DNA of 64,000 bases from a phage. How positions within the stretch are numbered: position 1 is the first letter of the stretch; each line of letters begins with the position of its first letter. A program made the translations under genes and the position numbers. The stretch is from NCBI GenBank assembly GCA_024672275.1, contig GCA_024672275.1_4536.1; one strand, written 5' to 3'. The notes beneath the pieces were generated by a model. The model ran no database searches, was not told the DNA's origin, and saw nothing but the letters and a program-made list of their open reading frames with translations. Shown piece after piece: positions 1-64,000 of this stretch.

Positions 1-59
1 TTAACAACGTGTATACCATCTAGAGTTACACGGAATACCATTTGAATAACGTCTTTCAT
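1..59 (-). CDS. hypothetical protein, 5' end only (gene runs off the window start)
   Basis: ATG at 59..57 with AAGGAGG about 6 nt upstream; frame open to position 1; start overlaps stop of upstream gene (ATGA). Confidence 0.3.
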   Translation of the reverse strand, partial: MKDVIQMVFRVTLDGIHVV

Positions 60-172
60 TTCTTACCTCCTTTGTTGTCAAAATAACTTACCAGAATATC
101 GTGAACCACACACATGGCAAAAATCAGAACAATTGTTGTCAGGACTGGATTCTCACTAATTAGTGCTATCAT
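56..172 (-). CDS. small hydrophobic protein (38 aa, one predicted TM helix)
   Basis: ATG 172..170 preceded by GGAGG; MIALISENPVLTTIVLIFAMCVVHDILVSYFDNKGGKK; the longer ORF-track version (to 253) would overlap the upstream gene by about 100 nt. Confidence 0.3.
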   Translation of the reverse strand: MIALISENPVLTTIVLIFAMCVVHDILVSYFDNKGGKK

Positions 173-479
173 CTTTAACCACCTCCAATTGCCTTTCGAG
201 TTTGACTTTGTTTGAGAACTGATAATGACACAACTTACATTGCATGTCAACAATCTGATCGTGATTTAACCCTACAATTTTAACTTCCTTTGCACCATGC
301 CACTCCAAATACTCAAAACCATCCAAATGATTACTCTTGTCCAACAGGAATGCTATCTGCTGCCATTCAATCTGAATGTCATTTAAATGATATGCTGCAC
401 AGAAGATATCCTCATAGTAAAAGACGATCATTGTCATTGCTTCGTCCAGCACAACTACCTCTTGTCTTGTAAATCTCAT
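156..479 (-). CDS. hypothetical protein (107 aa)
   Basis: ATG 479..477 with AGGAGG 5 nt upstream; uninterrupted ORF. Confidence 0.5.
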   Translation of the reverse strand: MRFTRQEVVVLDEAMTMIVFYYEDIFCAAYHLNDIQIEWQQIAFLLDKSNHLDGFEYLEWHGAKEVKIVGLNHDQIVDMQCKLCHYQFSNKVKLERQLEVVKDDSTN

Positions 480-732
480 TCTAGCCTCCTAAACGCGTCT
501 CTGACGCACTTTTTATATATAAGATGATAAATCACCTTACCTAGTAAGTGAACTTGCTCTACGAGCCTCTTATGAAGCTTATGTTATAGGATATACTATT
601 GCTACCTGTTTAAGCAAGGTTTTTGCACACAGAAAATAATTTTTAATAAAACTCTTGACTTTTGTGTTCGAAGTATGCTACCCTAGAAATCTATTAACGA
701 GCGCAGCGAGTTAAGGTTTTAGGTTGTTGATG

Positions 733-958
733 TAGTACTCTGTACTCAAGTACTGTACTCCGTACTAGATTAATAATTATTAAATATTAATAATTATTAA
801 ATATTAATAATAAATAATTATTAGATCTAACAAACAGGTACAGTGTATCAGAACTGGTACGTACAGATCAACTTCTATCAATTAAAAAATAAAATAATAA
901 ATTATTATAAATAATACTTGATCTATAGATCAGTATGAAGTACAGTACGTAACATCTT
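733..958. repeat. AT-rich repeat block between divergently oriented genes (GTACT iterons, tandem 17-mer, palindrome)
   Basis: five GTACT units about 733-768; attaataattattaaat x2 at 769-802 plus partial third copy; GTAC-containing units 838-955; palindrome gatctatagatc 920-931. Confidence 0.6.
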
Positions 959-978
959 AACAAGAAGGGAGGTGTGCA

Positions 979-1164
979 ATGATTAGTGAGAATCCGTGCA
1001 AATGGCATCATGTGCCTATTAAAGATTGTATGTCTTGTAATCCACGTTCTATTTATAACATTGCATCTTATGATGATGACAATGTGTTAGACGATGATGA
1101 AGGCTGGGAGGATTTAGATTGGACTGGTTATGAAACCAAAAAGGATAAAATTATTCCTAGTTGA
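979..1164 (+). CDS. hypothetical protein (61 aa, acidic C-terminus)
   Basis: ATG 979 with GGGAGG upstream; first plus-strand gene after the repeat block. Confidence 0.45.
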   Translation: MISENPCKWHHVPIKDCMSCNPRSIYNIASYDDDNVLDDDEGWEDLDWTGYETKKDKIIPS

Positions 1165-1201
1165 CTTAAGATACCCTTCGTGCTAAACTAGAAGTGAGGA
1201 G

Positions 1202-1453
1202 ATGCCGATCACTCCCCATTTGGGGTTCGAAGGATATATGCAAAATAGCTTTTATTTTAGGTGCCGTGCTTGTAATAGGCATTTGACAAACCACTCCAGA
1301 CGTGATAAAAATGGAGTCATCAAGGAATCAGACCTCTGTTCTATTTGCACAGGTTTGGCTTTTGATGATAGTCCCGAAAGGGTTTATCAGCATCAATGTA
1401 TAACAGACGTTCTCGTGTCAAACTTGGTAGAGGACGAACAACTAACAGATTAG
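1202..1453 (+). CDS. hypothetical Cys-rich protein (83 aa), possible zinc ribbon
   Basis: ATG 1202 after GTGAGGAG; CRACNRH ... CSICTG cysteine pairs. Confidence 0.4.
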   Translation: MPITPHLGFEGYMQNSFYFRCRACNRHLTNHSRRDKNGVIKESDLCSICTGLAFDDSPERVYQHQCITDVLVSNLVEDEQLTD

Positions 1454-1461
1454 GAGGAACA

Positions 1462-1710
1462 ATGTCTCTATTAGAAAAACACGTGTTTGAAGATGGTAAC
1501 GGCAATGCAGTTTTTCTTTTCCATCCAGAAAAATACACATCTGAAAACAATGGTACAACTTCTATTGTAATCACTAAAGATGTTAAAGTTATTGATTTCT
1601 TGGCTCTGATGCGAGAGATGGATCTTGAAATTAATACTTTTAACGCAGAAGCTTTGGTTGTTGCTCTTCTGGAAAAGAAAGATAGTGAAGAAGTAGCAGA
1701 ATATGCTTAA
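1462..1710 (+). CDS. hypothetical protein (82 aa)
   Basis: ATG 1462 with AGGAGG 6 nt upstream (internal Met of ORF-track 1396..1710); acidic C-terminus. Confidence 0.5.
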   Translation: MSLLEKHVFEDGNGNAVFLFHPEKYTSENNGTTSIVITKDVKVIDFLALMREMDLEINTFNAEALVVALLEKKDSEEVAEYA

Positions 1711-1717
1711 ATAACTA

Positions 1718-1747
1718 TTGACAAACGTATCCTTCATATGTTAGGAT
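1718..1747 (+). promoter_or_regulatory. sigma70-like promoter upstream of tRNA cluster
   Basis: ttgaca 1718-1723, 18-nt spacer, taggat; shares 'ctattgaca' context with other promoters in window. Confidence 0.4.
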
Positions 1748-1956
1748 ACGTTCATCAAGTGTGGTAACAGGGTCGTTGACTTTTGTTAAGAGGGGCTTGC
1801 ACTGCGGTAGTGTTAGAGACTACTTCTTCAGAGGTTAGCTACCAAAGAGGAAAAGGAATAGTCTCGGCTCAAGAACTTTTACGCTGAAAGTTGGGCTTGG
1901 TCTTAGAGAATGTAGCGGTTCTCTACAATCGTCAGCGTCTCTGTTACCACATTTAT

Positions 1957-2031
1957 GGCCCTGTAGCTCAATGGGAGAGCTGTCGGCTCATAACCGATAG
2001 GTAGCTGGATCGAAACCAGCCAGGGCCACCA
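1957..2031 (+). tRNA. tRNA-Met (anticodon CAT), elongator-type
   Basis: acceptor ggccctg/cagggcc, D-arm gctc..gagc, anticodon loop ctCATaa, T-arm gctgg/ccagc, encoded CCA. Confidence 0.75.
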
Positions 2032-2033
2032 AC

Positions 2034-2108
2034 GTCTTTATGGTGTAATGGATAGCACAGGAGTCTTCTAAACTCTTAGTCAAGGTTCGATTCCTTGTAA
2101 AGACACCA
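2034..2108 (+). tRNA. tRNA-Arg (anticodon TCT)
   Basis: acceptor gtcttta/taaagac, anticodon loop ctTCTaa, T-arm caagg-ttcgatt-ccttg, encoded CCA. Confidence 0.7.
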
Positions 2109-2304
2109 GAACATTTTAACATGAATTAGCTCAAGTGATTTGAACCCACTACTGATCATGGTGGCAGAGAATGAGGCAAGTATGTCAGACATTATAAACA
2201 AAGGCCACGGTTATATTAGAAGACATAAATGCTCGAAGAGCACCGTTCGTTGAGAACGGTGGTTGGTGGAGTCACCATTCATGGTAAAATGTTTTAAAAA
2301 ACTA

Positions 2305-2334
2305 TTGACAACTAACATTATTTTATGTTAGATT
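2305..2334 (+). promoter_or_regulatory. sigma70-like promoter
   Basis: 'actattgaca' -35 at 2305-2310, weak -10 (ttagat/tagatt) 17-18 nt downstream; immediately precedes tRNA-Ser. Confidence 0.4.
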
Positions 2335-2342
2335 ATAAGTAT

Positions 2343-2433
2343 GGAAGGGCAAATCGACGTGGCGACGAAAACGGTCTTGAAAACCGCCGAGCTTGAAAGA
2401 GCCTTGGGAGTTCGACTCTCCCTCCTTCCGCCA
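2343..2433 (+). tRNA. tRNA-Ser (anticodon TGA), type II
   Basis: acceptor ggaaggg/tccttcc, anticodon arm cggtCTTGAAAaccg as in E. coli tRNA-Ser, long variable arm, T-arm gggag-ttcgact-ctccc, CCA. Confidence 0.7.
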
Positions 2434-2437
2434 GATT

Positions 2438-2523
2438 GGTAGATTGGTGAAATGGTAGCCACGACAGTTTGCTAAACTGTAGTCGGAAACGGCGTGTAGG
2501 TTCGAGTCCTACATCTACCGCCA
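2438..2523 (+). tRNA. tRNA-Ser (anticodon GCT), type II
   Basis: acceptor ggtagat/atctacc, anticodon stem acagt/actgt with loop ttGCTaa, long variable arm, T-arm gtagg-ttcgagt-cctac, CCA. Confidence 0.75.
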
Positions 2524-2653
2524 AGTTCTTTTTAATATAGCTTACTTTAATAGAGTAAACTTTCGGCAGATGGCCCCCACCATCTTACCGATACCTCATA
2601 GTTAGTGGTGCGAACACTGGCTATTTTAAAAAGAATTTAAATATTAGTATTTA

Positions 2654-2741
2654 GGTGAGTTAATTCCGTAGGGGTAGCGGGGCAGACTGTAAATCTGTTA
2701 TCATTGCGATTCGGGTGGTTCGACTCCATCACTCACCACCA
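2654..2741 (+). tRNA. tRNA-Tyr (anticodon GTA), type II
   Basis: acceptor ggtgagt/actcacc; anticodon arm gcagaCTGTAAAtctg nearly identical to E. coli tRNA-Tyr; long variable arm; CCA. Confidence 0.8.
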
Positions 2742-2747
2742 AATTAA

Positions 2748-2833
2748 GATGAGTTGGCTGAACGGTTTAAGCGGCGGACTGTTAATCCGTGTTCGAAAGA
2801 ACGATATAGGTTCAAATCCTATACTCATCGCCA
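2748..2833 (+). tRNA. unusual tRNA: Asn anticodon arm (GTT) on a type-II scaffold with long variable-arm hairpin
   Basis: acceptor gatgagt/actcatc (7 bp), 3-bp D-stem, anticodon arm gcggaCTGTTAAtccgt (as in E. coli tRNA-Asn), 15-nt variable arm with gttc-gaaa-gaac hairpin, T-arm atagg-ttcaaat-cctat, CCA. Confidence 0.55.
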
Positions 2834-2840
2834 GAATTAT

Positions 2841-2917
2841 GGACTTGTAGAGTTAAGGTAAACCCCCAGTCGCCAAGAGGCTTCTGGAATTGCAGGTATC
2901 GAATCCTGCCGAGTCCC
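2841..2917 (+). tRNA. tRNA-like element, non-canonical (8-nt T-loop, no clean anticodon arm); possible pseudo-tRNA
   Basis: acceptor-like ggacttg/cgagtcc and T-arm gcagg-tatcgaat-cctgc, but D and anticodon arms do not fold canonically; no encoded CCA. Confidence 0.3.
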
Positions 2918-2923
2918 AGCTTT

Positions 2924-2998
2924 GCTCCTATAGTATAATGGCTATTACAACGGTTTTGTAATCCGTGGATCTCTGTTCGATTCAGAGTGGGAGCACCA
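2924..2998 (+). tRNA. tRNA-Thr (anticodon TGT)
   Basis: acceptor gctccta/tgggagc, anticodon loop ttTGTaa (stem with one U-U mismatch), T-arm ctctg-ttcgatt-cagag, CCA. Confidence 0.6.
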
Positions 2999-3271
2999 AT
3001 ACAACATTAAGGGCACTGTGATTGATCGTCGTATCCTGTGCACAAGGTCTGCTCGAAAGACAGTGTTCTTAGTATTGTGTTGATCACACAAAGAGTTACC
3101 TGAAACTTGACCGGAGTAGGGTTGGATGGGGCAAAAGAAGAAGCGGCTCTCCCATCGACAGCAACGAAGAATAATATTTGACTTTGGTTTTGTATTATTT
3201 TAAGTTAGCTTACCGAACGTAGGGCTAGTCACCCAATGGGATACTCGTCACTGTCCCACTCAATAAAACTA

Positions 3272-3301
3272 TTGACAACCAATAGTAAAATGTAGTATAG
3301 T
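3272..3301 (+). promoter_or_regulatory. sigma70-like promoter
   Basis: 'actattgaca' -35 at 3272-3277, 18-nt spacer, tatagt -10 at 3296-3301; tRNA-Gly starts 12 nt downstream. Confidence 0.55.
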
Positions 3302-3312
3302 AAAGATGTAGG

Positions 3313-3386
3313 GCGTTCTTGGTGTAGCGGTAGCATTCCGTCCTTCCAAGTCGGCGGCACGAGTTCGATCCTCGTAGAACGCTCCA
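3313..3386 (+). tRNA. tRNA-Gly (anticodon TCC)
   Basis: acceptor gcgttct/agaacgc, anticodon loop ctTCCaa, T-arm acgag-ttcgatc-ctcgt, CCA. Confidence 0.8.
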
Positions 3387-3484
3387 AATTATTTAATAAA
3401 GGGTTGCCAGAAAACTTTCTCTTTTACTCATGGTTTTCTCCTTCTCTCACACCTCTTCTGGTTGCCCTTCATTAAATGATTTAT

Positions 3485-3560
3485 TGGTTTGTAGTGTAGT
3501 CCGGTAGCACACGACACTTTGACTGTCGTAGGTTTGGTTCAAATCCAGACAGACCAGCCA
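3485..3560 (+). tRNA. tRNA-Gln (anticodon TTG)
   Basis: acceptor tggtttg/cagacca (U1-A72), D-arm gtgt/acac, anticodon stem cgaca/tgtcg with loop ctTTGac, T-arm tttgg-ttcaaat-ccaga, CCA. Confidence 0.7.
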
Positions 3561-3565
3561 TATAA

Positions 3566-3642
3566 CGGAATTTAGCTCAGTTTGGTAGAGCATACGCTTT
3601 GGGAGCGTAGGGTCGCAGGTTCGAATCCTGCAATTCCGACCA
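3566..3642 (+). tRNA. tRNA-Pro (anticodon TGG)
   Basis: acceptor cggaatt/aattccg, D-arm gctc..gagc, anticodon loop ttTGGga, T-arm gcagg-ttcgaat-cctgc, CCA; close to E. coli tRNA-Pro. Confidence 0.85.
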
Positions 3643-3648
3643 ATCAAA

Positions 3649-3722
3649 TGTTTCGTAGTTCAATGGTAGAACCCACGACTGATAATCGTGAGACACAAGT
3701 TCGATTCTTGTCGAAACAACCA
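3649..3722 (+). tRNA. tRNA-Ile (anticodon GAT)
   Basis: acceptor tgtttcg/cgaaaca, D-arm gttc/gaac, anticodon stem cacga/tcgtg with loop ctGATaa, T-arm acaag-ttcgatt-cttgt, CCA. Confidence 0.8.
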
Positions 3723-3724
3723 GT

Positions 3725-3794
3725 TTCCCGTTAGACTTACAGGATAAGAGTTCCACAACTTATTGTGATGCTGGTTCGAATCCAGCACGGGATA
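3725..3794 (+). tRNA. tRNA-like element with oversized (10-nt) anticodon-region loop; possible pseudo-tRNA or non-canonical tRNA
   Basis: canonical T-arm gctgg-ttcgaat-ccagc and cccg/cggg acceptor pairing; internal stem ataag/cttat encloses agttccacaa; no CCA. Confidence 0.3.
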
Positions 3795-3800
3795 CATAAT

Positions 3801-3879
3801 AGCGGGATAGAGGAGTCTGGTCGTCCTCGCCAGTTTCATATGCTGGAGATCATCGGTTCAAATCCGATTCCCGCCTCCA
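3801..3879 (+). tRNA. tRNA-Met (anticodon CAT), initiator-like
   Basis: anticodon loop ttCATat; T-arm atcgg-ttcaaat-ccgat as in E. coli tRNA-fMet; unpaired A1-C72; CCA encoded. Confidence 0.65.
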
Positions 3880-3994
3880 AATATCGCTTGCCAGCGGTAT
3901 CTTTGAAGACCTTGCCTGGTTCCTTCTAAGATGGAGGGGTGCGACTCCTTAACGCACAATTATAATAAAGCATTTCAAATTAACAGTATTTATT

Positions 3995-4018
3995 AGCCTC
4001 CTTATTGGAGGCTTTTTG
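3995..4018 (+). terminator. rho-independent terminator closing the tRNA cluster
   Basis: agcctcc-ttatt-ggaggct hairpin followed by TTTTT. Confidence 0.7.
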
Positions 4019-4036
4019 CTATCTATTGAATAAAAC

Positions 4037-4065
4037 TTGACTTATTATTTTTTATATGTTAAGAT
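4037..4065 (+). promoter_or_regulatory. sigma70-like promoter for the late-block operon
   Basis: ttgact 4037-4042, 17-nt AT-rich spacer, taagat; followed by AGGAGG and ATG 4087. Confidence 0.45.
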
Positions 4066-4086
4066 AAAGTTTAGGAGGATTTTATT

Positions 4087-4383
4087 ATGCCTAAACTAAA
4101 ACGTGGTCGTGGAAGACCAACAGCCGAAATGCAACAGATCTACGCAATGGATGCGGCGCAAGCAAGTGTAAAAGAATTATTTGCAGAGCATTATTTAGAA
4201 GCTATGCGATATATTGTTGAACTTGTTAATGATAAGGATGCAGCAAAACCTCTCCGCTTCCAAGCAGCTAAAGCTATTAAAGAGCAAGTAGAAGAATGGT
4301 TAGAAGAACATTATGAAGCTATGGAAGAAGAAACCCCTGCCGTGCAGAATACAGATGACGTTCCTAAAAAGATCGTAATCTAA
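4087..4383 (+). CDS. hypothetical basic/acidic helical protein (98 aa); possibly a small DNA-binding protein (terminase small subunit not excluded)
   Basis: strong RBS AGGAGG; N-terminal KLKRGRGRP basic patch; first gene upstream of spanin/terminase block. Confidence 0.5.
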   Translation: MPKLKRGRGRPTAEMQQIYAMDAAQASVKELFAEHYLEAMRYIVELVNDKDAAKPLRFQAAKAIKEQVEEWLEEHYEAMEEETPAVQNTDDVPKKIVI

Positions 4384-4395
4384 TCCCTCTCCTCT

Positions 4396-4461
4396 CTTGG
4401 GGCTTTGCCCCTCCTCCTTGTTATTTTTAACACCCCTCTCCGAAAGGTTAGGGGCTTTTTT
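4396..4461 (+). terminator. tandem terminator-like hairpins
   Basis: ggggc-tttg-cccc followed by T-rich tract, then imperfect hairpin cccctctcc-gaaa-ggttagggg followed by TTTTTTATTTTT. Confidence 0.5.
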
Positions 4462-4523
4462 ATTTTTAATGCTTGCAATTGTATATCATTTTGTGATAAG
4501 ATCAGATATGAGGAGGATAAAAT

Positions 4524-4694
4524 ATGCGCAATTTTGTAGTTAAAAATGATTTTAACCGTTCTTCTTATCATAAAGATAAAAAGAATGATTACACACGGGT
4601 TTGGAACTTGGAGGAAGAACTTTATGATGACAGAGAAGACTTGGGAAGAGATCCTAGCGGAGGCTCAACCAATGGAAGTGAAGAAGATAGTTAA
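4524..4694 (+). CDS. hypothetical small acidic protein (56 aa)
   Basis: ATG 4524 with AGGAGG 7 nt upstream; below ORF-track length cutoff; competes with overlapping ORF 4546..4761. Confidence 0.4.
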   Translation: MRNFVVKNDFNRSSYHKDKKNDYTRVWNLEEELYDDREDLGRDPSGGSTNGSEEDS

Positions 4695-4744
4695 CAACGC
4701 CCCTTCTCTTCCTAAAATAAAATTTTATGAGGAAGTAGAAGATA

Positions 4745-5137
4745 ATGAATCTAAAGACTAAAACTGTATTAAGTTTTGTTTTAATTGTTGTTCTTATTCT
4801 TGCCGGAATGTTTGCTTATAACAAGATACGTGAGTCTGGCTACAAAGATGGTGTTGCCTATCAAACGCAAGTATATCAAGCAGCCCAAGCAAAAGCAAAA
4901 CAAGATTTCGATGTTCTTCAAAAAAGAGCGGATGAAGAAAGAGCATTATTAAATACTCAAATAAACAACTTGTCTAAAAACAATGCACAATTAAAAGCAG
5001 ATTTAGAGAAGAAGAAACAAACGATCAATGAGGATACAACGAATTATGCAAAAACTAATTCTGGCAGTATGTCTTGCTTTGCCCCTAATGATGACGGGTT
5101 GTTCATCATCAACAAAAGTTTCCCCAGTTCTTATTGA
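4745..5137 (+). CDS. putative i-spanin (Rz-like inner-membrane spanin)
   Basis: N-terminal TM helix (VLSFVLIVVLILAGMFAY) followed by coiled-coil periplasmic domain; contains an overlapping lipoprotein gene in another frame. Confidence 0.55.
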   Translation: MNLKTKTVLSFVLIVVLILAGMFAYNKIRESGYKDGVAYQTQVYQAAQAKAKQDFDVLQKRADEERALLNTQINNLSKNNAQLKADLEKKKQTINEDTTNYAKTNSGSMSCFAPNDDGLFIINKSFPSSY

Positions 5138-5372
5138 TGAGTGTAAGGCTGTAGCCATAGAAAAGGTTAAAGGTCCAGATTCGGACTTGATGGATAAAGT
5201 ATCGACACCTGTGCCATACACTAAAAATCAAATTGCAAAAGGGGTTAGTAGATCTGAAGTTGTTAACAACCAAACTCAAAACAATGCTCTTTGGGAGCAA
5301 GATAGACGAAAGGTTCTAGGTTTACAAACATATATTAAAACACTGCAAGAAAAAGGTATTATTGCTGAATAA
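5046..5372 (+). CDS. putative o-spanin (Rz1-like outer-membrane lipoprotein), overlapped architecture
   Basis: MQKLILAVCLALPLMMTGC: lipoprotein signal with lipobox Cys; starts inside the i-spanin gene in a different frame and extends past it. Confidence 0.5.
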   Translation: MQKLILAVCLALPLMMTGCSSSTKVSPVLIDECKAVAIEKVKGPDSDLMDKVSTPVPYTKNQIAKGVSRSEVVNNQTQNNALWEQDRRKVLGLQTYIKTLQEKGIIAE

Positions 5373-5381
5373 GGAGGGAAT

Positions 5382-7457
5382 GTGGCAAAGAAAAAGGCAG
5401 CAGGTAGTTTAGCTGGAGTAGATATTGAAGTAAAGGCTCAACCAGGTAAACAGACTCTTGCAATGGATTTAATGCCAGAAGTTATGATTTATGGTGGTGC
5501 CGCTGGATGTGTTTCTGCTGAAACAGAATATCTTACAAAAGATGGTTGGAGACAGATTAGTGAATATTCTGGAGAGGATATTTACCAATACAATCCTAAG
5601 AATAAGCGTTTAGAATTGGTAACACCTTATTTTGTAGAATACGATTTAAATGGAGATAACCTATACAGAATAACAAATGGTGTAGGATTGTTCCAAGAAC
5701 TTAGTATGGAACACCGTTTTGTATTCTATAAGAAAAAGAAATCAAAGAAACATTTCGAGATTCTTGTAGGAGATCTTATTGCATTACAGCAAATAGGAAA
5801 ACCCCTGCAAGGTTATGTAGAAAATCCATTCGGTAAACGTGTTCCTTTTAACATACCTGGTAAAAAGAGCACTTACTTAAAAATACACGAGGTTATTTCA
5901 ACAGATGATAAGAAATATTGTTTTGAGACTCCAAGCAGCTATATTGTCTTTAGACGTGGCGATCACTGCTTCGTTACTGGGAATAGCGGCAAGTCTCGTC
6001 TGCTATTGCTGAAAGCTTTAAAATACGCCTACAAAGACCCTTTGTTTGGTGGAATACTTTTCCGTAAGAACACCACTGCTCACCGTAAACCAGGTGGTCT
6101 GTTTACAGAAGCAAAACGTTTGTATCTTCCTTTACAACCGCACGTAAAAGAAAGTACAATGGATATCATTTTTGAAGCCACTGGTGGTGGAACCCTAAAA
6201 TTTGACCATTTGGAAAATGATAACGTAACAGCAGAAACAAACCATCAGGGTACACAGTATTCAATGGTAGGTTTTGACGAGTTAACCCACTTCACACAAT
6301 ATGAAATGCTCTATCTTCTGGGACGTATGCGTTCAGAGTCAGAAACAAGTTTCATGTTGTGCACATGTAACCCTGACGCAGATAGTTGGGTTTTGAATTG
6401 GGTGTTACCTTATCTTGATGAGGGTGGTTATCCTAGAGAAGATATGTGTGGTAAACAAAAATATTTCATCATTGTTAACGATGAACCTGTTTTTGCTGAC
6501 ACACCTGAAGAACTGAAAGAAAAATATCCAGAAAACTGTTTCATGGAAAACCCTAATACAGGGGAGACAGTTGTTATTGAACCACAAACTTTCGTATTTA
6601 TTGGTGGGACAATATTTGATAACCCAGAACTCATTAGGCTTAACCCTAATTACTTAGCACAGCTTAAATCACAAACAGCTATCAAAAGAGCACAGCTTCT
6701 GGATGGTTGTTGGTTTGCACGTATTCAGAAAGAATCTTTCTTTCAACGTGAATGGTTACATAAAATATCTTATAAAGATGTTCCTAACAATCTTAAACTA
6801 ATGCGAGCATGGGATAAAGCTGTTTCAGTTCCTACAGAAACTTACCGTTATCCAGACTATACAACATCTGTCAAAATGGGTAAAGACCAAGATGGTAATA
6901 TCTACATCTTTGGCGACTATGATTATGATGCTGTGGATGAGAAAAGTAAAATTTTTGGAAGGTTTCGAAGACTACCTGGGGAAAGGGATAACCTGATTCT
7001 AAATCAATGTAAGATTGATGGACCAGAAGTTACAGTAGTGCTTCCTAAAGACCCATCTGGTGCTGGGACAATAGAATACACAGAGTCTGCAAAGAAACTT
7101 ATTCTAGAAGGTTTTGTTGTTAAACCAGATGCTATGCCAGGTAACAAGAAAAAGCTTCAGCGTTTTATGCCTTTTAGTAGTGCGTGTCAAAACGGTTTTG
7201 TTTATATTGTTGAAGATTCTTTCCCTAATGTGGAAACTTTAACCCACTTTTATAAAGAATTGGAATCTTTCAATGGTGAAAGATCTACAGCCACTATTAA
7301 AGATGACATTCCCGATGCTGCTGCCTCTTGTTTTAATACTCTGTCAAAAGAGAATACTTTCAAAGCAGTAGCTATCCCTACAACAACAAATGCTCCTACA
7401 GGATACAGTAGAATGAACAGCGGATTTCACCAACCGTATAGTGTCCGTAAAAGATAA
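5382..7457 (+). CDS. terL: terminase large subunit, interrupted by a mini-intein in the Walker A motif
   Basis: GTG start after AAGGAGGG; extein Walker A reconstitutes as GGAAG|SGKS across the intein; Walker B-like VGFDELTH; nuclease-domain acidic motifs (DPSGAG); size and position before portal. Confidence 0.85.
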   Translation: MAKKKAAGSLAGVDIEVKAQPGKQTLAMDLMPEVMIYGGAAGCVSAETEYLTKDGWRQISEYSGEDIYQYNPKNKRLELVTPYFVEYDLNGDNLYRITNGVGLFQELSMEHRFVFYKKKKSKKHFEILVGDLIALQQIGKPLQGYVENPFGKRVPFNIPGKKSTYLKIHEVISTDDKKYCFETPSSYIVFRRGDHCFVTGNSGKSRLLLLKALKYAYKDPLFGGILFRKNTTAHRKPGGLFTEAKRLYLPLQPHVKESTMDIIFEATGGGTLKFDHLENDNVTAETNHQGTQYSMVGFDELTHFTQYEMLYLLGRMRSESETSFMLCTCNPDADSWVLNWVLPYLDEGGYPREDMCGKQKYFIIVNDEPVFADTPEELKEKYPENCFMENPNTGETVVIEPQTFVFIGGTIFDNPELIRLNPNYLAQLKSQTAIKRAQLLDGCWFARIQKESFFQREWLHKISYKDVPNNLKLMRAWDKAVSVPTETYRYPDYTTSVKMGKDQDGNIYIFGDYDYDAVDEKSKIFGRFRRLPGERDNLILNQCKIDGPEVTVVLPKDPSGAGTIEYTESAKKLILEGFVVKPDAMPGNKKKLQRFMPFSSACQNGFVYIVEDSFPNVETLTHFYKELESFNGERSTATIKDDIPDAAASCFNTLSKENTFKAVAIPTTTNAPTGYSRMNSGFHQPYSVRKR
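5508..5984 (+). mobile_element. mini-intein (159 aa, Hint domain only) inserted in terminase P-loop
   Basis: begins Cys (CVSAETEYLTKDG, block A-like), TxxH-like SMEH, ends ...HCFVTGN followed by Ser(+1); excision restores GxxxxGK[ST]. Confidence 0.75.
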
Positions 7458-7460
7458 TTG

Positions 7461-7489
7461 TTGACAAAAGTCACTTTAAAGTGTATTAT
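7461..7489 (+). promoter_or_regulatory. sigma70-like promoter
   Basis: ttgaca 7461-7466, 17-nt spacer, tattat 7484-7489. Confidence 0.55.
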
Positions 7490-7558
7490 AACTAGATAGG
7501 TGAGGTTGTATATAATACAGCCTTGCCTTAACGATTTTATACCTGACTGGAGGAACAA

Positions 7559-9124
7559 GTGTCAACAGGAAAAAGAACGTACACTAAAAAGTCAGAATAC
7601 TGGGACAAAGGTGCTGCAAATAAAGCTGCTCTCTCTCCAACAAAAGAGGCAGAGAAAGAGAAAACGTTACTCCTGTCACCTGAAATAGGAACGATCGGAT
7701 TAAACTCAATCAAAGCATTTACGAATTTCATGCAACCTTATGAGACTCGTTTCCCAGAATGTATTCGCACTTTTAAAGAGATGGGTGAAGACCCTGATGT
7801 AGCTACTGCTCTTGACGCTACATATATCTTTGTAGATAGAGCATTCTTTGATTTCAAGATAAAATACAATGTAAACTCGGCAAAGTCAAGAAAAGCTGCT
7901 AAGTTTATTGATTACATGTTGCGCAATATGCAAGCCCCTCTACGTCAATATGTTAGATCACTTTTGACATATAAGCAATACGGTTTTGCATTCGCAGAGA
8001 AAGTTTATGAGTTGGATGAAGACCCTAAAAGTCCTTACTTTGGGTATTGGCGATTAACCAAACTGGCTTTTAGACCACAAGACACTCTTCACATGGCTCA
8101 ACCTTTTACATATTCGGCAGACGGACGTTCTATTCTATCTGTTAACCAGAATATCACCAATACAATGTTAGCTCCAGGCAATACAACTTTAGAAACTGGT
8201 ATTAAAGAAATTCCTTTCAGTAAAGTTTTATTTGTTGGTAGCAACATTACAGAGAACAACCCACTAGGAGTTAGTCCGCTTTTAGCTGTATATCGTAGCT
8301 GGCGTGAAAAATCTCTTATTCAGGAATTTGAGGTTATTGGGGTATCTAAAGATTTAGGCGGTATGCCAGTTCTTAAGGTTCCAAGTGACATTCTAAACAG
8401 GGCATCTTTAGATCCTGCGGGGGATGAAGCACAATCTCTTCGAGTTCTCCAAGCCAACATCGCTAACCTGCACTCTGGTGAGCAAGCCTACATGGTATTG
8501 CCTTCAGACGTTTATGAAGGCACAGTGATGCGTCAATACGATCTTGTATTCCAAGGTGTTGATGGCACGGGTAAACAGTTTGACACTCAAGCACTAATCA
8601 AACAACGCAAGCTAGATATTTATAACCGCTTTGGTGCGGGTGTGTTGATTATGGGTGATGGTGATGCAGGAAGTTTTGCGCTTTCTGACAACAAACAAAC
8701 ACTATTGTCTCATTTTATTGAGCGAGATGTAGATATTGTTGTAGAAGCTATAAACTCTCAACTGATCCCTCAAACACTACGACTAAACAATATCTTCCTT
8801 TCTGATGAAGATATGCCTAAGTTTGTCAGTGGTGAAATGGGTGATCCTGATATTGAAGTAAATGCTAAAGCTATTCAGCAGTTGGTAGCCTCTGGTGCAA
8901 TACCTTTAACCCCAGAAGTTATTAACGAGTTCCTTGAAAAAATTGGTTTTGAATATCGCATCCCTGACGATATTGTTGCCAATAAAGAGAAATTCTTTGA
9001 ATTCATGGATAACTATATGCCTGACAAAACTTCACGATCAGGAGATGGTTTAGCTACAGCGGGAACTGGAACATCTGATACTGTTTCTGCTTTAGATCCT
9101 TCAGCACAAAACCTGTCGAATTAA
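7559..9124 (+). CDS. putative portal protein
   Basis: 521 aa; GTG start with GGAGGA RBS; position immediately after terminase large subunit in a lambda-like head module. Confidence 0.55.
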   Translation: MSTGKRTYTKKSEYWDKGAANKAALSPTKEAEKEKTLLLSPEIGTIGLNSIKAFTNFMQPYETRFPECIRTFKEMGEDPDVATALDATYIFVDRAFFDFKIKYNVNSAKSRKAAKFIDYMLRNMQAPLRQYVRSLLTYKQYGFAFAEKVYELDEDPKSPYFGYWRLTKLAFRPQDTLHMAQPFTYSADGRSILSVNQNITNTMLAPGNTTLETGIKEIPFSKVLFVGSNITENNPLGVSPLLAVYRSWREKSLIQEFEVIGVSKDLGGMPVLKVPSDILNRASLDPAGDEAQSLRVLQANIANLHSGEQAYMVLPSDVYEGTVMRQYDLVFQGVDGTGKQFDTQALIKQRKLDIYNRFGAGVLIMGDGDAGSFALSDNKQTLLSHFIERDVDIVVEAINSQLIPQTLRLNNIFLSDEDMPKFVSGEMGDPDIEVNAKAIQQLVASGAIPLTPEVINEFLEKIGFEYRIPDDIVANKEKFFEFMDNYMPDKTSRSGDGLATAGTGTSDTVSALDPSAQNLSN

Positions 9125-9152
9125 AAATATTTAATATTTTTTAATTTTTCTA

Positions 9153-9181
9153 TTGACAAAACAACAAATATCCTGTAGACT
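9153..9181 (+). promoter_or_regulatory. sigma70-like promoter
   Basis: 'ctattgaca' -35 at 9153-9158, 17-nt spacer, tagact. Confidence 0.4.
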
Positions 9182-9217
9182 AAGATTTATGGGATATCTG
9201 TTTTTAAGAGGTTTCAA

Positions 9218-9697
9218 ATGGAACTCAATAAAGATACACTGTGGGAACTCTTCAAAACCTTCGCTGGTTTTAAAGAGAATTCTGAATCCCAACAAGATTC
9301 TATACCATCTCAAAAACCTGAAACTCTAGTCAAACAAAATAAATTTGATGAAGAAAAGATGCAGGTTATTGAGGTCTTGTATTGTCCACCTGAAGAAGAT
9401 GATCTCCACGGAGAGCGCATGTCTGATTTGGAAATCAGGAAGATGGTTGACAACTTCAATGAGAATATTACCAATATTAGCGGTAATCTTGGTCACATGA
9501 AGAACACCGATAAGTTTGCTCCAATTAAAGCTTGGGTAAATGAAGTCGATTGTTACATTGGTGACGAACTCGTTGTGGAAGGAACTCCCCTCGTTAAAAT
9601 CCAATTCAACGACCCTGAATTATATCAAGCTCGTAAAGACGGCGTTCTTAAAGGTTTGAGTATAGGCGCAATGGGCGTTAAAGTCAAGAAGGACTAA
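9218..9697 (+). CDS. hypothetical head-module protein (159 aa)
   Basis: ORF between portal and scaffold-like gene; no recognisable motif. Confidence 0.4.
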   Translation: MELNKDTLWELFKTFAGFKENSESQQDSIPSQKPETLVKQNKFDEEKMQVIEVLYCPPEEDDLHGERMSDLEIRKMVDNFNENITNISGNLGHMKNTDKFAPIKAWVNEVDCYIGDELVVEGTPLVKIQFNDPELYQARKDGVLKGLSIGAMGVKVKKD

Positions 9698-9699
9698 TC

Positions 9700-10815
9700 G
9701 TGGCAAATACATATTTAACTAACGTAGACTTTTCTGGAAAATCTACGGAAGAGTCACTAGGTGCTCATATTGCTTACACTTTTGATTTTCAAGGTGGAGC
9801 GGCATCTGGTTACAATACCCCCCTTTTATTTAAGTCAGACGGATCTCCAGACATAACTTTTGAAAAGTTAGAAGCTCTCACTAAAATGGGAGAAGATGTT
9901 ACAGAGTTACGTAAAAGCTATATTCAACAAGTGATGGATCGCATTTCTGAAAAAGTGCGTGAAAAATTTGAAGCTGGTTGGGATTGGGTTTACGTTATTG
10001 ATGCTGACTTCGATGCGAACGTTGCAATTTTCTGTTCAGATAACGGTATGTTCTCTGTTGGCTTTAAAGTTGACGGACTGAATGTTGAAGTTGAAGAGGT
10101 TGCTAAACCTGTTGTTCGTGTTACTGATTATCAAGTTGTTGATGGTGATGTAATGATCTCCATTGATTTCTTTGAGGACGTTTTAGACGATGCTTTGAGT
10201 AATCTCGTTAAGAGTTCCTTGAAACAAAGTCAAGTTAAAGATTATTTAGTGAAAGCTCACGCTAAAGCTAATACAAACTCTGTGGATGCAGAGGCTAACC
10301 CCGCAGGTGATAAATCTGCAAACACAACTGGAATCAATAAAGGAGAAACCCCTTTGGAAAATATCAACAAAGAAGAATTCCTGAAATCTGCTGAATTCCA
10401 AGAACTGATGAAAGCACAGATCGCTGAAGCTGTAGAAAAAGCAGCAGCAGATGCACGTGCAGCCGCAGAACTTGAAGCACAGGAAAAAATCGCTAAGGCA
10501 GAACAGGAAGCAGAAGAACTTCGTAAAGCTGAACAAGCTCGTATCGAAGAAGAATATACAACTGTTGTTAAATCCTATTCTTTCGTAGAAGAAGACAAAG
10601 TTGAAGCTCTCGTTAAATATCTGGTAGACAATAAAGATATCGCTGAAACTATCGTCAAAGCATTCGAAAAAGCACGTGCAGAAGTGGACGCAGTTAAGAA
10701 AGAATTTGGAACAGAACGTGGTGTTGACGTGATCAATACTCAACCTGTAGCTAAATCTTCTTCTGAACTGATTAGTCAGAAAGCTGCTGAACTTAAAAAA
10801 GCCCAGAAACAATAA
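9700..10815 (+). CDS. putative scaffolding protein (possibly protease-scaffold)
   Basis: 371 aa; long Ala/Glu/Lys-rich coiled-coil segment (AEAVEKAAADARAAAELEAQEKIAKAEQEAEELRKAEQARIEEE); position before decoration and capsid genes. Confidence 0.45.
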   Translation: MANTYLTNVDFSGKSTEESLGAHIAYTFDFQGGAASGYNTPLLFKSDGSPDITFEKLEALTKMGEDVTELRKSYIQQVMDRISEKVREKFEAGWDWVYVIDADFDANVAIFCSDNGMFSVGFKVDGLNVEVEEVAKPVVRVTDYQVVDGDVMISIDFFEDVLDDALSNLVKSSLKQSQVKDYLVKAHAKANTNSVDAEANPAGDKSANTTGINKGETPLENINKEEFLKSAEFQELMKAQIAEAVEKAAADARAAAELEAQEKIAKAEQEAEELRKAEQARIEEEYTTVVKSYSFVEEDKVEALVKYLVDNKDIAETIVKAFEKARAEVDAVKKEFGTERGVDVINTQPVAKSSSELISQKAAELKKAQKQ

Positions 10816-10834
10816 TCTTAGGAGATTAAATTAA

Positions 10835-11233
10835 ATGGCTAAAGGAATTACTTTATCTAACTCTCGCCAGGAATTCGGACACCTGGTTCTGGGTGGAGTG
10901 TTTAGCTCTGACCTTGGACACTGTGTACGTGAAGTTAACCTGGTTAAAACAGCAACCATGAAAATTGGTTCTATCCTGAAAGCTGACAACACTGAAGCTG
11001 CTAAAGCTGAAGCTGCCGATGCTGCTAAAGTTCTGATTTGGACTGATGCTCTGTTCGGTATTGACGATGTAGCAGTAGGTGACACTTTCACCGCAGTTGT
11101 TGGCGTACGTGATCTTACTCTGAACCGCTTTGCAGTATACTACAAAGATGGCTCCCTGGTAGATGACGCTGGCGTAGCAGCACTGGAAACACATGATCTG
11201 AAACTGACCGAAAAAGTCGTTTTCACTTCTTAA
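10835..11233 (+). CDS. putative head decoration protein (lambda gpD-like position)
   Basis: 132 aa; immediately upstream of gpE-like capsid gene; strong RBS; highly expressed-type codon usage. Confidence 0.45.
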   Translation: MAKGITLSNSRQEFGHLVLGGVFSSDLGHCVREVNLVKTATMKIGSILKADNTEAAKAEAADAAKVLIWTDALFGIDDVAVGDTFTAVVGVRDLTLNRFAVYYKDGSLVDDAGVAALETHDLKLTEKVVFTS

Positions 11234-11254
11234 TTTTAATAGGAGATTAATATA

Positions 11255-12256
11255 ATGCCAGCAGTAATTTTAGATCAGGTTGTAGATTTCAGCCCTATGA
11301 TCGAACTTCAGGATTCCCCTGATACACTGATTGCCAGCCTGAATCTGTTCAGTGTTGACTATCATTCAACTACCGCTATTGAAATCGGTAAAGAAAAAGC
11401 TGAAGATGCTCTGATCTCCGCTCGTGAGCGTGGTGGTGAGCGTAACTTCCTGAGCATGAAAAATCCAGAACTGAAAGCGTTCCGCATTCCGTTCTTCCCT
11501 CTGGATAAAAACATCAAAGCTCAAGATATTCAATCTTTCCGTAGCTTTGCAATGGCAGGAATCAATGACTCTCTGCGCACAGACGCTGAAGTTGTTAACC
11601 GCTATATGTCCCAGATTCTGCGTGACGTAGCAAAAACCAAAGAGAAAATCTTTGCAGAAGCAGTTATGGGTCGTGCCTATAACGGCGTAGGTGGTGCAGC
11701 TAACTCTGCATACAACTGGTATACCGAATGGGGTGCTACCCAGAAATCTGTTGCTGTAGACTTTGCTTCTACCACTGTTTCTCCAGCAGCCACTATCGAG
11801 AAAGAAGCTCGTGCTTACATCATCGATACTAAACAAGATGGCTCTACCGCTACTCGTATCGTAGCTCTGTGTTCTCGTGAATTTTTCGCATCTCTGGTTA
11901 ACTCTCCATTTGTTCGCCAGGCATATCAGTATTTCCAGGGAACTCCTAACCTTCTGCGTGACCGCCTTAGCGGTAACATGGATGTTCAGGTGTTCGAATG
12001 GAACGGTGTAACTTACATTGAAGATATCCACGGTAACATCCCTGCTGGTGAAGCATATGTTCTGCCTATGGGTATCGAAGGTATGTTCCAGGCGCACTAC
12101 GCTCCTGCGGATACCCCAGAACTGGCTAACACCCAGGCTCGTGAACTGTATACCTTCATGATCAGCCAGCACCGCACTATTCAGCTTCAGTCTGAATTCT
12201 CGCTGCTCGCAGTTAACACCCGTCCAGAACTGGTAGTTAAACTGACTACGGCTTAA
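11255..12256 (+). CDS. major capsid protein, lambda gpE-like
   Basis: 333 aa (lambda gpE is 341 aa); C-terminal NTQARELYTF resembles lambda gpE NTQARGLRTYG; strong RBS, biased codon usage; terminator follows. Confidence 0.75.
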   Translation: MPAVILDQVVDFSPMIELQDSPDTLIASLNLFSVDYHSTTAIEIGKEKAEDALISARERGGERNFLSMKNPELKAFRIPFFPLDKNIKAQDIQSFRSFAMAGINDSLRTDAEVVNRYMSQILRDVAKTKEKIFAEAVMGRAYNGVGGAANSAYNWYTEWGATQKSVAVDFASTTVSPAATIEKEARAYIIDTKQDGSTATRIVALCSREFFASLVNSPFVRQAYQYFQGTPNLLRDRLSGNMDVQVFEWNGVTYIEDIHGNIPAGEAYVLPMGIEGMFQAHYAPADTPELANTQARELYTFMISQHRTIQLQSEFSLLAVNTRPELVVKLTTA

Positions 12257-12277
12257 TAGAACTCTGTTAAGATTAGA

Positions 12278-12306
12278 GGCTCGTCCGTGATGGGCGAGCC
12301 TTTTCT
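12278..12306 (+). terminator. rho-independent terminator after capsid gene
   Basis: 9-bp stem ggctcgtcc/gggcgagcc, loop gtgat, followed by TTTTCT. Confidence 0.7.
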
Positions 12307-12340
12307 GTTTACAATAAGAGTTTACAACGAGGAGATTGAT

Positions 12341-12685
12341 ATGTCAAACCCAGAATTGAAACGTTACTTTAGTTATCACGAAATGATTCGTGATTTCGAA
12401 TCGCTTTCACCACTGATCGATGCTGATAAAACATTAGTATCTGCGCCACCAATGTCTTTCTATCTGAAAGATGGTCGTATTGCATTAGGTGGAAACTTCA
12501 TTCACTTCCTCACACGTTTGAGAGAAGAAACAGGTATTCTTGTGCATCCTTTTGCAAGTGAAGAACACATGGGTTACTATCTTGTAAGTTACGAAGACTA
12601 TGCACCTGTAAAAATCAAAGAAGAAGTTTTAAAAGTAGAAGCGGTAGACACTCCAGCTAAAAAACGTTCCCTTCGTAAAAAATAA
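12341..12685 (+). CDS. hypothetical head-tail connector region protein (114 aa)
   Basis: ATG 12341 with GAGGAG upstream; ORF-track start 12287 lies inside the terminator hairpin so the internal start is preferred. Confidence 0.5.
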   Translation: MSNPELKRYFSYHEMIRDFESLSPLIDADKTLVSAPPMSFYLKDGRIALGGNFIHFLTRLREETGILVHPFASEEHMGYYLVSYEDYAPVKIKEEVLKVEAVDTPAKKRSLRKK

Positions 12686-12694
12686 GGTGGGCTT

Positions 12695-13243
12695 ATGCTG
12701 AATGCGGTAGAGTTGGCACCACTGATCCGAATTCTTGTTTATAACCCTTCTCAAGAAGTATTGCCAGATGCAATGCTGATTCAGATCATCCAAACTTGGA
12801 TTGATATTATAGGGAATGAAGATAAGGATAAGTGTGCAGTATTGTGGAACAGCTTGATTTCTGTTTTAGAGTATCTATGGAACAACGATGTTCTTAACAA
12901 CAGTACTCAAACAGGAGGAGCTATGTCCCGCAGAGAAAAGATGGGTGAAGTCGAAGTTGAAGTTAAATTTAACAACGGTCAAGTAACTTATAAGTCTCCG
13001 TGGGAAGATATCTATCATAACTATTTAAACGGTCTTATGGTCATTCCTGGGTGCACGGCAGGACGAGGAGCAACCAGTAAAGTTCTTATTGGCGGTGTGG
13101 ATGCTCGTGAGATTGATCGAGTAAACAGCGATCCTAACTCTGTGAATGGTCTTGGTAATGTTGCAAGTGTTGATCGTAATACACGTAACATTAATTATTT
13201 GCGAAATTACGGACCTGTTTCTTTTTATCGTAGGGACAAATAA
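12695..13243 (+). CDS. hypothetical head completion / connector protein
   Basis: 182 aa ORF in the head-to-tail joining region. Confidence 0.45.
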   Translation: MLNAVELAPLIRILVYNPSQEVLPDAMLIQIIQTWIDIIGNEDKDKCAVLWNSLISVLEYLWNNDVLNNSTQTGGAMSRREKMGEVEVEVKFNNGQVTYKSPWEDIYHNYLNGLMVIPGCTAGRGATSKVLIGGVDAREIDRVNSDPNSVNGLGNVASVDRNTRNINYLRNYGPVSFYRRDK

Positions 13244-13731
13244 TGGAAAGTGAGATCTTACCAGGTGACGATACAGATTGGGAAACCATTATCAAAAAGA
13301 TGATGGATCTTGAACAAGTTCAAATCGAAGCTGGTTTTTTAACAAACAAAAGGCATCCTGAATCAGATCTCACTATTCCTGCAATAGCAGCTATTCAACA
13401 ATATGGTAATGAAACAAACAACATACCTGCTCGCCCTTTTATAACAGATGGTGCTGTTATCTCACAGAACAATATCGCTAAAAAGATGAAGCAGGTTTTT
13501 GCAAATTACCTAATGAACAATGTTGGGTTGGCTGTTTTTGAGCCTATAGCGAGAGCCTCTAGAGAAGGAATAGCTCAAGCGATTGCAATGCAACGTTATC
13601 GTCCTTTATCTCCTGTGACAATTAAGATACGACAAGATAAAGGCAACTATTCTAATCATATCTTAATAGATACGGCATATATGATAAATGCAATCGAAAC
13701 AAAAATCACAAAAAGCAAGTCTAAAAAATAA
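13243..13731 (+). CDS. hypothetical connector/tail completion protein
   Basis: 162 aa; start overlaps previous stop (ATGA-type coupling). Confidence 0.45.
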   Translation: MESEILPGDDTDWETIIKKMMDLEQVQIEAGFLTNKRHPESDLTIPAIAAIQQYGNETNNIPARPFITDGAVISQNNIAKKMKQVFANYLMNNVGLAVFEPIARASREGIAQAIAMQRYRPLSPVTIKIRQDKGNYSNHILIDTAYMINAIETKITKSKSKK

Positions 13732-13776
13732 CTTGCATAAACTTTGTTTTTGATGTATACTAAAAAGGAGATACAA

Positions 13777-14193
13777 GTGTTACTAGATCAATTTACTCTC
13801 CTTGATCTAACTGAATACCAAGGTCGTAGACGAGTCTACAAAGAGGCAGTTGGTTCAGTTATTGCTAACTTAGAAAGTAGTGTAGAATATGAACCATTTA
13901 CTATTGAAGCGGCAAGCTTACAACCGATATCTGGTAAAACACTGAATGCACTACCTGAAGGTTACAGATCTAAGGCTCAATATAGTTTCTGGACTAAAAC
14001 AGAAATGAAGGGGTTACAACAAGGAACAGAACAGTTATCAGATCAGATATTGATAGATGGTAAATGGTATTCTGTTTATTCCCTTAAAGATTGGACCAGA
14101 ACATCTTTCTTAGTCCATCATCACTGTGTTGCGATATTAGACGATCAAAACAACTCCTGGTCTTATGGAACAGAAGGAGGAAACTTTGGCTAA
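13777..14193 (+). CDS. hypothetical structural protein
   Basis: GTG 13777 with AAGGAG 7 nt upstream (ORF-track start 13744 has no RBS). Confidence 0.45.
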   Translation: MLLDQFTLLDLTEYQGRRRVYKEAVGSVIANLESSVEYEPFTIEAASLQPISGKTLNALPEGYRSKAQYSFWTKTEMKGLQQGTEQLSDQILIDGKWYSVYSLKDWTRTSFLVHHHCVAILDDQNNSWSYGTEGGNFG

Positions 14194-14824
14194 TATTTAC
14201 CAACAAATAGAAGCATACGAAAATGCCATCTACTTAAATATAGGTGGCTTCCTTCAAGAATTAGTGGGGTTGCCAGTCTATGTTATGGATAAGCCATTCA
14301 TTAAACCGGATACTCCTTACCTAGCACTACGTATTATCACTTCCAGCGATTCTGGAGGTTGGTCTTACCGAAGCTCTATTCAAAATGATATGTATTCCTA
14401 CGAGATGGATAATACCTACGAGATTGAACTTGTAGCCTATCGTGGAAGACCTACCACTTTGATGAGCTATGTTCTGGCTGCTCTCCGTGGTGCAGAGGAA
14501 TTAAAATACAAACATCTCTATTCTAAAGGTCTTGGTTTTTTAGGAGCCTCTAATATAGCTCAAGCCAATACGATTGTAGACGGAGATAAGACTGAATTAA
14601 GAGCGCGTATGGTTATGACGTTCAACACTCGTATGAGTATTGAAGATATTGCTACTACACCAATAGAAGCAATCAACATGCACATCCGTTCATTCAGAGA
14701 TAGTTACAATGATCCTATCCCTTTAGATTTAATTCTAAACAGGGTTTATGCAATTACTTTGGTTCCAGGCGAATACTCGTCAGTTAATCAAAATGGATCA
14801 TTATTTAACAACCCTACCGAATAA
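14165..14824 (+). CDS. hypothetical structural protein (tail completion region)
   Basis: 219 aa ORF; true start may be in-frame TTG 14186 just after AGGAGG 14175-14180. Confidence 0.45.
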   Translation: MEQKEETLANIYQQIEAYENAIYLNIGGFLQELVGLPVYVMDKPFIKPDTPYLALRIITSSDSGGWSYRSSIQNDMYSYEMDNTYEIELVAYRGRPTTLMSYVLAALRGAEELKYKHLYSKGLGFLGASNIAQANTIVDGDKTELRARMVMTFNTRMSIEDIATTPIEAINMHIRSFRDSYNDPIPLDLILNRVYAITLVPGEYSSVNQNGSLFNNPTE

Positions 14825-14858
14825 ACTCATTGGAATTAAGTTTCTAACAGGAGCATAA

Positions 14859-16232
14859 ATGGCAACTTTTCGTGAAAAGGTAGCAACCGTAACTTTACTG
14901 TATGGTGCTACATCAATTCGTGAAACCCAGTTCGATATTCCCCTGATCCTTACAGGTCAGAACGTAACTGGCGAAGCGATTCAATATTACTCTTCTTCCG
15001 ATGCACTTTTGGAAGCAGGTTATGGATTAAATGATCCAGCGTATATTATGGCAGTCAAACTGTTTAACGGTTTGTTCCCACCAGATCAAGTCATGGTTGG
15101 TAAGCGTGAAGTTACAAACTTTACTCTAACTCCAATCGTAGAAGATAGTGCAACTTACACAATTACCATCAAAAATGGTACCAAGAAAAAAGAATTTAAA
15201 TTCATTGCTGATGACACTGCAACTGCACAAGAGATTGTAGTTGGTCTGACTGAAATGATCAATGCAGATCTTGTTTATGGCCCACTGTTTACAGTAGCTA
15301 ACAACGGCGCTGCAATGACTTTCACTCCAGTAGAAGGTAAGTTTGGTTCTATTGACAGCACAGGTTTCACTCAAGAAACTGTCTATGCTAATGCTATTAC
15401 GGAAGATATCGCTGCTCTGCATGATATTGATAGTAGCTGGTTCTGGACCCTTTCAGATTCCCATGAAACAGAAGATGTTCTAGCTTTGGCTGCATGGGTA
15501 GAAGAGAATGATAAAGTTTACTTCTTCTCTAGCTCTGAACCTGGGATTAAAACGAAAGCAGAAGATAACGTTCTGGAACGACTGAATGACCTCGGTTATA
15601 ATAACACTTGCTTTGCTTTGTGGATGACCGATGCAGATTCTGTATTCCCAGAAGCAGCAGTTGTTGGTGCAATCTGTTCTCGTCAACCTGGTTTAACTAC
15701 TCTTCACGGTAAAACACTGGTAGGTGTAGAGATCGAGAAACTGGATCAGACTTCGGAAAATAATATTGTTCAACAGAACGGTAACATCTATCGTAAAGAG
15801 CATGGAACTCTGTTCTATCGTGATGGATTGATGGTTAGCGGTTTCTTTGTTGACTATGTTGTTCATGCTTTGTGGTTTAAAGCTCGCACAGAAGAATCAC
15901 TGTTTACACTGTTTAAACAACAGTCTATGCTGGGTGGTGGTGTTCGTGCTACTTCAAACGGTCTGGCTTTGATTCGACAAGCTGTTCTGGCTAACCCGAT
16001 CCAAGTAGGTATCCTCAACGGTTCCATCGCTAACGAAGTTGTTACTTCTGAAGAGACTGGTTTGCGTGTCGATCTGAAACCTATTGTTTATATTCCTTCT
16101 CGTGCTGATATGACTGATGCGCAAATCAATGCTCGTCTGGTCGATGGGATGAAGATTGAATATGTTTACGCTGGCTTCTTCCATTACGTTAAAGTTCAGG
16201 TCAACGTCCTGACTAACCGTACTGCAAACTAA
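14859..16232 (+). CDS. putative tail sheath protein
   Basis: 457 aa; followed by a 159-aa tube-sized gene, a frameshifted chaperone pair and the tape measure (myovirus order sheath-tube-chaperone-TMP). Confidence 0.55.
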   Translation: MATFREKVATVTLLYGATSIRETQFDIPLILTGQNVTGEAIQYYSSSDALLEAGYGLNDPAYIMAVKLFNGLFPPDQVMVGKREVTNFTLTPIVEDSATYTITIKNGTKKKEFKFIADDTATAQEIVVGLTEMINADLVYGPLFTVANNGAAMTFTPVEGKFGSIDSTGFTQETVYANAITEDIAALHDIDSSWFWTLSDSHETEDVLALAAWVEENDKVYFFSSSEPGIKTKAEDNVLERLNDLGYNNTCFALWMTDADSVFPEAAVVGAICSRQPGLTTLHGKTLVGVEIEKLDQTSENNIVQQNGNIYRKEHGTLFYRDGLMVSGFFVDYVVHALWFKARTEESLFTLFKQQSMLGGGVRATSNGLALIRQAVLANPIQVGILNGSIANEVVTSEETGLRVDLKPIVYIPSRADMTDAQINARLVDGMKIEYVYAGFFHYVKVQVNVLTNRTAN

Positions 16233-16235
16233 TAC

Positions 16236-16258
16236 GGCGGGGGTTAAGCCCCCGTTAT
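16236..16258 (+). terminator. terminator-like hairpin after sheath gene
   Basis: GC-rich stem cgggggttaagcccccg; weak U-tract. Confidence 0.4.
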
Positions 16259-16278
16259 CAAAATAAAGAGGATCTATA

Positions 16279-16758
16279 ATGGATAAAATGCTTACTGGCG
16301 TAATGGCCTACGACCCATCTCAAGTTATCCTTTCATTAGGTGGTTGGGAACCGTGGGGTTTTGCGGCTGATACTAAAATCGTTATTGCTAAATCTAACGA
16401 TATTATTAACCCTTATTCAGGGACTGATGGTGACGTTTCACTAGCTTTGAGTCGTAACCGTTTGGGAACACTCACAATGTCTTTGCAACGCACATCTCCA
16501 GCTAACGAAGTACTTGCAACATATGCACAAACAATGTATTCTACTCGTCAAGTAGCATTCAGCGTTTACTTGGAAGACCCACGTGGCTATTACATTAGCA
16601 CGATTGGATGGATTCAAAGTCAGCCTGAAGATACTATTGGCGAAATGATTACAGAGAACCAATGGGTTATTGGTCTTAAAGATGCAAGCCTTCTGCGTAA
16701 TGAAGTTGGTGTAGGTTTGAGCACCCTTAACTCAATCTCTGCTCTGACAATTCAATAA
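16279..16758 (+). CDS. putative tail tube protein
   Basis: 159 aa; strong RBS; directly downstream of sheath, upstream of chaperone/TMP; terminator follows. Confidence 0.5.
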   Translation: MDKMLTGVMAYDPSQVILSLGGWEPWGFAADTKIVIAKSNDIINPYSGTDGDVSLALSRNRLGTLTMSLQRTSPANEVLATYAQTMYSTRQVAFSVYLEDPRGYYISTIGWIQSQPEDTIGEMITENQWVIGLKDASLLRNEVGVGLSTLNSISALTIQ

Positions 16759-16763
16759 TAAAT

Positions 16764-16786
16764 AAAGGGCAGAAATGCCCTTTTTA
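16764..16786 (+). terminator. rho-independent terminator after tube gene
   Basis: aaagggc-agaaat-gcccttt hairpin plus TTTTT. Confidence 0.65.
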
Positions 16787-16803
16787 TCATTAGAGAGGAA
16801 AAT

Positions 16804-17286
16804 ATGTCACAAGAACAAGATAACACAATTCAAAAATATGCTCGACCAGAAGAAGTAGTTGAGATTCCGTTAGATGGAAACAGATCTGTTACTTTCCGTA
16901 TTATGAAGTGGAGTCCATCTAAAGTGTTTGACAGGATTCCAGAATTGGGTAGTGTTCTGGTTGTTCCTATGACTATGTACAGCACAGCAACAATGTCCGC
17001 AGACGAAGACCTTGAGTCACGTATTGCTATGGCACTGATCCAACTTTTTGCAGGTTTGGAAGAAAAGAATTTAACTGTCTTTTTGCGTAAAATTTTAGAT
17101 GAGGTTTATACTCAAGACGGTTATAACGTTGCAGAAAATTTTGACGAATTATTTATGGCTCACCCAGAACTAGTGTTAGATCTTACTGCTAAAGTTCTGG
17201 AGGTAAACTACGGCCCTTTTTTCAAACGAGGTTTCGGAAAACTGTTCACACAGCTTCAGGCGATGACGAGTTTAGCAGCAAATTAA
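16804..17286 (+). CDS. tail assembly chaperone (G-like)
   Basis: 160 aa acidic protein directly upstream of tape measure; contains slippery heptamer near 3' end. Confidence 0.6.
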   Translation: MSQEQDNTIQKYARPEEVVEIPLDGNRSVTFRIMKWSPSKVFDRIPELGSVLVVPMTMYSTATMSADEDLESRIAMALIQLFAGLEEKNLTVFLRKILDEVYTQDGYNVAENFDELFMAHPELVLDLTAKVLEVNYGPFFKRGFGKLFTQLQAMTSLAAN

Positions 17287-17552
17287 CACCTGCGATTGAA
17301 CATGCTATCGACACAGCAACGAAAACCCTTACTTTGAAGTGGTATGAGGTTATTCTTTGCAAAGTCGTTAAAGATACCTCGGAAACACTGAAAACATTGG
17401 ATAACTACGGTGTAGATTATCTTTTAAAACTATATGAGTATTTAACATACGAAGAGTATGTTGAAGCCATGTATGTTAAAGACACTTCAATAAAGAGAAA
17501 ACATCAAAACCAGACAAATAAAATGTCAGATTTGTTTAAGAAACTTGTTTAA
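16804..17552 (+). CDS. tail assembly chaperone, -1 frameshift fusion product (G-T-like)
   Basis: slippery T_TTT_TTC at 17217-17223; the -1 frame is open from 17193 to the stop at 17550-17552 and matches ORF 17334..17552. Confidence 0.55.
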
Positions 17553-17572
17553 TCCAACACGAGGAACATACT

Positions 17573-19561
17573 TTGTTAGAAATTAACGCCTCCAAAATTA
17601 GTAACGTGGTTACGTTTAAGGTGGACAAGAACAGTCTCAAGGAAGCAAAAGATGCCGTGTTGAGTGTTCAGAAGTTTGCAAATAAAATGCAACCCACTAT
17701 GAACATGACCAAGTTTAGACAACAAATGAAAGAGATTGAGCGTGAACTTAAGAAAGCTCAAACTCAAAGTCAAAAACCTATGCGAGCACCTACTCCCGCT
17801 GGAGCGGGTGCTCCTGTAGGTGGATCTGGCAGACCAAGAACTCCTAAAACCCCGCAAGGAAGAGAAGAAGAAAAAGCTCGTAAAGCGGCTGAACGCGAAG
17901 CTAAAGCAGCAGCACGTAGGGAAGACTTAGGTAATCTTCGTTTGCAAAACTTTAACTACCGAGCAAAAGCATTTAGTAAAGCCAGTCCTGGCGCTATGCA
18001 AGAAGCTAGAGACGTTATGGGTAAAGCTGTAGAGCAATACAAAAAGGGTGAAATAACTCTTCAACGTATGAACCAAGCTCTTGCTCACCAGTTAGATGCC
18101 TTACGCAGATCTCATCGTGAAAAGAATGCTGAAATAGAAGACGAGGTTCGCGGTCGTCGCCGTATTCGTAGAGAGCTAGAAGCAGAAGCTAAAATGCGTA
18201 TACGTATGCGAAACCGTGAACTTAGAGATATAGAACGCAACCGTAAGCGTGAATTAGCTCAACAAAAACGTGATCGTGATCGTCGATATGGACAATTAAA
18301 AGAAGGTGCAGCAGGTCTTAATCCACGTATGATTGCATCCTCTTTGATAGGTGCTGGGCTGTTTGCAGGTGGTTCTGTAGTTGGTAACACTTTGATGAAT
18401 ACTAACGAAAGAATTAAAATGGTTAGTCGCGGTGCTGAAAACGTCCAAACAAATGCTAACTCTATTTTAACAATGACAGCATGGGGTGAACAAAACGGTG
18501 TAGACTCGGCAAATATTATTAAAGCAATAGATAACATTAAAGACGTTCGTGAACGTCTAGGTAATACCATGATGAACACCAAATGGAACGCAAAAGAAGG
18601 GAAATGGAAAGGTGGTGATAACGGTATTACTGATATTATGAATGCTTTTGGTTGGAACCCCGATCAAATAAAACACTTGCAAAATGACCCGTTAGCTTTT
18701 ATCCAAGCCACTGTTAATGAAGGCGAACGTCGAGGCATGAACTCTGCTCAAATCGGGCGACTTCTTGAAAACCTTGGGGATGACCTTATGCACTACCAAC
18801 GCATGTTTAGTAAAAATGGCGAAGGTTACAATGAAACATTGAAAATGCTTCAAAGAACAGGTGCAACATTAACTCAAGAACAAATAGATGCTTCTAAAGA
18901 GTTTACTCGTTTTGCTGCAACAGTTCAGCTTGTAGGTCAAGGTATGCAGAACCACTTCTTAGAGGGTTTTGTGAAAGCGTTACCTAAAGATGATTCTTGG
19001 TTGGATAACGTTAAAGTGCTAGATCAGTTTGCCAAAGATTTAGGTGAAGAACTCGGTAAGACAACAGTTCAATTAGGAGGTTTTGCTAAAGAATTGGGAG
19101 ATGGTTTCGGATCTTTTACCAATTGGCTTAAAGAAACATTCCCAGATACATTCGGAGACAACACAGATCCTAATAAATCTATGGCACAAAAAGCATACGA
19201 GGCAACGCAAAGTGGAGACAGCAATCCTGTAGCAGATTGGTTGTATAATTTAACAGGTATTGATACACAAGATATTGGTCGTATGTGGAGAGGAGAACAA
19301 ACAAGGACACGTGCTTTTGGATTTGGTAATCCTCTTGAAGATTTACGTGAATCAGCCTATACACCTAACGTAAGTTTGGCTCGTAATCAACCTGTTGTTG
19401 AGAATACGGTAGCAATACCAAGTGATCTTATCAAAGTTACGATCAGTCCTTCTTCCGAGTTTGGAAATATTCTTGATGCAAGAATTCAAAATAGCGGAAA
19501 TAGCATTTTCCAACGTTTATCTCTTTCAACTCTAAGTGGACAATCTAACACTGGTGGTTAA
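17573..19561 (+). CDS. tail tape measure protein
   Basis: 662 aa, helix/coiled-coil rich with Arg/Glu/Lys-rich segment; follows frameshifted chaperone pair; TTG start. Confidence 0.65.
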   Translation: MLEINASKISNVVTFKVDKNSLKEAKDAVLSVQKFANKMQPTMNMTKFRQQMKEIERELKKAQTQSQKPMRAPTPAGAGAPVGGSGRPRTPKTPQGREEEKARKAAEREAKAAARREDLGNLRLQNFNYRAKAFSKASPGAMQEARDVMGKAVEQYKKGEITLQRMNQALAHQLDALRRSHREKNAEIEDEVRGRRRIRRELEAEAKMRIRMRNRELRDIERNRKRELAQQKRDRDRRYGQLKEGAAGLNPRMIASSLIGAGLFAGGSVVGNTLMNTNERIKMVSRGAENVQTNANSILTMTAWGEQNGVDSANIIKAIDNIKDVRERLGNTMMNTKWNAKEGKWKGGDNGITDIMNAFGWNPDQIKHLQNDPLAFIQATVNEGERRGMNSAQIGRLLENLGDDLMHYQRMFSKNGEGYNETLKMLQRTGATLTQEQIDASKEFTRFAATVQLVGQGMQNHFLEGFVKALPKDDSWLDNVKVLDQFAKDLGEELGKTTVQLGGFAKELGDGFGSFTNWLKETFPDTFGDNTDPNKSMAQKAYEATQSGDSNPVADWLYNLTGIDTQDIGRMWRGEQTRTRAFGFGNPLEDLRESAYTPNVSLARNQPVVENTVAIPSDLIKVTISPSSEFGNILDARIQNSGNSIFQRLSLSTLSGQSNTGG

Positions 19562-19568
19562 TAAAATA

Positions 19569-19590
19569 CCTCGCTTCGGCGGGGTTTTTT
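19569..19590 (+). terminator. rho-independent terminator after tape measure gene
   Basis: cctcgc-ttcg-gcgggg hairpin (UUCG tetraloop) followed by TTTTTT. Confidence 0.75.
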
Positions 19591-19598
19591 CGTTTCCC

Positions 19599-19628
19599 TT
19601 GACACGAAGTTTCTATATGTGTTACAAT
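19599..19628 (+). promoter_or_regulatory. sigma70-like promoter for baseplate operon
   Basis: ttgaca 19599-19604, 18-nt spacer, tacaat 19623-19628. Confidence 0.6.
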
Positions 19629-19687
19629 AATCAATATGGGAAGATCTTGCGTCTTCCTTTTGGCATTATCATTACCACGAGGTTATC

Positions 19688-20395
19688 ATGGCAGCAATGA
19701 CTCCACAACAGTCGGTGAGAGCCGTCTACAAGGCAGAACAGGAAATCAACTCTACCGAGAATAAAAATACCTCGGCATCTACCGTAAAGGGTGATAATGG
19801 TTTCTGTATTTTAGCAAGTGTTTATAATAGTTCAAGCGATCAATACATTCAAAACTTTAAAGCAATTACTTTCGATTCAGTCCCTGAAATAGGTGTAACT
19901 CGTGAAGCAGATGTTACAAGTTTTCCTGTGGAATCAGGATCGGATGTAAGCGATCACGTTCAGATAAAAAATAACAGATTTAAACTTTCAGGTATAATTA
20001 CCGAAACACCAATTCGACTTATGCGAGATCAATTATACAGTGCAGGTGTAAATGGAGCGAGGATTTCTCAAGCAATAGAATATCTGGACCAAATATTTGA
20101 GTCAAGACAACCAATAGTCCTTTTGACAGAACACAGAACTTTTGAAAATGTTATTCTCAAAGGCTACTCTTATGATTATAAATCTGAATTTGCTATGCAA
20201 TTTGATTTAGAGTTTGAACAAATCCGTCTCGTCTCTAAGGCAACCACTAATGCTATTGCTGTAAAAACAGCACCAAATAAATCAACTGGTGGTGATGTGA
20301 AAGGACAAGTTCCATCTGGCGGTCCTAAAGTGGATAACCCAATTACAAGAAACACTGCTTCATCAACCGGAACACCAACTAATACGGGGAATTAA
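19688..20395 (+). CDS. hypothetical tail/baseplate protein
   Basis: 235 aa; first gene after promoter downstream of TMP. Confidence 0.45.
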   Translation: MAAMTPQQSVRAVYKAEQEINSTENKNTSASTVKGDNGFCILASVYNSSSDQYIQNFKAITFDSVPEIGVTREADVTSFPVESGSDVSDHVQIKNNRFKLSGIITETPIRLMRDQLYSAGVNGARISQAIEYLDQIFESRQPIVLLTEHRTFENVILKGYSYDYKSEFAMQFDLEFEQIRLVSKATTNAIAVKTAPNKSTGGDVKGQVPSGGPKVDNPITRNTASSTGTPTNTGN

Positions 20396-20397
20396 TA

Positions 20398-20811
20398 ATG
20401 GCAACATATTCTAAGACAACCCGATCTACAAGCAATTCTGGTTATAGTGCAGTATATTTAGAAGATCATTCAACATACTTTGCATGGTATTTGAAAACAG
20501 AGGAATATCCAGATCAAACTTATACGGTAACTTTAGATGGGGTTGATTACGACATTCGTTTAAGGTGGAACACTAGGGACGAGTCTTGGCAATGTCAAAT
20601 AGGGCTGTCTGGAGACGATCCAAGTATTACTTTTAAAGTTACAAATGGTTTAGATCTTCTTAAACCTTATAAATATCTTGAAAGTGTGCCAGATGGTCAA
20701 TTATATATAGTAGATACAGTCAAGATTAATGGTCGTCCTGGGTATACAACTACAGGTCGAGATAAACGTTTTGTATTGGTTTATATTGATAACAAACCTA
20801 ATCAGGCGTAA
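20398..20811 (+). CDS. hypothetical tail/baseplate protein
   Basis: 137 aa ORF, tightly packed. Confidence 0.45.
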   Translation: MATYSKTTRSTSNSGYSAVYLEDHSTYFAWYLKTEEYPDQTYTVTLDGVDYDIRLRWNTRDESWQCQIGLSGDDPSITFKVTNGLDLLKPYKYLESVPDGQLYIVDTVKINGRPGYTTTGRDKRFVLVYIDNKPNQA

Positions 20812-20820
20812 GGAGATAAT

Positions 20821-21831
20821 ATGGCAGAAAGAGAGTATACAAAAGCTCCTGCCCCTAATTTAAACAGGGCATACAAATTATTAATTGGTTCTGCCACAAA
20901 CACAATACAGAAGAGAACCAAGAACTCGGCATTTAAATCTACAGTAGATTTGGATACCAAGTTAGGGACAACAGAAAAATCCTCTTCTAATTTGTATTTG
21001 TTGCAAGACCATCAAATAACCTTCAGTATTAAGAAAGATAATAACAAAGATCCTAACCAAGCAGAGATTGTAGTTTATAACCTTTCAGATGATACTGTTA
21101 ACTACATAAACCGTGGTATCCGAAATAACTTGGCTGTCGCTTTAGCTGTAGGATACGAAGGTGAAGAGTTGGTTATGATCTTCAAAGGGACTATCCAGTG
21201 GGTTAGTGATACCTTTGACTCTGTAGACAGGAAAACTACTTTACACTGTTTGGATGGTGGTATTAACATTGCAGAAGCAAGAACAAGCCGCAGCTATCCA
21301 AAAGGAACTAAAATCAAACGTGTTGTGACAGATTTGGTAAAGGATTTAGGGACTACAGAAGGTAATATACATGTAGACAATGACCAAACCCTGTCTTCAG
21401 CAACAGCTATGTGTGGGAATACTTCGCATTACCTAGAACATATTTGTAAGAGTATTGATCACAATGTGTCAATACAAGACGGATCTGTTTATGTTACTCC
21501 ACGTTCCCAAATGTCTAGTGCACGTAGCGCCTACATTAGTCCTGAAACTGGTTTAATAGGAAGCCCAGAACCATTCCACAATGATATTAAACCTACTAAA
21601 AAAGTTACCAAATCCTCTAAGAAGGCAAAGAAACCTACAGATGGTGTTAAATTCAAATGCCAAATGAATGGTGCAATATTACCAGAAAAAACAATCTGGT
21701 TAAAAAGCCGAGATTATGATGGTCCATTTAAAGTAGTTTCTGTTTCTCACAACGGAGATAAAGAAGGTAAAGAGTGGGTTACTGAAGTGGAGTGTGTATC
21801 CGTGTCTGAAGTAATGACTAAGGAGAAATAA
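20821..21831 (+). CDS. putative baseplate hub-like protein
   Basis: 336 aa; position between TMP and spike-like gene. Confidence 0.35.
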   Translation: MAEREYTKAPAPNLNRAYKLLIGSATNTIQKRTKNSAFKSTVDLDTKLGTTEKSSSNLYLLQDHQITFSIKKDNNKDPNQAEIVVYNLSDDTVNYINRGIRNNLAVALAVGYEGEELVMIFKGTIQWVSDTFDSVDRKTTLHCLDGGINIAEARTSRSYPKGTKIKRVVTDLVKDLGTTEGNIHVDNDQTLSSATAMCGNTSHYLEHICKSIDHNVSIQDGSVYVTPRSQMSSARSAYISPETGLIGSPEPFHNDIKPTKKVTKSSKKAKKPTDGVKFKCQMNGAILPEKTIWLKSRDYDGPFKVVSVSHNGDKEGKEWVTEVECVSVSEVMTKEK

Positions 21832-22565
21832 TGGATGCATTGAATTTTGTCACAGCAATGCGTGGCTTAATGACAGAACAATTAGCAGAAGTCCATACAG
21901 CCTTGCCAGTCCGTGTGACTGGCGTTAATTATGGTGCTAAGACTGTCACCTTAGAATCTATTGTTAAAAACACACGATCTAGTGAAGATGAAATAGATTA
22001 TCCTACTTTTGAAGATGTTCCTTTCATGGTTAATGGTGGTGGGACAGGAAGAATCTCATTCCCTATTAAATCAGGAGATTTAGGGACCGTTATATTTTCT
22101 GAACGAGATCCTTCTAATGCACTGCAAACTAGTGGGGAAACTTCTTCATCATCCACTTTTATGCAGCCTTGTGGATTATACCCTATTTGTTTTATTCCCA
22201 AAATAGCTACAGGAACAGATTCAACAGAAGCTGTAGATTCTGAAAAGGTAGTTATTTCTAATAACAAAAACACGTACGCTTCTTTCGACCCTACAGGTAA
22301 TATTTCAATATGGAATAGTCAAGGGATGAAAATAGACATTACTACCTCCGGTATTACTATTACAGATGGCACAGGGACTTTGGATCTAAAAGGTGGTAAT
22401 TTAACTTTCAAAGGCGGCGTAGCAGATATCAATGGTCTTAAAATAGATCAGAACGGTTTGATGACAGATGGTAATGGCATCGGATTCCATACTCACACGC
22501 ACACGGTTCGTAATATTCAGAGCGGTAGCTCAAGTGCCGAGTCCTTAAAACCAACAGGAGCCTAA
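21831..22565 (+). CDS. putative central spike / tail tip protein
   Basis: 244 aa; Gly-rich repeats and C-terminal HTHTH motif reminiscent of metal-binding spike apexes; overlapping start. Confidence 0.35.
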   Translation: MDALNFVTAMRGLMTEQLAEVHTALPVRVTGVNYGAKTVTLESIVKNTRSSEDEIDYPTFEDVPFMVNGGGTGRISFPIKSGDLGTVIFSERDPSNALQTSGETSSSSTFMQPCGLYPICFIPKIATGTDSTEAVDSEKVVISNNKNTYASFDPTGNISIWNSQGMKIDITTSGITITDGTGTLDLKGGNLTFKGGVADINGLKIDQNGLMTDGNGIGFHTHTHTVRNIQSGSSSAESLKPTGA

Positions 22566-22566
22566 C

Positions 22567-23193
22567 ATGGGAATCCCTTTTGACTTAAAACTTGGACCAA
22601 ACAACGACCTCATCATGGACGATGGGGATTTGGTCCTTACCACAACCAGAACAGAAATTGCAGCACAAACTCTTGGGATAACTCTGAACACGTATCGTGG
22701 GGAGTGGTTTTTAAATACTAACTTCGGTGTTCCTTACTTACAAGAGATTATTGGTGTTGCTAGAAAGAAAGATATTGTAGACAGAATATTTTTAGCAGAG
22801 ATTGCCAAAAACGTTTACATAGATACAATAAACAGTTATAAATCTGCTTATGATATGGATCAACGTTATTACTCAATGACAGTTATGGTCACAGTTGGAG
22901 CAGATACAGTAACATCTATATTCAATACTCAACCTTCTGAAGAGTTTATTTACCCTGAAGCTGGCGAAGACAATGCAGCGATCATTTGTGAAGCTTACAG
23001 TATTGTTGAGAATTCGAATAGACTTTATCGCTTTATCAACTTTGTTGGTTTGCCACGTGATACCTACTCTACTTGGTGGAATGAATGGTCTACAGAGTCA
23101 GCAGTGGAAAGAATCATGGTTAACGAAAAAGGTGATGCATTAGCTACAAACAATGACTTCGGTATAACAGCTATGACAGGAGTAGAAGAGTAA
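22567..23193 (+). CDS. hypothetical baseplate-module protein
   Basis: 208 aa; operon context only. Confidence 0.35.
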   Translation: MGIPFDLKLGPNNDLIMDDGDLVLTTTRTEIAAQTLGITLNTYRGEWFLNTNFGVPYLQEIIGVARKKDIVDRIFLAEIAKNVYIDTINSYKSAYDMDQRYYSMTVMVTVGADTVTSIFNTQPSEEFIYPEAGEDNAAIICEAYSIVENSNRLYRFINFVGLPRDTYSTWWNEWSTESAVERIMVNEKGDALATNNDFGITAMTGVEE

Positions 23194-23666
23194 TGGCAGA
23201 TTTAACTACGATCAAAATTTCTGATCTTACACAAACAACCTCTGTGTCTGATACAGATTTCTTTGTAACAGATCAGGCTGGAATAACAAAGAAAACTTCT
23301 TTGAAAGTGCTGTTGAGTGGTGCAGGGGTAACTAGAAACCGTCTGAATGCACGGGGAACAGTAACTAGCACCTTGGCATTAGATATTAGTTCAGCAGAAT
23401 ATTTTTCTGCAACTTTATCTTCTGCAACGTGCACAATTAGTTTTACTAATATTCCAGTAGCAACAAATGCAGTTTTAAACTTTACTTTAGCTTTGCGTCA
23501 AGGAAGTGGTGCAAATAAAGTCGTATGGCCTTCTTCTGTAAAATGGAGTTTTGGTCGCCCCCCAGTTTTGAGTTATCGTCAAGGTGCAACAGACACTTTT
23601 GAGTTTATCAGTTATGATAATGGAGCAACTTGGACAGGTAGCTTAGTTTTAGCAGGAGTTATTTAA
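23193..23666 (+). CDS. hypothetical tail protein
   Basis: 157 aa; overlapping start/stop with neighbours. Confidence 0.4.
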   Translation: MADLTTIKISDLTQTTSVSDTDFFVTDQAGITKKTSLKVLLSGAGVTRNRLNARGTVTSTLALDISSAEYFSATLSSATCTISFTNIPVATNAVLNFTLALRQGSGANKVVWPSSVKWSFGRPPVLSYRQGATDTFEFISYDNGATWTGSLVLAGVI

Positions 23667-26542
23667 TGTCAAGAGTTAAGCACAATATTGACAACACGTT
23701 TCAGTTGATTGAAGGGTTGGTTCAGTTTTTGGAAAGAAATACTGGTCTTACCATAGATCCTACGGTTCAGCACTACATTATCAACCCACAAAACGTATTG
23801 GCGAACAACAGACACTTTATTAACTGGACAGCGCAGGAAGGGCAACCAAACGGTGACGCTACTACCGAAGGTCAATCTGTGCTTATCACTGGTTTTGCTT
23901 ATGCATATTTGGCTACAGGAGATAAAAAATATCTTGAATCTGCCGAGAAGTATTGGCAAGCCTATATAGATCACTTCTTCGGGGGCCAACCTATTCCTGA
24001 TCCTCCAGCTAAGTATCGTCCCAACTGGATCATCAATGGTAAAGAACCACGTTTAGCACACTACCCTCTCACAGATGATGGGTATCCTACGCACGGTGGG
24101 TTCAAAGGTAGCATGATGACTTGGATTAACGGAAGGACTGTTATTCCTAAAGGTGCGCCACATTGGGGAGAATACTTAGATAAAGCTTGGTTTGCTTTCA
24201 ATGGTAATCTTGGTTGGAACTCTGTTAACGCAACAGTGTATGCAACTAACCCAGATGGTTCAACCAACTGGAAAGAATATGGAGATCAGTGGGACGTTGA
24301 ATGGATTATAGATCGTCTAGGACGTAAAGTTGATTGGGATGGTAACATTTTATCTACAGGTCACAGGTTCGCAGAATATGGAACAGTGCAACTTAAAAAT
24401 ACTTCTGTGAACGGGGACTATAAATTCAACTACGCTACATGCAATCCTGTAGAACACGGTGGATATCTGCTTAAGCGTAATGAGATGTGGCATAACCGTC
24501 CTGTAAACGTTCCGGTAGAGTTAGGTTATCAAGACAATGCTTCCGATGCTGAAACGTGGTGGTGTGATGCAAACTACTTGATGTATCAGATCACAGGAGA
24601 GAGAAAATACTGGCTTTGCTGGCAATCTTCTTTATTGTTGTGTCAAGACTACTCAAACATCGATATGTTTGATAAATTCTTCCGTAGATCTACGACAGCA
24701 ATAATTCCTTTTACAGATGGTATCTCGTATGATTACTCATACCCATCTACAGCAATACCTAAATATTCTCGTGACGAGTTAGGATACACAGTAATTCGCC
24801 AAGATGTTGCAGCACAAACAACTCTAGAACAACAGGCAGTTTGGTTCAGAGTGGATCAGAATTCAAAACTGCGTATTGAGTTTCAAGGCGTAGATGATGC
24901 AGGGGAAGGTGTTCTTTTCCGTCCAGAGTTAGAATTAAGCAAGACTAAGAGTGAAACAGACACAGTGACATATCGTTGTGGCTTACCTCTTGGTGCAGCT
25001 AATATGACTAAGATGGATATACCTTTATCTAGTTTTATGCGCACCGAACCTCCTGGAGGTGGTGTATATATTATTGCTGAACCCAGAATTATTGTTGACT
25101 GGGGAAGCAATACTGTGATACAATATAAATATGCAACTGGTATTGCTGGGACAAATAGTGATCAGATAGTTTCTGCTAATATGGATTCAGATGGTGGTTT
25201 TACTGTTGGGTTTTGGTTAACACCAACTAAAACAGCCAATTTAAAATCTATTACATATCGTTCATACGCAGATGATTTTAACATCACTATTACGGATTCC
25301 GCAGGTTGGAGATGGTGGGCCATGTTAGAAAAAACAAATTCTGCATGGGTTACTAAAGCTTTAAGTCCTGCTGATTTCAAATTAAGCACTTGGCAACCCA
25401 ATCATAACGACACAGAGACAAAACCTTCGTCAATAAACCTGACTGCTGTTGATCAGATCAACATTGCATTGGATTCTGAACCTGCAAATGGCTTGACAGG
25501 GGCAATCGATTTTTATTGTGTTAACGATATCCCATCTTTGTATTCTTCAGCCGCTGGTGATGATTACACAATGTATTTCAGGGTTACAGTTTCATCTGAA
25601 AATCCTTATACAGCAAAACTTGGAGATTGTACAATACTGGACTATAAACTTGACAGTTTGAATTATACTCCAGGAATCATTCCATTTTCCAATATTAGTG
25701 ATCCTAACACAGCATTATATGACGGTTGGCGTGGTATTCCTTACCCAGGTTATCAATACCCATCCTTATATTGTTTTAAAGGGAGAGATATTGACTGGGT
25801 TCGTATGAACAACAGTATAGACTTTTTATATGATTCACAAATGTGGTTTTATAATAAGTTTGCCCCTGTAATGCCTGGGCCAATGGCACAAGCTTATGTT
25901 TGGGATCGTTGGGATGCTCATAAATATGGAAACAAAAATGAGTTCACAATGTATCATTGGAACGATAAAGCTTGGGATGGTTATGAAGCACGAGCATTCT
26001 TCTGTGCGTGTCATACGGTATACGAACTAAAGCGACGAGGAGCCGAAGTTCCTGAAAAACTTTTAACAGTTTGTAAAAACTGGATCAACTACCTGAAGTG
26101 GTTCCAAGATAACAACGAAGGAAGAACACCAACAATATTTTATCCCAACGGAGAAGTGGCTGCGCCTGTAGATGACTTTACAAGTCACATGTCTGCGCTC
26201 TTTATGGCGGGATGTGCTATAATGGGGATGGCTGGATATGATTCAGAAATTCCTAACATTAAAATAGTAGCAGACCGCTGTTTTGAACTTATTCAGGAAA
26301 ACTATATTGTTCTTGGTCCTAATCACGTTATGAATGGTTGTTGGAGTGCTGCTCCTAGACCAGACAGTGATAACGGAGTCTTCTTTGGCTTCCACGCTGG
26401 AGAGTTGTTACGTGGTTTTGGGTTGTATGCTTTATACAAAAAACTTAATCCCCAAAATGCATTACCTGTTTTGGATTCGAGCAATATTCCTGCACTTACT
26501 GTTTTGACAATGGCAAACATTAGTGTGGACGTTACCGAGTAA
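23666..26542 (+). CDS. large virion-associated protein, possibly a polysaccharide-degrading enzyme
   Basis: 958 aa; Trp/Tyr-rich segments (AYAYLATGDKKYLESAEKYWQ, AQAYVWDRWDAHKYG) suggestive of an alpha/alpha-toroid glycoside hydrolase or lyase; functional call is inference. Confidence 0.35.
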   Translation: MSRVKHNIDNTFQLIEGLVQFLERNTGLTIDPTVQHYIINPQNVLANNRHFINWTAQEGQPNGDATTEGQSVLITGFAYAYLATGDKKYLESAEKYWQAYIDHFFGGQPIPDPPAKYRPNWIINGKEPRLAHYPLTDDGYPTHGGFKGSMMTWINGRTVIPKGAPHWGEYLDKAWFAFNGNLGWNSVNATVYATNPDGSTNWKEYGDQWDVEWIIDRLGRKVDWDGNILSTGHRFAEYGTVQLKNTSVNGDYKFNYATCNPVEHGGYLLKRNEMWHNRPVNVPVELGYQDNASDAETWWCDANYLMYQITGERKYWLCWQSSLLLCQDYSNIDMFDKFFRRSTTAIIPFTDGISYDYSYPSTAIPKYSRDELGYTVIRQDVAAQTTLEQQAVWFRVDQNSKLRIEFQGVDDAGEGVLFRPELELSKTKSETDTVTYRCGLPLGAANMTKMDIPLSSFMRTEPPGGGVYIIAEPRIIVDWGSNTVIQYKYATGIAGTNSDQIVSANMDSDGGFTVGFWLTPTKTANLKSITYRSYADDFNITITDSAGWRWWAMLEKTNSAWVTKALSPADFKLSTWQPNHNDTETKPSSINLTAVDQINIALDSEPANGLTGAIDFYCVNDIPSLYSSAAGDDYTMYFRVTVSSENPYTAKLGDCTILDYKLDSLNYTPGIIPFSNISDPNTALYDGWRGIPYPGYQYPSLYCFKGRDIDWVRMNNSIDFLYDSQMWFYNKFAPVMPGPMAQAYVWDRWDAHKYGNKNEFTMYHWNDKAWDGYEARAFFCACHTVYELKRRGAEVPEKLLTVCKNWINYLKWFQDNNEGRTPTIFYPNGEVAAPVDDFTSHMSALFMAGCAIMGMAGYDSEIPNIKIVADRCFELIQENYIVLGPNHVMNGCWSAAPRPDSDNGVFFGFHAGELLRGFGLYALYKKLNPQNALPVLDSSNIPALTVLTMANISVDVTE

Positions 26543-26550
26543 GGGGTAAA

Positions 26551-28704
26551 ATGAAACAAGCTATATTTACTGTCACGCGAGACAAGAGAGTAAATGCGAG
26601 TTCATTTAACTACACGACTGTTGACGGAACAGCAGTCGCTGGTAGAGATTATATTGCAAAATCGGGAACACTTGTGTTCCCTGATGATGCTGATTCTGCT
26701 ACTATTGTGGTTGAAGTATTTGAACGACCAAAGAACTCAATAGATCTTAACTTCTCCCTCCAAGTTTCAGGGATTAGTCAAAATAACATGATGGTTGAAA
26801 CAACCATCAATTGTATTATAACTACTATCCAAGAAAATACTACTCCAATAACTTGGACTACAAAAGACGTTAAAATGTTCTCTCCTATGTATTGGACAAT
26901 AGATTCTCAAGCAACGGAAAGTTGTTCTATTGTATCTCATGGAGACTCTTTTACTGCAAGATTTGTAAACAGAACAACAGCAGGTTTGGCAGGGGTTATC
27001 TGGAGCACAGTTGACAAATATGACCATAAAGGTGTTGGGTATTTGCCTCACACAGATTTAAGTTCAGAGAAACTTTGGTTTAAAATGGAAATTAGTCAAA
27101 ACATGCCAGGTTTTAAAGAAGAACCTTTGGTGCCGACTTTGACTGTAACTCTCCTGGATAAAAGTGTTCATTATGTCAGTTTAGGATTCTACGCTTCAGA
27201 TATTTCAGAAGATGGTAAAACAGCCACAATAAAGTTAGATTTTAGTAATATCTTTTCTGGCCCTAATAATGATATTCCTTTGGATATGAGTGCTGTAGAT
27301 AATATTTTCTTCTCTTTGATTACAGCAAGGTATGAAAAAATAGAAGAGGTTGTACCTATTGACAGTCAAGAGGCTTGGTTTACTTTCACTCTTCTTGAAC
27401 CTACTTCTGGTTACAGTATGATGAAAGTCAGCAACCTTGTCCAGCCTGAACATGATATTCGCATGTGCACATCTTATGATGATATGTATAACCTGACTCC
27501 AGAGAGAGTTATTTATAATACATATGCACTAGGTTATCGTGGAATGATTAACCATTACAACGGAATGTCTCACTATTATGAGTTCTCATGGAACGGAACA
27601 TCTTGGGCTTTAAATAGATCTGTTTTCCTGAATCCGGCTACAGAAGCTTGGCTTAACAGTTTCCATTCTATAGCTAATGAAAATGGCTACACAATAATGA
27701 ACTCTTTGAGTTTTGAGTTGATGAGCACAGTTTGTCCTGTTGAATGGGTCCAGCATGATTGGAACGATGCTCTTGCAGCAACAGGGTATAAGCCTCCTAG
27801 TTACGTGTTGTCTCCAACTATTGACGAAGGCATGGAATATTTGCAAAATGTTATTAACAAAATAGCATCTATTTCTCAAGCTAATAACATTCCAGTCGTC
27901 ATTCAAATTGGTGAACCTTGGTGGTGGTATAATACAGCAAGTAAAATGCCTTGCATATACGATTACACTACCAAACTGGCATTCAACACAGAAACTGGCT
28001 TATTTGCACAAGATGCAGGAACAATAGATAATTATAAAACAGGAACGCCGTTTGACGAATACTATGCATTTTTGTCTCGTAAACTGGGGTTAAGAGTTAC
28101 AAAGTTTGCAACAGACACCAGAGCAACTTATCCTGGAGCTAAAGTAACATTGCTTCCGTTCTTACCGTCAATTATTGGCAACGGTTTGATGGAGAAAGTT
28201 AACTTTCCGTCTGATTACTACATTCCTGAAGCTTTTGATTTTTACTGTTCAGAGTGTTATGACTGGCTTCTGGAAGGTAAGATGATGAAAGCATTTGATG
28301 CAATTACCATACCACATGAAAAATTAGGTTTTGAATATTCTGATATTCACTATCTTTCAGGTTTTGTTCCAGATGCTACTCTTGCGCCTTTGTATGGCTT
28401 CGATCCTGAATCAAACTACCGCACGTATCTTTGGAAAATGATTATAGGTAATATAGTGTTGAACGCCAACAAGTTTAACGGACTTACACAATATATATGG
28501 GCCTATCCTCAAATAATGCACGATTCCATTACGGTAGTTAACTCTCAATCCCAAGTTTTCTATATGGGTAATGTGCCTTTGAATTGCTATTTGCAAGATA
28601 TCACTCTTAAACAAGCAAATGTTGAGATTGCTACCATAAGTGGAATTACATTAGCTACTAAATCTGGAGAAGATTTAGTAACAACACAAAAATTTTATAT
28701 ATAG
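26551..28704 (+). CDS. structural protein with N-terminal Calx-beta-like domain
   Basis: 717 aa; N-terminus TTVDGTAVAGRDYIAKSGTLVFPDDADSATIVVEV fits the Calx-beta motif. Confidence 0.4.
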   Translation: MKQAIFTVTRDKRVNASSFNYTTVDGTAVAGRDYIAKSGTLVFPDDADSATIVVEVFERPKNSIDLNFSLQVSGISQNNMMVETTINCIITTIQENTTPITWTTKDVKMFSPMYWTIDSQATESCSIVSHGDSFTARFVNRTTAGLAGVIWSTVDKYDHKGVGYLPHTDLSSEKLWFKMEISQNMPGFKEEPLVPTLTVTLLDKSVHYVSLGFYASDISEDGKTATIKLDFSNIFSGPNNDIPLDMSAVDNIFFSLITARYEKIEEVVPIDSQEAWFTFTLLEPTSGYSMMKVSNLVQPEHDIRMCTSYDDMYNLTPERVIYNTYALGYRGMINHYNGMSHYYEFSWNGTSWALNRSVFLNPATEAWLNSFHSIANENGYTIMNSLSFELMSTVCPVEWVQHDWNDALAATGYKPPSYVLSPTIDEGMEYLQNVINKIASISQANNIPVVIQIGEPWWWYNTASKMPCIYDYTTKLAFNTETGLFAQDAGTIDNYKTGTPFDEYYAFLSRKLGLRVTKFATDTRATYPGAKVTLLPFLPSIIGNGLMEKVNFPSDYYIPEAFDFYCSECYDWLLEGKMMKAFDAITIPHEKLGFEYSDIHYLSGFVPDATLAPLYGFDPESNYRTYLWKMIIGNIVLNANKFNGLTQYIWAYPQIMHDSITVVNSQSQVFYMGNVPLNCYLQDITLKQANVEIATISGITLATKSGEDLVTTQKFYI

Positions 28705-28712
28705 GAGTAAAA

Positions 28713-30017
28713 ATGTCAACTACAATTACTAATTTACCAGAAACATCAAAAGTTAATGGTTCTGATTACCTGGTTTTAGACCAATCTGATAAGACTGTTA
28801 AAAGCACAGTTTCCAACTTTCTTACTGACACTGGGGTGGTTTTAGCCACCCAGTTGAAAGATACAGATGGAGCAGATTTAATACAATCCTCAAATGGTAA
28901 TACTGTTCAGGAAGAGTTGAATAACAATCTTCTTAATAATCGTGAACAGTGGCGTCGTAGTCTTGCTGAGGCAGGGTTAACCCTTGTCAACGGTAGCTTT
29001 GAAGAAGGGGCTACAGTAAACAATAAGACGGATGCTGTTTGGCATATTGCTGGTGGGCAGTGCTATACGTGGGATGGTGCTTTCCCTAAAGCTGTTCCCT
29101 CTGACTCAACCACTACATCAACCGGTGGTGTTGGAACAGGTGCATGGGTTAGTGTTGGTGATGCATCTTTGCGTACTGATTTATCTTCATCTGATGGTGC
29201 TGGGCTTATTGGTGTTAGCTCTGGAGGGACAGTACAAGGCTCCCTCTCCGACATTAAGAACTTAATTAAGCACGCGCAGCCGCTTTCTGACAGACGCATC
29301 GTAGCTATTGCTCACCGTGGATATTCAGAGACGTATTTAGAGCAAACACTGATGGCTTACAGTCAATGTAATGCTGATGTATTAGAAGTCGATATGCAAA
29401 CTACATCAGATGGGTATGCTGTGTGCTTCCATGACAATGACTTGTCCCCTGCTACCGTAGGAGGTTCTGGGGCGGTAAAAGATAACACATACTCCACCGT
29501 TTCCGCATTACGTTTTACAAGAGCCGTCGGTACAAGATACGCAGACATGGCGGGCATACCGACATTGGGGTCAGTCTGCCGGATTGCTATGCGACGCGGT
29601 AAAATGCTTCACGCAGAAATAAAAGGCTACAGAACGTTAGAAGATTGCGCTCTTTACTCGAGCATAGTCAACCAATACGGCTTGAGTCCATACACCACAT
29701 TTTCATGCTTCGACTTCGCTCCGTTGGCATACACCCACAACATAAATCCGCGTATTACCTACGCACTAGAGTTAAACTCTTACGATAGTAGCATGGACGC
29801 TAACATAGCAGAGCTTGCGTCCTGGGGCGGGTCTGTGTTGTCTATAAACAAAAACATATTGAGCACTATAGGCAATAAGAAGCTTCGCGAGTGGGAGGCT
29901 ATGGGGCTTACTTTGGCCGCATGGACGATATACACGGCAGAACAAATGCAGACCGTTGCCAATTACGGCATACGTCTTGTATATCTGGATAAAGATTTTT
30001 ACAACATTATAGGTTAA
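28713..30017 (+). CDS. tail fibre-like protein with C-terminal glycerophosphodiester phosphodiesterase (GDPD) domain
   Basis: 434 aa; N-terminal fibre-like region then HRGYSETYLEQT ... LEVDMQTTSDGYAVCFHDNDL (HRG / E-x-D...T-x-DG...HD GDPD signature). Confidence 0.55.
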   Translation: MSTTITNLPETSKVNGSDYLVLDQSDKTVKSTVSNFLTDTGVVLATQLKDTDGADLIQSSNGNTVQEELNNNLLNNREQWRRSLAEAGLTLVNGSFEEGATVNNKTDAVWHIAGGQCYTWDGAFPKAVPSDSTTTSTGGVGTGAWVSVGDASLRTDLSSSDGAGLIGVSSGGTVQGSLSDIKNLIKHAQPLSDRRIVAIAHRGYSETYLEQTLMAYSQCNADVLEVDMQTTSDGYAVCFHDNDLSPATVGGSGAVKDNTYSTVSALRFTRAVGTRYADMAGIPTLGSVCRIAMRRGKMLHAEIKGYRTLEDCALYSSIVNQYGLSPYTTFSCFDFAPLAYTHNINPRITYALELNSYDSSMDANIAELASWGGSVLSINKNILSTIGNKKLREWEAMGLTLAAWTIYTAEQMQTVANYGIRLVYLDKDFYNIIG

Positions 30018-30022
30018 CTGAT

Positions 30023-30790
30023 ATGAAGCAAATTATTAACTCCCGCAATTTCTCACACTGGGACTTTTTAAACACTGGTTCTGGTACAACGATGGTTGTG
30101 CCGGATGGTAGGTTACGTATGCAAAACCCTGATGACTCAAGCAGAGCAATGGTGATTCGCGATATCATGCTAATGCCTGGGGATACTGTGACCATCTATG
30201 GTATTGGAAGGACAACGTCGTTATCATCAGGCGCATTTATAATGGGGGTGGAGTACCCTGTTGGCAAACGCCTCGCTCAAGCTAACTTTATCCATAACGA
30301 AGACAGCTTACTTCTTAAATGTTCATGGAAATGTCCGGTAGACGCCGAACCGTGCACTGTTAGGCTTGCTTGCGGTCTTCCGAAATCAACAACAGCCATT
30401 GCGTATATGACAGACTTATGGATCGAGATTGACTCTGAAAACTTGAGTAGTCGACGCATCTTAATGGACGGTGTTCTTGAGATAAACGCTGGTGTGGCAT
30501 CTATATCAACGGCATATGACCGTTGTAACGTAGGATCAATTAACGCGTCCAGCGTCAACGTTGACATTAGCCCAGCCGTCTTCACCGCAGGAGACCGTAG
30601 GCCTTTGGCGTTTGTCCAGCCGATTTTTAACACTAAAGAAACGTACTCATCCGGAGTTTTAATTCCTGTCGCTGACTTCACTAAGGCTGGGGTTCTAAAC
30701 ATTAGACTTCAAAACCCAGCTACAGGGAATCTCGTAGGTGTTACTGGAGCCAGTATTTACAAAACAATAGCTTTCACTGTATATATTTGA
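30023..30790 (+). CDS. hypothetical tail-associated protein
   Basis: 255 aa ORF following the GDPD fibre gene. Confidence 0.4.
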   Translation: MKQIINSRNFSHWDFLNTGSGTTMVVPDGRLRMQNPDDSSRAMVIRDIMLMPGDTVTIYGIGRTTSLSSGAFIMGVEYPVGKRLAQANFIHNEDSLLLKCSWKCPVDAEPCTVRLACGLPKSTTAIAYMTDLWIEIDSENLSSRRILMDGVLEINAGVASISTAYDRCNVGSINASSVNVDISPAVFTAGDRRPLAFVQPIFNTKETYSSGVLIPVADFTKAGVLNIRLQNPATGNLVGVTGASIYKTIAFTVYI

Positions 30791-30802
30791 TTGCAATACA
30801 CT

Positions 30803-30822
30803 AAAACCCCGCCGAAGCTGGG
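30803..30822 (-). terminator. terminator hairpin (minus-strand orientation; may act bidirectionally)
   Basis: minus-strand cccagc-ttcg-gcgggg hairpin followed by TTTT; same gcttcggcgggg core as terminator at 19569. Confidence 0.5.
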
Positions 30823-30834
30823 TTAGTTCTATCA

Positions 30835-30864
30835 TCAGAACGGAATATCGTCGTCGAAATCCAT
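30835..30864 (-). CDS. 9-codon micro-ORF encoding MDFDDDIPF (the SSB C-terminal tip peptide); near-duplicate of the ssb 3' end
   Basis: ATG 30864..30862, stop TGA 30837..30835; AAGGAGG at 30884..30878; 30835-30872 matches 44042-44079 at 34 of 38 nt. Confidence 0.25.
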   Translation of the reverse strand: MDFDDDIPF

Positions 30865-31029
30865 CGGAGGCTCATTACCTCCTTGTGGGCTTTATTGTTT
30901 GGGTGGCAGTTGCTGTTTATCAACCAAACCAACGCTGCGGTAGGTAGGGGGTTTTTGTTGTACCCCCTAACAAATTATTAGGTAGACTGTTTTAGTCAAT
31001 TACGACTTAACTAACCTGAGAAAGTCCCT

Positions 31030-31320
31030 ATGGGAAATGAACCAGATAACGTAACTCTAGCCAGACTCGAGGAGAGACTGAGAAACATTTTCGAAAACCA
31101 AACCCGTGAATCAAGGGAAAGGGAGAAAATGGAAGAGTCTATTAAAAAACTAAGTGAGTCTATGGGCGACCTTAGTAACCGACTTAAACGGGTAGAGGAG
31201 AGCATCACTAAGTCTGAGCCTACTATTGAAGAGTTCATCACCATTAAACATAAAGTTGCTGGTGCTGGAATTTTTGGCAAGTTGGCATGGGCTGTAGCAG
31301 GTGCAAATGGGCTTCATTAA
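31030..31320 (+). CDS. hypothetical coiled-coil protein with hydrophobic C-terminus
   Basis: 96 aa; charged coiled-coil then GAGIFGKLAWAVAGANGLH. Confidence 0.35.
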   Translation: MGNEPDNVTLARLEERLRNIFENQTRESREREKMEESIKKLSESMGDLSNRLKRVEESITKSEPTIEEFITIKHKVAGAGIFGKLAWAVAGANGLH

Positions 31321-31497
31321 GGTTCACACAAGCTATGTCCTGCAAGCGCATGTCATCGCCATGTGATAAAATGATGAAAACATATCGTAGCAGGGTTAAT
31401 CTTGTCTTTAGTTACTATCGTACTAACTCAAAGTGTTGTCACTACCACTGCAAGCCCCTCCAAAGAGGGGCTTACTTAGAAAAACAAAGAGGTTGTT

Positions 31498-31806
31498 ATG
31501 AACGAAATGTTCTCCCAAGGTGGTAAAGGTTCAACCGGAATCTTAACCAATAAACAAGCAGTAGCCCGTCACTTTGGAGTTAAACAATCTGAGGTTGTTT
31601 ACTTCTCAATTGGTGTGGATTTGGGTGGGTATAAGGTTATCTATGACAAGGAGACGCAAAGGGCGTATTCCCTACCTGCTGATATTGCCCCAGGTACTAC
31701 TGCCATTAGTCTTAGTGCTGCTGTACTTGTGCATTCAGCGGGTTCTGTAGACCTTGGGGAATTAGCTATATCTTGTGATTTAAAAAGTAATGAGAACGCA
31801 CTATGA
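31498..31806 (+). CDS. hypothetical protein (102 aa)
   Basis: ATG with AGAGG RBS; coupled to downstream membrane protein. Confidence 0.45.
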   Translation: MNEMFSQGGKGSTGILTNKQAVARHFGVKQSEVVYFSIGVDLGGYKVIYDKETQRAYSLPADIAPGTTAISLSAAVLVHSAGSVDLGELAISCDLKSNENAL

Positions 31807-32045
31807 GAAAATTTTTAATAGGTATGTTCTGTACATATCCCGATAATAAAGTCAGTTCTACGAAAGTCTGGAACGCTGTAGGCATGTCGGTTATGACAGG
31901 CATGTTTATCTTTTTAGGAATAGAAAAAGAAATTCCTGAATGGATGGGTTGGGCTTTTGTTTTCATGATAACCCCTTCTCGCCTCATGAAAAATCTTATT
32001 GATTTACGTTGGGGCAGATCACAATCTACTAAAGAGGATGACTAA
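31803..32045 (+). CDS. small two-TM membrane protein, holin-like
   Basis: 80 aa; two hydrophobic helices and charged C-terminal tail (RWGRSQSTKEDD); ATGA overlap with both neighbours. Confidence 0.4.
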   Translation: MRKFLIGMFCTYPDNKVSSTKVWNAVGMSVMTGMFIFLGIEKEIPEWMGWAFVFMITPSRLMKNLIDLRWGRSQSTKEDD

Positions 32046-33532
32046 TGGACGAATATGGTTTGACAGATGCGGGATTTGTAATCCCGACTTTTGACGATGT
32101 TCTAAACAATTATATGACAGCAGTAAAAAACACATTTGGTGCAGATGCAGCCACTTCGGAAGATACTGTGATCGGACAACTGTTTAGAATAATTGCATAC
32201 ACAGATTACACATTGTGGGAAGGTATGCAAGGTGTTTATAATACTCAAACACTGGATGGTGCAGAAGGTATTTATCTTGATGAAATCTTTTCTAAACGCG
32301 GTTTCTATCGAGCAGGTGCAGCAGCAAGTACAGGTTATGCATATGTTAAGAGTAATAACAAAGCAGCTTGGACTTATGAGCTAGGCACGGATATTTACTT
32401 CAACTCTGACAGTGATATGAACTACTATGTTAGCACACCAACTATGTTGAATGCTAAGATTGCAGCTTATCAAATCACTCGTGCTAATGCAACTGCTACA
32501 GGTGTTCCAAATATTACTTTTTATGCACAAAGTGCGGTGGATGGAGGACTAAACAGTAAAACACTTGCACCTGGTTCTTCTACATTTATAACCGATCTTG
32601 AAACTTTTATCAAGGCAAACTTAACAGAGGCTGATCGTAGTCTTGTATTTTCTGATTCTGGTAACTTGTCAATTGGTTTTACTTCTTTAACCAGTGATAC
32701 TCCAGTGGGACTAGTAACTCCTATCAAATTTTATGCTAGTGTTCCAGTTGGAACAAAATGGAGTGAAATTCCGGTAGTTGCAGCAGAGAAAGGATACAAT
32801 CCGGTGGGTGTGGAGTCTATTACAGGAATATCTTCTACCTTTACAGGTTATCTTGATAGTGGTAACTTCTATTCGTTTTCTCCTGGTCGAGATGTTGAGA
32901 CAGATGCAGAATTCCGCTCTCGTTTCAATGACAACGTTGACGAAGCTAACGCAGGGACACGAGCAGCTATTGTGAAAGCTCTGCTACTTACAGATGGTGT
33001 TACTAAGGTGAAGATTTATGATAACCCTACATTACATGATCAAGAACATGCTCCAGCTATGACTTTCCAGACTATAGTTTATGGTGGCAGTGCAGAAGAA
33101 ATTGCAAATGTTATCTATAAAACCAAACCAATCAACACTTTGACACACGGAACAACTAACATAACAGTTACAACAGAAGATGGAGGACAAGAAATTATTC
33201 GCTTCTCTCCTGGTGCTTCTGCTATGTATTCTGTAAAACTTGTTTATCAAACTGTCAACGGAACAACTTTAAGTGGAACAGAAAAACAAAACATCGTAGA
33301 AGCTTTACAAAACCTGCAAGCTTACTTTGAGTTAGGTTCTTCAGTAACGAACGATCAAATCAAAGGTGTTATTTATGCAGCACTTGCTTTTGGACGCTTG
33401 ACTTCTCTTCGTGTTTATGTTAAACTTAATACTGAGGATGACAGTAAATATACAGAGAATAATATAGTTCCTGCTTATAATGTTGTCCCTTCTTTTGACC
33501 TTGATAACATTTCTTACGAGTATGGAGTGTAA
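32045..33532 (+). CDS. baseplate J-like protein
   Basis: 495 aa; N-terminus MDEYGLTDAGFVIPTFDDVLNNY typical of baseplate J family; followed by gpI-position gene and a tail fibre. Confidence 0.55.
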   Translation: MDEYGLTDAGFVIPTFDDVLNNYMTAVKNTFGADAATSEDTVIGQLFRIIAYTDYTLWEGMQGVYNTQTLDGAEGIYLDEIFSKRGFYRAGAAASTGYAYVKSNNKAAWTYELGTDIYFNSDSDMNYYVSTPTMLNAKIAAYQITRANATATGVPNITFYAQSAVDGGLNSKTLAPGSSTFITDLETFIKANLTEADRSLVFSDSGNLSIGFTSLTSDTPVGLVTPIKFYASVPVGTKWSEIPVVAAEKGYNPVGVESITGISSTFTGYLDSGNFYSFSPGRDVETDAEFRSRFNDNVDEANAGTRAAIVKALLLTDGVTKVKIYDNPTLHDQEHAPAMTFQTIVYGGSAEEIANVIYKTKPINTLTHGTTNITVTTEDGGQEIIRFSPGASAMYSVKLVYQTVNGTTLSGTEKQNIVEALQNLQAYFELGSSVTNDQIKGVIYAALAFGRLTSLRVYVKLNTEDDSKYTENNIVPAYNVVPSFDLDNISYEYGV

Positions 33533-33534
33533 AA

Positions 33535-34164
33535 ATGGCAGTGAGTGTTGACCATGTAACAACTTGGGCCAGTATCAATGAAGATGTTAAAAACCTTCTG
33601 ATTGAAGATTTTAAATCTTCTCCTAACATTGTCAAGCTCCTCTACATCGTATCCAGTGAAAAGCAAAAGATAGATCAGGCAATGATCTATCTTGCTAAAC
33701 ACCGCTTGATCTCTACAGCCACAGGCAAATACCTAGATATTCTAGGGGAAGAAATGGGGATCGAACGTAATGGCTCTGATGATGAAGAGTATAGAACAAT
33801 ATTAAAAATCAGGGCTTACCGCGTAGCCTCATCGGGGACTCGTGGTGACATAATTGATATCTTCGCCCGTTTCACAGGAACAGAGCGTGAAACGCTTAAT
33901 ACTTACGTAGGTTTGAATAAAACCTTTGATGTGTTTTTCTACAACCTGTGTCTTCAATCTGATCAAGCTTTAGAGCAGTTGCTAAGTGTTTTCCCTATTA
34001 TTAGTAGCTACCGTCTTGGAGCAAAAGCAGGATCAGCTTTTGGTTTTAGTTCTTATTATGCTACCAAACCGCCTCATGGTATTGGTGGTTTAGGTTCCCT
34101 GTACATGGAATCTACTGGGGATGAAACAGGACGCATGTGTACGCTTCTCAAGCAAATAGATTAA
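33535..34164 (+). CDS. baseplate/tail-fibre-associated protein (gpI position)
   Basis: 209 aa directly downstream of J-like gene. Confidence 0.4.
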   Translation: MAVSVDHVTTWASINEDVKNLLIEDFKSSPNIVKLLYIVSSEKQKIDQAMIYLAKHRLISTATGKYLDILGEEMGIERNGSDDEEYRTILKIRAYRVASSGTRGDIIDIFARFTGTERETLNTYVGLNKTFDVFFYNLCLQSDQALEQLLSVFPIISSYRLGAKAGSAFGFSSYYATKPPHGIGGLGSLYMESTGDETGRMCTLLKQID

Positions 34165-34173
34165 GGAGTTTAA

Positions 34174-35235
34174 ATGGCGAAGCCAATATATTATCCTGAC
34201 TGGGCTACACAAACTGTAACGCTCCCAGGAACTTTAAACACAAACAAAATTAGACCTAAAGAAACCATCCGCACAGTTGGTATGGATTATGGTCAAATCA
34301 TGACTTGCGAAGAAATGAACTGGATTCTTAATAATATCGGTTTATGGATTCGCTATTTGGTGGATGACTTTCTTCCAACTTTACCTAATACCTACTTGCC
34401 TTTAGTGGGAACTAAGATTACAATGGCAGGTGATGCTACTGGTGAGGCTACTTGGAACGGTAACAAAGAAGTTACTTTATCTATCCAAGTTCAAGATAAC
34501 AGTCATAATCACTTGTCGGCAAACATTACAGATGCTACTAGTTCAACAGTAACACCAAACGTGCTGGTAAAACGTGATGCGGGTGGTGCTATTTATGGTG
34601 GTGATGTTTATGTTAACGGTACTTCCACAACAGATCCTGCAACACTGTTCTTCAAAAACTTTGCAGGACAAACAAATGGTGAGATTTCTGCCGAATATCA
34701 AAGCGGAGGTCAGCTTTACATCTATCGCAGAAATCCTAGTACAGGTGGTGTATCGGCAGGTATTCGTTTATATGATGCGGGTTATGTTCTAATTGATAAT
34801 CCAAGATCTAACAGTGGACAAGACACTTCAAACGGAAATGCTTTAGTTCGCTTAGATTATCTGAACTCTCGTTTGACTTCCCTTCAGAACACATTGCAGA
34901 CGAATATTAACACTGTTCAAAACAACTTGAATAATGTTAACAACAACCTCTCTTCTCGTATAAACAATGTAGAAAGTAATCATCAAAGTCAGATTACAAA
35001 TAACTACAACTATGCTAACGGAACCTTTGTAAGAGATATTCGTTATACTAGCCAAGGTGTGTATTATCCACCAGGGAACGAGGTTTCTTGGACTTATATC
35101 TGTTCTTCTGGTTATGTTCTTTCTGGTATTATCGTACAGGAAACAGGACGTAGCTCTGCGGATAACATCGGTGGGGTTTACTTCAAACGCCTCCAGCGCA
35201 ACGTTAACGGAAACTGGTACGATATTGGAGGCTAA
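34174..35235 (+). CDS. tail fibre protein
   Basis: 353 aa; Asn-rich heptad-like repeats (NINTVQNNLNNVNNNLSSRINNVESNH); followed by a tail fibre assembly gene. Confidence 0.55.
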   Translation: MAKPIYYPDWATQTVTLPGTLNTNKIRPKETIRTVGMDYGQIMTCEEMNWILNNIGLWIRYLVDDFLPTLPNTYLPLVGTKITMAGDATGEATWNGNKEVTLSIQVQDNSHNHLSANITDATSSTVTPNVLVKRDAGGAIYGGDVYVNGTSTTDPATLFFKNFAGQTNGEISAEYQSGGQLYIYRRNPSTGGVSAGIRLYDAGYVLIDNPRSNSGQDTSNGNALVRLDYLNSRLTSLQNTLQTNINTVQNNLNNVNNNLSSRINNVESNHQSQITNNYNYANGTFVRDIRYTSQGVYYPPGNEVSWTYICSSGYVLSGIIVQETGRSSADNIGGVYFKRLQRNVNGNWYDIGG

Positions 35236-35781
35236 ATGATATTTACAAACTTTAAAAAATATATTCCTGAAGACCCTGAACTAAAAGAATTGGTAGAAGC
35301 AGAGAACATTCTTTTTCTTCGTTGCGACCAAGGTTACGATTGGTATGATTTACGTAGCACAGAATTCAATAACGATAAAATGAAAGTCGTTTTTGATGAT
35401 CAAAATCGTATTGTGTTTTGGAATACTGATCCTACACTACTTTGCCCTGAAGATCTTTCTATAGCACAAGTAGACTTTAATATAGATACTTTTGAGGATA
35501 TTAGGAACAAGGTTCTGGATTTAGAAACCTTAACTCTTAAGGATAAAGAGTATTCCCGTGAAGAGTTGATGACACAAGCTAGTGCAAAAATTCGCTCTTT
35601 ACAAGAAACAGCGGTAGCACTTATAACACCTTTACAGTATGCTAAAGATTTAGAAATGGCTACTGAAGACGAATTAGCTTATCTTAAAAATCTTCAAGTT
35701 TATGTAGTTAAACTAAATCGTGTTCCGCTTCAAAAAGACTATCCTTACGCTATAGATTGGCCTACATTACCGACAGAATAA
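35236..35781 (+). CDS. tail fibre assembly protein (Tfa-like chaperone)
   Basis: 181 aa; position after fibre gene; C-terminal ...DYPYAIDWPTLPTE typical of Tfa C-termini. Confidence 0.55.
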   Translation: MIFTNFKKYIPEDPELKELVEAENILFLRCDQGYDWYDLRSTEFNNDKMKVVFDDQNRIVFWNTDPTLLCPEDLSIAQVDFNIDTFEDIRNKVLDLETLTLKDKEYSREELMTQASAKIRSLQETAVALITPLQYAKDLEMATEDELAYLKNLQVYVVKLNRVPLQKDYPYAIDWPTLPTE

Positions 35782-35790
35782 GGGATCACT

Positions 35791-36126
35791 ATGGAATTTC
35801 AAGAAGCATGGGGACTTGCAAAGGATGCAATAATCCCTTTAATCGGAGTCATCTGGTTCTTTTTCAAACAAAAAATGGATAAATTCGGCTCTGATCTTGA
35901 GGAAATGGAGGAGAAAAGTCGAGAGCTAGAGAAGAAGTTGGTCTTTGTTGAATCAACTTATGCAACTAAAGCCGAACTTACCCAGATGCTAAATCAAATT
36001 AACTCTACATTAATGGCAAATAATAACACCCTTGAGCAAAAAATTGAAAAGATTATGGACCTCAAGAATGCGACTATCCAAATGATGCTAGATGACATAG
36101 TTAAACGTACACAGAATAAGGGGTAA
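35791..36126 (+). CDS. hypothetical membrane/coiled-coil protein
   Basis: 111 aa; N-terminal hydrophobic helix (IIPLIGVIWFFF) then coiled coil. Confidence 0.4.
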   Translation: MEFQEAWGLAKDAIIPLIGVIWFFFKQKMDKFGSDLEEMEEKSRELEKKLVFVESTYATKAELTQMLNQINSTLMANNNTLEQKIEKIMDLKNATIQMMLDDIVKRTQNKG

Positions 36127-36129
36127 TTA

Positions 36130-39100
36130 ATGGCAACATTCCCAACATATCCAGCAACGTCTCTCGAACAGGGCGTAGACCTGGTTATTTTCTCATCTAA
36201 CCAACTCCATGATGTTATTAATGGAAGTGCTACAGAGAGTATTGAAACAGAATCAGGGTTGATACCAACCCTGAGAAAAGCCCTTGTTGACAACTTTTTC
36301 TTTAAAAGCCCATTAGATTGGGCGCAAGGCACAAACGAAACAGTTTTTAACCAACTTCGTTATTTCCAGAATGGAGTATTGAGCGGTTATTACTATGCCC
36401 CTAACGCTACATTGGTTAACCCAATCCCTATGCAAGGGACTCCAGTAGGAGATAACAACTGGGTATTGTGGGGACTGAAGACAGAACAATTGGCAACAGA
36501 AGTCACCCCTTGGGTATATTCTGGTGCAACTGGTTATGAAACAGTAATCAGTCCTCCTTACATCTTTGATAGTGCTATTGTTACGATTAATGGTGTTATT
36601 CAGGTTCTGGGGGAAGCTTTCCGTATAGAAGATAGTAAGATCATCTTATCTGAACCTTTGGGACACGATCCTGCAACAGGACTGCCAAACAAACTTTTTG
36701 CTTATATTGGCAAAATCGTAGCTTCAGCAGATACAGATCCTAATCTAGAGAACCGTCTTGTTAGTTTAGAAACAAAAACGGAAGAACTAACAGAAAGCAT
36801 GGATAAAGTCCCTCTGCAAACTATTGCTCGTAAGTATGGTTTGTTAGATGATGAGGTGGCTTACGCAACAGCAGGTCAATCGTTAACAGGGATTAAAGCT
36901 CTGTATGATCCGGTAGCGCAGTCTTCCTACACATTACCTCCTAACATCACAGGCACTTTAACATCCTTGTCTGTTTCTGGAGTAATGACTTATTCTGGAG
37001 GATCTGTAGACCTTTCTGCACTGGCTGTTGAGCGTGGACAGTTTGTTCATTTGCCTACAAGCTTTGGTAATAATGTAACTCTGACAGCTAAAAATCAGAC
37101 GATTGGACGTGGCGCTGGTCGTTATCGTTGGGCTGGAAGTTTACCAAAAAGTATTTTGGCCTCCGATACATTGGAGACAAGCGGTGGATTAGGTCCAAAT
37201 GCATGGGTTCTGACCAATACAGAAGGACTGTTAACCCCTCGTGGTGGAACATACAACGATTTATTCGATGTTGTCTACTTGTCCGAATTTGCTAACAATA
37301 CAACTACCTATACCACACCAGAAGCAGCTTTCCAGGCGGCACTGTTAGCAGCAAAAGCTTCGAAAAGCAAGATTCTCGATGCTTACGGTTGCGATATGAC
37401 TTTCACGACAAGCTCTTTTGATATTCAAGATATCACTTTGCGTGGTGGTGTGTTCCGTGGTCAACGCGACTATCGTGTGCAGAATGCTACAGTAGAAGGC
37501 ACAACTTTCCGTAACTCTCGTGTTATGTATTGGGGTGGTGCTGTGCGCATGTTCGATTGTTTGTGGGACGGTGCTCCTCGCCCAGGTCAAGTTGGTAGCT
37601 TGGTATTCCAAGGCAACCCAATATCAGGTACTTTTGAAATTGATAACTGTACTTTTAAAAACGGGTTGTATGGCATCCTTCAACAAGGAACAGGGGAACC
37701 AGTAACACGTGGTGTCTTCCGTAACCTTACCTTCATGGACATGCAAGGTGATGCAATAGAACTGAACGTCATCAATAAACATTATGATGATGGTTGTGTG
37801 ATTGAGAATATTTACCTGTCTAATATCGATGGGACTAACGCTCCTATTCCTCTGTCCAACTGGGGTATCGGTATCGGTGTAGCTGGTAAAGGACCATATG
37901 GTTACGGAATCCCTGATGATCAATATTGCAAGAATATTACAATTCGTAACGTTTTTGCAAAACGTTGTCGTCAGATTGTCCACGTAGAAGTTGGTCGTAA
38001 TATCTCTATCGAAAACATTCATGGCGATCCAGACCAGACCGTATCTGTTGGGACAGGTTTGGCAACTGGCGCAGTTGTAATGTATGGAAGTAAAGATTTT
38101 ACGATTGACGGTGTTTACGGAGAGCCTAAAACAGACGGTAGCACACTTGCAAGTAATATCCGTATGATTTATTTGGAGTGGGGAACTAACGCAGTTCTGG
38201 ACGAAGAGGGTAATCCGGTAGTTCCGGCACAGGGTAGACCTTCAAACCCATGCTTTAACTATTCTGTTCGTAACATTCACACCAAAACTGGGCGTGTTTT
38301 TGCGGGAGTTTCCGCTGGGCCAGGTTATGAAAACAGAGTTAGCTTTGAAAATATTCGTTGCGCTGCATTGCAGTTGTTCGGTATAGCTTCTTGGCTTTCA
38401 ATGTCTAACATCACCTGTAATATCTTCGATTGTGTTGGTCAACCTGAATCTGGGCCAGGAACATTTTATGATGGATTCTTCCGTAGAGAAAAATCTGTTC
38501 TTGAAATGGTTAACGTAAACTGTTACCCAGATGGCAAGACGATGGTTACTGGTCGTCCACAGTGGAGCCGTTGCCGTTACTCGGATATTCATCGTGTCAA
38601 CTGTAATGTTGAAGCTAATATGTATACCAATATCGCAGGTGGTATTGGAGCTATTGTAGGGACAACGGGCAAAGTTTATTACTTAGAGCCTAACCCTAGT
38701 CGAAACATTGATGGAATGCATTTCCCAACAGGGAAAGAGTTTGACAAAGGTGATATGATAGTCAAGGCGGATAATACGTTCTTCCTTGTAACAACAAGTG
38801 GGGCATATATTCCAGATATCCCAGCTTTCGGTATTCGAGCTACACAGGCAGGAGATACATTCCTGACACAGAACTTGACTCCTAACGGGACAGCAACAAA
38901 TGCTTCTTGGTTGTATCATTACCCTCTGTCAGCAGGGACACGTATCCGTATTCCTGGTGCTGGTGTAGGTGGAGCAGATTTGGACACAGTTATTACTCGT
39001 GCACCTTATCAAGATAATGATACGTGGACTAACCCAGTTAAAATAGACATTGCAGATCCAATTGTAACGCCTACAAGTGCTGGAGTTAGAATTAAAACCA

Positions 39101-39183
39101 TACCTAATGATTCCAGTAATGTTTCTGTAGGTAATACTGCGGTTATTCGCCCAACGCCAGTAGTAGATGTGCCAACAACCTAA
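36130..39183 (+). CDS. tailspike protein with beta-helix-type repeats (putative depolymerase)
   Basis: 1017 aa; repeated N-x-[ST]-[IV]-x-N motifs (NCTFKNG, NITIRNVFAKRC, NISIENIHGD) typical of right-handed parallel beta-helix enzymes. Confidence 0.55.
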   Translation: MATFPTYPATSLEQGVDLVIFSSNQLHDVINGSATESIETESGLIPTLRKALVDNFFFKSPLDWAQGTNETVFNQLRYFQNGVLSGYYYAPNATLVNPIPMQGTPVGDNNWVLWGLKTEQLATEVTPWVYSGATGYETVISPPYIFDSAIVTINGVIQVLGEAFRIEDSKIILSEPLGHDPATGLPNKLFAYIGKIVASADTDPNLENRLVSLETKTEELTESMDKVPLQTIARKYGLLDDEVAYATAGQSLTGIKALYDPVAQSSYTLPPNITGTLTSLSVSGVMTYSGGSVDLSALAVERGQFVHLPTSFGNNVTLTAKNQTIGRGAGRYRWAGSLPKSILASDTLETSGGLGPNAWVLTNTEGLLTPRGGTYNDLFDVVYLSEFANNTTTYTTPEAAFQAALLAAKASKSKILDAYGCDMTFTTSSFDIQDITLRGGVFRGQRDYRVQNATVEGTTFRNSRVMYWGGAVRMFDCLWDGAPRPGQVGSLVFQGNPISGTFEIDNCTFKNGLYGILQQGTGEPVTRGVFRNLTFMDMQGDAIELNVINKHYDDGCVIENIYLSNIDGTNAPIPLSNWGIGIGVAGKGPYGYGIPDDQYCKNITIRNVFAKRCRQIVHVEVGRNISIENIHGDPDQTVSVGTGLATGAVVMYGSKDFTIDGVYGEPKTDGSTLASNIRMIYLEWGTNAVLDEEGNPVVPAQGRPSNPCFNYSVRNIHTKTGRVFAGVSAGPGYENRVSFENIRCAALQLFGIASWLSMSNITCNIFDCVGQPESGPGTFYDGFFRREKSVLEMVNVNCYPDGKTMVTGRPQWSRCRYSDIHRVNCNVEANMYTNIAGGIGAIVGTTGKVYYLEPNPSRNIDGMHFPTGKEFDKGDMIVKADNTFFLVTTSGAYIPDIPAFGIRATQAGDTFLTQNLTPNGTATNASWLYHYPLSAGTRIRIPGAGVGGADLDTVITRAPYQDNDTWTNPVKIDIADPIVTPTSAGVRIKTIPNDSSNVSVGNTAVIRPTPVVDVPTT

Positions 39184-39246
39184 TGGAATAGAGGGGGGAT
39201 TCCCCCCTCTTCTTCCAATAGAATGGTCTAATGATAGGAGAGATAA

Positions 39247-41271
39247 ATGAATTTAACAAGACCTAATAGTGCGATAGCCGATCTGGTAGAAGCTACTTAT
39301 CGAAAACGTCGCAGCTTTGAGGCAGGTTTTACATTACGTAATCCCCGTGAAGTTTTGCTGTTAGCAGCAGAAGGGAATTATTACCAATGGAAAGGAACTT
39401 TTCCTAAAGTAGTTCCAGCAAACTCTACGCCAGCCACCACAGGTGGTATTTCTTCCCTTGCATGGCAAAATGTTGGGACCGCTGATGATATAGCAATTAT
39501 CAATGCCAAGTTTACGGCAGTGCAGCAACAGATCGATGATCTGTCGGAAACAATACCTGAAGCTGGTAAATCAGCTTATCAGATCGCACTTGATAATGGT
39601 TTTGTTGGAACAGAAGCACAATGGCTTGCTTCTTTGAAAGGAGATACTGGTGCTCAACTTAATATTAAAGGATCATTAGCAAGCACTAGTGAGCTACCAT
39701 CTACAGGTAACGTTGCAGGGGACGGTTATATCGTAGGCGATGTAATCTATGCTTGGGATGGTTCTGTTTGGAAACTTATTTCTTCTCTTGGGCCAGAAGG
39801 GAAATCAGCTTATGAGGTATGGTTGGCAGATGGTAATACAGGATCTGTTTATGATTTTCTTACCTCTATAAAAGGTGATAAAGGTGATATTGGTCCTACA
39901 GGGCCACAGGGAGCACCTGGTGTTAACGCCAACGGTTTTGATTATCGTGGGGATTTGCCTTCTACAAGTAACTTACCACAACCTAACTCTGAAAACGTAA
40001 GCCAAGCTTATTCTATCAATGGTAATCTTTATGTCTCTAATGGGACAGCTTGGGTCAACATGGGTAATATTGTTGGTCCTCAAGGTCCACAAGGTGAGGC
40101 AGGTAAAGACGGTCTTGATGGAACAGATGGAGATGAAGGGAAATCTGCATATCAAAGTTGGCTGGATGCTGGTAATGAAGGGACAGAAGTAGATTTTATT
40201 GCCTCACTTAAAGGTCCAAAAGGAGACAAGGGTGATCAAGGAGAGCGAGGTCCACAAGGTGAACTAGGTCCACAAGGACCAGTGGGTGCAACAGGATCAG
40301 GCTTAGAGATTATCGGGGTTCTGAACAGTGAAGCTGAACTTCCTCCTACTGGAGAAGTAGGTGATGCATATAAAATTAATAATGATTTGTATGTTTGGAT
40401 TCAAGATGCTACGGAATGGATGAATGTTGGCAGTCTTGGAGGAACATCAATTACAGCTAAAGGTCATGTTCCGAACAGTGAAGCTCTCCCTGTTTATAAT
40501 AACTATGGTGATGCCTATTTAACTGAAGACACTAGTAATCTTTATATCTATACCTACGATCAAGACACCAATTCCGCATCTTTTGTTGACATGGGAAGTA
40601 TTAAAGGCGACAAAGGTGAAAAAGGGGATAAAGGCGATAAGGGTGATCCTGGAACAAACGGAACTAACGGTACTGATGGGACCAACGGTAAAGACGGCGC
40701 ACAGTGGTTTGTAGCAACAACTAATCCAGTCGCAGGTGATGGTGTTATCAATGATTACGCTTTCAACACTACCACTGGAGCAGTGTTTAAGAAAACAGAT
40801 TCTTCTACATGGACACTTATAGGAACTCTTCCTAGTATACCAGAAGCCCCTCAAGATGGCTTGACGTATGGTCGTTCTGATGGTAACTGGATTGAAATAT
40901 CAGGATCAGATCCTACGGAAGCTATAACACCAACTAAAGTTACAGCAGGTTTCATGGAACTTGAAACAACTACTGCCAACTCTGGAGCATCTTGGACCCC
41001 TTCTGGAACTTCCAATATGTATGTTGTTACAGTAACCGATGCTTTAACAGTTGGAGCATGGCCTGGTGTCACTGGCTCTACAAAGCCTAAAGCGTTTTCA
41101 GCAATGATTTATTTGATTCAAGATACAACGGGACACACGGTTACACTAGATGCGTCTTATGGAGCACTGAATGATACAGAAATAGCAACTACTGCTAACG
41201 CAGTAACAATTTTGCAATTAACGTATCCTGGTGTGGGTGATATCGTGGACATGGTTGTTGTAACACGATAA
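39247..41271 (+). CDS. tail fibre protein with collagen-like Gly-X-Y repeats
   Basis: 674 aa; GDKGDIGPTGPQGAPG, GPQGPQGEAGKDGLDGTDG, GPKGDKGDQGERGPQGELGPQGPVGATG, KGDKGEKGDKGDKGDPGTNGTNGTDGTNGKDG; three copies of GKSAY..WL..GN.G...DF..S[IL]KG module. Confidence 0.6.
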   Translation: MNLTRPNSAIADLVEATYRKRRSFEAGFTLRNPREVLLLAAEGNYYQWKGTFPKVVPANSTPATTGGISSLAWQNVGTADDIAIINAKFTAVQQQIDDLSETIPEAGKSAYQIALDNGFVGTEAQWLASLKGDTGAQLNIKGSLASTSELPSTGNVAGDGYIVGDVIYAWDGSVWKLISSLGPEGKSAYEVWLADGNTGSVYDFLTSIKGDKGDIGPTGPQGAPGVNANGFDYRGDLPSTSNLPQPNSENVSQAYSINGNLYVSNGTAWVNMGNIVGPQGPQGEAGKDGLDGTDGDEGKSAYQSWLDAGNEGTEVDFIASLKGPKGDKGDQGERGPQGELGPQGPVGATGSGLEIIGVLNSEAELPPTGEVGDAYKINNDLYVWIQDATEWMNVGSLGGTSITAKGHVPNSEALPVYNNYGDAYLTEDTSNLYIYTYDQDTNSASFVDMGSIKGDKGEKGDKGDKGDPGTNGTNGTDGTNGKDGAQWFVATTNPVAGDGVINDYAFNTTTGAVFKKTDSSTWTLIGTLPSIPEAPQDGLTYGRSDGNWIEISGSDPTEAITPTKVTAGFMELETTTANSGASWTPSGTSNMYVVTVTDALTVGAWPGVTGSTKPKAFSAMIYLIQDTTGHTVTLDASYGALNDTEIATTANAVTILQLTYPGVGDIVDMVVVTR

Positions 41272-41312
41272 CAGAAGCCCCGAAAGGGGCTTTCTTTTTA
41301 TGGAGGGTTTAA

Positions 41313-43985
41313 ATGTTTCCAATTCCAATATTTACTATTATGACCAGCACTGGTGTCGTTCCTCTGCCAGCGGGTATTGTTAAAAAAGTAATCACTTTAG
41401 ATTACCCAGATAATGCTGGTAATTCTAACAGCAGTTTAGCAATTTTGCTTAATGATGGTAGATTGTTTACTCAAGGCGCAAACCTCTTTGGTGAGATTGC
41501 AGATGGAACTCGTAGTGCACGATTCAATAATTTCCACTTAGCTTCTACTGTAGTAGCGGATGTGTTTACCGCAGATCGTTGTTTTGTTATTAAAACTAAT
41601 AGTGGGGGATGGCAATATTCAGGATTGACAGCAGGGTTGGTAGGATCTATAGCAGCAGGTGGTACGGATGCATGTGTAACTACTTGGACCAGCTTTCCAT
41701 CTGTAATAACAGGGACTATCTCTTTAGCCAATCTTAAAGAGGTTAAGGGAGGATATAACAACACTCTCTGGTTAATGAATAGTGGTGTTCTTTACGGATC
41801 TGGTCAAAACACAGTAGGCAGTTTAGGTGCAAGTACTACTAACGAAGTTTCTACTCCTCGTCAGATAACAAGTGCAGCAGTTGCTTTTGATGCAGGTTAC
41901 AACCAATGCTCTTATGTCAACAATGTGGGAACCTTGCGTGTTTGTGGAGCTAGTAAAGGTTTAGCAGGTAATAATAACACAACAACAGCTTTTGTCAATG
42001 CCAAGATATCCGCTACTGAAACAGTGTATGTCAAAGATTACATCAATACAGTTTCCCAGACAATAGTTGTAGGAGATACCTCCGGTGGCACGGGTACAGT
42101 AAACTACTTATATGTCAGGTCTAATACAGAAACAACCTACACTAAACTGGATACCTTTGCAGCAGGTTTCTCAACATGGAAATTTCCACCAAGCCGCCAC
42201 TCTTTTTTCGTTGGGATCAACAATTCCTTGTGGGCTATTGGTAAGAACTACACTGCAAACTTAGGTTTGGGGTATGATTCTGCGAGCGGAGATCCACTCC
42301 AAGTGGGAAAACCAGTTAAACCTGAAGGAGTGGGTTCTTGGGATATAAACAAGCTCACAAGCGTTCATACGCTGAATATGGATATTACTAACCAATTAGG
42401 TTATCAAGGAACCTTTTTCGTTTATAACGGGGATATGTATTATTCCGGTATTTGGAAAGATGGGAAAGCCTCGTATCTGTTCAACAGTGGTCTAAATTAT
42501 AATAAATTCACACCGATAGCAAGCTCTGTGATTACGGGTGATATTCTGGCAACTGGTTTAACTACAGATTCTTTAGGAATTTGTATTGTAGGTGGAACTA
42601 AACAGTTGACACATTCTGTTAGCCCAGAAGGAGGTAAACTTTTCAATATTAAATACACTTCTTCTGCCCCTGCAAACATGACAATATCATCCACTGGTTT
42701 AATGACTTTCCATGCAGAAGGTGGTTTTGATGCAGGTATGACAGCCTTAAACGCTGAAGGAACAACTTTATCAGATACCTCTGGAGGATATGCTTCAACA
42801 TTGAGTGTTTACACCCCTAGCTTATCTGCGATGGATGTAGGAACAACACAAACAATGGTAGCAGAAATAACGCCAACAGGAGCAGCAAGCTTACCTGGTA
42901 TGGTTGTTGAGTATACAACTACAGATCCTAATGTTGCTACAGTAGATCCTACAACTGGTGTAATAACTGGTGTTGGTGATGGTGGTTGTAGAATTGGTTG
43001 CACAGCTACGTATCAAGGTGTTGTTACCGCTTCTGATAGTTCTTATTTAACGGTGAACGCTGTTGCGGGAAAGGAGTTAGCTCCATCTCCGAGTAGTAGT
43101 TTAACGGTTCTAAACGGATATTTCAACCACTCGGCAGATGGGGCAATTACGTTCCCAATTTTATCGGGTACTGTCACACCAGCTAACTTTGTAGTTAAGG
43201 TGGATGACGTTGTAATACCTTCAAATAAAGTAATATTTAGAAATAAAGCTTTCTCTACAGTGGATAGTTATCCAGCAGGAGAATATAGACTGGCTATTGA
43301 ATTTGCAAGTGCTTCAGTAGTGAATAGTGTTGATGTGTCTATGGAAGCAAATCCAGATCTTTTAGAATTATGGGGCGGCAACAGAATTGGTTATTCTACA
43401 AGCCCAGCCTCACAATTCTTAAAAGGTTGTGCTAACTTAAGACGAATAACTTCTGATTGTTTTAGTAACACATCTTACACCGGAACATCTATAAGTGGTA
43501 TCTTCTCTGGCTGTACAAGTTTGACAGCTATCCCTGAAGGATTATTCAGTGATGCTTTATTTCCTTCAATGACAACAATGTCAAGCACGTTTGAAGGTTG
43601 TACATCTTTAACATCTATTCCTTCAGATTTATTTAAGAATCTATCAAAAGTTACAAGATATTCTTACACCTTTAAAGATTGCACCTCTCTTGCAGAAGTT
43701 CCAGCAGGAATGTTTGATAATATTCCAACAAAAGTGACCTCTTTAACAGCTACATTCCAAGGTTGTTTAGCACTTACAGATTTTAATAAAATCTTTAATG
43801 ACAACCCAGGGTTAACTGTTTGTGGTAAACGTGGAGCATTATCTTCTTTCTTTAGTGGATGCACAAATCTTACAGGAACAGGAACAACATTAACAAATAC
43901 ATTAGGTGGAGTAGCTAATAGTTACCTATTCAGGTATTGCACAAAACTTTCTGATTATAACAACATTCCTTCTGGTTATAAATAA
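41313..43985 (+). CDS. large tail fibre/adhesin-like protein with Ig-like (Big_2-type) domain and C-terminal BspA-type leucine-rich repeats
   Basis: 890 aa; Big_2-like segment (TMVAEITPTGAASLPGMVVEYTTTDPNVATVDPTTGVITGVGDGG); C-terminal repeats F.GCTSLT.IP..LF every 23-25 aa. Confidence 0.5.
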   Translation: MFPIPIFTIMTSTGVVPLPAGIVKKVITLDYPDNAGNSNSSLAILLNDGRLFTQGANLFGEIADGTRSARFNNFHLASTVVADVFTADRCFVIKTNSGGWQYSGLTAGLVGSIAAGGTDACVTTWTSFPSVITGTISLANLKEVKGGYNNTLWLMNSGVLYGSGQNTVGSLGASTTNEVSTPRQITSAAVAFDAGYNQCSYVNNVGTLRVCGASKGLAGNNNTTTAFVNAKISATETVYVKDYINTVSQTIVVGDTSGGTGTVNYLYVRSNTETTYTKLDTFAAGFSTWKFPPSRHSFFVGINNSLWAIGKNYTANLGLGYDSASGDPLQVGKPVKPEGVGSWDINKLTSVHTLNMDITNQLGYQGTFFVYNGDMYYSGIWKDGKASYLFNSGLNYNKFTPIASSVITGDILATGLTTDSLGICIVGGTKQLTHSVSPEGGKLFNIKYTSSAPANMTISSTGLMTFHAEGGFDAGMTALNAEGTTLSDTSGGYASTLSVYTPSLSAMDVGTTQTMVAEITPTGAASLPGMVVEYTTTDPNVATVDPTTGVITGVGDGGCRIGCTATYQGVVTASDSSYLTVNAVAGKELAPSPSSSLTVLNGYFNHSADGAITFPILSGTVTPANFVVKVDDVVIPSNKVIFRNKAFSTVDSYPAGEYRLAIEFASASVVNSVDVSMEANPDLLELWGGNRIGYSTSPASQFLKGCANLRRITSDCFSNTSYTGTSISGIFSGCTSLTAIPEGLFSDALFPSMTTMSSTFEGCTSLTSIPSDLFKNLSKVTRYSYTFKDCTSLAEVPAGMFDNIPTKVTSLTATFQGCLALTDFNKIFNDNPGLTVCGKRGALSSFFSGCTNLTGTGTTLTNTLGGVANSYLFRYCTKLSDYNNIPSGYK

Positions 43986-43986
43986 G

Positions 43987-44014
43987 AAAAGGAGCCATTC
44001 GGCTCCTTTCTTTT
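43987..44014. terminator. bidirectional terminator between convergent late (+) and replication (-) blocks
   Basis: aaaaggagcc-attc-ggctcctttt hairpin flanked by A-run upstream and T-run downstream. Confidence 0.7.
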
Positions 44015-44041
44015 ATAAAAACTCTTTATAAATCAATAAGA

Positions 44042-44929
44042 TCAGAACGGAATATCATCGTCGAAGTCCATTGGAGGTTCTTCTTGATTACTTGGAGTTG
44101 GTTCTGGTTGTGGTTCAGGCTTCTTAACTTCTTTCTTCTCTTCTTTCTTAGGTTGTTCTGCTGAACCACGAATGGCAGCAGCAACTTTATCAGACAGGGC
44201 CAGAACTTTACGAGCAGAATCAATCAGATCTTCTACAGATACAGTCTTAATGGTATGGTCTTTACAAGCATTGAGGATAGCGTGACCAACAGATGCCCCA
44301 AGATCATAATCATTAATATCAACGCCACGAGATTCAGCAATTTCCGATTTCAGTGTGACAGTTGCAGATTGAACAACCCCAGCGATATCGAAAGCATCGC
44401 CTTTAACACCATTACGAATCAGTTCCAGTGCACCATTTACTGCGTGACCAGTTTCCAGACCTACAGTATCACGTTTTTTATAGGACTGCTTAGGAGCAGC
44501 ATCGTTGGAACCTTTATTGCCAGAAGATTTGTTAGACTTCTGAACACCATCGGTAGACAATACTGTAATACGAGATTTTTTAGTATTGTAGTAAGTTTTA
44601 CCGCCTTTATTATCAACGCGATCAATATCAATACTTACTTCTACACCTTTTTCAATAGTGATCCAATTATCACCTTCTTTGACTTGCAGGTTTTCATAAC
44701 CTTCTTTCAGTTCAATATCACCAAGAGAAATCCAAACACCTTTCTCATCTGGTTTAGCACCTTTCTCTTTCAGAACAAGAGAAGCTCGGTGAGTTGAAAC
44801 AATCGTTTTTCCTTCCCAATGAAAAGTTTTAGGTTCGGCGAATTTATCCAGTTTAACGTAGTCTACGATACCAGTTGCATAAGTTACGGTTTTGCCTTTA
44901 CGATCAGTTTCAGTATTAATTACGGACAT
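44042..44929 (-). CDS. putative single-stranded DNA-binding protein with host-type SSB C-terminal tail
   Basis: 295 aa; last 11 residues PPMDFDDDIPF identical to the E. coli SSB C-terminus; Pro/Glu/Lys-rich linker before the tip. Confidence 0.55.
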   Translation of the reverse strand: MSVINTETDRKGKTVTYATGIVDYVKLDKFAEPKTFHWEGKTIVSTHRASLVLKEKGAKPDEKGVWISLGDIELKEGYENLQVKEGDNWITIEKGVEVSIDIDRVDNKGGKTYYNTKKSRITVLSTDGVQKSNKSSGNKGSNDAAPKQSYKKRDTVGLETGHAVNGALELIRNGVKGDAFDIAGVVQSATVTLKSEIAESRGVDINDYDLGASVGHAILNACKDHTIKTVSVEDLIDSARKVLALSDKVAAAIRGSAEQPKKEEKKEVKKPEPQPEPTPSNQEEPPMDFDDDIPF

Positions 44930-44945
44930 TATTATCTCCTCTACA

Positions 44946-45338
44946 TTACATTAATTTTGCACAGAAAGAGCGGAGTCTTTCCATATCATCTTGCTCTAAC
45001 AGGTATTTACCTTTACCTATTCCAACTCCAATTTCACCATTAGGAAAATGAACTATTTGCACTGGAAAACCTCCGAGTTTAATTGTGGCAGCTTTGCCTT
45101 CTTCGTCTATAACGTTTCGGATTGTATCTTGCAGTGAAATGAATTCTTTGTTTGTAATAGTGGTTTCAATTATTTCAGATGTTTCAACACGAGCAGTTAG
45201 CTTCTTGTTTCCACCTTGAATAACCAAAATTTGAAAATAAAAAGAGTTGTCAAGACCTACAACATTTTTCTCAACTAGTGTCAAACTGGTATAGTTTCCA
45301 TAAACAGTTTCAACAGCTATCTTAGAACGTTCAGTCAT
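44946..45338 (-). CDS. hypothetical protein (130 aa)
   Basis: ORF with RBS in replication block. Confidence 0.45.
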   Translation of the reverse strand: MTERSKIAVETVYGNYTSLTLVEKNVVGLDNSFYFQILVIQGGNKKLTARVETSEIIETTITNKEFISLQDTIRNVIDEEGKAATIKLGGFPVQIVHFPNGEIGVGIGKGKYLLEQDDMERLRSFCAKLM

Positions 45339-45383
45339 TGAATGCTATCCTATCATAAAATGTTTAATATTGTCAAGCTTTAA

Positions 45384-45977
45384 TTACCAAGGAATATCAT
45401 CTTCTTCCAATCTGGTATCTACTTGAGGTGGACGTGGAACCTTAACCTCTTTCACAAAACGAAGATATGGGAAACGTGTAGCAATTTTAATAACATGTTT
45501 GGCATCTTCTCTAACATCTTTGTGCAAGAAGCAGATCCCTGTTTCCAAGGTTGTTTCAAAATCTTTAGAATAATAACAGTCCTTCCCATCAAATGCAGCC
45601 TGGCAGATGGACAGATCGAACTCATTTAGAAAGGTTGTCATTACGCTTGGTTCCATAATCATAAGGTTGCAAAGCTGACCATCACGTTCAAACTCAAAAA
45701 CGTGTTTAAGACCAGTAACACCTTCATAATTGTCAGAAGCCTCTTTGTTTCCTAGTTTACGAATATTGGTTCCCATTAAAGCAGATGCAATTAATCCTTG
45801 TATTTGTTCTTCAGTCCGATGTGCAGGAAGGGATGTATAGAAATCCAGATCACGTCCAGCAATATCAAGAATACGCCAATCACGAACAGCACCGCCAGCC
45901 AAGACAGAATTAGGATCAGCGATCTTTAATACGGTAAGAATTTCTTTGGCAATATTGATTTGTTTTGATTTAGTCAT
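45384..45977 (-). CDS. hypothetical protein ending in SSB-tip-like EEDDIPW
   Basis: 197 aa; C-terminal ...DTRLEEDDIPW resembles the acidic SSB tip. Confidence 0.45.
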   Translation of the reverse strand: MTKSKQINIAKEILTVLKIADPNSVLAGGAVRDWRILDIAGRDLDFYTSLPAHRTEEQIQGLIASALMGTNIRKLGNKEASDNYEGVTGLKHVFEFERDGQLCNLMIMEPSVMTTFLNEFDLSICQAAFDGKDCYYSKDFETTLETGICFLHKDVREDAKHVIKIATRFPYLRFVKEVKVPRPPQVDTRLEEDDIPW

Positions 45978-46188
45978 TGATACGCTCCACAGTTACTTTT
46001 ACAACATCGTCCATATTAATCTCATCCCCCAAGACCTCAATAACACCTTCCTCATAAAGTCGAGCACATTCTTCCCACACTTCAGCTTCCGTCATTCCAC
46101 CTGCAATCTTATTTGCAAGACCTTTAATAACATCTTCATTTTGTTCATCAACAAGAATTGAAACATTAAAGCTCACTAATTTACGCAT
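45970..46188 (-). CDS. hypothetical small acidic protein (72 aa)
   Basis: ATG with GGAGAA RBS; overlaps upstream gene by 8 nt. Confidence 0.45.
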   Translation of the reverse strand: MRKLVSFNVSILVDEQNEDVIKGLANKIAGGMTEAEVWEECARLYEEGVIEVLGDEINMDDVVKVTVERIND

Positions 46189-46198
46189 TGTTTTCTCC

Positions 46199-46366
46199 TT
46201 ATACTTCTAAACGGAAAGTTTCTTTAGATACAAAATCGTATCCACCTTTTTCAAGCCAGTCATTGTAAACCTCATCGGCTTGAGACTCTATCATAAAATA
46301 CCGAGTGGTAATTTCGTCTCCGACAATACGCACAATTTTATAGCAAATCATGATACCATTTCCCAT
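46199..46366 (-). CDS. hypothetical small protein (55 aa)
   Basis: ATG 46366..46364 with GGAGGAAG upstream; TAATG overlap with upstream stop; below ORF-track cutoff. Confidence 0.4.
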   Translation of the reverse strand: MGNGIMICYKIVRIVGDEITTRYFMIESQADEVYNDWLEKGGYDFVSKETFRLEV

Positions 46367-46557
46367 TAATCTTCCTCCAGATCAATTTCATTATAACAAT
46401 GTATGCAGAAACCATCATTGTGCATATGTTGTTCATAAGACATATCTTTACCACAAGACCAACAACGGATATCCCCATCATCCCATTCACGTTCTTCTCC
46501 ACCTTCAAATTCATCTGGTAGATAAGGCATACCAAAACAATCTAAATCGTAACTCAT
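46366..46557 (-). CDS. small zinc-ribbon protein (63 aa)
   Basis: internal ATG 46557 with GGAGA RBS (ORF-track start 46662 would overlap polymerase); CWSCG ... CIHC cysteine pairs. Confidence 0.45.
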   Translation of the reverse strand: MSYDLDCFGMPYLPDEFEGGEEREWDDGDIRCWSCGKDMSYEQHMHNDGFCIHCYNEIDLEED

Positions 46558-46570
46558 ATCTTCTCCTATA

Positions 46571-46588
46571 AAGGGGCAGAAGCCCCTT
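46571..46588 (-). terminator. terminator-like hairpin downstream of DNA polymerase
   Basis: aaggggc-ttct-gcccctt hairpin; weak U-tract. Confidence 0.35.
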
Positions 46589-46606
46589 ATAAAACAATAC
46601 GTTAGA

Positions 46607-49600
46607 TCAGTGACAACTGGCCCAGGAATTCCCCACGTCATATCCAGCAGTAAGCTGAACATTAAGATTGTAAAATTCTCCAGCCTTAGTAACAGCTAAA
46701 GCAGCAAGTTCACCTGCCCGACTATAAGCTGTAAACCATCCACCTTTGGGAGATTCATGAATGTTAGCCCAAATTTGCCCTGTCTCTTTTTCCTTATTAT
46801 GCTTCCATTCTTCAACTTTAGCAAGGCATTCTTTATCAATTTTCTTTTGTTCTTCAGGATCGTCTACTTTCTTCCAACCTAATGATTCAGGTGAAAACCA
46901 TTTGAATTCTACGAGGTTACGAGAAACTTCAAGCTGGGCTTCATCGTGATATGCAATCATTTGTTGCACGAAGTCTTTATTCTTCCAGTCATCTTTAAAG
47001 AAGTCAACACTTAATCCTTCTTCTTCGATCATATCGTCATAAATAACCATTGCACGTTTAGCACAGATAACCCCACCGCTTTGGAACAGAGAGTTAAGAA
47101 TCGCGTGAGCAGAACGAGTAGGAACCTTACGACCGTCAATACCCAAAACATATTGTTTACCAGTCTTAACCCAGAAATCGTTTAAACGTTCTTTAAGACG
47201 CGCCAATGGGAATGCAGCTTCCCAGAAAGCATCGAACACCAATTGACCTGTAAACTTATCGCTACCAATTGTTTTAGCAACCTTGTCGGCTTGTGCACCA
47301 TAGGTAATACCATACTTAACAGATTTAGCAGGACTACGTTCAAATTTACGTCCAATAGTTTCAGTGATACGTTTTGCCATCATTGTGTGAACATCATTAG
47401 GTTTCTCTAACAACAGAGCGTTACAATATTCGTGTGGCTCCGGCTCGTACCGCCAACAGTTTCCTGTGATGGTAATGCAGTCTTTCTGACGCATGACCCA
47501 CGTACCAAGTTCTGTTTGTGGACACCAAACATCCTCTACACCCCACTCTTCAATAGTCAAACTTTGAACAGGAATGTGAGAGCGGTTAGTCAATGTTGCC
47601 ACTTTTACTTTCTGCTCTTTTGTATTGAAAGCTACAGAGATATTGCCTCCATGCACCAGGTACGAGGCAGTTAAAGCTGCTTCAAAAAGTTCACCTGGGT
47701 TCTGCGCCCAACGCCAAACAGGTTTTTGTTTATGTTCGTGCCAGTAACCATCTGCAATCAAGAAACCTTCCAAGAAAGCTACACGCTCGGCATGAGACAT
47801 ATTAACTACACGTTCTACCCACGGAACATCCCATTTACCTTGTTGAACATAAGTTAAACTATTTACCTGATCTTGTTCCATGTTAAATGGAGCATTACAA
47901 ATAATGTTATCTCCTGTGCAAAGCTCGGCAGTTGTTCTGACTTTAGGCACATAAGTATTCCCTTTACTACGGGTATTAACATACCAACGGTGATCTGCTG
48001 TTGCACGGTAAGTGTGTGATTTCCCTTTAATCTCAAACGTCTTACTATTTTTATAGAAGACCTTACCTTTTACTTTAGTCCATTCTTTCAGACCTGTTTC
48101 AGCATTGTACCCTAAAATCTCATCCCCTTCCTTCAGGTCGTGATATCCTACCCAACCTTTACGAGTCAAAGCTTGAGCATCCATCGGCACACAGTAGTGT
48201 GATTCAATTTTTGCTTCCAAAGAGTCGAAGTCGTAGCCAATCTGGAAGTATTTAGGAACCTCTACACCAAACAAGTTACGCATCTCCCATCCAAACAAAG
48301 ATGTGACACGAGGAATATTAGCTACAGATCTGTGCTTCATACGAGAAGTTGCAGCATCACATGTAGCGGCTGGGGTAGGAATACGACCATCTGCCCTTAC
48401 TGCGGCTAAGAAACCTTTATCGTATTCTTGATCTTCCTCATCTTCTTCCCAATCAGCACCACCACCTAAAATAGAGTTCCTACGATGTTTATACGTTAAG
48501 TATTCTACAATCTGCGTAGCATAAGGGAATTTCTCACCCAAAGCTTGCAGGTTAGGACAAATTTCTTTTTCCTGACCTTTGGTAAAACATGGGTTAGTCA
48601 ATACTTTAAGACCGCGACCTTTACCTTTTGCTATACGCTCTTGAATCTTCCTTTCCAAAGTTTCCGGTGTGCACTCCAGATGATCACAACGATCCTGACA
48701 AAAATTAGAAGATAGAGTTTGCTCAACGTAAGCTCTAATACCTTTCTGAAGTTCTTCCTCGCTCTTTTTAATTTTGGTGCCAGATTTAAGCGTCAAGTCT
48801 TTATCTTTATATTCAGACGGTACCCAACCTAATCCTACAAGCCAGTTTTTAATATGGGTTGTATCGTTCAATGTTGCAGGAATGTTAGGATCACATAGAG
48901 GCTCATCTGCTGCAACTGGCAGTTTCCACTCTTTCCCCAACATAACTAACCACCAATCGCCATCCCTCTCTTCCAAATGACCATCATGTTTCTTAGCAAA
49001 ATTGATCATATGGTTAGTTGGCTCTAAGTTCTTTTTAATTTGCAACTTAGGTGGAATAAAAGCCTTAAGATAACCTTTTGTTGCTGGTTTAGGTGGCAAA
49101 ATAGGCTCAACGAGTAAACGAAGACGCTCCATTTCTGCATCCAAAAAAGCAAGGTTCTCTTCTGCTTGTTTCATGTTAAAAGCAAACCCACGGTGTTCCT
49201 GGCGTGTAATAATGTCTGCTACACGTTGTTCAAGTTCAAATGGACCTTCCCATTTATCATAATCACCCCATTCTTCCATAAGGTAATTATATACGCTCGT
49301 ATTGGCTTTGTTGTCATAGATACAGTAATAAAGCATATCCGCAGCAAAAGTCTTAAATCGATCTTCTTCTGGAATCTCTTTACGGAAATCTATTTTTACA
49401 TCACCACCTGCTTTTCGAGAAAGTGCTGCCAAGCTATGTCCTGATTTGCCCTCAATCTTTCGATCTGGGTTTAACACTTTACTCAAAATCAAGGAGTCAA
49501 TAAGTTTTACCTTATTTTTGCCCCACGTATTATATTTAACACTGTAATCTAATCCATAAAACAGTTTTGTAGCCAACCAGTCGTAGTTGATACCGTTGTG

Positions 49601-49939
49601 AGCCACAGCCATTTCAACTAGATATTCAGGCTTGTCTTTAAAATAACCTTCATGATTAATAAAATCTGGGAAATCTTTTAGTTGAAAATGTGTGTAATCT
49701 TGCGCCACATACTCTTTAAGAACATATGTGTATTTACCATCTGACTCTTCGTAAGGACGCCCATCAAAGATGTATTTAGGGCCATCGTGGAAAGCTACTA
49801 TTTCTCCTGTTTCATGGTTCTCTAAGACAATACAGTGCATTTGAAATGTGTCTTTGAGACGATAAGGACTAGCTAAATAATCAATAGTGTCATTATTCAA
49901 CAATCCGTTTGCTTCAATATCCCATGTAAACTTACTCAC
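46607..49939 (-). CDS. DNA polymerase, family A with N-terminal 3'-5' exonuclease, interrupted by an intein
   Basis: 1110 aa; exo motif DIEANGL; motif A-like DFDSLEAKIESHY split from downstream extein; motif B RSPAKSVKYGITYG (compare Klenow RRSAKAINFGLIYG). Confidence 0.85.
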   Translation of the reverse strand: MSKFTWDIEANGLLNNDTIDYLASPYRLKDTFQMHCIVLENHETGEIVAFHDGPKYIFDGRPYEESDGKYTYVLKEYVAQDYTHFQLKDFPDFINHEGYFKDKPEYLVEMAVAHNGINYDWLATKLFYGLDYSVKYNTWGKNKVKLIDSLILSKVLNPDRKIEGKSGHSLAALSRKAGGDVKIDFRKEIPEEDRFKTFAADMLYYCIYDNKANTSVYNYLMEEWGDYDKWEGPFELEQRVADIITRQEHRGFAFNMKQAEENLAFLDAEMERLRLLVEPILPPKPATKGYLKAFIPPKLQIKKNLEPTNHMINFAKKHDGHLEERDGDWWLVMLGKEWKLPVAADEPLCDPNIPATLNDTTHIKNWLVGLGWVPSEYKDKDLTLKSGTKIKKSEEELQKGIRAYVEQTLSSNFCQDRCDHLECTPETLERKIQERIAKGKGRGLKVLTNPCFTKGQEKEICPNLQALGEKFPYATQIVEYLTYKHRRNSILGGGADWEEDEEDQEYDKGFLAAVRADGRIPTPAATCDAATSRMKHRSVANIPRVTSLFGWEMRNLFGVEVPKYFQIGYDFDSLEAKIESHYCVPMDAQALTRKGWVGYHDLKEGDEILGYNAETGLKEWTKVKGKVFYKNSKTFEIKGKSHTYRATADHRWYVNTRSKGNTYVPKVRTTAELCTGDNIICNAPFNMEQDQVNSLTYVQQGKWDVPWVERVVNMSHAERVAFLEGFLIADGYWHEHKQKPVWRWAQNPGELFEAALTASYLVHGGNISVAFNTKEQKVKVATLTNRSHIPVQSLTIEEWGVEDVWCPQTELGTWVMRQKDCITITGNCWRYEPEPHEYCNALLLEKPNDVHTMMAKRITETIGRKFERSPAKSVKYGITYGAQADKVAKTIGSDKFTGQLVFDAFWEAAFPLARLKERLNDFWVKTGKQYVLGIDGRKVPTRSAHAILNSLFQSGGVICAKRAMVIYDDMIEEEGLSVDFFKDDWKNKDFVQQMIAYHDEAQLEVSRNLVEFKWFSPESLGWKKVDDPEEQKKIDKECLAKVEEWKHNKEKETGQIWANIHESPKGGWFTAYSRAGELAALAVTKAGEFYNLNVQLTAGYDVGNSWASCH
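47459..48193 (-). mobile_element. intein (245 aa) with LAGLIDADG homing-endonuclease motif, inserted just after polymerase motif A
   Basis: starts Cys583 (CVPMDAQALTRKGW), TxxH block (TADH), LEGFLIADGYWHEH, ends ...DCITITGN followed by Cys(+1). Confidence 0.7.
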
Positions 49940-50733
49940 TATTCCTCCTTTCTAATGTTCTCCAGAACCCACTGAAGTTCTTTTAAACTTAAACTTCTTA
50001 CTCCCGCAGTTTTACTAGCTTCAGCTTTAAGTAACGGGTAAGCCTCAATGATACGCGTTTTAAGATCAGAAGTCAAGGCTTTTAAAAAATAGGTAGATGC
50101 TTCAGATAAAGAATCTTCTTCTGATAACACTTTACCTGCACTTGCTCCCGCTCTCCTAACGACTATATCGTAGTCTTTACTGTTACCTAATACGAATAGT
50201 CGATTCTCTCCTAAAACAACGGGAGAACGCTTCTCGTTGCGTTTAATCCATACCTGGAATACACAAGGAACATCCCAAGGTTCTCCATGAAGAATAAAAG
50301 ATCCTTTTGGACATTCTTCTTCGTAAAGAAGATGCATATGGGGATTTAGCTTGTGTGCAAAAAAGATTTTTTGAAATGTGCGAGGCAAGATAAAACAAAT
50401 ACCACCTTCGTTATCCAGCATTTCAGCACAATGGTTAAAGAATTTAATGGCAAGACTAGCATTTTTTCCAAATGGAGGATTACCGACAAAAGCAGTTACA
50501 CTACCAACAGACTCAACAGATTGAGCTAAAAAATCTGCCTCAATACAATCTTCAAACTTAGGGTCAATATCAAAAGAAGTTATGTTTTTAAAACAAGAAG
50601 AGAAAGCTCCTTCTCCCGCAGATGGTTCTACGTAGTTAGCTTCCTCTCCAAAAATTTCTTTGATCTTATCACATAAGAACCCCGCATAAGCGGGGTTAGT
50701 GTAATATTGATCAAGTGTGTTCAACTTGCTCAA
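49939..50733 (-). CDS. DNA N6-adenine methyltransferase
   Basis: 264 aa; motif I-like VEPSAGEGAF and catalytic NPPF (DPPY-class) in FVGNPPFGKN; stop overlaps polymerase start. Confidence 0.6.
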   Translation of the reverse strand: MSKLNTLDQYYTNPAYAGFLCDKIKEIFGEEANYVEPSAGEGAFSSCFKNITSFDIDPKFEDCIEADFLAQSVESVGSVTAFVGNPPFGKNASLAIKFFNHCAEMLDNEGGICFILPRTFQKIFFAHKLNPHMHLLYEEECPKGSFILHGEPWDVPCVFQVWIKRNEKRSPVVLGENRLFVLGNSKDYDIVVRRAGASAGKVLSEEDSLSEASTYFLKALTSDLKTRIIEAYPLLKAEASKTAGVRSLSLKELQWVLENIRKEE

Positions 50734-50742
50734 TAGTCCTCC

Positions 50743-51174
50743 TTAGTTGTTAGCGAACTCAATAGTGAGGTCAACTTTACCATCATCAGAAATAACCATG
50801 TTTTTAGTATTTTTAAAGATGATATCTACTTTACCTTCACTTACACGACAGAATGCAACACCATCTGCAACTTTATCGATATAATATTTGTAAGAAAGAA
50901 TACCCACTTTACTACGACCAGCACCTTTTGTGAAAGAAGGGCTTACATCGAAACGGAAACCTTTAGAAGAAACAACACGGTAAGAACGTCCAGTTGGGAT
51001 ATGTTCAATAACAGAAACATTGTTCTCAACAACTTTTACAGCAAACTCTTCAGGATGATCCTCAACAATCATATGTGGGATGGCAAATGCCAACGCTTGT
51101 TTGTGTTTAATAACACCAGCACCCAGAGCACCAGCAGCTTTAACTTTTGCATTCAGATCGATTGTCATACGCAT
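50743..51174 (-). CDS. hypothetical protein (143 aa)
   Basis: ATG 51174 with AGAGGAGAA RBS and its own promoter. Confidence 0.5.
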   Translation of the reverse strand: MRMTIDLNAKVKAAGALGAGVIKHKQALAFAIPHMIVEDHPEEFAVKVVENNVSVIEHIPTGRSYRVVSSKGFRFDVSPSFTKGAGRSKVGILSYKYYIDKVADGVAFCRVSEGKVDIIFKNTKNMVISDDGKVDLTIEFANN

Positions 51175-51207
51175 TTTTACTTCTCCTCTTGTTTGGTTGA
51201 TGAGACA

Positions 51208-51236
51208 AGTATAAGTCCCTTCCGCAAAGTTGTCAA
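51208..51236 (-). promoter_or_regulatory. sigma70-like promoter (minus strand)
   Basis: minus-strand ttgaca (51236..51231), 17-nt spacer, tatact (51213..51208). Confidence 0.6.
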
Positions 51237-51248
51237 CAGGTATTTTTA

Positions 51249-51268
51249 ATAAAAGGGCCGAAGCCCTT
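51249..51268 (-). terminator. rho-independent terminator after primase-helicase
   Basis: minus-strand aagggc-ttcg-gccctt hairpin followed by T-rich run; overlaps stop codon. Confidence 0.6.
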
Positions 51269-53045
51269 AATAGTTGCTATCCGTAGGCAAATTAGCAGGA
51301 TTGTTGAAATACTGCTCTTTGTCATGCAGAGTTGCAGTTCTAATATCATAGTAAAACTGCCCTGCTGGACCAGTTTCCGAGAACTCACGGTTTTTTAGGA
51401 TAAAGCAATGAGTCGTATTGCGTTCTACAGGGTCTTCAGCGGCTTTATCTCGTTCCAAAGCCAAGGTAATACCAGCACCTTTAGCCAAGAAACTACTACC
51501 CATTGCATCGTCCTCTGTTAAGTGTTCATTGCCACCATTAGCCGACTTCTTAACGTGTGAGATGACGATAATGGTTATAGCATACTCTTTCATGATGCGC
51601 TTCAACCATGTTGCTAACTCTTCCTGGGCTTGAACATCCATACCAGAAAGCAAATCAGAATAAGGGTCGATAACAAGAATTGTTACTCCAAAATAGATGA
51701 TCATCTCCAAAACTTTTTCTTTGATAGACTCCACATCTGCTCCACGATCATCACACACATAAAAACGTGGTGATCCATCTTCTCTTTCGTAAAAATCTAG
51801 GATTTTTTCTTTATTCTCTTCCAAGATTTGAAATTTCTCTTCCGGTGTTTTCCTGTGTAGAGGAATATGCAGGAACGAGGACAACAGGTTACGAGAATAT
51901 TTCTTATAAGTTGCTTCCAAGGACAGAATGCCTAGGGTATGTTCTGGGTGCGCAACAATAATATGTTTGGTGATCTCGTTCACCATCAAAGTTTTACCGA
52001 TACTGGTCTTTGCCAGGATGACGGTAATCTCTTCCTCTACTAAACCACCACCCAGCATGTTTGCAGCTACACGCATAAAAGGAGGCAAGGTAATCATCTT
52101 GGATTCCAAGCATTCTAATGCAGCTTCATACAAGACATTAGAAGCATAAACACCTGCTGGGGTATATAGACGAGCACTCCAAAAAGCTTTTACGAAATCT
52201 TTTGCACGACCTTCTTCCAGATACTGATTGGCATCCTTAAGATCCATCTGCATACGGTAGACTTTGTTACGAGGCAGCACCTTAACAATATTTTCAAATG
52301 CCTCATTACCTGCTTTGTCATTATCCATGCAAACAATAATCTTCTTAAATTTTTCAAAGAAAGGATATTGTGCCTGAACTTGTTTATACATACTGGTTTC
52401 ACCAGTTGTGCCACTAACTACTGCTGGAAGTTCATATTTGTTGTCCAAGTTTTCAGACAGCATTTGATAAGCTGCCAGAGCATCGTGTTCACCACCTGTA
52501 ATTACCACAGTATGAGAACGGTCTGCAAAACGAATTTGTCCAAAAAGATCTACATCTTTACCTACTTGACCAATAGGTTTACTGAAATCTTTAGGATGGA
52601 TACGACGCTTAAAACCAACCAATTCTTTACCGATGGTAGTTGGATATAAACAACTTTCTACTACCATCTGATCCCCTTCCTGACGGTATTCATAACGAAC
52701 ACCATAGAAAGATGAAACTTTTTCTTTAATGCCTCGATAACCACGTGGGTTGGTTGATGTTTCTTGAACAATTTTACGATGAATCTGTTTATTAAATTCC
52801 GAACCCACAATCTCCTCCTCTTCTTCTAAAACTTCACCATTTTCTCGTAACCATTCTACGCTAGGAATAGTGTATTCACACGCAAAGCACTTAGCACCTT
52901 TATGCTCTCCATTAGAATCTAATCCATAAACCATCAGGTTATTACGAGAGCGATCCTTGCCATTTTTCATGCAGCGCGGACAACCTGTATGCCCTTCCTT
53001 GCTAAGATCAACATCAAATCCATATTTAGTTATAATGTGCGACAC
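51267..53045 (-). CDS. bifunctional DNA primase-helicase (T7 gp4-like)
   Basis: 592 aa; N-terminal zinc-binding CPRC...CFAC, TOPRIM-like VVITGGEHDALAAY, C-terminal helicase Walker A (AKTSIGKT) and Walker B-like motif. Confidence 0.8.
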   Translation of the reverse strand: MSHIITKYGFDVDLSKEGHTGCPRCMKNGKDRSRNNLMVYGLDSNGEHKGAKCFACEYTIPSVEWLRENGEVLEEEEEIVGSEFNKQIHRKIVQETSTNPRGYRGIKEKVSSFYGVRYEYRQEGDQMVVESCLYPTTIGKELVGFKRRIHPKDFSKPIGQVGKDVDLFGQIRFADRSHTVVITGGEHDALAAYQMLSENLDNKYELPAVVSGTTGETSMYKQVQAQYPFFEKFKKIIVCMDNDKAGNEAFENIVKVLPRNKVYRMQMDLKDANQYLEEGRAKDFVKAFWSARLYTPAGVYASNVLYEAALECLESKMITLPPFMRVAANMLGGGLVEEEITVILAKTSIGKTLMVNEITKHIIVAHPEHTLGILSLEATYKKYSRNLLSSFLHIPLHRKTPEEKFQILEENKEKILDFYEREDGSPRFYVCDDRGADVESIKEKVLEMIIYFGVTILVIDPYSDLLSGMDVQAQEELATWLKRIMKEYAITIIVISHVKKSANGGNEHLTEDDAMGSSFLAKGAGITLALERDKAAEDPVERNTTHCFILKNREFSETGPAGQFYYDIRTATLHDKEQYFNNPANLPTDSNY

Positions 53046-53057
53046 TTTGTTCTCCTG

Positions 53058-53336
53058 TTAAAATGGTTCGTTAGTCTCCATCATATATTCTGCTTCTAGT
53101 TCTTCCATATGCTTTCTAAATTGGAAAGCAATTTCTGCTACAGTTACATTTAAATCTTTTTCAAAAACTTCTGTAGAGCCTTCATAAAAACGAATACCGT
53201 CAATTAAAAGCCCTCCGTGGTAATCCCAATCACTTTCACGAGAAAGCGGGTTAGGCTCTTCATAATAGTAATCCACCTCCACAACTAAGGCTTTCCCGTT
53301 ACGAGTGGTGTATTCAAAATCAAAAGTGTTAATCAT
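53058..53336 (-). CDS. hypothetical protein (92 aa)
   Basis: ORF with ATGA-type overlap to upstream gene. Confidence 0.45.
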   Translation of the reverse strand: MINTFDFEYTTRNGKALVVEVDYYYEEPNPLSRESDWDYHGGLLIDGIRFYEGSTEVFEKDLNVTVAEIAFQFRKHMEELEAEYMMETNEPF

Positions 53337-54280
53337 TATAGCTCCTCAAATAAAAGTCTACGACGCTCATTCAACACATCAATGTGATAATGAGTCCTGA
53401 CATACTTAGCTAATGCTAATCCTTTCTCCATGCAAACATCGGGAGCACTTAATAAGTATTCCGTAATATCTTTCCACTCGGAAGGTGTTTCAGCAAAGAA
53501 TAACAAATCTTTAAACTCTTGTGTATGATAATTCTCACGAGGAGAACAGATCAAAGGTAAACCCTTAGCACCTGCCTCAAGAATTTTAAGATTGCTTTTT
53601 GCATTATTAAACACGTTATCAATCAATGGCGCAAGACTGATTTGATGACCATCGTAAGATTCCATGTAGTTGGCATATGGTCTTACACCTTCATAAACAC
53701 AAGTTGGTGCTACATTTTCTCTGATTACAGACCATTCACGACTACTTAAAACTTCAGAATCCCTACGAAAACCACATATTGTAAGGTCTTTACCAAAATC
53801 GGGCAAGATAGCCAAATCTTGTTTATGTGTTTCACTTCCAGCCCAGACTAATGGAGTTTTGGAGTAGCGATCACGGGTCAACACAAATTGACCTTCATCG
53901 TAAGGAAGTCCATTAGGGATTATGTGCACATTATCATTGTATTGTGAAAGTTCAACTTGCAAAGCAGGTGTCGTAGTTGTAACAAGATCGCTGTGCTCTA
54001 AAAACCATTTTAAATGTTCACGAATACCTGATTCAAAAATACCTTCTAACATGTGTCCTTTTGGAATAACTAAAGAGTCATCCAAATCCATAACCATTTT
54101 AAAGCCTAGGTTTTTAAGGGCTAAAAAGCCCTCTTTACCTTTTGTTGGCACTCCGTTAAAAACGAAAACGTTGTATTTAGGTTGTGAAGAGAACTGCCTT
54201 GAGTAAGGCAGCACTACCCTATGGAAATCGCAGACACTATAATTGATTCCGTTACGATTGTCAAGAATTATTTGTCCCAT
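53336..54280 (-). CDS. putative glycosyltransferase, GT-B/GT1-like (paralog 1)
   Basis: 314 aa; C-terminal KILEAGAKGLPLICS resembles GT1 E-x-x-A-x-G-x-P motif; paralogous to 54288..55235. Confidence 0.5.
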   Translation of the reverse strand: MGQIILDNRNGINYSVCDFHRVVLPYSRQFSSQPKYNVFVFNGVPTKGKEGFLALKNLGFKMVMDLDDSLVIPKGHMLEGIFESGIREHLKWFLEHSDLVTTTTPALQVELSQYNDNVHIIPNGLPYDEGQFVLTRDRYSKTPLVWAGSETHKQDLAILPDFGKDLTICGFRRDSEVLSSREWSVIRENVAPTCVYEGVRPYANYMESYDGHQISLAPLIDNVFNNAKSNLKILEAGAKGLPLICSPRENYHTQEFKDLLFFAETPSEWKDITEYLLSAPDVCMEKGLALAKYVRTHYHIDVLNERRRLLFEEL

Positions 54281-54287
54281 ACTTCAC

Positions 54288-55235
54288 CTACAAACTTTCA
54301 ATAACCTGGCGTCGCAACTCATTTGCATCTGCCAGATTATAATGTGTTCGAACATGTTCAGCCAAGAACAAGCCACGATCTTCCCGATAGTTTGGATTGC
54401 GAAGAAGCTTAACAATTTCGTAATGCCATTCTGCTTTGTTCTCTGCGTAAGCAACAGCACGAGCATCTACAGGGTTAAAATAAGGTAATACCTTAGAACA
54501 AACAATCGGAATACCCTTTGCTCCAGCTTCTAGGATTTTGAGATTACTTTTACAATTATTAAAATCATTATCTACCAAAGGAGCTATAGCAATAGCATGA
54601 CTTTCGTAAACACTCATGTAATTATCTAAATCTTTTACAGCAGCTTTATATTTAGCATTTGGTAAATTTCTGCGAATCTTAATCCACTCTTGTCCCGTGA
54701 TGCTCTGCGATGCTTCATATCCCGCAATAGTAAGAAGTTCATCATCGAAAGTATTAGAGACTAGTCGTAAATCGGGTTCGTGACTAGCACCGCCAGCCCA
54801 TACAACAGGGGTACCGGATGAACGATCATTTGACAAAGTGAATTGTCCACTATCAAAAGGAAGTGCATTTCGGATCACAACAACATTCCTATTTAAGTGA
54901 CGGATCTTATATGCCAAATATTCTGTAGTCACAATAACCACATCAGCAAGCTTAACCATAGCTACAATAGCATGAGTGTTTGACTCGTATAGACTTGCTA
55001 AATAATGTTCTGGATTAAGTTGGTAGAAATCATCTAAATCTACAACAATCTTAACACCTTGACGTTTCAAAGATAAAACGTATTCTGCACCTTTAGAGTG
55101 GATACGGTTAAACACAACAACATCTTTCTTAGGTTGAAGATTATGGTTGTTAAATGGCATAACAATACGATGATAGTCACAACCGCTGTGAGGTTTTGCA
55201 TCAATTTTTAGTTTAGACCATTTTTTATTTGACAT
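54288..55235 (-). CDS. putative glycosyltransferase, GT-B/GT1-like (paralog 2)
   Basis: 315 aa; shares CDYHR, VVDLDD, PVVWAGG, SNLKILEAGAKGIPIVCS, VRTHY blocks with the adjacent paralog. Confidence 0.5.
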   Translation of the reverse strand: MSNKKWSKLKIDAKPHSGCDYHRIVMPFNNHNLQPKKDVVVFNRIHSKGAEYVLSLKRQGVKIVVDLDDFYQLNPEHYLASLYESNTHAIVAMVKLADVVIVTTEYLAYKIRHLNRNVVVIRNALPFDSGQFTLSNDRSSGTPVVWAGGASHEPDLRLVSNTFDDELLTIAGYEASQSITGQEWIKIRRNLPNAKYKAAVKDLDNYMSVYESHAIAIAPLVDNDFNNCKSNLKILEAGAKGIPIVCSKVLPYFNPVDARAVAYAENKAEWHYEIVKLLRNPNYREDRGLFLAEHVRTHYNLADANELRRQVIESL

Positions 55236-55908
55236 GTGCTAGTGCCTCCTCATAGGAAATTCGGATTTTCCCATTTTTAATATCCTCTAAAGATGCTTTA
55301 TATTCTTCCCAGTTAATCCCGATAGCAGCTTCTTTCTCTTCTTTTGTCAGATTAGCAAAAGGCATAGGATTGTTTCCAAAAACATCGTCTGGGTGGATAT
55401 AAGCCATGATACGAAGTGGACAAGGTGTTGCCTGAATACCATGATTCAAACCAGCAGCTTTCAAACGGTGTCCCCATTCGGCATCTTCAAAACCATAACC
55501 GTGAGTGTAAGGGCGGAAATAACCCATCTTCTCAACAACGGCACGAGAATACATTGCAAATTGACACATTGCAAGTTCCCAGAGAATAACTTCTCCTTTG
55601 CTTCCAACAACTTTATCTTTGAAGTACTCCGGCATACCAAAGAAATCCCATCCTCCAGAAACAGCTTGATCTACAAAGTATGTTTCCCATCCTTCCATGA
55701 CTGGGTAGCAATCGTCGTCAAAAATAAACCAATAATCATAACCTTCTTCATAAAACTGGTGTATAAGTTCATTCCTGGCATAAGCTACACCTTTACGGTC
55801 TGGATCGTTGAATACTCGAAAATCTGCACGTGGATCTGTTACAAGGTAGTCTTTAAGTGGGCGGACACCTACAGTGATAACACCCACTCCGATTTTAATA
55901 TTTTCCAT
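55225..55908 (-). CDS. putative glycosyltransferase, GT-A-like (DxD)
   Basis: 227 aa; GVAYARNELI ... DYWFIFDDDCYP pattern typical of nucleotide-sugar GT-A enzymes. Confidence 0.45.
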   Translation of the reverse strand: MENIKIGVGVITVGVRPLKDYLVTDPRADFRVFNDPDRKGVAYARNELIHQFYEEGYDYWFIFDDDCYPVMEGWETYFVDQAVSGGWDFFGMPEYFKDKVVGSKGEVILWELAMCQFAMYSRAVVEKMGYFRPYTHGYGFEDAEWGHRLKAAGLNHGIQATPCPLRIMAYIHPDDVFGNNPMPFANLTKEEKEAAIGINWEEYKASLEDIKNGKIRISYEEALAHVK

Positions 55909-55916
55909 TTTCTCTC

Positions 55917-56480
55917 CTAAATAGTTTTACTGTGATCGTGACAGTGTAATAAATGATGTATAGACCGTTGAGGATTTGTTTGACCTAATCTGTAAATGTG
56001 AAACAGATACATTCCCCGCATCAATCCTAACCTCTTTCCTTTTTCATGTAAAGTGCGAGAGAAAATTAAGTCGAATTGGATAGATTTTTCTTCAAAAGGA
56101 ATTTCATTCCACAATGATTTTCTAAAAAGCAAAAAGAAACCTGCCAAAGGTGTTCCGAAAGGAACTTCTTCAACACTCACTTTATGATATTCTCTTGCAA
56201 TCTTAGCATATTCTATATGGTTTAGAATATCTGGATCATCGTTAATTTGGTTAGAGAAAAGCTGATAACCACTGCCTAACCTGTTACAAGTTGCACCTAT
56301 TACATCAAAAGGCGGGTTTGACATAACAAGCTCTTCAAGCATAGATGGTTGATCAGGTAGGAGGAACATTGTATCGGTATCTCTTAAACACACCCAACTA
56401 TCATCTGGAAGAACGGCAATGGCTTCATTGATAGCCTTGCCGATATTTCCTGTCAGATAGGGAGTAATATAATAAATCAT
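55917..56480 (-). CDS. putative glycosyltransferase-like protein (second DxD protein)
   Basis: 187 aa; LRDTDTMF DxD-like motif after N-terminal beta-alpha start. Confidence 0.35.
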   Translation of the reverse strand: MIYYITPYLTGNIGKAINEAIAVLPDDSWVCLRDTDTMFLLPDQPSMLEELVMSNPPFDVIGATCNRLGSGYQLFSNQINDDPDILNHIEYAKIAREYHKVSVEEVPFGTPLAGFFLLFRKSLWNEIPFEEKSIQFDLIFSRTLHEKGKRLGLMRGMYLFHIYRLGQTNPQRSIHHLLHCHDHSKTI

Positions 56481-56496
56481 TCTCCCCTCCGTTATA

Positions 56497-56688
56497 TTAA
56501 CTGTCGGCTACAATCCCGCGTTTAATCATTTCCTGTTGGATTTGGATGACACGATCTCGTGCTTCCATGTATTCTTTAAAAGATTCTTGAAGATGGTCAC
56601 GAGCTACGTCTCGTAGCTTAATCAGTTTGTCGTTTGTCACTTCTTGAAGAGAGATTTCGCCAGTTTCATTGGTCCCAAGCGTTTTCAT
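56497..56688 (-). CDS. hypothetical small protein (63 aa)
   Basis: ORF with overlapping start/stop coupling. Confidence 0.4.
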   Translation of the reverse strand: MKTLGTNETGEISLQEVTNDKLIKLRDVARDHLQESFKEYMEARDRVIQIQQEMIKRGIVADS

Positions 56689-56896
56689 TTACAACCTCCT
56701 TAATAGCTACTGCACAGTTCTTACAAATACATTGACCTTTGTTCTTAGAAATTTCAATGTAAGGTTCATTTTCGTTTTCTCCGCGTCGTGAGTCGTATAT
56801 TACTGTATTGAAGCAGACAACGCAAATGTTTTTAATAACGACATATTTTTGCACTTTCTGTTTAGTGCGAAAATTGACTTCAATGACTTCTCCCAT
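56666..56896 (-). CDS. small zinc-ribbon protein (76 aa)
   Basis: ATG 56896 with GGGGAG RBS; CVVCF ... CICKNC. Confidence 0.45.
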   Translation of the reverse strand: MGEVIEVNFRTKQKVQKYVVIKNICVVCFNTVIYDSRRGENENEPYIEISKNKGQCICKNCAVAIKEVVNENAWDQ

Positions 56897-57180
56897 CAAT
56901 GAATCTCCCCTAAAATGTTGTTTTGAGACATTACTGCGGAGCATTCTACAGCATCATGAGTCCTTGCAAAACGCTCCCACAACACAGCATCTACTTTAAG
57001 AACCATACAAGGATAAATACTGTCGTTGATCATATCAATGCTATATTTATCTACATCGTTTTCATCTTCCATAAACAAAGTAGCGTATGCTTCTAAATGC
57101 TTACGGGTGTAGTATACATCCTCTTCGGTAAGACCGACAACCAGGTAACTTGCTACAACAACAGTATTATCTTCTTGCAT
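56896..57180 (-). CDS. hypothetical protein (94 aa)
   Basis: ATG 57180..57178 with GGGGAG 5 nt upstream (internal Met of ORF-track 56896..57243). Confidence 0.45.
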   Translation of the reverse strand: MQEDNTVVVASYLVVGLTEEDVYYTRKHLEAYATLFMEDENDVDKYSIDMINDSIYPCMVLKVDAVLWERFARTHDAVECSAVMSQNNILGEIH

Positions 57181-57181
57181 T

Positions 57182-57703
57182 TTAACTCCCCTTTGGTAGA
57201 TAGAAACCATGCACTTTATCTCGATAAACAAGACGCATATCACGTTCCCAGTGTGTCTTTATATTCCGTTTCTTGAAATATAGAGCACCTTTAGTAACAT
57301 CTAAAACAGACCGCAATTCAGGAAAATGTTTCTCTAGATAAAGTAAACGCTCCGCTATTGCTTTTGCTTCCTGCCACTTATCTTTCTCTGTTACGTTAAA
57401 AGTTTTCGCATATGAGAATTGTCCTTTCTGGAACAAGACTCCTCTGACTGTGTTAGGGAAGTAGGTATCATTTCTTCTGTTGATTACCACATTCCCAACG
57501 GCATTCATTCCTTTTTTACCCAGACCGCGACCTTCTGCGTAAATTGCACAAGCTAATAGAATTTTATCATTATATTGCTTTGTACATTTGTGAACTACTT
57601 TAGCGGTTTTTACGTTTGCAGCTTCGGCTTTCGCCACAACAGGTGTAAATGTAAAAGCAGTTAAGGATAGTAACGCAACTGTTACAAAGTTTTTTATCAG
57701 CAA
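57182..57703 (-). CDS. secreted cell-wall hydrolase, SleB/CwlJ-like (candidate signal-peptide endolysin)
   Basis: 173 aa; TTG start with AAGGAGG; N-terminal signal peptide (LLSLTAFTFTPVVAKA); ACAIYAEGRGLGKKGMNAVGNVVINRRN matches SleB/CwlJ core. Confidence 0.65.
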   Translation of the reverse strand: MLIKNFVTVALLSLTAFTFTPVVAKAEAANVKTAKVVHKCTKQYNDKILLACAIYAEGRGLGKKGMNAVGNVVINRRNDTYFPNTVRGVLFQKGQFSYAKTFNVTEKDKWQEAKAIAERLLYLEKHFPELRSVLDVTKGALYFKKRNIKTHWERDMRLVYRDKVHGFYLPKGS

Positions 57704-57735
57704 ATTTTGCCTCCTTTTTAAGTTAACGAATTTCT

Positions 57736-57764
57736 AGTATAACACGATAGAGGCTTTATTGCAA
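57736..57764 (-). promoter_or_regulatory. sigma70-like promoter (minus strand) for hydrolase gene
   Basis: ttgcaa (57764..57759), 17-nt spacer, tatact (57741..57736); preceded by GC hairpin 57765-57784. Confidence 0.55.
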
Positions 57765-57802
57765 GAGGGGGATTTCTCCCCCTCAAAATCATTTGTTAAT
57801 TA

Positions 57803-58405
57803 TTATGGACATTCATACCATTCTTTTTTACCACCGAAGGCCATCACCACATCACAAATATCCAGACCAGCTTTACCTACACCATATGCTTTCAGCTTCC
57901 ATTCCCCATCTTCACGAACCAAGGAAGCCACGTGGCAGATTGTGTTGCCAGCTACTTCAGGAGCCAGGAAGTCAAAATCCAGAATTTCCACATTGCGCTC
58001 GGAGTCAAAGATTTTAAGCATACCTTCAGAAGCATGACCAAAACGTTTCAGACCTGTATCATCATCAATGGTCAGAACAAAGGCAATCTCTTGTGCATCA
58101 GGAGAGATTTTAGCCAGAGTAATATCAATCTGCTCCATGCTGCCAGTTCCATCACGAACATCGTCACCAGCGAAGGTAGAACGTTCAGGATCAAACTTGT
58201 TAGCATAGCAAACCAGGTGACGTGCAGACAGCATTTCAGGATTGCCAGCGGCATTGTGACGACAAACCAGTGCACTTACATCCAGATCCAGTTTAGAATC
58301 AGATTTCCAAGAGAATTCCAGGCGCAGTTCTTTCAGAGCCGGAGCAACTTTCTTCAGGGAAATTTTTTCGCTAGAGCCTTTTTTCAGGGAAATTTTATCA
58401 GTCAT
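57803..58405 (-). CDS. TerD-family protein
   Basis: 200 aa; MTDKISLKKGSSEKISLKK, DLDVSAL, AFVLTIDDD, REDGEWKLKAYGVGKAG align block-for-block with bacterial TerD. Confidence 0.75.
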   Translation of the reverse strand: MTDKISLKKGSSEKISLKKVAPALKELRLEFSWKSDSKLDLDVSALVCRHNAAGNPEMLSARHLVCYANKFDPERSTFAGDDVRDGTGSMEQIDITLAKISPDAQEIAFVLTIDDDTGLKRFGHASEGMLKIFDSERNVEILDFDFLAPEVAGNTICHVASLVREDGEWKLKAYGVGKAGLDICDVVMAFGGKKEWYECP

Positions 58406-58420
58406 CTTTTGTCTCCTCTA

Positions 58421-58690
58421 TTATTTAAGTGTAATACCAGTTACAGTCAATTCTACTTCCAAAAGCTTAGATGTGTTTTGGATTGATACTAATTGTGCAT
58501 GATGGTTTAGTTCTACAGCAGAACAATCATTTTCCCCATCATCTACTTTTAAATAAACAATGATTTCACTAAGGTCTAAACCATTTTCGTCAAATGCATT
58601 TTCATAGACGAAAGTATCTCCTACATCCAAATCTTTAATGGTAAGGCATCGTTTATTTACTTTTTGCTCATCAATTTCGAAGTTTAACAC
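58421..58690 (-). CDS. small partner protein, paralog B of duplicated cassette
   Basis: 89 aa; LDVGDTFVYENAFDENGLD ... VELTVTGITLK; paralogous to 59712..59990. Confidence 0.5.
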   Translation of the reverse strand: MLNFEIDEQKVNKRCLTIKDLDVGDTFVYENAFDENGLDLSEIIVYLKVDDGENDCSAVELNHHAQLVSIQNTSKLLEVELTVTGITLK

Positions 58691-58919
58691 TTCTTCCTCC
58701 TAATGTTATCTCCGGTTTGTATATACGAAGAATTATAGCATTTTCATTTTCTTTGTCAACCCATTCTTCATAATCGGGCCATACATGAATCTCTACTCTA
58801 CTTACAATATCTTCCATTCGCACAGTCCCAATGAAATACTCTTTGAGACTGCGCATAATGAAAGCTTCTCTCTCGCGCCAATAATTTTCTATGACTTGAG
58901 AGGCAAGCTCGTCGATCAT
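58671..58919 (-). CDS. hypothetical protein (82 aa)
   Basis: ORF between the two cassettes. Confidence 0.4.
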   Translation of the reverse strand: MIDELASQVIENYWREREAFIMRSLKEYFIGTVRMEDIVSRVEIHVWPDYEEWVDKENENAIILRIYKPEITLGGRSVKLRN

Positions 58920-59710
58920 TTTTTAGCACCTACTTTAACAACCCACTCTCCGAACTCTTCAGATAAGAGTTTGTCATAAAGCTCTGAATCTGTCAAGTCT
59001 AAATCTTTAATGCCAATAAAACCAACATTATCATAAGCATTTGCCAGTTCTTTCAGGAAGCCGAACTTCTCATTACCAACGCCAACCATGAACCAATAAA
59101 TAGGTTTATTCTTATTCTCTTCGATAAGACGACGAACAGCACTAGGATCACCATTCTCACCATCCGTCTGGAAGAATACAACACCAGGGGTAACGTCAGC
59201 ACCTGGTTCAGATACAGCTACAACCTTTTCACGCTCTACAGATACTGTTTCAGTTTTACCAAGCAGACGATTAAAGAAGCCTTTCTTTGGAGCCTCTTCT
59301 TGTACCACTTGTTTAGTGGTAATATATTTGGTAACAGTGCCAAAATACTCATCGTAGATATCTGCCATTACAGGGGCGTAATTTGTTCCACCTCCGATAC
59401 GAACATTACGCATACATTTACCAACATAGTCATCGTAAACGTCTGCTGTTGCTGGAGTAAGCTCTTGAGAACTCGTATTGAAGGCCCACATGTCAATTTG
59501 TTCATTATCGTCGAACAGCATACCAAAAGGAAGCAGTTTACCTACAAAATCACTCACTACCCCACGAGCATATAGACCATGCATACTACCAGAAATATCT
59601 AAAGCACATGCTACACGAAGAACAATCTTACCTTCATTCAGGTTCTTATTCTTTTTCAGAGAGAAAGCAAGGTTTTCTTGACGTTTTTTCAGGCTGATTT
59701 TCTCGGACAT
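58916..59710 (-). CDS. vWA-domain protein with TerD-like N-terminal leader
   Basis: 264 aa; MIDAS-type ALDISGSM and downstream GGGTNY; N-terminus MSEKISLKKRQENLAFSLKK mirrors the TerD N-terminus. Confidence 0.6.
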   Translation of the reverse strand: MSEKISLKKRQENLAFSLKKNKNLNEGKIVLRVACALDISGSMHGLYARGVVSDFVGKLLPFGMLFDDNEQIDMWAFNTSSQELTPATADVYDDYVGKCMRNVRIGGGTNYAPVMADIYDEYFGTVTKYITTKQVVQEEAPKKGFFNRLLGKTETVSVEREKVVAVSEPGADVTPGVVFFQTDGENGDPSAVRRLIEENKNKPIYWFMVGVGNEKFGFLKELANAYDNVGFIGIKDLDLTDSELYDKLLSEEFGEWVVKVGAKK

Positions 59711-59711
59711 A

Positions 59712-59990
59712 TTATTTCTCCTTCTTAAGTGTAATGTTGGTAACTTCTAAATCTACTTCCACCATATTTGTATCTGGCGGGATGCAATGAGTATATCCTC
59801 GTTGTGCTAGTGATCCATTAATACAGATCGCACTGTTTGTGGAATTTTTAATGAACACCAAGTTACGGTAGGTATCCAACCCTGCGTCTTCATAGGCATC
59901 ATAATACATGAATGTGGCCCCTATGCCAAGATCTTCGAAAGCAATAGGTAAATCCTGACACTTTTCTTCTTGAATATTGAATCTAAACAC
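59712..59990 (-). CDS. small partner protein, paralog A of duplicated cassette
   Basis: GTG 59990..59988 with GAGGAGG upstream (ORF-track start 60056 overlaps upstream gene); LGIGATFMYYDAYEDAGLD ... VDLEVTNITLKKEK. Confidence 0.5.
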   Translation of the reverse strand: MFRFNIQEEKCQDLPIAFEDLGIGATFMYYDAYEDAGLDTYRNLVFIKNSTNSAICINGSLAQRGYTHCIPPDTNMVEVDLEVTNITLKKEK

Positions 59991-60546
59991 GCATACCTCC
60001 TCTACCAATTTTGAAGCCCAAATCGTAAGCTTCCTTAGTGATCTTTTGTAACTCACTTATAGGAAGTGTTACAAGAGGATCATCTTCTTCAATTTCCATC
60101 TTGTCATCTTCTGTTTCAATGAGAGTATTATGCACTTTGTGATAAGGGTTGTCAACACGTTTAAACTTATTCTTTTCTGTGCTGAAAAAACAATCTGGAT
60201 CTTCTTCACCATCACCCCAACCTTGGTTAGGATCTCCGTCAGATTGTTCTGTAGGGATTTCACCTGTAAAGTACTCTTCCAGCACCATAGCAATACCGTC
60301 CCTTGGATTTGAGGAATGCATTAAATCACAAACCTTACCCCAATCCATAGCCCATTCGAACCGTTCACGAACGCCATTTTCATCCTCCTTTCCAGAGAAA
60401 ACACAACCATAACTATCATAGTTGCCATACATCTCTTCAATAACAACACCGTCCTTCAAAAGAAAGAGATAACAAGGTGATCCGTCGAAAGAAGTAGAAA
60501 GGGCAGCTTTGCCCGATTCCTTACACAAAAAACTAAAACAACCCAT
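59983..60546 (-). CDS. hypothetical acidic protein (187 aa)
   Basis: ORF with RBS; Asp/Glu-rich C-terminal half. Confidence 0.45.
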   Translation of the reverse strand: MGCFSFLCKESGKAALSTSFDGSPCYLFLLKDGVVIEEMYGNYDSYGCVFSGKEDENGVRERFEWAMDWGKVCDLMHSSNPRDGIAMVLEEYFTGEIPTEQSDGDPNQGWGDGEEDPDCFFSTEKNKFKRVDNPYHKVHNTLIETEDDKMEIEEDDPLVTLPISELQKITKEAYDLGFKIGRGGMRV

Positions 60547-60944
60547 TACAAACCCTCCTTCAGATTATCAAGAGCTACAGTGGTTTCACAAAAGTCTCCA
60601 TACGTTTTATGATGTTCTAGAAAAGCTTCAGGTCCACCCCAATCATTATCTTGTGTATTCCAGCCATCAATAAAAGCATCTTCAATGATTGTGATCAGTT
60701 CCTGTCGAGTCAACGTAATGGTATCAGGTTTCTGCGTAGTTTCCACACGGAACCCTGGTTCTTCATAAAAACCTTTAGTTACAATGGACTCTAACTCTTC
60801 TGCATCACAGAGGAAGTAGCCACAAAGATAACACCAACCGTCATCATCTTTCATTACTTCATAAACTTCACCACTTGCTAACTTGATGAAAAGAGTAGGG
60901 TCTGTTACTGTAAGTTTTAAAAGAATACCTGTTGGATTATACAT
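60546..60944 (-). CDS. hypothetical protein (132 aa)
   Basis: ATG with GAGGAGGAAG RBS. Confidence 0.45.
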   Translation of the reverse strand: MYNPTGILLKLTVTDPTLFIKLASGEVYEVMKDDDGWCYLCGYFLCDAEELESIVTKGFYEEPGFRVETTQKPDTITLTRQELITIIEDAFIDGWNTQDNDWGGPEAFLEHHKTYGDFCETTVALDNLKEGL

Positions 60945-61110
60945 CTTCTTCCTCCTCTAAAATATGGAACCCGTAATTACAATAATCCTGAAAGGTTTCG
61001 TGTGCAAGATCTTCTATATCCTCTTGAGACATATCATCTTCAATTTCGATATCCACAACCTCATTGCATCCACACCAAGCAGTTTCAATATTCACTCGTA
61101 ATATTTTCAT
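60937..61110 (-). CDS. hypothetical small protein (57 aa)
   Basis: ATG 61110..61108 overlapping upstream stop; ends ILEEEEDV; below ORF-track cutoff. Confidence 0.35.
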   Translation of the reverse strand: MKILRVNIETAWCGCNEVVDIEIEDDMSQEDIEDLAHETFQDYCNYGFHILEEEEDV

Positions 61111-61307
61111 TACTCCTCCTCCTCATTGAAGTCAATATCTGCAAGGAGTTCGAATTTACGGAAGTTACGACAACCTTCATAAATATAACAATCACGACAA
61201 ACTGCTAGAACACTTGGGGGATATATGCCTCCCATCGGCGCGAATCGTTTTTCGTCATCATAACGGACACCAATGTCCTCATCAATTATATAGATACGGA
61301 TTCTCAT
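61110..61307 (-). CDS. hypothetical small Cys-containing protein (65 aa)
   Basis: ORF with start overlapping TelA-like gene stop. Confidence 0.4.
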   Translation of the reverse strand: MRIRIYIIDEDIGVRYDDEKRFAPMGGIYPPSVLAVCRDCYIYEGCRNFRKFELLADIDFNEEEE

Positions 61308-62416
61308 TTACCAAGCCCTCGTTTCACAGCAGCTACCATCCCGTCTTCCAGAGATTGAACTTCGTTAATATAATCAACACGAGCAGCACGGGCTTCCGTA
61401 TTGATGCGGTTAGTTTCTTCCAACATCTTAACCAAGTTTTCCTGATCGTGACGCAGAGTTTCAATATCCAACACTTGACGGTTAGCCAGTGCTGCTGCTT
61501 CGATCTGATTCTGTGTGGCAAGATCGCTACCCAGTTTAATTGCCAGGTTAAATTCATCAAGAACGTTATTCTGCGTCTCTGCTGCTTTCATTTGACGTAA
61601 GCTCTCGATATACATTGAGAAGTTAGCAGAGTAAGCAGGAATAACATTATTTACTATATTACGCGCAGATCGCATTAAGCTTGCAGAAACTTTTTGCATA
61701 CCTTGTACACGCGGTCCCATTTGGACACACAGTAGGCGCAATGCCTTTAAATCTGCAATACGAATCTCCAGAAGATCCAAAGTATCTCGGATCACTTGTC
61801 GCTGTTCTACTGCATCTTCTGGAAGAGCAGCCAAAGCTTGTTCTTCTTTTTCATAGGTTGCTGTTAGAAGCTGCATATCTCGGTTCAAACTTGCAGCATA
61901 TTGTCCAATAGCTTGATGTAGCTTTTCAAGATATACCAAGGAATCTTCTTCTTTGCGAATATCCATTTGAAGGTTCTTTACCAACTCTTCAATACGGTTA
62001 TTAACATTATCAAACTCCCCAAACAGGTCTTCTTTCATACCCATAACTTTTTTAATGAGTTTAGTAATACCCTTGCTTTGTTTAATAGAGTTTGGATCAA
62101 GTTGTTTTGCCTGTTTAATCAAAGCTGTGAGTCGTTCACTCATCTGATCGCCTTGATTACTACGTTGATGTTTTAACACCTCGGCATTCAAGGAACGCAA
62201 GGTTGTTCCTGCCTCTGCCCCAATCTCTTCAATCTCTTGTCGGGTCATAGAAGGCAAAACTGGAACTTCTTGCGGTGCCGCTGGTGCATAAACAGGACTG
62301 GCATCTAACACGCTTGGAGCGAATACAGATTTACTTGCATCTGTTGTTGCAGCGAATACACTCATTTCAGACTTCTTCTGACCACCAGTAGCTGCTTTTA
62401 AAAATGGACTTGTCAT
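61304..62416 (-). CDS. TelA-like (toxic anion resistance family) coiled-coil protein
   Basis: 370 aa, largely helical; size and composition fit TelA/KlaA and it sits next to TerD and vWA genes; family call is inference. Confidence 0.4.
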   Translation of the reverse strand: MTSPFLKAATGGQKKSEMSVFAATTDASKSVFAPSVLDASPVYAPAAPQEVPVLPSMTRQEIEEIGAEAGTTLRSLNAEVLKHQRSNQGDQMSERLTALIKQAKQLDPNSIKQSKGITKLIKKVMGMKEDLFGEFDNVNNRIEELVKNLQMDIRKEEDSLVYLEKLHQAIGQYAASLNRDMQLLTATYEKEEQALAALPEDAVEQRQVIRDTLDLLEIRIADLKALRLLCVQMGPRVQGMQKVSASLMRSARNIVNNVIPAYSANFSMYIESLRQMKAAETQNNVLDEFNLAIKLGSDLATQNQIEAAALANRQVLDIETLRHDQENLVKMLEETNRINTEARAARVDYINEVQSLEDGMVAAVKRGLGK

Positions 62417-63003
62417 TCTTCATTCTCCTCTTCTGCATCTCTTATATATGGTGAAACACCGTACTCTTTAGCTACTTTAACCCAATCATCCCATTTATAC
62501 AACCATAATTTTCCTTCAGTTCCTTCTTTATCTGATTTCAACCACATGTTAGGTTGCTTGCCTGGGTACATGCGATTAGGTTTACGATTATAACCTCTAA
62601 CACATCTTGTCGCAAACCTATCTACCAGAACAAGAACATATTTATATTCGTGGTTCAACGGCTCTTTGGAAGTGGCTTTAGGATTAGCCCCTAACTCTGC
62701 TGCCAGTTTTTGCCAATGAGCACCGTGTCTACTAAACTTACCCATACAACCATCAATAGCATGAGCAATTTCGTGCTTCATTGTATCCACGATCATGTCT
62801 CTTGTGGAGTTCTTATGCAAGTGCCAATTTACAACAACAATTTTATCTCGGTAGTTGCACCAACCGAAAGAGTTATTCACTTTGTTTCTAACACAAGCTT
62901 TATATCCTGCTTCATGTAACATGTTGTAGTAAACAGGAAAATCTTCTTTTATTTCCTGCATCACTTCCCACCACAAGAGTTGCAAGTCTCTCTCGGTATG
63001 CAT
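62413..63003 (-). CDS. SprT-like zinc metalloprotease domain protein
   Basis: 196 aa; HEIAHAIDG ... HGAHW matches SprT-like HExxH ... HGxxW arrangement. Confidence 0.6.
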   Translation of the reverse strand: MHTERDLQLLWWEVMQEIKEDFPVYYNMLHEAGYKACVRNKVNNSFGWCNYRDKIVVVNWHLHKNSTRDMIVDTMKHEIAHAIDGCMGKFSRHGAHWQKLAAELGANPKATSKEPLNHEYKYVLVLVDRFATRCVRGYNRKPNRMYPGKQPNMWLKSDKEGTEGKLWLYKWDDWVKVAKEYGVSPYIRDAEEENEE

Positions 63004-63006
63004 AAC

Positions 63007-63600
63007 TTACACCTTAAAAGCGAAATGCGTGGTCGTGGCTTCAAAATCAGGGCCAGATAAACTTGCACTGAAATCTGAAATATTTGTAATTAAAAAGCTT
63101 TTATGCATACCTAACACAGCCACGCTTTCAATATCTTCTACTAACATTTCAATCATGTTAGAAACATGGCTGAACGTATAGTTTTGTTTTTTGATGGTGT
63201 AGAAAGAAAGACTCCCACCTGCTGTATAAGATACCTCTTCAAAATCTTTAATCGTATATTGTGTGCCATCAGTAAAGAAAATGGTAGCTTTATTAGTAGC
63301 ACGTTTCTTGTTTTTTGGTCCTTTTTTACGTTTACTGCGAGTAGGCAAACCGTTTGGGAACACCGTAGCTACAAATTCTTCAGGGGAAACCTCCTTACCG
63401 AAATCATAACCGTAAGAAACAGCGTCTATAAACTCGTCGTCTTCATTTTTAAAATAATGAAAATAGGGCCAATTTGAGAGATTATCAAGCATCTTATGCT
63501 CATCCACAGCAGAGAACGTATCTCTCAAAGCACGTGTGATTTGTAAAGCATTAGGCAAACTTTTAACACCTGTAATGGAAGTACGAATAGAAATTGTCAT
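63007..63600 (-). CDS. hypothetical protein (197 aa)
   Basis: ORF with RBS upstream of SprT-like gene. Confidence 0.45.
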   Translation of the reverse strand: MTISIRTSITGVKSLPNALQITRALRDTFSAVDEHKMLDNLSNWPYFHYFKNEDDEFIDAVSYGYDFGKEVSPEEFVATVFPNGLPTRSKRKKGPKNKKRATNKATIFFTDGTQYTIKDFEEVSYTAGGSLSFYTIKKQNYTFSHVSNMIEMLVEDIESVAVLGMHKSFLITNISDFSASLSGPDFEATTTHFAFKV

Positions 63601-63614
63601 TGTTTTTCTCCTTA

Positions 63615-64000
63615 TTAACGTCGCTTGCTACGAGATGAACTCTTTTTACTTAAAGGGCTATTGTAAGATTTACGAGTTGTATAGCTACTATTTGTTTTAA
63701 AAGTCTGTCTCGGCTTTTCATAAGTTTTTATCTCTTGTTTAGGCTTACCATAAAAATTAGTTTTCGGTTTAGGTGTATTATAATGCTTATTAATAATCGT
63801 TCTGTTATCGTTATAATCCCCACTGCTACGATTACTACCGCCACTCATCATATGCCCTAACAACATACCTGTAGCAAACTCACCAACACCGCTACTACTA
63901 GAACCGCCACCATTGTTGATAATAGTTGTATCTCCGTCAGATCCTTGTTGAGCGTATTGTTGAGGAGGTTGTTGGTATTGTGCAGGATTTGTTTCATCCT
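63615..64000 (-). CDS. hypothetical low-complexity protein (Gln/Pro-rich N-region, Ser/Lys/Arg-rich C-terminus), possibly 5'-truncated by the window
   Basis: reading frame is open from the window end down to stop at 63615; first in-window ATG at 63866. Confidence 0.3.
   Translation of the reverse strand, partial: DETNPAQYQQPPQQYAQQGSDGDTTIINNGGGSSSSGVGEFATGMLLGHMMSGGSNRSSGDYNDNRTIINKHYNTPKPKTNFYGKPKQEIKTYEKPRQTFKTNSSYTTRKSYNSPLSKKSSSRSKRR

Follow-up and report, generated by a model that had tools for sequence, protein, structure and literature searches.

A mobile phage glycosyltransferase cassette beside replication genes and its possible role in virion glycosylation

A run of adjacent glycosyltransferase (GT) genes lies next to the replication genes of a phAPEC8-like coliphage, and the question is what their products glycosylate. 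The locus is part of the window, by which we mean the whole 64,000-nucleotide stretch of phage DNA that was analysed. The initial annotation favoured the view that the products glycosylate modified DNA bases as anti-restriction, with virion or host-surface glycosylation as a fallback. We considered what the four proteins are, where their homologues occur and with which neighbors, and which acceptor best accommodates these observations.

Four glycosyltransferase genes and their products

Four minus-strand GT genes had been placed at 53336-56480, and the open reading frame list agrees with this to the base (Table 1). The four are packed in the manner of an operon and probably form a translationally coupled cassette. 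Neighbors are separated by 7-8 nt, except that GT2 and GT3 overlap by 11 nt, and there is no terminator-like site on the minus strand within the block. The stop of GT1 and the start of the next ORF have one base in common. This 92-aa ORF has no Pfam match; its homologues are kept after GT1 in eight Stephanstirmvirinae-type loci (cluster 19), the counterpart in phage EmilieFrey being bas61_0045, and none was seen in the prophage cassettes.

Table 1. Features of the glycosyltransferase locus (positions in the window)
Feature	Coordinates	Strand	Length	Role	Basis
GT4, minimal GT-A glycosyltransferase	55917..56480	-	187 aa	first cassette gene	ORF list
GT3, GT2-like GT-A glycosyltransferase	55225..55908	-	227 aa	core cassette member	ORF list
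GT2, GT-B glycosyltransferase	54288..55235	-	315 aa	core cassette member	ORF + phrog_7162
GT1, GT-B paralogue of GT2	53336..54280	-	314 aa		ORF + phrog_7162
ORF of unknown function	53058..53336	-	92 aa	possible accessory gene, membership uncertain	ORF + phrog_4240

In the window phage, the cassette sits inside the replication-gene block, beside the primase-helicase, the polymerase and a methyltransferase-like ORF, and it does not adjoin head genes. The GT genes had been described as downstream of these three, but in transcription order they are upstream (5'). The methyltransferase call itself (49939-50733) holds in part, as the ORF has an NPPF motif and a partial match to a PHROG DNA methyltransferase, but no match in Pfam. 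Directly adjoining the cassette on the same strand is a cluster of TerD, vWA-TerF-like, TelA and SprT-like genes. In phage ETEC-TG, whose cassette region matches that of the window at 99% identity, this Ter-type cluster extends into genes for a ComF-like PRTase, a hydrolase and a phosphatase.

All four proteins give full-length matches to PHROGs annotated as glycosyltransferases (E 1e-79 to 1e-149), with GT2 and GT1 both matching phrog_7162 (E = 1e-148 and 5e-145, respectively). The motifs quoted for the two GT-B proteins, KILEAGAKGLPLICS and KILEAGAKGIPIVCS, are indeed found there, and an identity of 41% over 303 aa (E = 6e-77) marks the two as true paralogues. In Pfam, GT1 narrowly passes for Glyco_trans_1_2 (25.2 bits, cut-off 25), while GT2 falls just below the cut-offs for Glyco_trans_1_4 (22.8 bits) and Glyco_trans_1_2 (20.4 bits). 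Among 36 members of the GT-B family, 32 match PF13524 and 28 match PF13692 (E <= 0.01); the N-terminal-domain profiles Glyco_transf_4 and Glyco_trans_4_4 match five and three of the 36. The family profile found no sequence match in the PDB. Structures were predicted for GT3 and GT4, and the fold of GT1 and GT2 is taken from these profile matches, which point to membership in the GT-B fold clan with a C-terminal nucleotide-sugar-binding Rossmann domain.

In the predicted structures, GT3 and GT4 each appear as a single Rossmann-like alpha/beta/alpha domain nearest to known GT-A structures, with many GT-A enzymes for polysaccharide, teichoic acid and LPS among the nearest structural neighbors. 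The DxD motifs proposed for these two proteins are present as FDDDC in GT3 and RDTDT in GT4, with D64-D65-D66 invariant across 18 GT3 homologues and D34-x-D36 invariant across 22 GT4 homologues. In GT3, F63 and E141-D142 are also invariant and H172 is nearly so (>=90%), and in GT4 the remaining invariant residues are H161, Y163, R164, H176 and C180. GT2 has 209 homologues, and its invariant residues are C19/H22/R23, D66/D68/D69, H77, H152, K229-S-N-L-K233 and E236. No membrane segment of transmembrane grade was found in any of the four GTs (maximum 19-residue Kyte-Doolittle mean 1.65 or less), and three of the four are acidic.

The identification of the products as a pair of GT-B paralogues and a pair of GT-A enzymes with DxD motifs is correct, and for phAPEC8-like and phi92-like phages it was already on record in their RefSeq and Pharokka annotations. 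JGI auto-annotations label GT2 homologues 'cell wall biosynthesis' or 'diacylglycerol glucosyltransferase'.

Distribution of a mobile cassette

The four-GT block is not a chance assembly, as it is 95-99.5% identical across 65 deposited phage genomes. RefSeq annotates the four genes as glycosyltransferases in more than 70 near-identical Phapecoctavirus genomes. There are two GT-B copies per genome in Phapecoctavirus and Justusliebigvirus; prophages have one, as do some Klebsiella relatives. The GT1/GT2 duplication was seen only in Stephanstirmvirinae-type loci and their metagenomic relatives. Homologues of GT3 and of the GT-B proteins lie side by side on the same strand in 64 of 80 IMG/VR loci. 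Small temperate prophages also carry the cassette: in a Serratia prophage, GT4-like, GT3-like and GT-B genes are arranged in the order seen in the window, and Pseudomonas prophages have GT3-like and GT-B genes. The core pair is found in phages of Enterobacteria, Pseudomonas, Chitinophaga and other Bacteroidota. We conclude that this is a mobile phage cassette whose conserved core is one GT2-like GT-A (GT3) and one GT-B, and that the lineage of the window phage gained a second GT-A (GT4) and duplicated its GT-B.

The usual site of the cassette is just upstream of the terminase or between the presumed terminase and the portal gene. A TerL-like gene lies within 7 kb of the cassette in 45 of 100 loci, and 42 of these 45 have it downstream. 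Lambdoid-type prophages carry the cassette between their lysis genes and the terminase, at a place that often holds accessory genes. In Chitinophaga prophages, the GT-B gene lies between an SPP1-type portal gene and a 524-aa ORF at the terminase position; this ORF has no Pfam match and was not detected as TerL in the 100-locus scan.

Distant versions of the cassette contain an extra GT-A together with one to three GT2 genes and several genes for FkbM methyltransferases, and have up to about eight genes for GTs and sugar-type O-methyltransferases in all. In the loci examined, the cassette was accompanied by no flippase, ligase, polymerase, initiating phosphoglycosyl transferase or membrane-anchored GT. 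The additional GT-A, GT2 and FkbM genes, in company with no flippase, polymerase or phosphoglycosyl transferase, suggest that the product is a complex glycan and not a single sugar.

A proposed short glycan on virion proteins

Several observations concern the sugar. By profile score, RmlC (225.4 bits against an NCBIfam equivalog cut-off of 155.75) and RmlD (239.1 bits against 224.05) in the near-identical genome of ETEC-TG are a genuine 3,5-epimerase and 4-reductase. Both genes are outside the window, some 70 kb away from the cassette. EmilieFrey carries RmlC and RmlD as well as the cassette, and organism-name counts for RmlD among isolated phages nearly equal those for the GT-B, a link for which shared ancestry is a confounder within Stephanstirmvirinae. 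In an Enterobacter prophage, a dTDP-glucose-4,6-dehydratase-like SDR gene separates the GT4-like from the GT3-like gene, and a Chitinophaga cassette includes a methyltransferase matching RMNT_CmcI, a rhamnosyl O-methyltransferase family. Taken over these three lineages, which provide independent links, the cassette appears to be tied to 6-deoxyhexose chemistry. The dTDP-L-rhamnose pathway was called complete by Olsen et al. (PMC7552041). No RmlA or RmlB is annotated in ETEC-TG, and its 'nucleotidyltransferase' ORF has no Pfam match. Host RmlA/B or RffH/G could provide the dTDP-4-keto intermediate.

Our tentative first choice, at a little less than even confidence, is that the cassette serves to build, in the cytoplasm, a short glycan containing rhamnose on virion proteins. 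During lytic growth the soluble GTs would work there one after another, giving a short oligosaccharide of at most about four sugars. L-rhamnose or another 6-deoxyhexose would probably account for one or more of these, with dTDP-L-rhamnose as the donor, made by the phage RmlC and RmlD from host dTDP-4-keto-6-deoxyglucose. The acceptor would most likely be a protein, and specifically the virion structural proteins, in parallel with mycobacteriophage and chlorovirus virion glycosylation. Of the possibilities raised at the outset, the fallback of virion or host-surface glycosylation fits the comparative evidence better than the DNA reading.

A protein acceptor is suggested by the two clearly chromosomal, non-prophage GT-B homologues examined (41-45% identity), those of Trinickia and Burkholderia dolosa. 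Both are part of an operon in which they are preceded by an inverse-autotransporter invasin/intimin gene and by a 555-571-aa ORF with no significant Pfam domain. This adhesin association is seen in one bacterial lineage. The TerL-like and portal genes near the cassette, in turn, tie it to particle assembly, although genes for DNA modification may likewise adjoin terminase genes. The O-methyltransferase genes that accompany some cassettes give further indirect support to virion glycosylation. Other observations sit less comfortably with virion proteins as acceptors. The window cassette is in the replication block and not beside head genes, and the capsid types of the carrier phages are unrelated, so that recognition of a common acceptor is hard to explain. 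No report of a glycosylated virion protein in these phages was found in the searchable literature.

Mycobacteriophage cassettes encode soluble phage GTs, sometimes together with an O-methyltransferase, that are expressed lytically and place short glycans on capsid and tail proteins. These virion glycosylation cassettes, of the Che8, Corndog and Myrna type, are echoed in PMC11256854. The likeness is that both sets of soluble GTs are phage-encoded, with a virion glycan predicted here. The differences are that no close sequence kinship is detectable (about 25% identity to actinophage GT-B genes), that the hosts here are Gram-negative, and that the window's structural proteins have none of the Ser/Thr-rich tails of glycosylated mycobacteriophage capsids. 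The capsid glycan machinery of chlorovirus PBCV-1 (A064R; PDB 2p6w) and the STIV A197 glycosyltransferase (PDB 2c0n) are also among the closest known systems.

The arrangement in Burkholderiaceae, with the GT-B gene directly behind the invasin/intimin-type gene, resembles adhesin glycosylation. In the Aah/TibC autotransporter heptosyltransferases and in GtfA-GtfB of the serine-rich repeat adhesins, a soluble GT is encoded beside the adhesin gene and modification precedes export. GtfA-GtfB is, moreover, a pair of GT-B paralogues, as are GT1 and GT2. However, no membership of the Aah, TibC or GtfA-GtfB families was detected by sequence, Pfam giving only the generic Glyco_trans_1_2 and 1_4, and the phage has no homologue of the Burkholderiaceae adhesin or of its partner protein.

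Other candidate acceptors

We also considered that the soluble GTs might modify lipid-linked or lipid A-core intermediates (LPS core, O-unit or ECA) at the cytoplasmic face of the membrane, leading to receptor masking, superinfection exclusion or, in prophages, lysogen surface conversion. The receptors of these phages are ECA and LPS core (PMC8594841), and the polysaccharide, teichoic-acid and LPS enzymes among the structural neighbors, the accessory-gene slot used in lambdoid-type prophages and the JGI labels all point the same way. Envelope modification is nevertheless unlikely, although it fares best among the alternatives. Neither membrane segments in the four GTs nor, in the loci examined, the partners listed above were found, and the core pair spans hosts whose envelope acceptors differ. 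The prophage cassettes are co-oriented with the late genes directly upstream of the terminase, which suggests lytic rather than lysogenic expression, and the LPS already on the cell surface is not known to be exchanged for new LPS in the course of a short lytic cycle. O-antigen modification of the GtrABC type, in which a membrane flippase, a bactoprenol glucosyltransferase and a periplasmic-face transferase are encoded near the attachment site, shares with the cassette the carriage of sugar-transfer genes by temperate phages of Enterobacteria. We rejected it, as the four GTs have no membrane segments, no such partners occur in the loci examined, and the cassette is next to late genes.

Somewhat less probable still is a different soluble target. 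This could be a non-structural protein of host or phage, such as a factor in translation or defence, or else a small molecule, for which the nucleoside-like compound predicted for the neighboring Ter-type cluster would be an example. That cluster adjoins the cassette on the same strand and in ETEC-TG continues into the PRTase, hydrolase and phosphatase genes, but Ter genes are absent from the prophage cassettes and from most IMG/VR cassette loci. The N-terminal, acceptor-side half of the GT-B is invariant across very different hosts (C19, H22, R23, D66, D68, D69 and H77), suggesting a chemically constant acceptor; this constant acceptor could, however, be no more than the sugar that GT3 adds. 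The cassette travels with no conserved gene for a candidate target, and a soluble target would account neither for the terminase and portal genes nearby nor for the adhesin-linked homologue.

That the GTs place sugars, perhaps rhamnose, on phage DNA bases to evade nucleases is, in our estimation, doubtful enough to rank below both. As with the T-even HMC glucosyl- and arabinosyltransferases and the TET-associated glycosyltransferases (TAGT, PF20691), the genes lie near DNA-metabolism genes, here the primase-helicase, polymerase and methyltransferase-like ORF. A four-member family of C5-cytosine methyltransferases is directly upstream of the cassette in the two loci whose layout was examined (L074 and L077). 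Rhamnosylation of hydroxymethylated bases has been proposed in print as speculation (PMC7552041, PMC10844046). GT3 has weak local similarity around its DxD to TAGT (E = 0.0015) and to the T-even beta-glucosyl-HMC-alpha-glucosyltransferase PHROG. An assignment of GT3 to TAGT was rejected, the match scoring 19.0 bits against a cut-off of 27.5 and covering only residues 32-68 (37 residues). In the viral fold search, a TAGT-domain protein ranked 26th (TM 0.42). None of the four GTs matches the Pfam families of T4 AGT or BGT at E <= 1, a search in which HMMER filters may drop very weak matches.

Unlike the T-even systems, the cassette is found with no annotated enzyme to activate the base. The initial annotation saw no hydroxymethylase in the window, and the whole ETEC-TG genome likewise has none annotated: no ThyA-type dCMP/dUMP hydroxymethylase, TET/JBP, 2OG oxygenase or other base-modification gene appears in its deposited annotation, on which this search relied. 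The one gene of ETEC-TG that resembles a thymidylate synthase gene is a ThyX homologue (Pfam Thy1 35 bits; TIGR02170 31.6 bits against a cut-off of 87.9), and this sole candidate is ubiquitous, with homologues in 1001 phage records, including lineages with no GT-B cassette matches. No TET or 2OG oxygenase occurs among the recurrent cassette neighbors. EmilieFrey, a BASEL phage with a syntenic four-GT cluster, belongs to a group described as 'exceptionally susceptible' to type I, II and III restriction over six systems (PMC8594841). The small temperate prophages carry the cassette with no nucleotide-modifying or nucleotide-metabolism gene seen in the 16-21 kb around it, the gene number of the distant versions exceeds the need of any known DNA sugar modification, and the acidity of three of the GTs also counts against a DNA substrate. 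With no annotated base-activating enzyme, a restriction-sensitive phage group and carriage by temperate prophages, the anti-restriction role originally proposed is disfavoured.

It is highly improbable that the cassette attaches rhamnose-containing sugars directly to phage DNA with no hydroxymethylase or TET, for example by glycosylating canonical or methylated bases sparsely and in a sequence-specific way; these marks would block other defences while leaving the phage sensitive to the six BASEL restriction systems, and would represent a new class of DNA hypermodification.

The four glycosyltransferase genes

The initial annotation had read four adjacent minus-strand genes as glycosyltransferases (GTs), and the four ORFs are present as it described, with the GT-B and DxD motifs on which that reading drew. 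They are packed like an operon, with 7-8 nt gaps, one 11-nt overlap and one shared base, and a terminator scan found no minus-strand terminator-like site in the cassette block. Promoter-like sites in the corresponding scan are modestly more numerous than shuffled expectation and are uninformative. The genes had also been placed downstream of the replication genes, but on the coding strand they come first, and are followed by the primase-helicase (Toprim + DnaB_C), an NPPF-motif methyltransferase-like ORF and the family A polymerase.

GT1 and GT2 are paralogues with 41% identity across 303 aa (E = 6e-77), and they reach Pfam GT-B C-terminal-domain families at threshold or just under; at the family level, PF13524 is matched by 32 of 36 GT-B homologues. 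Searches with GT3 and GT4 gave nothing above threshold in Pfam, NCBIfam or PDB sequences, none of the four proteins has a match in NCBIfam, and the matches from PDB-sequence profile searches with all three protein families were set aside as chance-level. The AlphaFold2 models of GT3 and GT4 are confident (pLDDT 90.9 and 90.7, respectively), and the DxD aspartates are invariant within each of the two families. The proposed GT fold is thereby supported. All four enzymes are soluble, and they are mostly acidic.

On nucleotide identity, we assign the window to a phAPEC8-like coliphage of the genus Phapecoctavirus, subfamily Stephanstirmvirinae. Positions 53000-56800 are 98.5-99.5% identical to Escherichia phages ETEC-TG, EF1-1, anhysbys and phAPEC8, and the same region is found at an identity of at least 95% in 65 deposited genomes. 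The GT genes themselves are already known and annotated: all four carry the label "glycosyltransferase" in RefSeq and Pharokka-style records, while the BASEL record of the phi92-like phage EmilieFrey has two as "putative disaccharide synthase" and two as "putative glycosyltransferase". The searchable literature holds speculation about these four genes and no experimental work on them.

Features of the window and of the bacterial islands (island coordinates are those of their own loci)
Feature	Coordinates	Strand	Remarks
Ten tRNA genes	1957-3879	plus	Met, Arg, Ser, Asn, Thr, Gly, Gln, Pro, Ile, Met
Family A polymerase	46607-49939	minus	1110 aa
Polymerase insert	47461-48190	minus	244 aa
Methyltransferase-like ORF	49939-50733	minus	264 aa; EPSAGEGAF and NPPF motifs
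GT1	53336-54280	minus	314 aa; GT-B
GT2	54288-55235	minus	315 aa; GT-B
GT3	55225-55908	minus	227 aa; GT-A, DxD
GT4	55917-56480	minus	187 aa; GT-A, DxD
Cell-wall hydrolase	57182-57703	minus	Pfam Hydrolase_2, SleB-like; "endolysin" in ETEC-TG
Ter-type cluster	57803-63003	minus
TerD	57803-58405	minus
vWA-TerF-like	58916-59710	minus
TelA	61304-62416	minus
SprT-like	62413-63003	minus
GT-B islands, Trinickia symbiotica and Burkholderia dolosa	L087 4742-11026; L088 3025-8440; L097

A mobile GT-A and GT-B core

The cassette is mobile between phages. A Serratia prophage has GT4-like, GT3-like and GT-B genes in the same order (41%, 37% and 51% identity), placed between the lysis genes and HNH/TerS/TerL, and Pseudomonas prophages carry a GT3-like gene and a GT-B gene immediately upstream of the packaging genes; in the phage studied here, the cassette lies among replication genes. 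A profile scan of IMG/VR returned 335 GT3 relatives, and adjacency was counted over the 80 IMG/VR loci kept. Since a GT-B homologue adjoins the GT3 relative on the same strand in 64 of these 80 loci, and GT4 is present in 17, the conserved unit is the GT-A + GT-B pair, with GT4 and the GT-B duplication being lineage additions. This defines a compact and widespread module. At one genome per species (100,044 species), a further scan gave only 21 loci, most of them prophage-like.

A TerL-like gene lies at most 7 kb away in 45 of 100 cassette loci, and downstream in 42 of those 45. In Chitinophaga prophages, the GT-B gene has on one side an SPP1-type portal and on the other a 524-aa ORF without a Pfam match, which occupies the terminase position. 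At distant, low-identity loci the pair is found inside larger clusters, together with another GT-A (phrog_14945), one to three GT2-type genes, several FkbM-type methyltransferases and genes of unknown function, and after these clusters come a small HTH protein and a T4-type TerL. They showed no flippase, no polymerase and no initiating transferase. Extended glycan clusters directly upstream of a T4-type terminase are found at IMG/VR loci such as L044, L050, L063, L074 and L077, and clusters of this kind hold up to three FkbM methyltransferases each. A C5-cytosine DNA methyltransferase (cluster of 4) stands immediately upstream in L074 and L077, the two layouts examined.

Sugar donor, acceptor and the DNA-modification question

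The cassette is linked to 6-deoxyhexose chemistry in three independent lineages. In ETEC-TG, a near-identical deposited genome that served as stand-in for whole-genome gene content, RmlC and RmlD both score above the NCBIfam equivalog cut-offs, and organism-name counts among isolated phages are nearly equal for RmlD and GT-B (Escherichia 107/107, Campylobacter-labelled 5, Phapecoctavirus 3 and Justusliebigvirus 3, with Klebsiella at 8 against 10). In an Enterobacter huaxiensis prophage, the GT4-like and GT3-like genes enclose a dTDP-glucose-4,6-dehydratase-like SDR, and the methyltransferase beside GT-B in the Chitinophaga cassette matches a rhamnosyl-O-methyltransferase family. Neither RmlA nor RmlB was found in the phage annotation. 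In E. coli, dTDP-4-keto-6-deoxyglucose is made by RmlA/B or by the ECA enzymes RffH/RffG, and with this host intermediate the phage would need only its RmlC and RmlD to arrive at dTDP-L-rhamnose.

As to the acceptor, we tentatively favor virion or protein glycosylation, which we regard as a real possibility. The association with particle-assembly genes, the O-methyltransferases, the lack of membrane machinery and the soluble, mostly acidic enzymes all suggest that the acceptor is a protein in the cytoplasm, with virion proteins the most plausible candidates. In its presumed mode of action the cassette most resembles the gene sets with which mycobacteriophages and chloroviruses glycosylate their virions, and it shares only the fold with them. 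In mycobacteriophages, virion glycosylation shapes antibody recognition. Two clearly non-phage GT-B homologues were examined, from Trinickia symbiotica and Burkholderia dolosa (41-45% identity, full length), and in both the chromosomal island runs from an inverse-autotransporter invasin/intimin through a 555-571-aa ORF with no significant Pfam domain to the GT-B homologue in third place. This arrangement in the Burkholderiaceae recalls the glycosylation of adhesins in the cytoplasm, and the island may be a candidate for an uncharacterised adhesin-glycosylation system. Neither the Burkholderia adhesin nor its partner protein gave a homologue in the phage, and inspection of the window's structural proteins for Ser/Thr-rich acceptor tails gave nothing convincing. 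The Trinickia island is inserted between purF and queA.

Modification of the host envelope, which the initial annotation had kept in reserve alongside virion glycosylation, is unlikely. In membership tests the cassette falls outside the Gtr modules. Some other soluble target for these soluble enzymes we hold to be quite unlikely. A link to the adjacent Ter-type cluster was down-weighted because the cassette occurs elsewhere without Ter genes.

Glycosylation of DNA bases as anti-restriction had been the first choice of the initial annotation, and according to a speculation by Olsen et al. (PMC7552041), these phages attach rhamnose to hydroxymethylated nucleotides. We read the whole annotation of ETEC-TG, which is 99% identical over the cassette region, and it lists no dCMP/dUMP hydroxymethylase, no TET/JBP and no deazaguanine or other gene for base modification. 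Its "thymidylate synthase" is a divergent ThyX (31.6 bits against a TIGR02170 cut-off of 87.9). Phage records with a homologue of this ThyX number 1001, among them Vequintavirus, ICP1, PB1-like and N4-like phages, and none of these four groups is among the cassette (GT-B) matches; the idea that the ThyX-like gene is a hidden hydroxymethylase was rejected because ThyX is so ubiquitous outside those matches. GT3 aligns to TAGT over 37 residues and scores 19 bits where the cut-off is 27.5, a TAGT-domain protein comes no higher than 26th for GT3 in the viral fold library, and a Pfam scan of the four proteins gave no match to the T4 AGT or BGT family. Both the TAGT and the T-even leads were dropped, the similarity being local and confined to the DxD region, and in membership tests the cassette belongs neither to TAGT systems nor to the T-even DNA glucosyltransferases.

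Maffei et al. (PMC8594841) described the Vequintavirinae and relatives as "exceptionally susceptible" to restriction "despite a putative dTDP glycosylation machinery", using a panel of EcoKI, EcoCFT_I, EcoRI, EcoRV, EcoP1_I and EcoCFT_II. EmilieFrey (Bas61), a phage of that study, has a syntenic four-GT cluster beside its primase/helicase, plus RmlD. Given the lack of an annotated hydroxymethylase or TET gene, the weak TAGT match and this restriction sensitivity, bulk protective DNA glycosylation is unlikely, and DNA glycosylation by the cassette seems to us very doubtful. The anti-restriction proposal, and with it the recurring speculation on "rhamnose modification of DNA" in the Stephanstirmvirinae, is without genomic support for a precursor pathway and at odds with published restriction sensitivity.

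Added here are this evidence against the DNA reading, the definition of a widespread mobile GT-A + GT-B core, the repeated linkage of that core to deoxyhexose enzymes and to packaging/head genes, and the adhesin-linked bacterial homologue. Phages of the Phapecoctavirus and phi92-like groups infect a broad range of hosts and have been isolated time and again as candidates for therapy or biocontrol. If they do make a rhamnose-containing virion glycan, virion glycosylation would extend from actinobacteriophages to phages of Gram-negative hosts, and the glycan could influence neutralisation, pharmacokinetics, adsorption and particle stability.

Neighboring genes and deposited records

The polymerase ORF is 865 aa in ETEC-TG. 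Within the additional 244 aa found in the window is a LAGLIDADG-like motif, LEGFLIADGY; their first residue is Cys (CVPMDAQ...), another Cys follows the closing ...TGN, and on either side the identity to ETEC-TG is 99.7-100%. The insert resembles an intein that carries a homing endonuclease, which this isolate has and ETEC-TG lacks. The two motifs of the methyltransferase-like ORF are typical of N6-adenine methyltransferases. It has no Pfam match and is "hypothetical" in the ETEC-TG annotation; its only functional match, to a DNA-methyltransferase PHROG (E = 1e-10), is partial and covers residues 4-119.

The cell-wall hydrolase has a hydrophobic, signal-like N-terminal segment (MLIKNFVTVALLSLTAFTFTPVVAKA) and is encoded three small ORFs upstream of the cassette, echoing the order of lysis genes, small ORFs and GT cassette in the Serratia and Enterobacter prophages. 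The Ter-type cluster, here in a lytic phage, immediately adjoins the GT cassette; in ETEC-TG it runs on past the window limit with a ComF-like phosphoribosyltransferase, a hydrolase and a phosphatase, and the EmilieFrey Ter region also holds a macrodomain protein. GC skew changes sign at about 44 kb of the window, at the point where structural and tail-fibre genes on the plus strand give way to the replication, GT and Ter block on the minus strand. The tRNA set is not quite that annotated in ETEC-TG, where a Tyr tRNA is listed and Met only once.

Over the cassette region or the GT-B protein, records at 98.4-99.5% identity are filed as phages of Acinetobacter (ABPW7), Campylobacter (B15) and Klebsiella (ZCKP1), and a Pseudomonas-named record is also among the matches. 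For a genus of E. coli phages, these four host labels look doubtful.

Follow-up and report, generated by a model that had tools for sequence, protein, structure and literature searches.

What does a virulent phage do with genes of the bacterial Ter type, and do the ones it carries form a system? The window that raises the question, the 64,000-nucleotide stretch of DNA analysed here, comes from a Phapecoctavirus of Escherichia coli—a phAPEC8-like virulent myovirus of ~150 kb—with 98.8% identity to published phages; the whole region is 98.6–98.8% identical to phAPEC8, BI-EHEC and Mt1B1_P17. An initial annotation had placed TerD, vWA, TelA and SprT-like proteins in four minus-strand ORFs. All four ORFs are present, and Pfam profile searches upheld each assignment, with E-values from 5e-9 to 1e-37 (Table 1). 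The same annotation had called the combination unexpected, and this was an overstatement, for the same genes, with the same reading, were already published for the near-identical Klebsiella phage ZCKP1, which has TelA and TerD in common with the window at 100% identity. The ZCKP1 paper of 2018 listed four tellurite-resistance-related genes, and proposed that they protect against superinfection and colicins (PMC6141743). The phi92 record has TelA, TerC and TerD-like genes annotated, and some GenBank records already carry names for the genes. As a group, ZCKP1, phAPEC8 and phi92 (Stephanstirmvirinae) have essentially the same genes as the window, with no difference in the genes themselves. The Ter gene set of such phages is already reported, then, and finding it is not new.

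Table 1. Features of the Ter region and its boundary, in window coordinates; promoters are predictions
Feature	Position	Strand	Match or remark
SleB-type cell-wall hydrolase (endolysin), boundary gene	57182..57703	-	PF07486 1.5e-17
TerD-domain protein, 200 aa	57803..58405	-	PF02342 3.2e-28
Small protein phrog_11278, paralog a, 89 aa	58421..58690	-	phrog_11278 2.6e-45
82-aa protein, phrog_22387	58671..58919	-	phrog_22387 8.4e-58; between vWA and small paralog a
Predicted sigma-70 consensus promoter (TTGACA, 16 nt, TG-n-TATAAT)	58732..58759	-	12/12 match, extended -10
Solo vWA-TerF-like protein, 264 aa	58916..59710	-	PF10138 1.3e-37
Small protein phrog_11278, paralog b	59712..59990	-	phrog_11278 5.9e-48; residues 24-114 of longer ORF
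187-aa protein, phrog_14928	59983..60546	-	phrog_14928 2.4e-125
Second promoter-like site (TTGACA, 17 nt, CATAAT)	60127..60155	-	11/12 match
132-aa protein	60546..60944	-	phrog_14200 on residues 67-132
TelA-family protein, 370 aa	61304..62416	-	PF05816 3.2e-33; phrog_5890 1.6e-139
SprT-like zinc metalloprotease-type protein, 196 aa	62413..63003	-	PF10263 5e-9
197-aa protein, phrog_27550	63007..63600	-	phrog_27550 6.9e-138

TerD (98.9 bits against a Pfam cutoff of 25.3) aligns over its whole length with the solved TerD of Klebsiella, PDB 2kxt (1.5e-15), and begins with a double motif, KISLKK-x5-KISLKK (58349–58396). Its loop of the Ca-binding type (58130–58168) is shorter and less acidic than the canonical one (GDDVRDGTGSMEQ versus GDNRTGEGDGDDE); in the clade, two of the three acidic DDE residues of the solved TerD are lost, and metal binding may differ in consequence. 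The vWA protein (130 bits, cutoff 29.4) has an intact MIDAS motif, DxSxS at 59585–59599, and the MIDAS residues D38-x-S40-x-S42, T109 and D183 vary little or not at all across 27 homologs; wholly invariant in these sequences are L7, L18, K20, D38, S42, T109 and D183. Its AlphaFold (AF2) model (pLDDT 88, pTM 0.79) retrieves 139 PDB matches with Foldseek at E≤1e-3, integrin I-domains and copine-type vWA domains. For TelA (116 bits, cutoff 30), structure prediction gave a model of moderate confidence (pLDDT 72.5), all-alpha with very long helices and ~55 disordered residues at the N-terminus; it found no significant match in the structure search. Homologs of TelA occur in 223 phage records and those of TerD in 146.

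TerD and the vWA protein share more than a neighborhood. That both start with KISLKK had been noticed earlier, and reading the sequences confirms it: the conserved N-terminal leader of the vWA protein, KISLKKRQENLAFSLKK (59651–59701), mirrors the TerD motif. In 15 lineages, the vWA N-terminus matches the TerD motif of its own genome, with 62 identities of a possible 75 versus 39.5±3.2 when partners are permuted; none of 200,000 permutations reached 62. Codons are the same at only 27 of the 45 identical leader residues. Covariation of this kind would be difficult to account for if no functional or recombinational link existed, and suggests, at the level of sequence, that TerD and the vWA protein are physically coupled.

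The genes of the block are co-directional and tightly packed, neighbors overlapping by 1 to 20 nt or standing 1 to 15 nt apart, and the Ter genes are spread across ~12 kb with many ORFs without an assigned role between them. One small gene, phrog_11278, is present twice. Paralog b lies directly upstream of the vWA gene, a position kept in phi92 and 05F01, whose homologs align; it is annotated within a 114-aa ORF (59712–60056), but its true start is most likely the GTG at 59990, after a GGAGG site. Paralog a, 31% identical to it (E=3e-14), likewise has a GTG start after a GGAGG site, has ITLK at its C-terminus, and ends 15 nt short of TerD. A second copy was seen only in Phapecoctavirus (the window and locus L001) and the closely related L017; the annotations of phi92 and 05F01 have no gene between vWA and TerD. 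The consensus promoter lies in the 3' part of the phrog_22387 ORF, its -10 hexamer ending 41 bases upstream of the paralog a GTG. This exact match is unique in the 64-kb window, where 0.05 were expected, and at least one arose in 4 of 100 shuffles. The second site, strong but a consensus match only, lies upstream of paralog b and vWA; both promoters are predicted from consensus matching alone.

Among the ORFs without a role, the phrog_14928 protein keeps its place between TelA and vWA in phi92-like phages as well as in Phapecoctavirus, with homologs in L002, L017 and L024, and has no match in Pfam, NCBIfam or PADLOC. Clade-wide conservation of the 132-aa protein is limited to its C-terminal ~66 aa (phrog_14200), and short homologs of this part occur immediately downstream of TelA in L001–L003, L017–L020 and L024. 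In most loci of the clade (L001–L003, L017–L024) a phrog_27550 homolog lies upstream of TelA, with SprT between them or not; none was detected in L009 or L026–L028. In 05F01, nrdD and nrdG are interleaved with the Ter genes. The SleB-type endolysin, which has a signal-like N-terminal sequence, is taken as a boundary gene and is not claimed for the Ter system.

The SprT-like protein (36.4 bits, cutoff 25.6) has an HExxH motif, H77-E78-I-A-H81, that can be read directly from the sequence (62761–62775). Together with TelA, vWA and TerD it might make a self-contained four-gene module, as the initial annotation had it, with the protease acting as effector or processing enzyme for the other three. 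There is a 4-nt overlap between the SprT stop and the TelA start, and the SprT gene adjoins TelA or lies no more than two genes away in several diverged sub-lineages (the window, L017, L019, L021–L023, L026–L027 and 05F01). This is only part of the clade, however. There is no SprT match in the 60–90% identity band where TelA, TerD and vWA homologs of the phi92 type fall, and the gene is absent from phi92-like phages, from L002, L018, L020, L024, L009—where an RNA ligase takes its position—and L028; none of the 12 distant Ter loci examined has it either. Other SprT homologs belong to T4-like Klebsiella, Vibrio and Enterobacter phages, which, by organism, are not among the TelA matches listed. 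We consider the four-gene module improbable: the SprT-like gene is a clade-restricted neighbor, not a core Ter component. The core met again in unrelated phages consists of TelA, vWA-TerF, TerC and TerD, in many cases joined by HAD and PRTase_3.

The last of these lie just outside the window. In near-identical genomes, an Alx-type TerC, a HAD phosphatase and PRTase_3 are found 0.4 to 3 kb past its end (64000), TerC matching the Alx-type 'metal homeostasis membrane protein' at 319 bits (cutoff 246). The linkage of TerD, vWA and TelA is conserved among related phages: all Stephanstirmvirinae-type loci examined have TelA, then vWA-TerD, then the endolysin, directly or past at least one gene. TerC is upstream wherever a locus reaches that far, and HAD-PRTase_3 falls within 13 kb where it extends enough to show this; a DarG-like macrodomain, with a homolog in phiPsa374, adjoins PRTase_3 in this clade. 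In unrelated phages the set recurs, often as a tight operon: TelA-vWA-TerC-TerD hubs in phiPsa374, CcrSC and Kikimora, a contiguous TerC-x-TerD-x-vWA-HAD-PRTase_3 in L010 and L011, and TelA-vWA followed by HAD-PRTase_3-TerD in L031. Across 50,697 phage records, the five families overlap in taxonomic distribution.

In 2021, Iyer, Anantharaman and Aravind described Ter systems of jumbo phages and of smaller phages related to them, proposing a role in competition with superinfecting phages (PMC7824862); one has also been noted in phiKp34 (PMC8386662). Those of Acinetobacter phage ME3 and the Caulobacter jumbo phages have the same components as here (TerD, TerC, TerF-type vWA and TelA), and the 'relatively complete' version adds PRTase and HAD, as in the present phage type. 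The differences are that the present phage, at ~150 kb, is not a jumbo phage, that its genes are dispersed and not in a compact operon, and that its TerD has a degenerate acidic loop. Pseudomonas phage phiPsa374 and Caulobacter phage CcrSC have all four core proteins, the vWA with the same MIDAS motif and N-terminal leader, at only 21–31% identity to the window's. Their hubs, unlike the present one, are contiguous operons, with TerC between vWA and TerD, and they lack SprT, the phrog_11278 small gene and a nearby PRTase_3, having NAD-salvage genes nearby instead. With terZABCDEF of IncHI2 R478, E. coli O157 and Klebsiella, the phage set has TerC, TerD-domain proteins and a TerF-type vWA in common; TerB, TerZ, TerA and TerE were not found in the region scanned. 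TerF-type proteins (P0057–59) fuse a whole TerD domain to vWA, whereas the window's vWA is solo, with a TerD-like leader only. TelA belongs to another bacterial locus, kilA/telAB of RK2, as cited in PMC8386662.

As to function, we see an even chance that the region amounts to the downstream two-thirds of a phage Ter-type system, one that would shield the infected cell, at its envelope, from colicins and superinfecting phages. Of the two roles first suggested, host takeover and superinfection exclusion, the second is the leading published idea for such genes. During infection, host RNA polymerase would transcribe the Ter genes from the predicted sigma-70-type promoters. TerC, going by its membership of the TerC/Alx family, would alter divalent-metal handling from the inner membrane; TerD and vWA would assemble beneath it, their matching N-terminal tags docking either with each other or with one shared partner; TelA would form a helical sub-membrane layer; and HAD and PRTase_3 might produce a nucleoside-like ligand. 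Exclusion would last until the resident phage finishes, with a net effect like the one reported for ter loci of bacteria and plasmids, which inhibit phages and confer resistance to colicins and tellurite (as cited in PMC12054061). In such loci, both phage inhibition and colicin resistance are lost on insertion into terZ, terC or terD, with TerC-TerD given as the minimal unit; deletion of Klebsiella terC gives larger plaques (PMC12054061). We found no experiment on any phage Ter gene in the literature, and none of the proteins matches a PADLOC defence model. Given that TerB, TerZ, TerA and TerE were not found, terZABCDE phenotypes may not transfer.

The Ter set might, instead, serve the phage's own infection cycle, buffering envelope and metal-ion stress and keeping the membrane energized. 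It would thereby keep the signal-sequence endolysin, whose gene is next to TerD, from being released too early or, alternatively, hold off membrane-damaging abortive-infection effectors that would otherwise kill the cell ahead of progeny production. The Alx-type TerC fits this, as does the endolysin's constant place after TerD, although that adjacency was seen in one clade only and may be synteny passed down by descent. In Jug jumbo phages, terD is paired with a pspA-like membrane-repair gene, and both are highly transcribed (PMC12880540). TelA's weak structural neighbors are membrane-active helical bundles, but no fold match is significant, and that Ter proteins stabilize membranes is a supposition; on balance we think this role rather unlikely. 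Still less likely, to our minds, is a counter-defence and metabolic island aimed at NAD-depletion or ADP-ribosylation immunity, or at a host Ter system, its players being the Ter hub, PRTase_3, HAD and Macro, plus NAD-salvage enzymes in other phages. Five unrelated loci do have NAD-related genes adjoining Ter hubs or the PRTase_3 pair: PRPP-synthetase-like and NAMPT genes in a Neobacillus prophage region and again in phiPsa374, NadM and NAMPT in CcrSC, an NMN transporter and AAA_28 in L011, and an NMN adenylyltransferase/Nudix gene adjoining HAD-PRTase_3 in a Rhizobium phage. The DarG-like macrodomain points the same way. Adjacency in accessory-gene regions is a weak sign of common function, however, and no Ter protein here matches a known anti-defence family. 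To our knowledge, the E. coli K-12 hosts of many such phages have no ter operon, so an anti-Ter role cannot be general.

Last, the genes might be unrelated, hitch-hiking homologs with no joint function, as the many interspersed ORFs of no assigned role could imply. Part of the linkage may indeed be simple inheritance within one clade. The same families are nonetheless found together, in different gene orders, in phage groups that are unrelated, and the TerD and vWA motifs covary within genomes; this reading is already disfavored, and strikes us as very improbable.

To the published picture, the present analysis adds the link with HAD and PRTase_3, the clade-restricted SprT, the duplicated small gene with its predicted promoter, and the TerD/vWA leader covariation, which may be a new result. 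Almost all the nearest relatives of vWA and TelA lie on contigs of phage size, so the set is an old one of the phage lineage, and not one picked up recently from a host.

Three of the four genes that the initial annotation had joined in a Ter-like module, TerD, vWA and TelA, are indeed linked, but they belong to a set that is larger than the one described and that runs past the end of the window. The fourth, the SprT-like gene, we read as a clade-restricted neighbour rather than a Ter component. The window comes from a phAPEC8-like myovirus (Phapecoctavirus, Stephanstirmvirinae), with long plus-strand ORFs to ~44 kb and minus-strand genes thereafter; in phi92 and EF1-1, DNA polymerase, primase/helicase and NrdD/NrdG are annotated nearby. 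Over its full length, the stretch 57000-63700 is 98.6-98.8% identical to BI-EHEC, Mt1B1_P17 and phAPEC8, and at least 80% of it is covered in 65 records.

All four ORFs are present at the positions originally reported, and the TerD, vWA, TelA and SprT-like assignments lie above the Pfam curated cutoffs (E-values 3.2e-28, 1.3e-37, 3.2e-33 and 5e-9, respectively). TerD scores 98.9 bits against PF02342 (cutoff 25.3), residues 5-179 matching profile positions 3-177 of 187, and gives a full-length alignment (1.5e-15) to 2kxt, the solved Klebsiella TerD. The vWA-TerF-like protein scores 130.4 bits against PF10138 (cutoff 29.4); its AlphaFold (AF2) model (pLDDT 88, pTM 0.79) finds 139 vWA matches in the PDB at E<=1e-3, integrin I-domains and copine-type vWA among them, and its MIDAS (DxSxS...T...D) is intact, with D38, S42, T109 and D183 invariant in 27 homologs, and S40 nearly so. 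It is not TerF proper: the protein is 264 aa long, has no match to PF02342, and is TerD-like in a 17-residue leader only; true TerD-vWA fusions are ~457 aa long and ~30% identical to it. TelA scores 115.7 bits against PF05816 (cutoff 30), residues 59-361 matching profile positions 13-327 of 332, and the SprT-like protein scores 36.4 bits against PF10263 (cutoff 25.6), with a zinc motif, H77-E78-I-A-H81, that is followed by H93-G-A-H96-W. Because the Pfam matches, the 2kxt alignment, the vWA model, the conservation of the MIDAS and the H77-E-x-x-H81 motif agree, we consider the original observation confirmed.

TelA matched no PDB sequence, and its AF2 model, which is wholly helical, matched no PDB fold at E<=1e-3. 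Weak matches to pore-forming toxins of the ClyA family (MakA, AhlC, ClyA, YaxB, NheA, Hbl) recurred at TM 0.2-0.35. They were set aside and given no weight, because long helical bundles match promiscuously and the pTM of the model is 0.46; our literature search found no paper linking TelA with ClyA. Ten proteins compared with the PADLOC models, TerY-P included, gave no significant match to a defence system; marginal matches, SspF (0.0064) and PglX (0.0017), fell on the SprT-like and 197-aa proteins.

Locations of features in the window and in the phage and prophage loci compared with it
Feature	Location	Strand	Remarks
tRNA block	window 1957-3879		
Four consecutive glycosyltransferase-like genes	window 53336-56480	-	downstream of endolysin
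SleB-type endolysin	window 57182-57703	-	signal-like hydrophobic N-terminus MLIKNFVTVALLSLTAFTFTPVVAKAEA
TerD	window 57803-58405	-	
TerD acidic loop	window 58130-58168	-	shortened by three residues, less acidic
phrog_11278 paralog a	window 58421-58690 = L001 (EF1-1) 7422-7691		89 aa
Sigma-70 consensus promoter (predicted)	window 58732-58759		perfect consensus match, the sole one in the 64-kb window; 0.05 expected by chance
vWA-TerF-like	window 58916-59710	-	
phrog_11278 paralog b	window 59712-59990		
Second promoter-like site	window 60127-60155		11/12 consensus match, before the vWA cassette
132-aa ORF	window 60546-60944	-	~2x its EF1-1 counterpart (67 aa); C-terminal half alone conserved (phrog_14200)
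TelA	window 61304-62416	-	
SprT-like	window 62413-63003	-	
Macrodomain protein	L001 (EF1-1) 14721-15194		beside PRTase_3, ~1.9 kb past window end
Macrodomain homolog	L004 (phiPsa374) 5882-6388		near Ter hub; E=2.7e-31
PRPP-synthetase-like + NAMPT	L006 9404-13928		Neobacillus prophage region
PRPP-synthetase-like + NAMPT	L004 1818-12460		phiPsa374
NadM + NAMPT	L005 10055-21026		CcrSC
NMN transporter + NadR-like AAA_28	L011 3376-13612		
NMN adenylyltransferase/Nudix	L016 4093-6420		Rhizobium phage RHph_TM61
Extra 388-aa gene	L003 (05F01) 12828-13994		between 193-aa gene and TelA; without family match

What lies beyond the window can be read from EF1-1, which is 98.7% identical to it across the 97% of the region that can be aligned. 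A TerC gene (PF03741, 3e-40) stands ~430 nt past the window end and belongs to the TerC/Alx metal-homeostasis subfamily (NCBIfam TIGR03718, 319 bits, cutoff 246). It is accompanied just past position 64000 by genes for a macrodomain protein, a PRTase_3 (PF15610, 1.7e-41) and a HAD-type hydrolase, the last a weak match (Pfam 0.0004, NCBIfam 1.9e-8). PRTase_3 and HAD are immediate neighbours in all eight of the loci that carry them among the first sixteen compared; the order is a contiguous TerC-x-TerD-x-vWA-HAD-PRTase_3 in L010 and L011, and TelA-vWA followed by HAD-PRTase_3-TerD in L031. Phage Ter systems that include PRTase and HAD have been described by Iyer et al. 2021 (PMC7824862), and the component set found here fits their list: a ligand-binding component, TerD, and the predicted sub-membrane pair, TelA and a TerF-type vWA, all within the window; and the membrane component, TerC, with the biosynthetic PRTase and HAD phosphoesterase, all outside it. 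Among 30 ORFs scanned, none matched TerB.

The same neighbourhood holds other genes. The macrodomain protein best resembles the DNA-ADP-ribosyl-glycohydrolase macrodomain of DarG (NCBIfam 2e-8, far below cutoff; Pfam Macro 6e-5), and because of this resemblance it is a candidate anti-DarT factor; a homolog occurs in phiPsa374. Genes of NAD metabolism repeatedly adjoin phage Ter hubs or the HAD-PRTase_3 pair, which could be a coincidence of accessory regions or could hint at a nicotinamide-related product of PRTase_3/HAD. Klebsiella phage 05F01 has a DUF475/TerC-related membrane protein in place of the Alx-type TerC.

Linkage of the Ter genes holds well beyond Phapecoctavirus. The backbone TerC...TelA...vWA-TerD, followed by the endolysin directly or at least one gene later, is kept in Phapecoctavirus, in phi92-like Justusliebigvirus (TelA 79% and TerD 81% identical to the window's), in 05F01 (TelA 41%), in a divergent 144-kb metagenomic phage and, as far as each locus reaches, in IMG/VR relatives. 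Unrelated phages—phiPsa374, CcrSC and Kikimora—have a compact TelA-vWA-TerC-TerD hub, and an Acinetobacter phage has TerD-x-vWA-TerC. In 50,697 phage records TelA was found in 223, vWA in 213, TerC in 175, PRTase_3 in 157 and TerD in 146, with strongly overlapping taxonomic ranges; all five families occur in Stephanstirmvirinae and in 7/7 Brevundimonas records. The only close 'bacterial' vWA homolog, that of Neobacillus vireti, sits in a prophage-like region in the order TerD-vWA-TerC, and the nearest relatives of vWA and TelA are almost all on phage-sized contigs. Conserved linkage and phage-borne relatives together mark this as an old phage gene set rather than one recently acquired from a host. 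Two candidate additions were rejected: phi92 gp171 as a second TerD (13% identity, without a Pfam match), and the unannotated genes of 390-400 aa in L011 as divergent TelA (hhalign probability <1%).

The SprT-like gene behaves differently. Its stop and the TelA start share 4 nt, and it adjoins TelA or lies no more than two genes away in the window, in L017, L019, L021-23 and L026-27, and in 05F01. The idea that the two are wholly unlinked fails in the IMG/VR loci, where they are side by side in several sub-lineages. It was not found, however, in phi92-like phages, in L009 (where an RNA ligase occupies its position) or L028, or in any of the 12 distant Ter loci examined. Other homologs occur in T4-like Klebsiella, Vibrio and Enterobacter phages, none of which appears in the TelA match tallies or among the TelA matches listed. 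Against the E. coli SprT equivalog model the protein scores 21 bits, far under the cutoff of 175, and it is thus a family member, not an SprT ortholog. That it takes part in the Ter system is improbable.

Several neighbours are likewise peculiar to lineages. The small protein phrog_11278 stands 5' of vWA in Phapecoctavirus, phi92-like phages and 05F01; Phapecoctavirus and its close relative L017 carry a further copy inserted ahead of TerD (in the window, 31% identity to the first, E=3e-14), and the window's insertion also holds an 82-aa ORF and the sigma-70 consensus promoter. The EF1-1 record calls paralog a an 'RNA ligase', for which Pfam and PHROGs give no support. Two other genes were compared with phrog_11278 and rejected as homologs: in phiPsa374 the small one that separates TelA from vWA, and in L009 one of 110 aa that precedes vWA. 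Phapecoctavirus and phi92-like loci share a 187-aa protein, and most loci of the clade have the 197-aa protein. The 132-aa ORF, whose N-terminal half has SH3 matches below threshold only, is where several close relatives differ from the window by ~200 bp (97% coverage). The endolysin lies 3' of TerD, directly or at least one gene later, in every Stephanstirmvirinae-related locus examined. One of the four glycosyltransferase-like genes weakly matches a TET-associated glycosyltransferase family (E=0.0015, below cutoff); their putative target is host surface polysaccharide or DNA, and surface modification against superinfection was suggested in the ZCKP1 paper (PMC6141743). Five records labelled as Campylobacter, Acinetobacter and Pseudomonas phages (MG065650, MG065656, MG065689, OP562383, OR584014) are 79-99% protein-identical in this region to E. 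coli Stephanstirmvirinae; these host labels look questionable, with contamination or mis-assignment as possible causes.

KISLKK opens both TerD and vWA, as initially reported, and the likeness proves general beyond the window. Across 15 lineages, the solo vWA has a first phi-x-phi-x-K motif that copies the one in the TerD of that genome, and the motif varies from lineage to lineage: TerD/vWA pairs read ISLKK/ISLKK, VSLKK/VSLKK, LSVEK/LSVEK, INLEK/INLEK, FNLNK/FNLSK, FDLDK/FDLEK, FDLCK/FDLVK, LTLEK/LSLEK and LDLEK/LDLGK. Within genomes 62/75 leader positions are identical, against 39.5±3.2 in permuted pairings (0/200,000 permutations reach 62), and at the three variable positions 32/45, against 11.3±3.1, in a test that ignores phylogeny and in genomes that differ in amino-acid composition. 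Identical residues use the same codon in 27/45 cases (11 TerD-vWA pairs), and three lineages encode the leader serine by TCC in TerD but by AGC or AGT in vWA. Because the codons often differ, the match appears to be kept at the level of protein rather than by recent gene conversion; older conversion followed by synonymous drift may instead account for it. The motif opens the TerD domain that aligns with 2kxt. A TerD-like beta-hairpin for the vWA leader was discarded, the monomer model giving a helix for residues 7-20, though in a complex this could differ. Tentatively, and with some way to go before we would favour it, we suggest that the tags are a co-evolving assembly or targeting signal, by which TerD and solo vWA bind each other or engage a common lineage-specific partner, such as TerC or TelA. 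The alternative is that recurrent old gene conversion between neighbouring genes produced matches that are functionally meaningless.

TerD itself has departed from the solved Klebsiella protein in its acidic loop. The canonical loop of Klebsiella TerD, GDN(R)TG-x-G-x-G-DDE, is not found; the window reads GDDVRDGTG---SMEQ, and for the clade GDDVRDGTG-SMEQ stands where the canonical loop has GDNRTGEGDGDDE. Three residues have been deleted and DDE has become ME (KE in 05F01 and L009), with 2/3 of the DDE acids lost clade-wide; DDE is retained in the more distant phage TerDs of phiPsa374, CcrSC and the Neobacillus prophage. The acidic loop, which reportedly has a role in calcium binding, does not define the Pfam TerD family, yet it bears on mechanism.

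What might these genes do? For bacterial Ter, one paper (PMC12054061) states that phage inhibition and colicin resistance need terZ, terC and terD, describes TerC-TerD as the minimal unit, and reports that deletion of terC in Klebsiella gives larger plaques. From these phenotypes and the protein families, we propose that the phage would produce a TerC of its own that sits in the inner membrane; TerD and vWA would assemble beneath it by way of their matching leaders; TelA would provide a layer of helices under the membrane; HAD and PRTase_3 would supply a nucleoside-like ligand; and the infected cell would become refractory to rival phages and colicins. The gene identities are near-certain and the biological role somewhat less than an even bet, and overall we consider the case for a phage Ter system that excludes rivals to be evenly balanced.

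Other explanations deserve a hearing. The set might buffer envelope and ions for the phage's own cycle, a role for which a TerC of the metal-homeostasis subfamily would be suited, and this we judge unlikely but worth keeping in mind. A counter-defence or NAD-linked role, towards which the macrodomain and NAD genes would point, seems improbable, and we give equally little credence to the originally proposed four-gene unit with SprT inside it, for all the overlap of that gene with TelA. That the genes have no joint function is very hard to believe; their linkage recurs across unrelated phages.

Much of this is already known. Ter-type genes in virulent phages of this family, and the idea of superinfection exclusion, are in print: Taha et al. 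(PMC6141743) reported the finding earlier in ZCKP1, whose TelA and TerD match those of the window at 100% identity; the phiKp34 paper (PMC8386662) also noted the hub, with Frampton et al. 2014 as its source for virulent phages that carry it; and Ter genes are annotated in phi92 and other GenBank records. The finding is, to that extent, confirmatory. The literature search brought up no study in which a phage Ter gene had been tested by experiment. Four elements may be new: the covariation of the leaders, the place of SprT, the HAD/PRTase_3 link within the subfamily and the degenerate loop of TerD. The co-varying leader is not described in the literature found; a prior description is possible, Anantharaman 2012 lying outside that search. 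It offers a specific and cheap hypothesis on complex assembly and, if true, would be the first clue from sequence to the assembly of the long-enigmatic Ter complex. Therapy cocktails include Phapecoctavirus and Justusliebigvirus phages, which gives practical relevance to genes able to alter the envelope or metal handling of infected cells, or interactions with phages given alongside. The role of the Ter system has been obscure for decades, and a virulent phage whose set is minimal and host-independent—TerC, TerD, vWA, TelA, HAD and PRTase_3—provides a clean genetic background in which to probe it.

Follow-up and report, generated by a model that had tools for sequence, protein, structure and literature searches.

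Two small genes of an Escherichia coli phage each lie directly upstream of a gene whose product opens with nearly the same nine residues, a TerD-domain protein in one case and a vWA-TerF-like protein in the other. The question raised by this locus is how such an arrangement arose, and what the small proteins may do beside partners of such different kinds. The initial annotation described a tandemly duplicated two-gene cassette, in which a small protein, possibly a chaperone or immunity partner, was duplicated together with an effector led by KISLKK, the effector domain diverging afterwards. Such a history would have suggested a new modular effector system, but this reading is wrong. Genes of the Ter/TelA type occur widely, in bacteria and virulent phages as well as on plasmids, and have stayed enigmatic for decades. 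The genes studied here belong to a Ter-like module of a kind already known from phages, with a previously undescribed accessory: a duplicated, dispensable small protein predicted to fold as a β-barrel. The small gene alone was duplicated, long ago, rather than a two-gene cassette.

The window, that is the whole 64,000-nucleotide stretch that was analysed, derives from a phAPEC8-like E. coli phage. Many Escherichia phages of the phAPEC8 group (Phapecoctavirus, Stephanstirmvirinae) match a 6-kb stretch around both small genes at 98.6-98.8% identity, and 65 records span at least 80% of this stretch, with identities of 95-99%. All genes of the Ter-like region lie on the minus strand, including the two small open reading frames of the initial annotation, both of which are present. 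In the order of transcription, the SprT-like and TelA genes are followed by several small ORFs, a 132-aa ORF, a 187-aa ORF, the gene for small protein B and the vWA-TerF-like gene. Next come an 82-aa ORF, the gene for small protein A, TerD, a GC-rich hairpin and a SleB-type endolysin (Table 1).

Table 1. Features of the Ter-like module in the window, in the order of transcription.
Feature	Position	Strand	Remarks
SprT-like protein	62413-63003	-	Upstream end of the described gene order
TelA-like protein	61304..62416	-	Upstream module member; PF05816, E = 3.2e-33; phrog_5890
187-aa protein	59983..60546	-	phrog_14928 (no assigned function); overlaps the start of small B
Small protein B, 92 aa	59712..59990	-	Equivalent of phAPEC8 gp204; B-type paralog; phrog_11278
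vWA-TerF-like protein, 264 aa	58916..59710	-	PF10138, E = 1.3e-37; intact MIDAS
N-terminal extension of the vWA protein, residues 1-30	59621..59710	-	Twin hxLxK (MSEKISLKK...AFSLKK)
82-aa ORF	58671..58919	-	phrog_22387 (no assigned function)
Candidate sigma-70-type promoter	58732..58759	-	TTGACA-16 nt-TGcTATAAT; consensus match within the 82-aa ORF
Small protein A, 89 aa	58421..58690	-	Equivalent of phAPEC8 gp201; A-type member of phrog_11278
TerD-domain protein, 200 aa	57803..58405	-	PF02342, E = 3.2e-28; PDB 2KXT, E = 1.8e-29
GC-rich hairpin, terminator-like	57765..57784	-	Just past the TerD stop codon
SleB-type endolysin	57182-57703	-	After the hairpin in transcription order

Bacterial Ter systems of the terZABCDEF/telAB type comprise the membrane protein TerC, TerB and several paralogs of TerD, frequently together with biosynthetic genes of the PRTase/HAD kind. 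The examined part of the window (about 57-63 kb) encodes TelA, the vWA-TerF-like protein and one TerD, and neither TerB nor PRTase was found in it. TerC is annotated upstream in phage phi92 (gp182) and also occurs in the related locus L017, at a position whose equivalent lies beyond the end of the window. PADLOC models gave no match for TerD, A, the 82-aa protein, the vWA protein, B, the 187-aa protein or TelA; the sole match in the module was a weak one to SspF for the SprT-like protein (E = 0.0064). The small ORFs around A and B have a narrow distribution of their own. The 82-aa ORF, which shares 4 nt with the vWA gene and 20 nt with small A, lies between these two genes in Phapecoctavirus only (the window, L001, L002, L004 and L018), and L047 and L048 have an 81-aa ORF in the same slot. 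The 187-aa gene stands beside the B-type small gene in the window, L001, L002, phi92, L009, L018 and L026, but not in L004, L010, L021 and L047. Searches of Pfam, NCBIfam and PADLOC returned no accepted match for the 82-aa and 187-aa proteins, nor for A and B themselves. A match of A to DUF5006 (E = 0.029) reaches 14 bits where the cut-off is 34, and is noise.

The two small proteins are indeed paralogs, as had been proposed. BLASTP aligns them over the full length without gaps, with 28 identities in 89 positions (31%, E = 3e-14); taking B in its 92-aa form gives 32.6% identity and E = 1.4e-13. Both match the phrog_11278 HMM over its full length, A with residues 1-89 (E = 2.6e-45) and B with residues 24-114 of the long ORF (E = 5.9e-48). 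The C-terminal motif quoted in the initial annotation, V[ED]L.VT.ITLK, is correct (VELTVTGITLK and VDLEVTNITLK), whereas the other requires amendment, since B reads GATF and not GDTF. Each gene has a GTG start with a GGAGG Shine-Dalgarno sequence; for B this GTG is at 59990, and the longer ORF, which extends to 60056 and overlaps the 187-aa gene, has no ribosome-binding site. The corresponding proteins of the phAPEC8 group match A and B with identities of at least about 94%, and public records list the two as hypothetical proteins (phAPEC8_00201 and phAPEC8_00204). B is 63% identical to gp174 of phi92, its ortholog, and 32% identical to A; the duplication is therefore older than the split between Phapecoctavirus and Justusliebigvirus. 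No third paralog was found elsewhere in the 64-kb window.

Members of the phrog_11278 family share just 21-47% identity with one another and are all acidic (pI 4.3-5.5). In a set of 5.8 billion proteins the family amounts to 15 clusters, and the larger of these come from contigs of ~150 kb. An exhaustive HMM search of 1.84 billion representatives produced 26 matches, of which ~20 are stand-alone or fragmentary proteins of 54-93 aa; proteins that join the small domain with TerD or vWA were not among them. Giant proteins of 1,200-4,500 aa that also match the HMM are regarded as spurious: the four that were checked are unrelated Ig-like repeat proteins carrying DUF11, Big_7, HYR and fn3, in which the score accumulates over many short stretches. 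As far as found, the small family is restricted to one phage lineage.

An AlphaFold2 model of A, built from an alignment of 14 sequences, consists mainly of strands with one short helix (pLDDT 89.2, pTM 0.79), a confident prediction that makes the small protein an acidic SH3-like β-barrel. A conserved surface of the small protein includes G(D/E)TF, GLD, K47 and N61. Over ~50-70 aligned residues, the predicted barrel is shared with SH3-like adaptor domains; the comparators are the C-terminal domain of uL2, the C-terminal SH3-like domain of DtxR/IdeR, FeoA, domain I of EF-P, and Tudor/PWWP domains. At the level of sequence, nothing sets A and B apart from phi92 gp174 and phAPEC8 gp201/gp204, which belong to the same phrog_11278 family. 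What is added here to the PHROGs family is the predicted fold, the rule of genomic context, the history of duplication, and dispensability.

The proteins encoded downstream of A and B are of known types. TerD matches PF02342 with 98.9 bits (cut-off 25.3), residues 5-179 covering profile positions 3-177, and has the β-sandwich fold of the Ca-binding type represented by PDB 2KXT. A putative Ca2+ loop of the form GDxRxG...D/E is present (AGDDVRDGTGSMEQID), and G80, D82, R84, D85 and G88 are invariant among phage TerDs. The vWA protein matches PF10138 with 130.4 bits (cut-off 29.4). Its MIDAS is formed by D38-x-S40-x-S42, T109 and D183, of which S40 is nearly invariant and the other four residues fully so. 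In the AlphaFold2 model (pLDDT 89.3) the protein adopts a Rossmann-like vWA fold, for which Foldseek returns integrin I domains, RGLG1/2 and BON1 (copine/RGLG vWA domains). TerD and the vWA protein thus have unrelated folds. Their alignment covers the first ~20 residues only, and hhalign of the two family profiles yields 20 columns with E = 4.6e-4 and a probability of 33%.

This short region of similarity is what the initial annotation described as a common leader. The N-termini, MTDKISLKK in TerD and MSEKISLKK in the vWA protein, are indeed identical at eight of nine positions, but they are a family-wide motif rather than a leader peculiar to this locus. TerD begins KISLKK...KISLKK, and KISLKK aligns with the Pfam profile from position 3 onward, which places the motif in the first strand of the TerD domain itself, as judged from this alignment. 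In the vWA protein, residues 1-30 are outside the Pfam domain, as PF10138 starts at residue 31. L7, K9, L18 and K20 of this element are invariant in 26 vWA homologues, including proteins of Bacillota, and the twin hxLxK precedes the vWA-TerF-like domain in every homologue examined; the motif was therefore not made by this duplication. Bacterial loci with a readable region before the vWA domain also carry the twin hxLxK, in some cases as the linker of a TerD-vWA fusion (KIDLLKRKVTLSLEKK and LVSLAKKAQISLEK are examples). In the AlphaFold2 model of the vWA protein, residues 7-20 are helical, and the structural equivalence of this element to the TerD strands is therefore uncertain.

Could the two gene pairs nonetheless descend from one cassette? 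Apart from the matching N-termini and the hhalign result, this history has in its favor the two junctions between small gene and downstream gene, which are 73-77% similar in DNA over 37-39 nt and lie 1300-1305 nt apart. The junction similarity is confined to conserved protein segments, and synonymous codons differ within the shared motif (Ser is TCC in one copy and AGC in the other); for both reasons a recent DNA duplication is ruled out, as is gene conversion. Beyond ~20 residues, TerD and the vWA protein have no similarity, and their folds are unrelated. Furthermore, the vWA-TerD pair and the N-terminal element of vWA exist without the small gene in bacteria and in other phages, and in phi92 the two partners share one small gene. 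Taken together, these observations make tandem duplication of an ancestral cassette, followed by divergence of its effector into TerD and vWA, very improbable.

Comparison of related loci clarifies where the small gene sits. Every family member whose contig reaches its neighbors adjoins vWA-TerF-like and/or TerD genes within a TelA...endolysin module; L046, a 906-nt contig too short to show its neighbors, is outside this count. With S denoting the small gene, four arrangements are seen. The order is S-vWA-TerD in phi92, L009, L010, L021 and L026, and vWA-S-TerD in L006/L022, L008, L011 and L045. Two tandem paralogs are found in L012 and L013 (vWA-S-S-TerD), while the window, L002, L004, L018 and L047 have S-vWA-82aa-S-TerD. 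In a neighbor-joining tree, a single clade unites the copies that precede vWA, and each of them has a K(K/E)EK tail whose codons hold the ribosome-binding site of vWA; A-type and more distant copies are all upstream of TerD. One class of paralogs, the B-type, thus stands before vWA, and the A-type with its relatives stands before TerD. The orders vWA-S-TerD and vWA-S-S-TerD also count against the cassette proposed initially.

Many loci of the same type do not have the small gene at all. It is absent from ~19 viral vWA-TerD loci and from L017. L019 and L020 are without it although their vWA proteins are 65-68% identical to that of the window, and L023-25, L027-30 and L017 retain the order TelA-vWA-TerD-endolysin with no member of the small family. 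In the viral contigs L031 to L044, several of which are of jumbo-phage size, no family member was found, and a prophage-like region of Neobacillus has TerD-vWA-TerC with no small gene. When one genome per species was scanned, the sole family matches came from L049, a phage contig binned into a MAG; the small gene is missing from all of the other 79 vWA-TerF-like loci, which are bacterial. The best candidate for a divergent family member, in L017 (5653-5985), is not significant (E = 0.31), and the ORFs that occupy the small-gene slot in L019 and L024 are unrelated to the family. Since so many phage modules of this type are without the small gene, the vWA-TerD pair does not need it; since it is missing from many close relatives, the small protein is not an obligate partner. 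The small gene is dispensable and has been lost repeatedly, and the vWA-TerD pair is older than it and widespread without it, in TelA-vWA-TerD-endolysin phage modules, jumbo-phage-sized viral contigs, the Neobacillus region and bacteria.

Where the small genes are present, they are closely linked to what follows them. As the initial annotation had noted, each is directly upstream of a protein that starts with KISLKK: small A ends 15 nt before TerD, and small B ends 1 nt before the vWA-TerF-like gene. The last codons of B, AAG AAG GAG AAA, which encode the KKEK tail, contain the Shine-Dalgarno sequence of vWA. Judging from these junctions, each small gene is probably co-translated with the downstream gene. 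The promoter candidate at 58732-58759 matches the consensus at 12 of 12 positions, has an extended -10 element, and is located ~40 nt upstream of A. Phage phiWec181 retains TTGACA-16-TATAAT although its 82-aa ORF is just 58% identical in protein, and the vWA-TerD spacer of phi92 contains a promoter-like TTGACT-17-TAAAAT. This candidate probably drives small A and TerD. The hairpin at 57765-57784 (-16.9 kcal/mol; z = -3.7 against shuffled sequences) has a weak U-tract and was not called by a terminator scan; it probably marks the end of the operon. A and TerD would then probably be expressed both as an early unit of their own and by read-through from upstream.

The explanation that best accommodates these observations, and to which we give slightly better than even chances, is that A and B, ancient paralogs within a phAPEC8-type Ter-like module, act there as a dispensable accessory adaptor or regulator. 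The small protein would be made together with the protein encoded downstream and coupled to it in translation, and may bind TerD and/or vWA, or bridge them to TelA or the 187-aa protein. Such binding might modulate how a membrane-proximal Ter complex is assembled in the course of infection; following the duplication, the two copies may have specialised, one on vWA and the other on TerD. The adaptor reading gains support from the strict restriction of the family to the module at identities of just 21-47%, from its two slots, each in contact with vWA or TerD, from local duplication on more than one occasion, and from the translational coupling. Frequent loss, the lack of fusions and the common ancestry of the carriers count against it. 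Adjacency to vWA and TerD could reflect descent and not function, as the carriers share ancestral synteny, and the 187-aa gene could be the real partner of the B-type copies, although the two track each other imperfectly.

These reservations lead to the possible, if doubtful, alternative that A and B are bystander ORFans: early phage genes with a function of their own, such as host takeover, that arose in the Ter module and were inherited with it, the second copy being a local duplication. Patchy presence through repeated loss among close relatives, the TelA-vWA-TerD-endolysin synteny common to all carriers, the equally lineage-specific 82-aa, 187-aa and 132-aa genes nearby, and the want of fusions and bacterial counterparts are all as expected for such genes. 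A bystander, however, would hardly be expected to stay within the vWA/TerD pair at so low an identity while the flanking small genes turn over, to occupy two different slots that each touch vWA or TerD, or to be coupled so tightly to the downstream gene; L012 and L013, moreover, are also duplicated, with both copies between vWA and TerD. A quite unlikely alternative makes the small protein an antagonist, that is an inhibitor, immunity factor or decoy, that restrains the phage's own TerD/vWA until they are required or blocks Ter/vWA proteins of the host, possibly by means of an acidic barrel that binds the basic twin hxLxK N-termini. The uniform acidity of the family and the basic character of the TerD and vWA N-terminal segments (6-7 K/R in 20-24 residues) suit this idea, as do the position of the gene directly upstream of the protein to be controlled and a dispensability befitting a regulator. 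Acidity is nevertheless common in early phage proteins, lineages without the small gene keep the same basic N-termini, TerD and vWA are not known toxins, and PADLOC finds nothing in the module but the weak SspF match of the SprT-like protein.

Phage Ter-like modules composed of TerC, TerF-type vWA, TerD and TelA are known from jumbo phages, Klebsiella phage phiKp34 and Pseudomonas phage PhiPsa374, and superinfection exclusion or a response to envelope stress has been proposed, though not proven, as their role (PMC7824862, PMC8386662, PMC9796965). Like these, the window has TelA, vWA-TerF-like and TerD genes in the early region of a virulent phage. The published descriptions, however, include no small partner (PMC7824862, PMC8386662, PMC9796965), while the window has two copies of one beside vWA and TerD. 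Bacterial TerF-type proteins, in which a TerD-like domain is fused to a vWA-TerF-like domain (terZABCDEF-type loci), resemble the phage system in having the same MIDAS, the twin hxLxK and TerD paralogs nearby. They differ in that the phage vWA stands alone, with the hxLxK element as a free N-terminus, and in that the small barrel predicted here is confined to the phage side. One phage lineage has thus added a small protein, a β-barrel by prediction, to the vWA-TerD core, duplicated it and lost it repeatedly. This variation offers a compact genetic handle on the phage module, as phAPEC8 has two copies, phi92 one, and other relatives none.

A separate observation concerns the N-terminal motifs. 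The first motifs of stand-alone vWA and canonical TerD proteins co-vary within a genome. The vWA/TerD pair is ISLKK/ISLKK in the window, VSLKK/VSLKK in L024, LDLTK/LDLTK in L043, LNLNK/LNLSK in L044, IDLTK/INLTK in L014 (Neobacillus), FDLQK/FNLEK in L050 (Nostoc) and FNLEK/FNLEK in L051 (Uhrbacteria). In 21 of the 22 lineages both proteins have the same residue at the hydrophobic position, whereas permutation would lead one to expect ~9 (p about 2e-5), and cognate 9-mers score 26.0 compared with 17.7 for non-cognate ones (p about 5e-5); both permutations ignore phylogeny, so that the independent events are fewer than 22. Codon usage argues against gene conversion of the N-terminal motifs. Bacterial loci are unusable for this comparison, as most of their vWA domains are fused to a divergent TerD-like domain without an hxLxK start and several TerD paralogs are present.

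This co-variation is suggestive, and it predicts a direct or shared interaction of TerD and vWA. It is a more useful lead than the duplication of the small gene. It is conceivable, though rather unlikely, that the twin hxLxK segments are a co-evolving recognition element, either for TerD-vWA pairing or for a common partner, and that A and B are adaptors that read this element, one for each partner. Should this be so, the Ter stress and phage-exclusion complexes, long enigmatic, would gain a first concrete rule of assembly. The segments MSEKISLKKRQENLAFSLKK and MTDKISLKKGSSEKISLKK may serve as candidate peptides for putative binding by A and B.

Within genomes, stand-alone vWA-TerF-like proteins and the TerD next to them co-vary in their first hxLxK motif (loci L003-L051). 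For 21 of the 22 lineages, the two proteins share the hydrophobic residue of the motif (I, V or L; p ~2e-5 by permutation, phylogeny ignored), and two further bacterial loci, from Nostoc (L050) and Uhrbacteria (L051), have F at this position in vWA and TerD alike. The two motifs are written in differing synonymous codons, which places the constraint on the protein.

At the end of small B, the B-type paralog upstream of vWA, AAGAAGGAGAAA encodes a C-terminal K(K/E)EK tail that is conserved in B-type small proteins. The same nucleotides double as a Shine-Dalgarno sequence for vWA, whose gene lies 1 nt downstream; since the tail codons are also this ribosome-binding site, the tail may have been kept for translation initiation and not for protein function. 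Further down the operon strand, a promoter with an extended -10 element lies inside the 82-aa ORF, just 5′ of small A, the paralog upstream of TerD, and its equivalent is kept in phiWec181. Directly 3′ of TerD, and ahead of a promoter-like site for the endolysin gene, is the GC-rich hairpin GAGGGGGA-GAAA-UCCCCCUC. The terminator scan made no call at this hairpin, owing to its weak U-tract.

Features of the vWA-TerD region and of compared loci
Feature	Location	Strand	Remark
hxLxK-bearing N-terminal segment, TerD	window 58349-58405	minus	
hxLxK-bearing N-terminal segment, vWA	window 59621-59710	minus	
K(K/E)EK tail of small B	window 59712-59726	minus	
Sigma-70-type promoter	window 58732-58759	minus	perfect consensus match
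Equivalent of small-A promoter, phiWec181	L004 4934-4962		kept
Promoter-like site, phi92	L003 6068-6100		in vWA-TerD spacer
GC-rich hairpin	window 57765-57784	minus	-16.9 kcal/mol, z = -3.7
TelA-vWA interval	window 59983-60944		variable
TelA-vWA interval, L019	L019 4375-5004		variable
Tandem small-gene paralogs, L012	L012 1180-1725		between vWA and TerD
Tandem small-gene paralogs, L013	L013 257-802		between vWA and TerD
Extra G in small B, EF1-1	L001 ~5900-5915		corresponds to window ~59920-59925

The interval between TelA and vWA is variable. At the compared locus L019, it lacks small B as well as the 187-aa gene, and the 132-aa ORF of the window is represented, for its C-terminal half, by a 68-aa gene. 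Deletions of ~200 nt within the 6-kb query occur in several phAPEC8-like phages (EF1-1, nepoznato, EP57 and UP17); that of EF1-1 maps to this interval, with a 204-nt gene in place of the 132-aa ORF. The small gene is also duplicated in two metagenomic relatives (L012 and L013), wherein both copies lie in tandem, an arrangement that differs from that of the window. In EF1-1, a GGGG run reads GGGGG, and the added base breaks small B into two ORFs; this is a genuine frameshift or else an error in sequencing the homopolymer. The EF1-1 record calls small A 'RNA ligase', an annotation given without supporting evidence.

In Neobacillus vireti (L014, JBALNJ010000009.1), the module takes its bacterial or mobile-element form, a compact TerD-vWA-TerC-PRTase-like-NAMPT cluster with neither an adjoining TelA nor the small protein. 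The region around this cluster is prophage-like or mobile, and an integrase, DndB and Phage_rep_O are encoded there too.

Near-identical genomes of phAPEC8 or phi92 type stand in public records as Campylobacter phages B15, A150 and C3, as well as Acinetobacter phage ABPW7, Klebsiella phage ZCKP1 and Pseudomonas phage PsgM04F. A contig of the same type (L049), with a vWA gene 99% identical to that of the window, has been assigned to a 'Proteobacteria bacterium' MAG. The binning of L049 looks doubtful, as do the host labels of such phage deposits.
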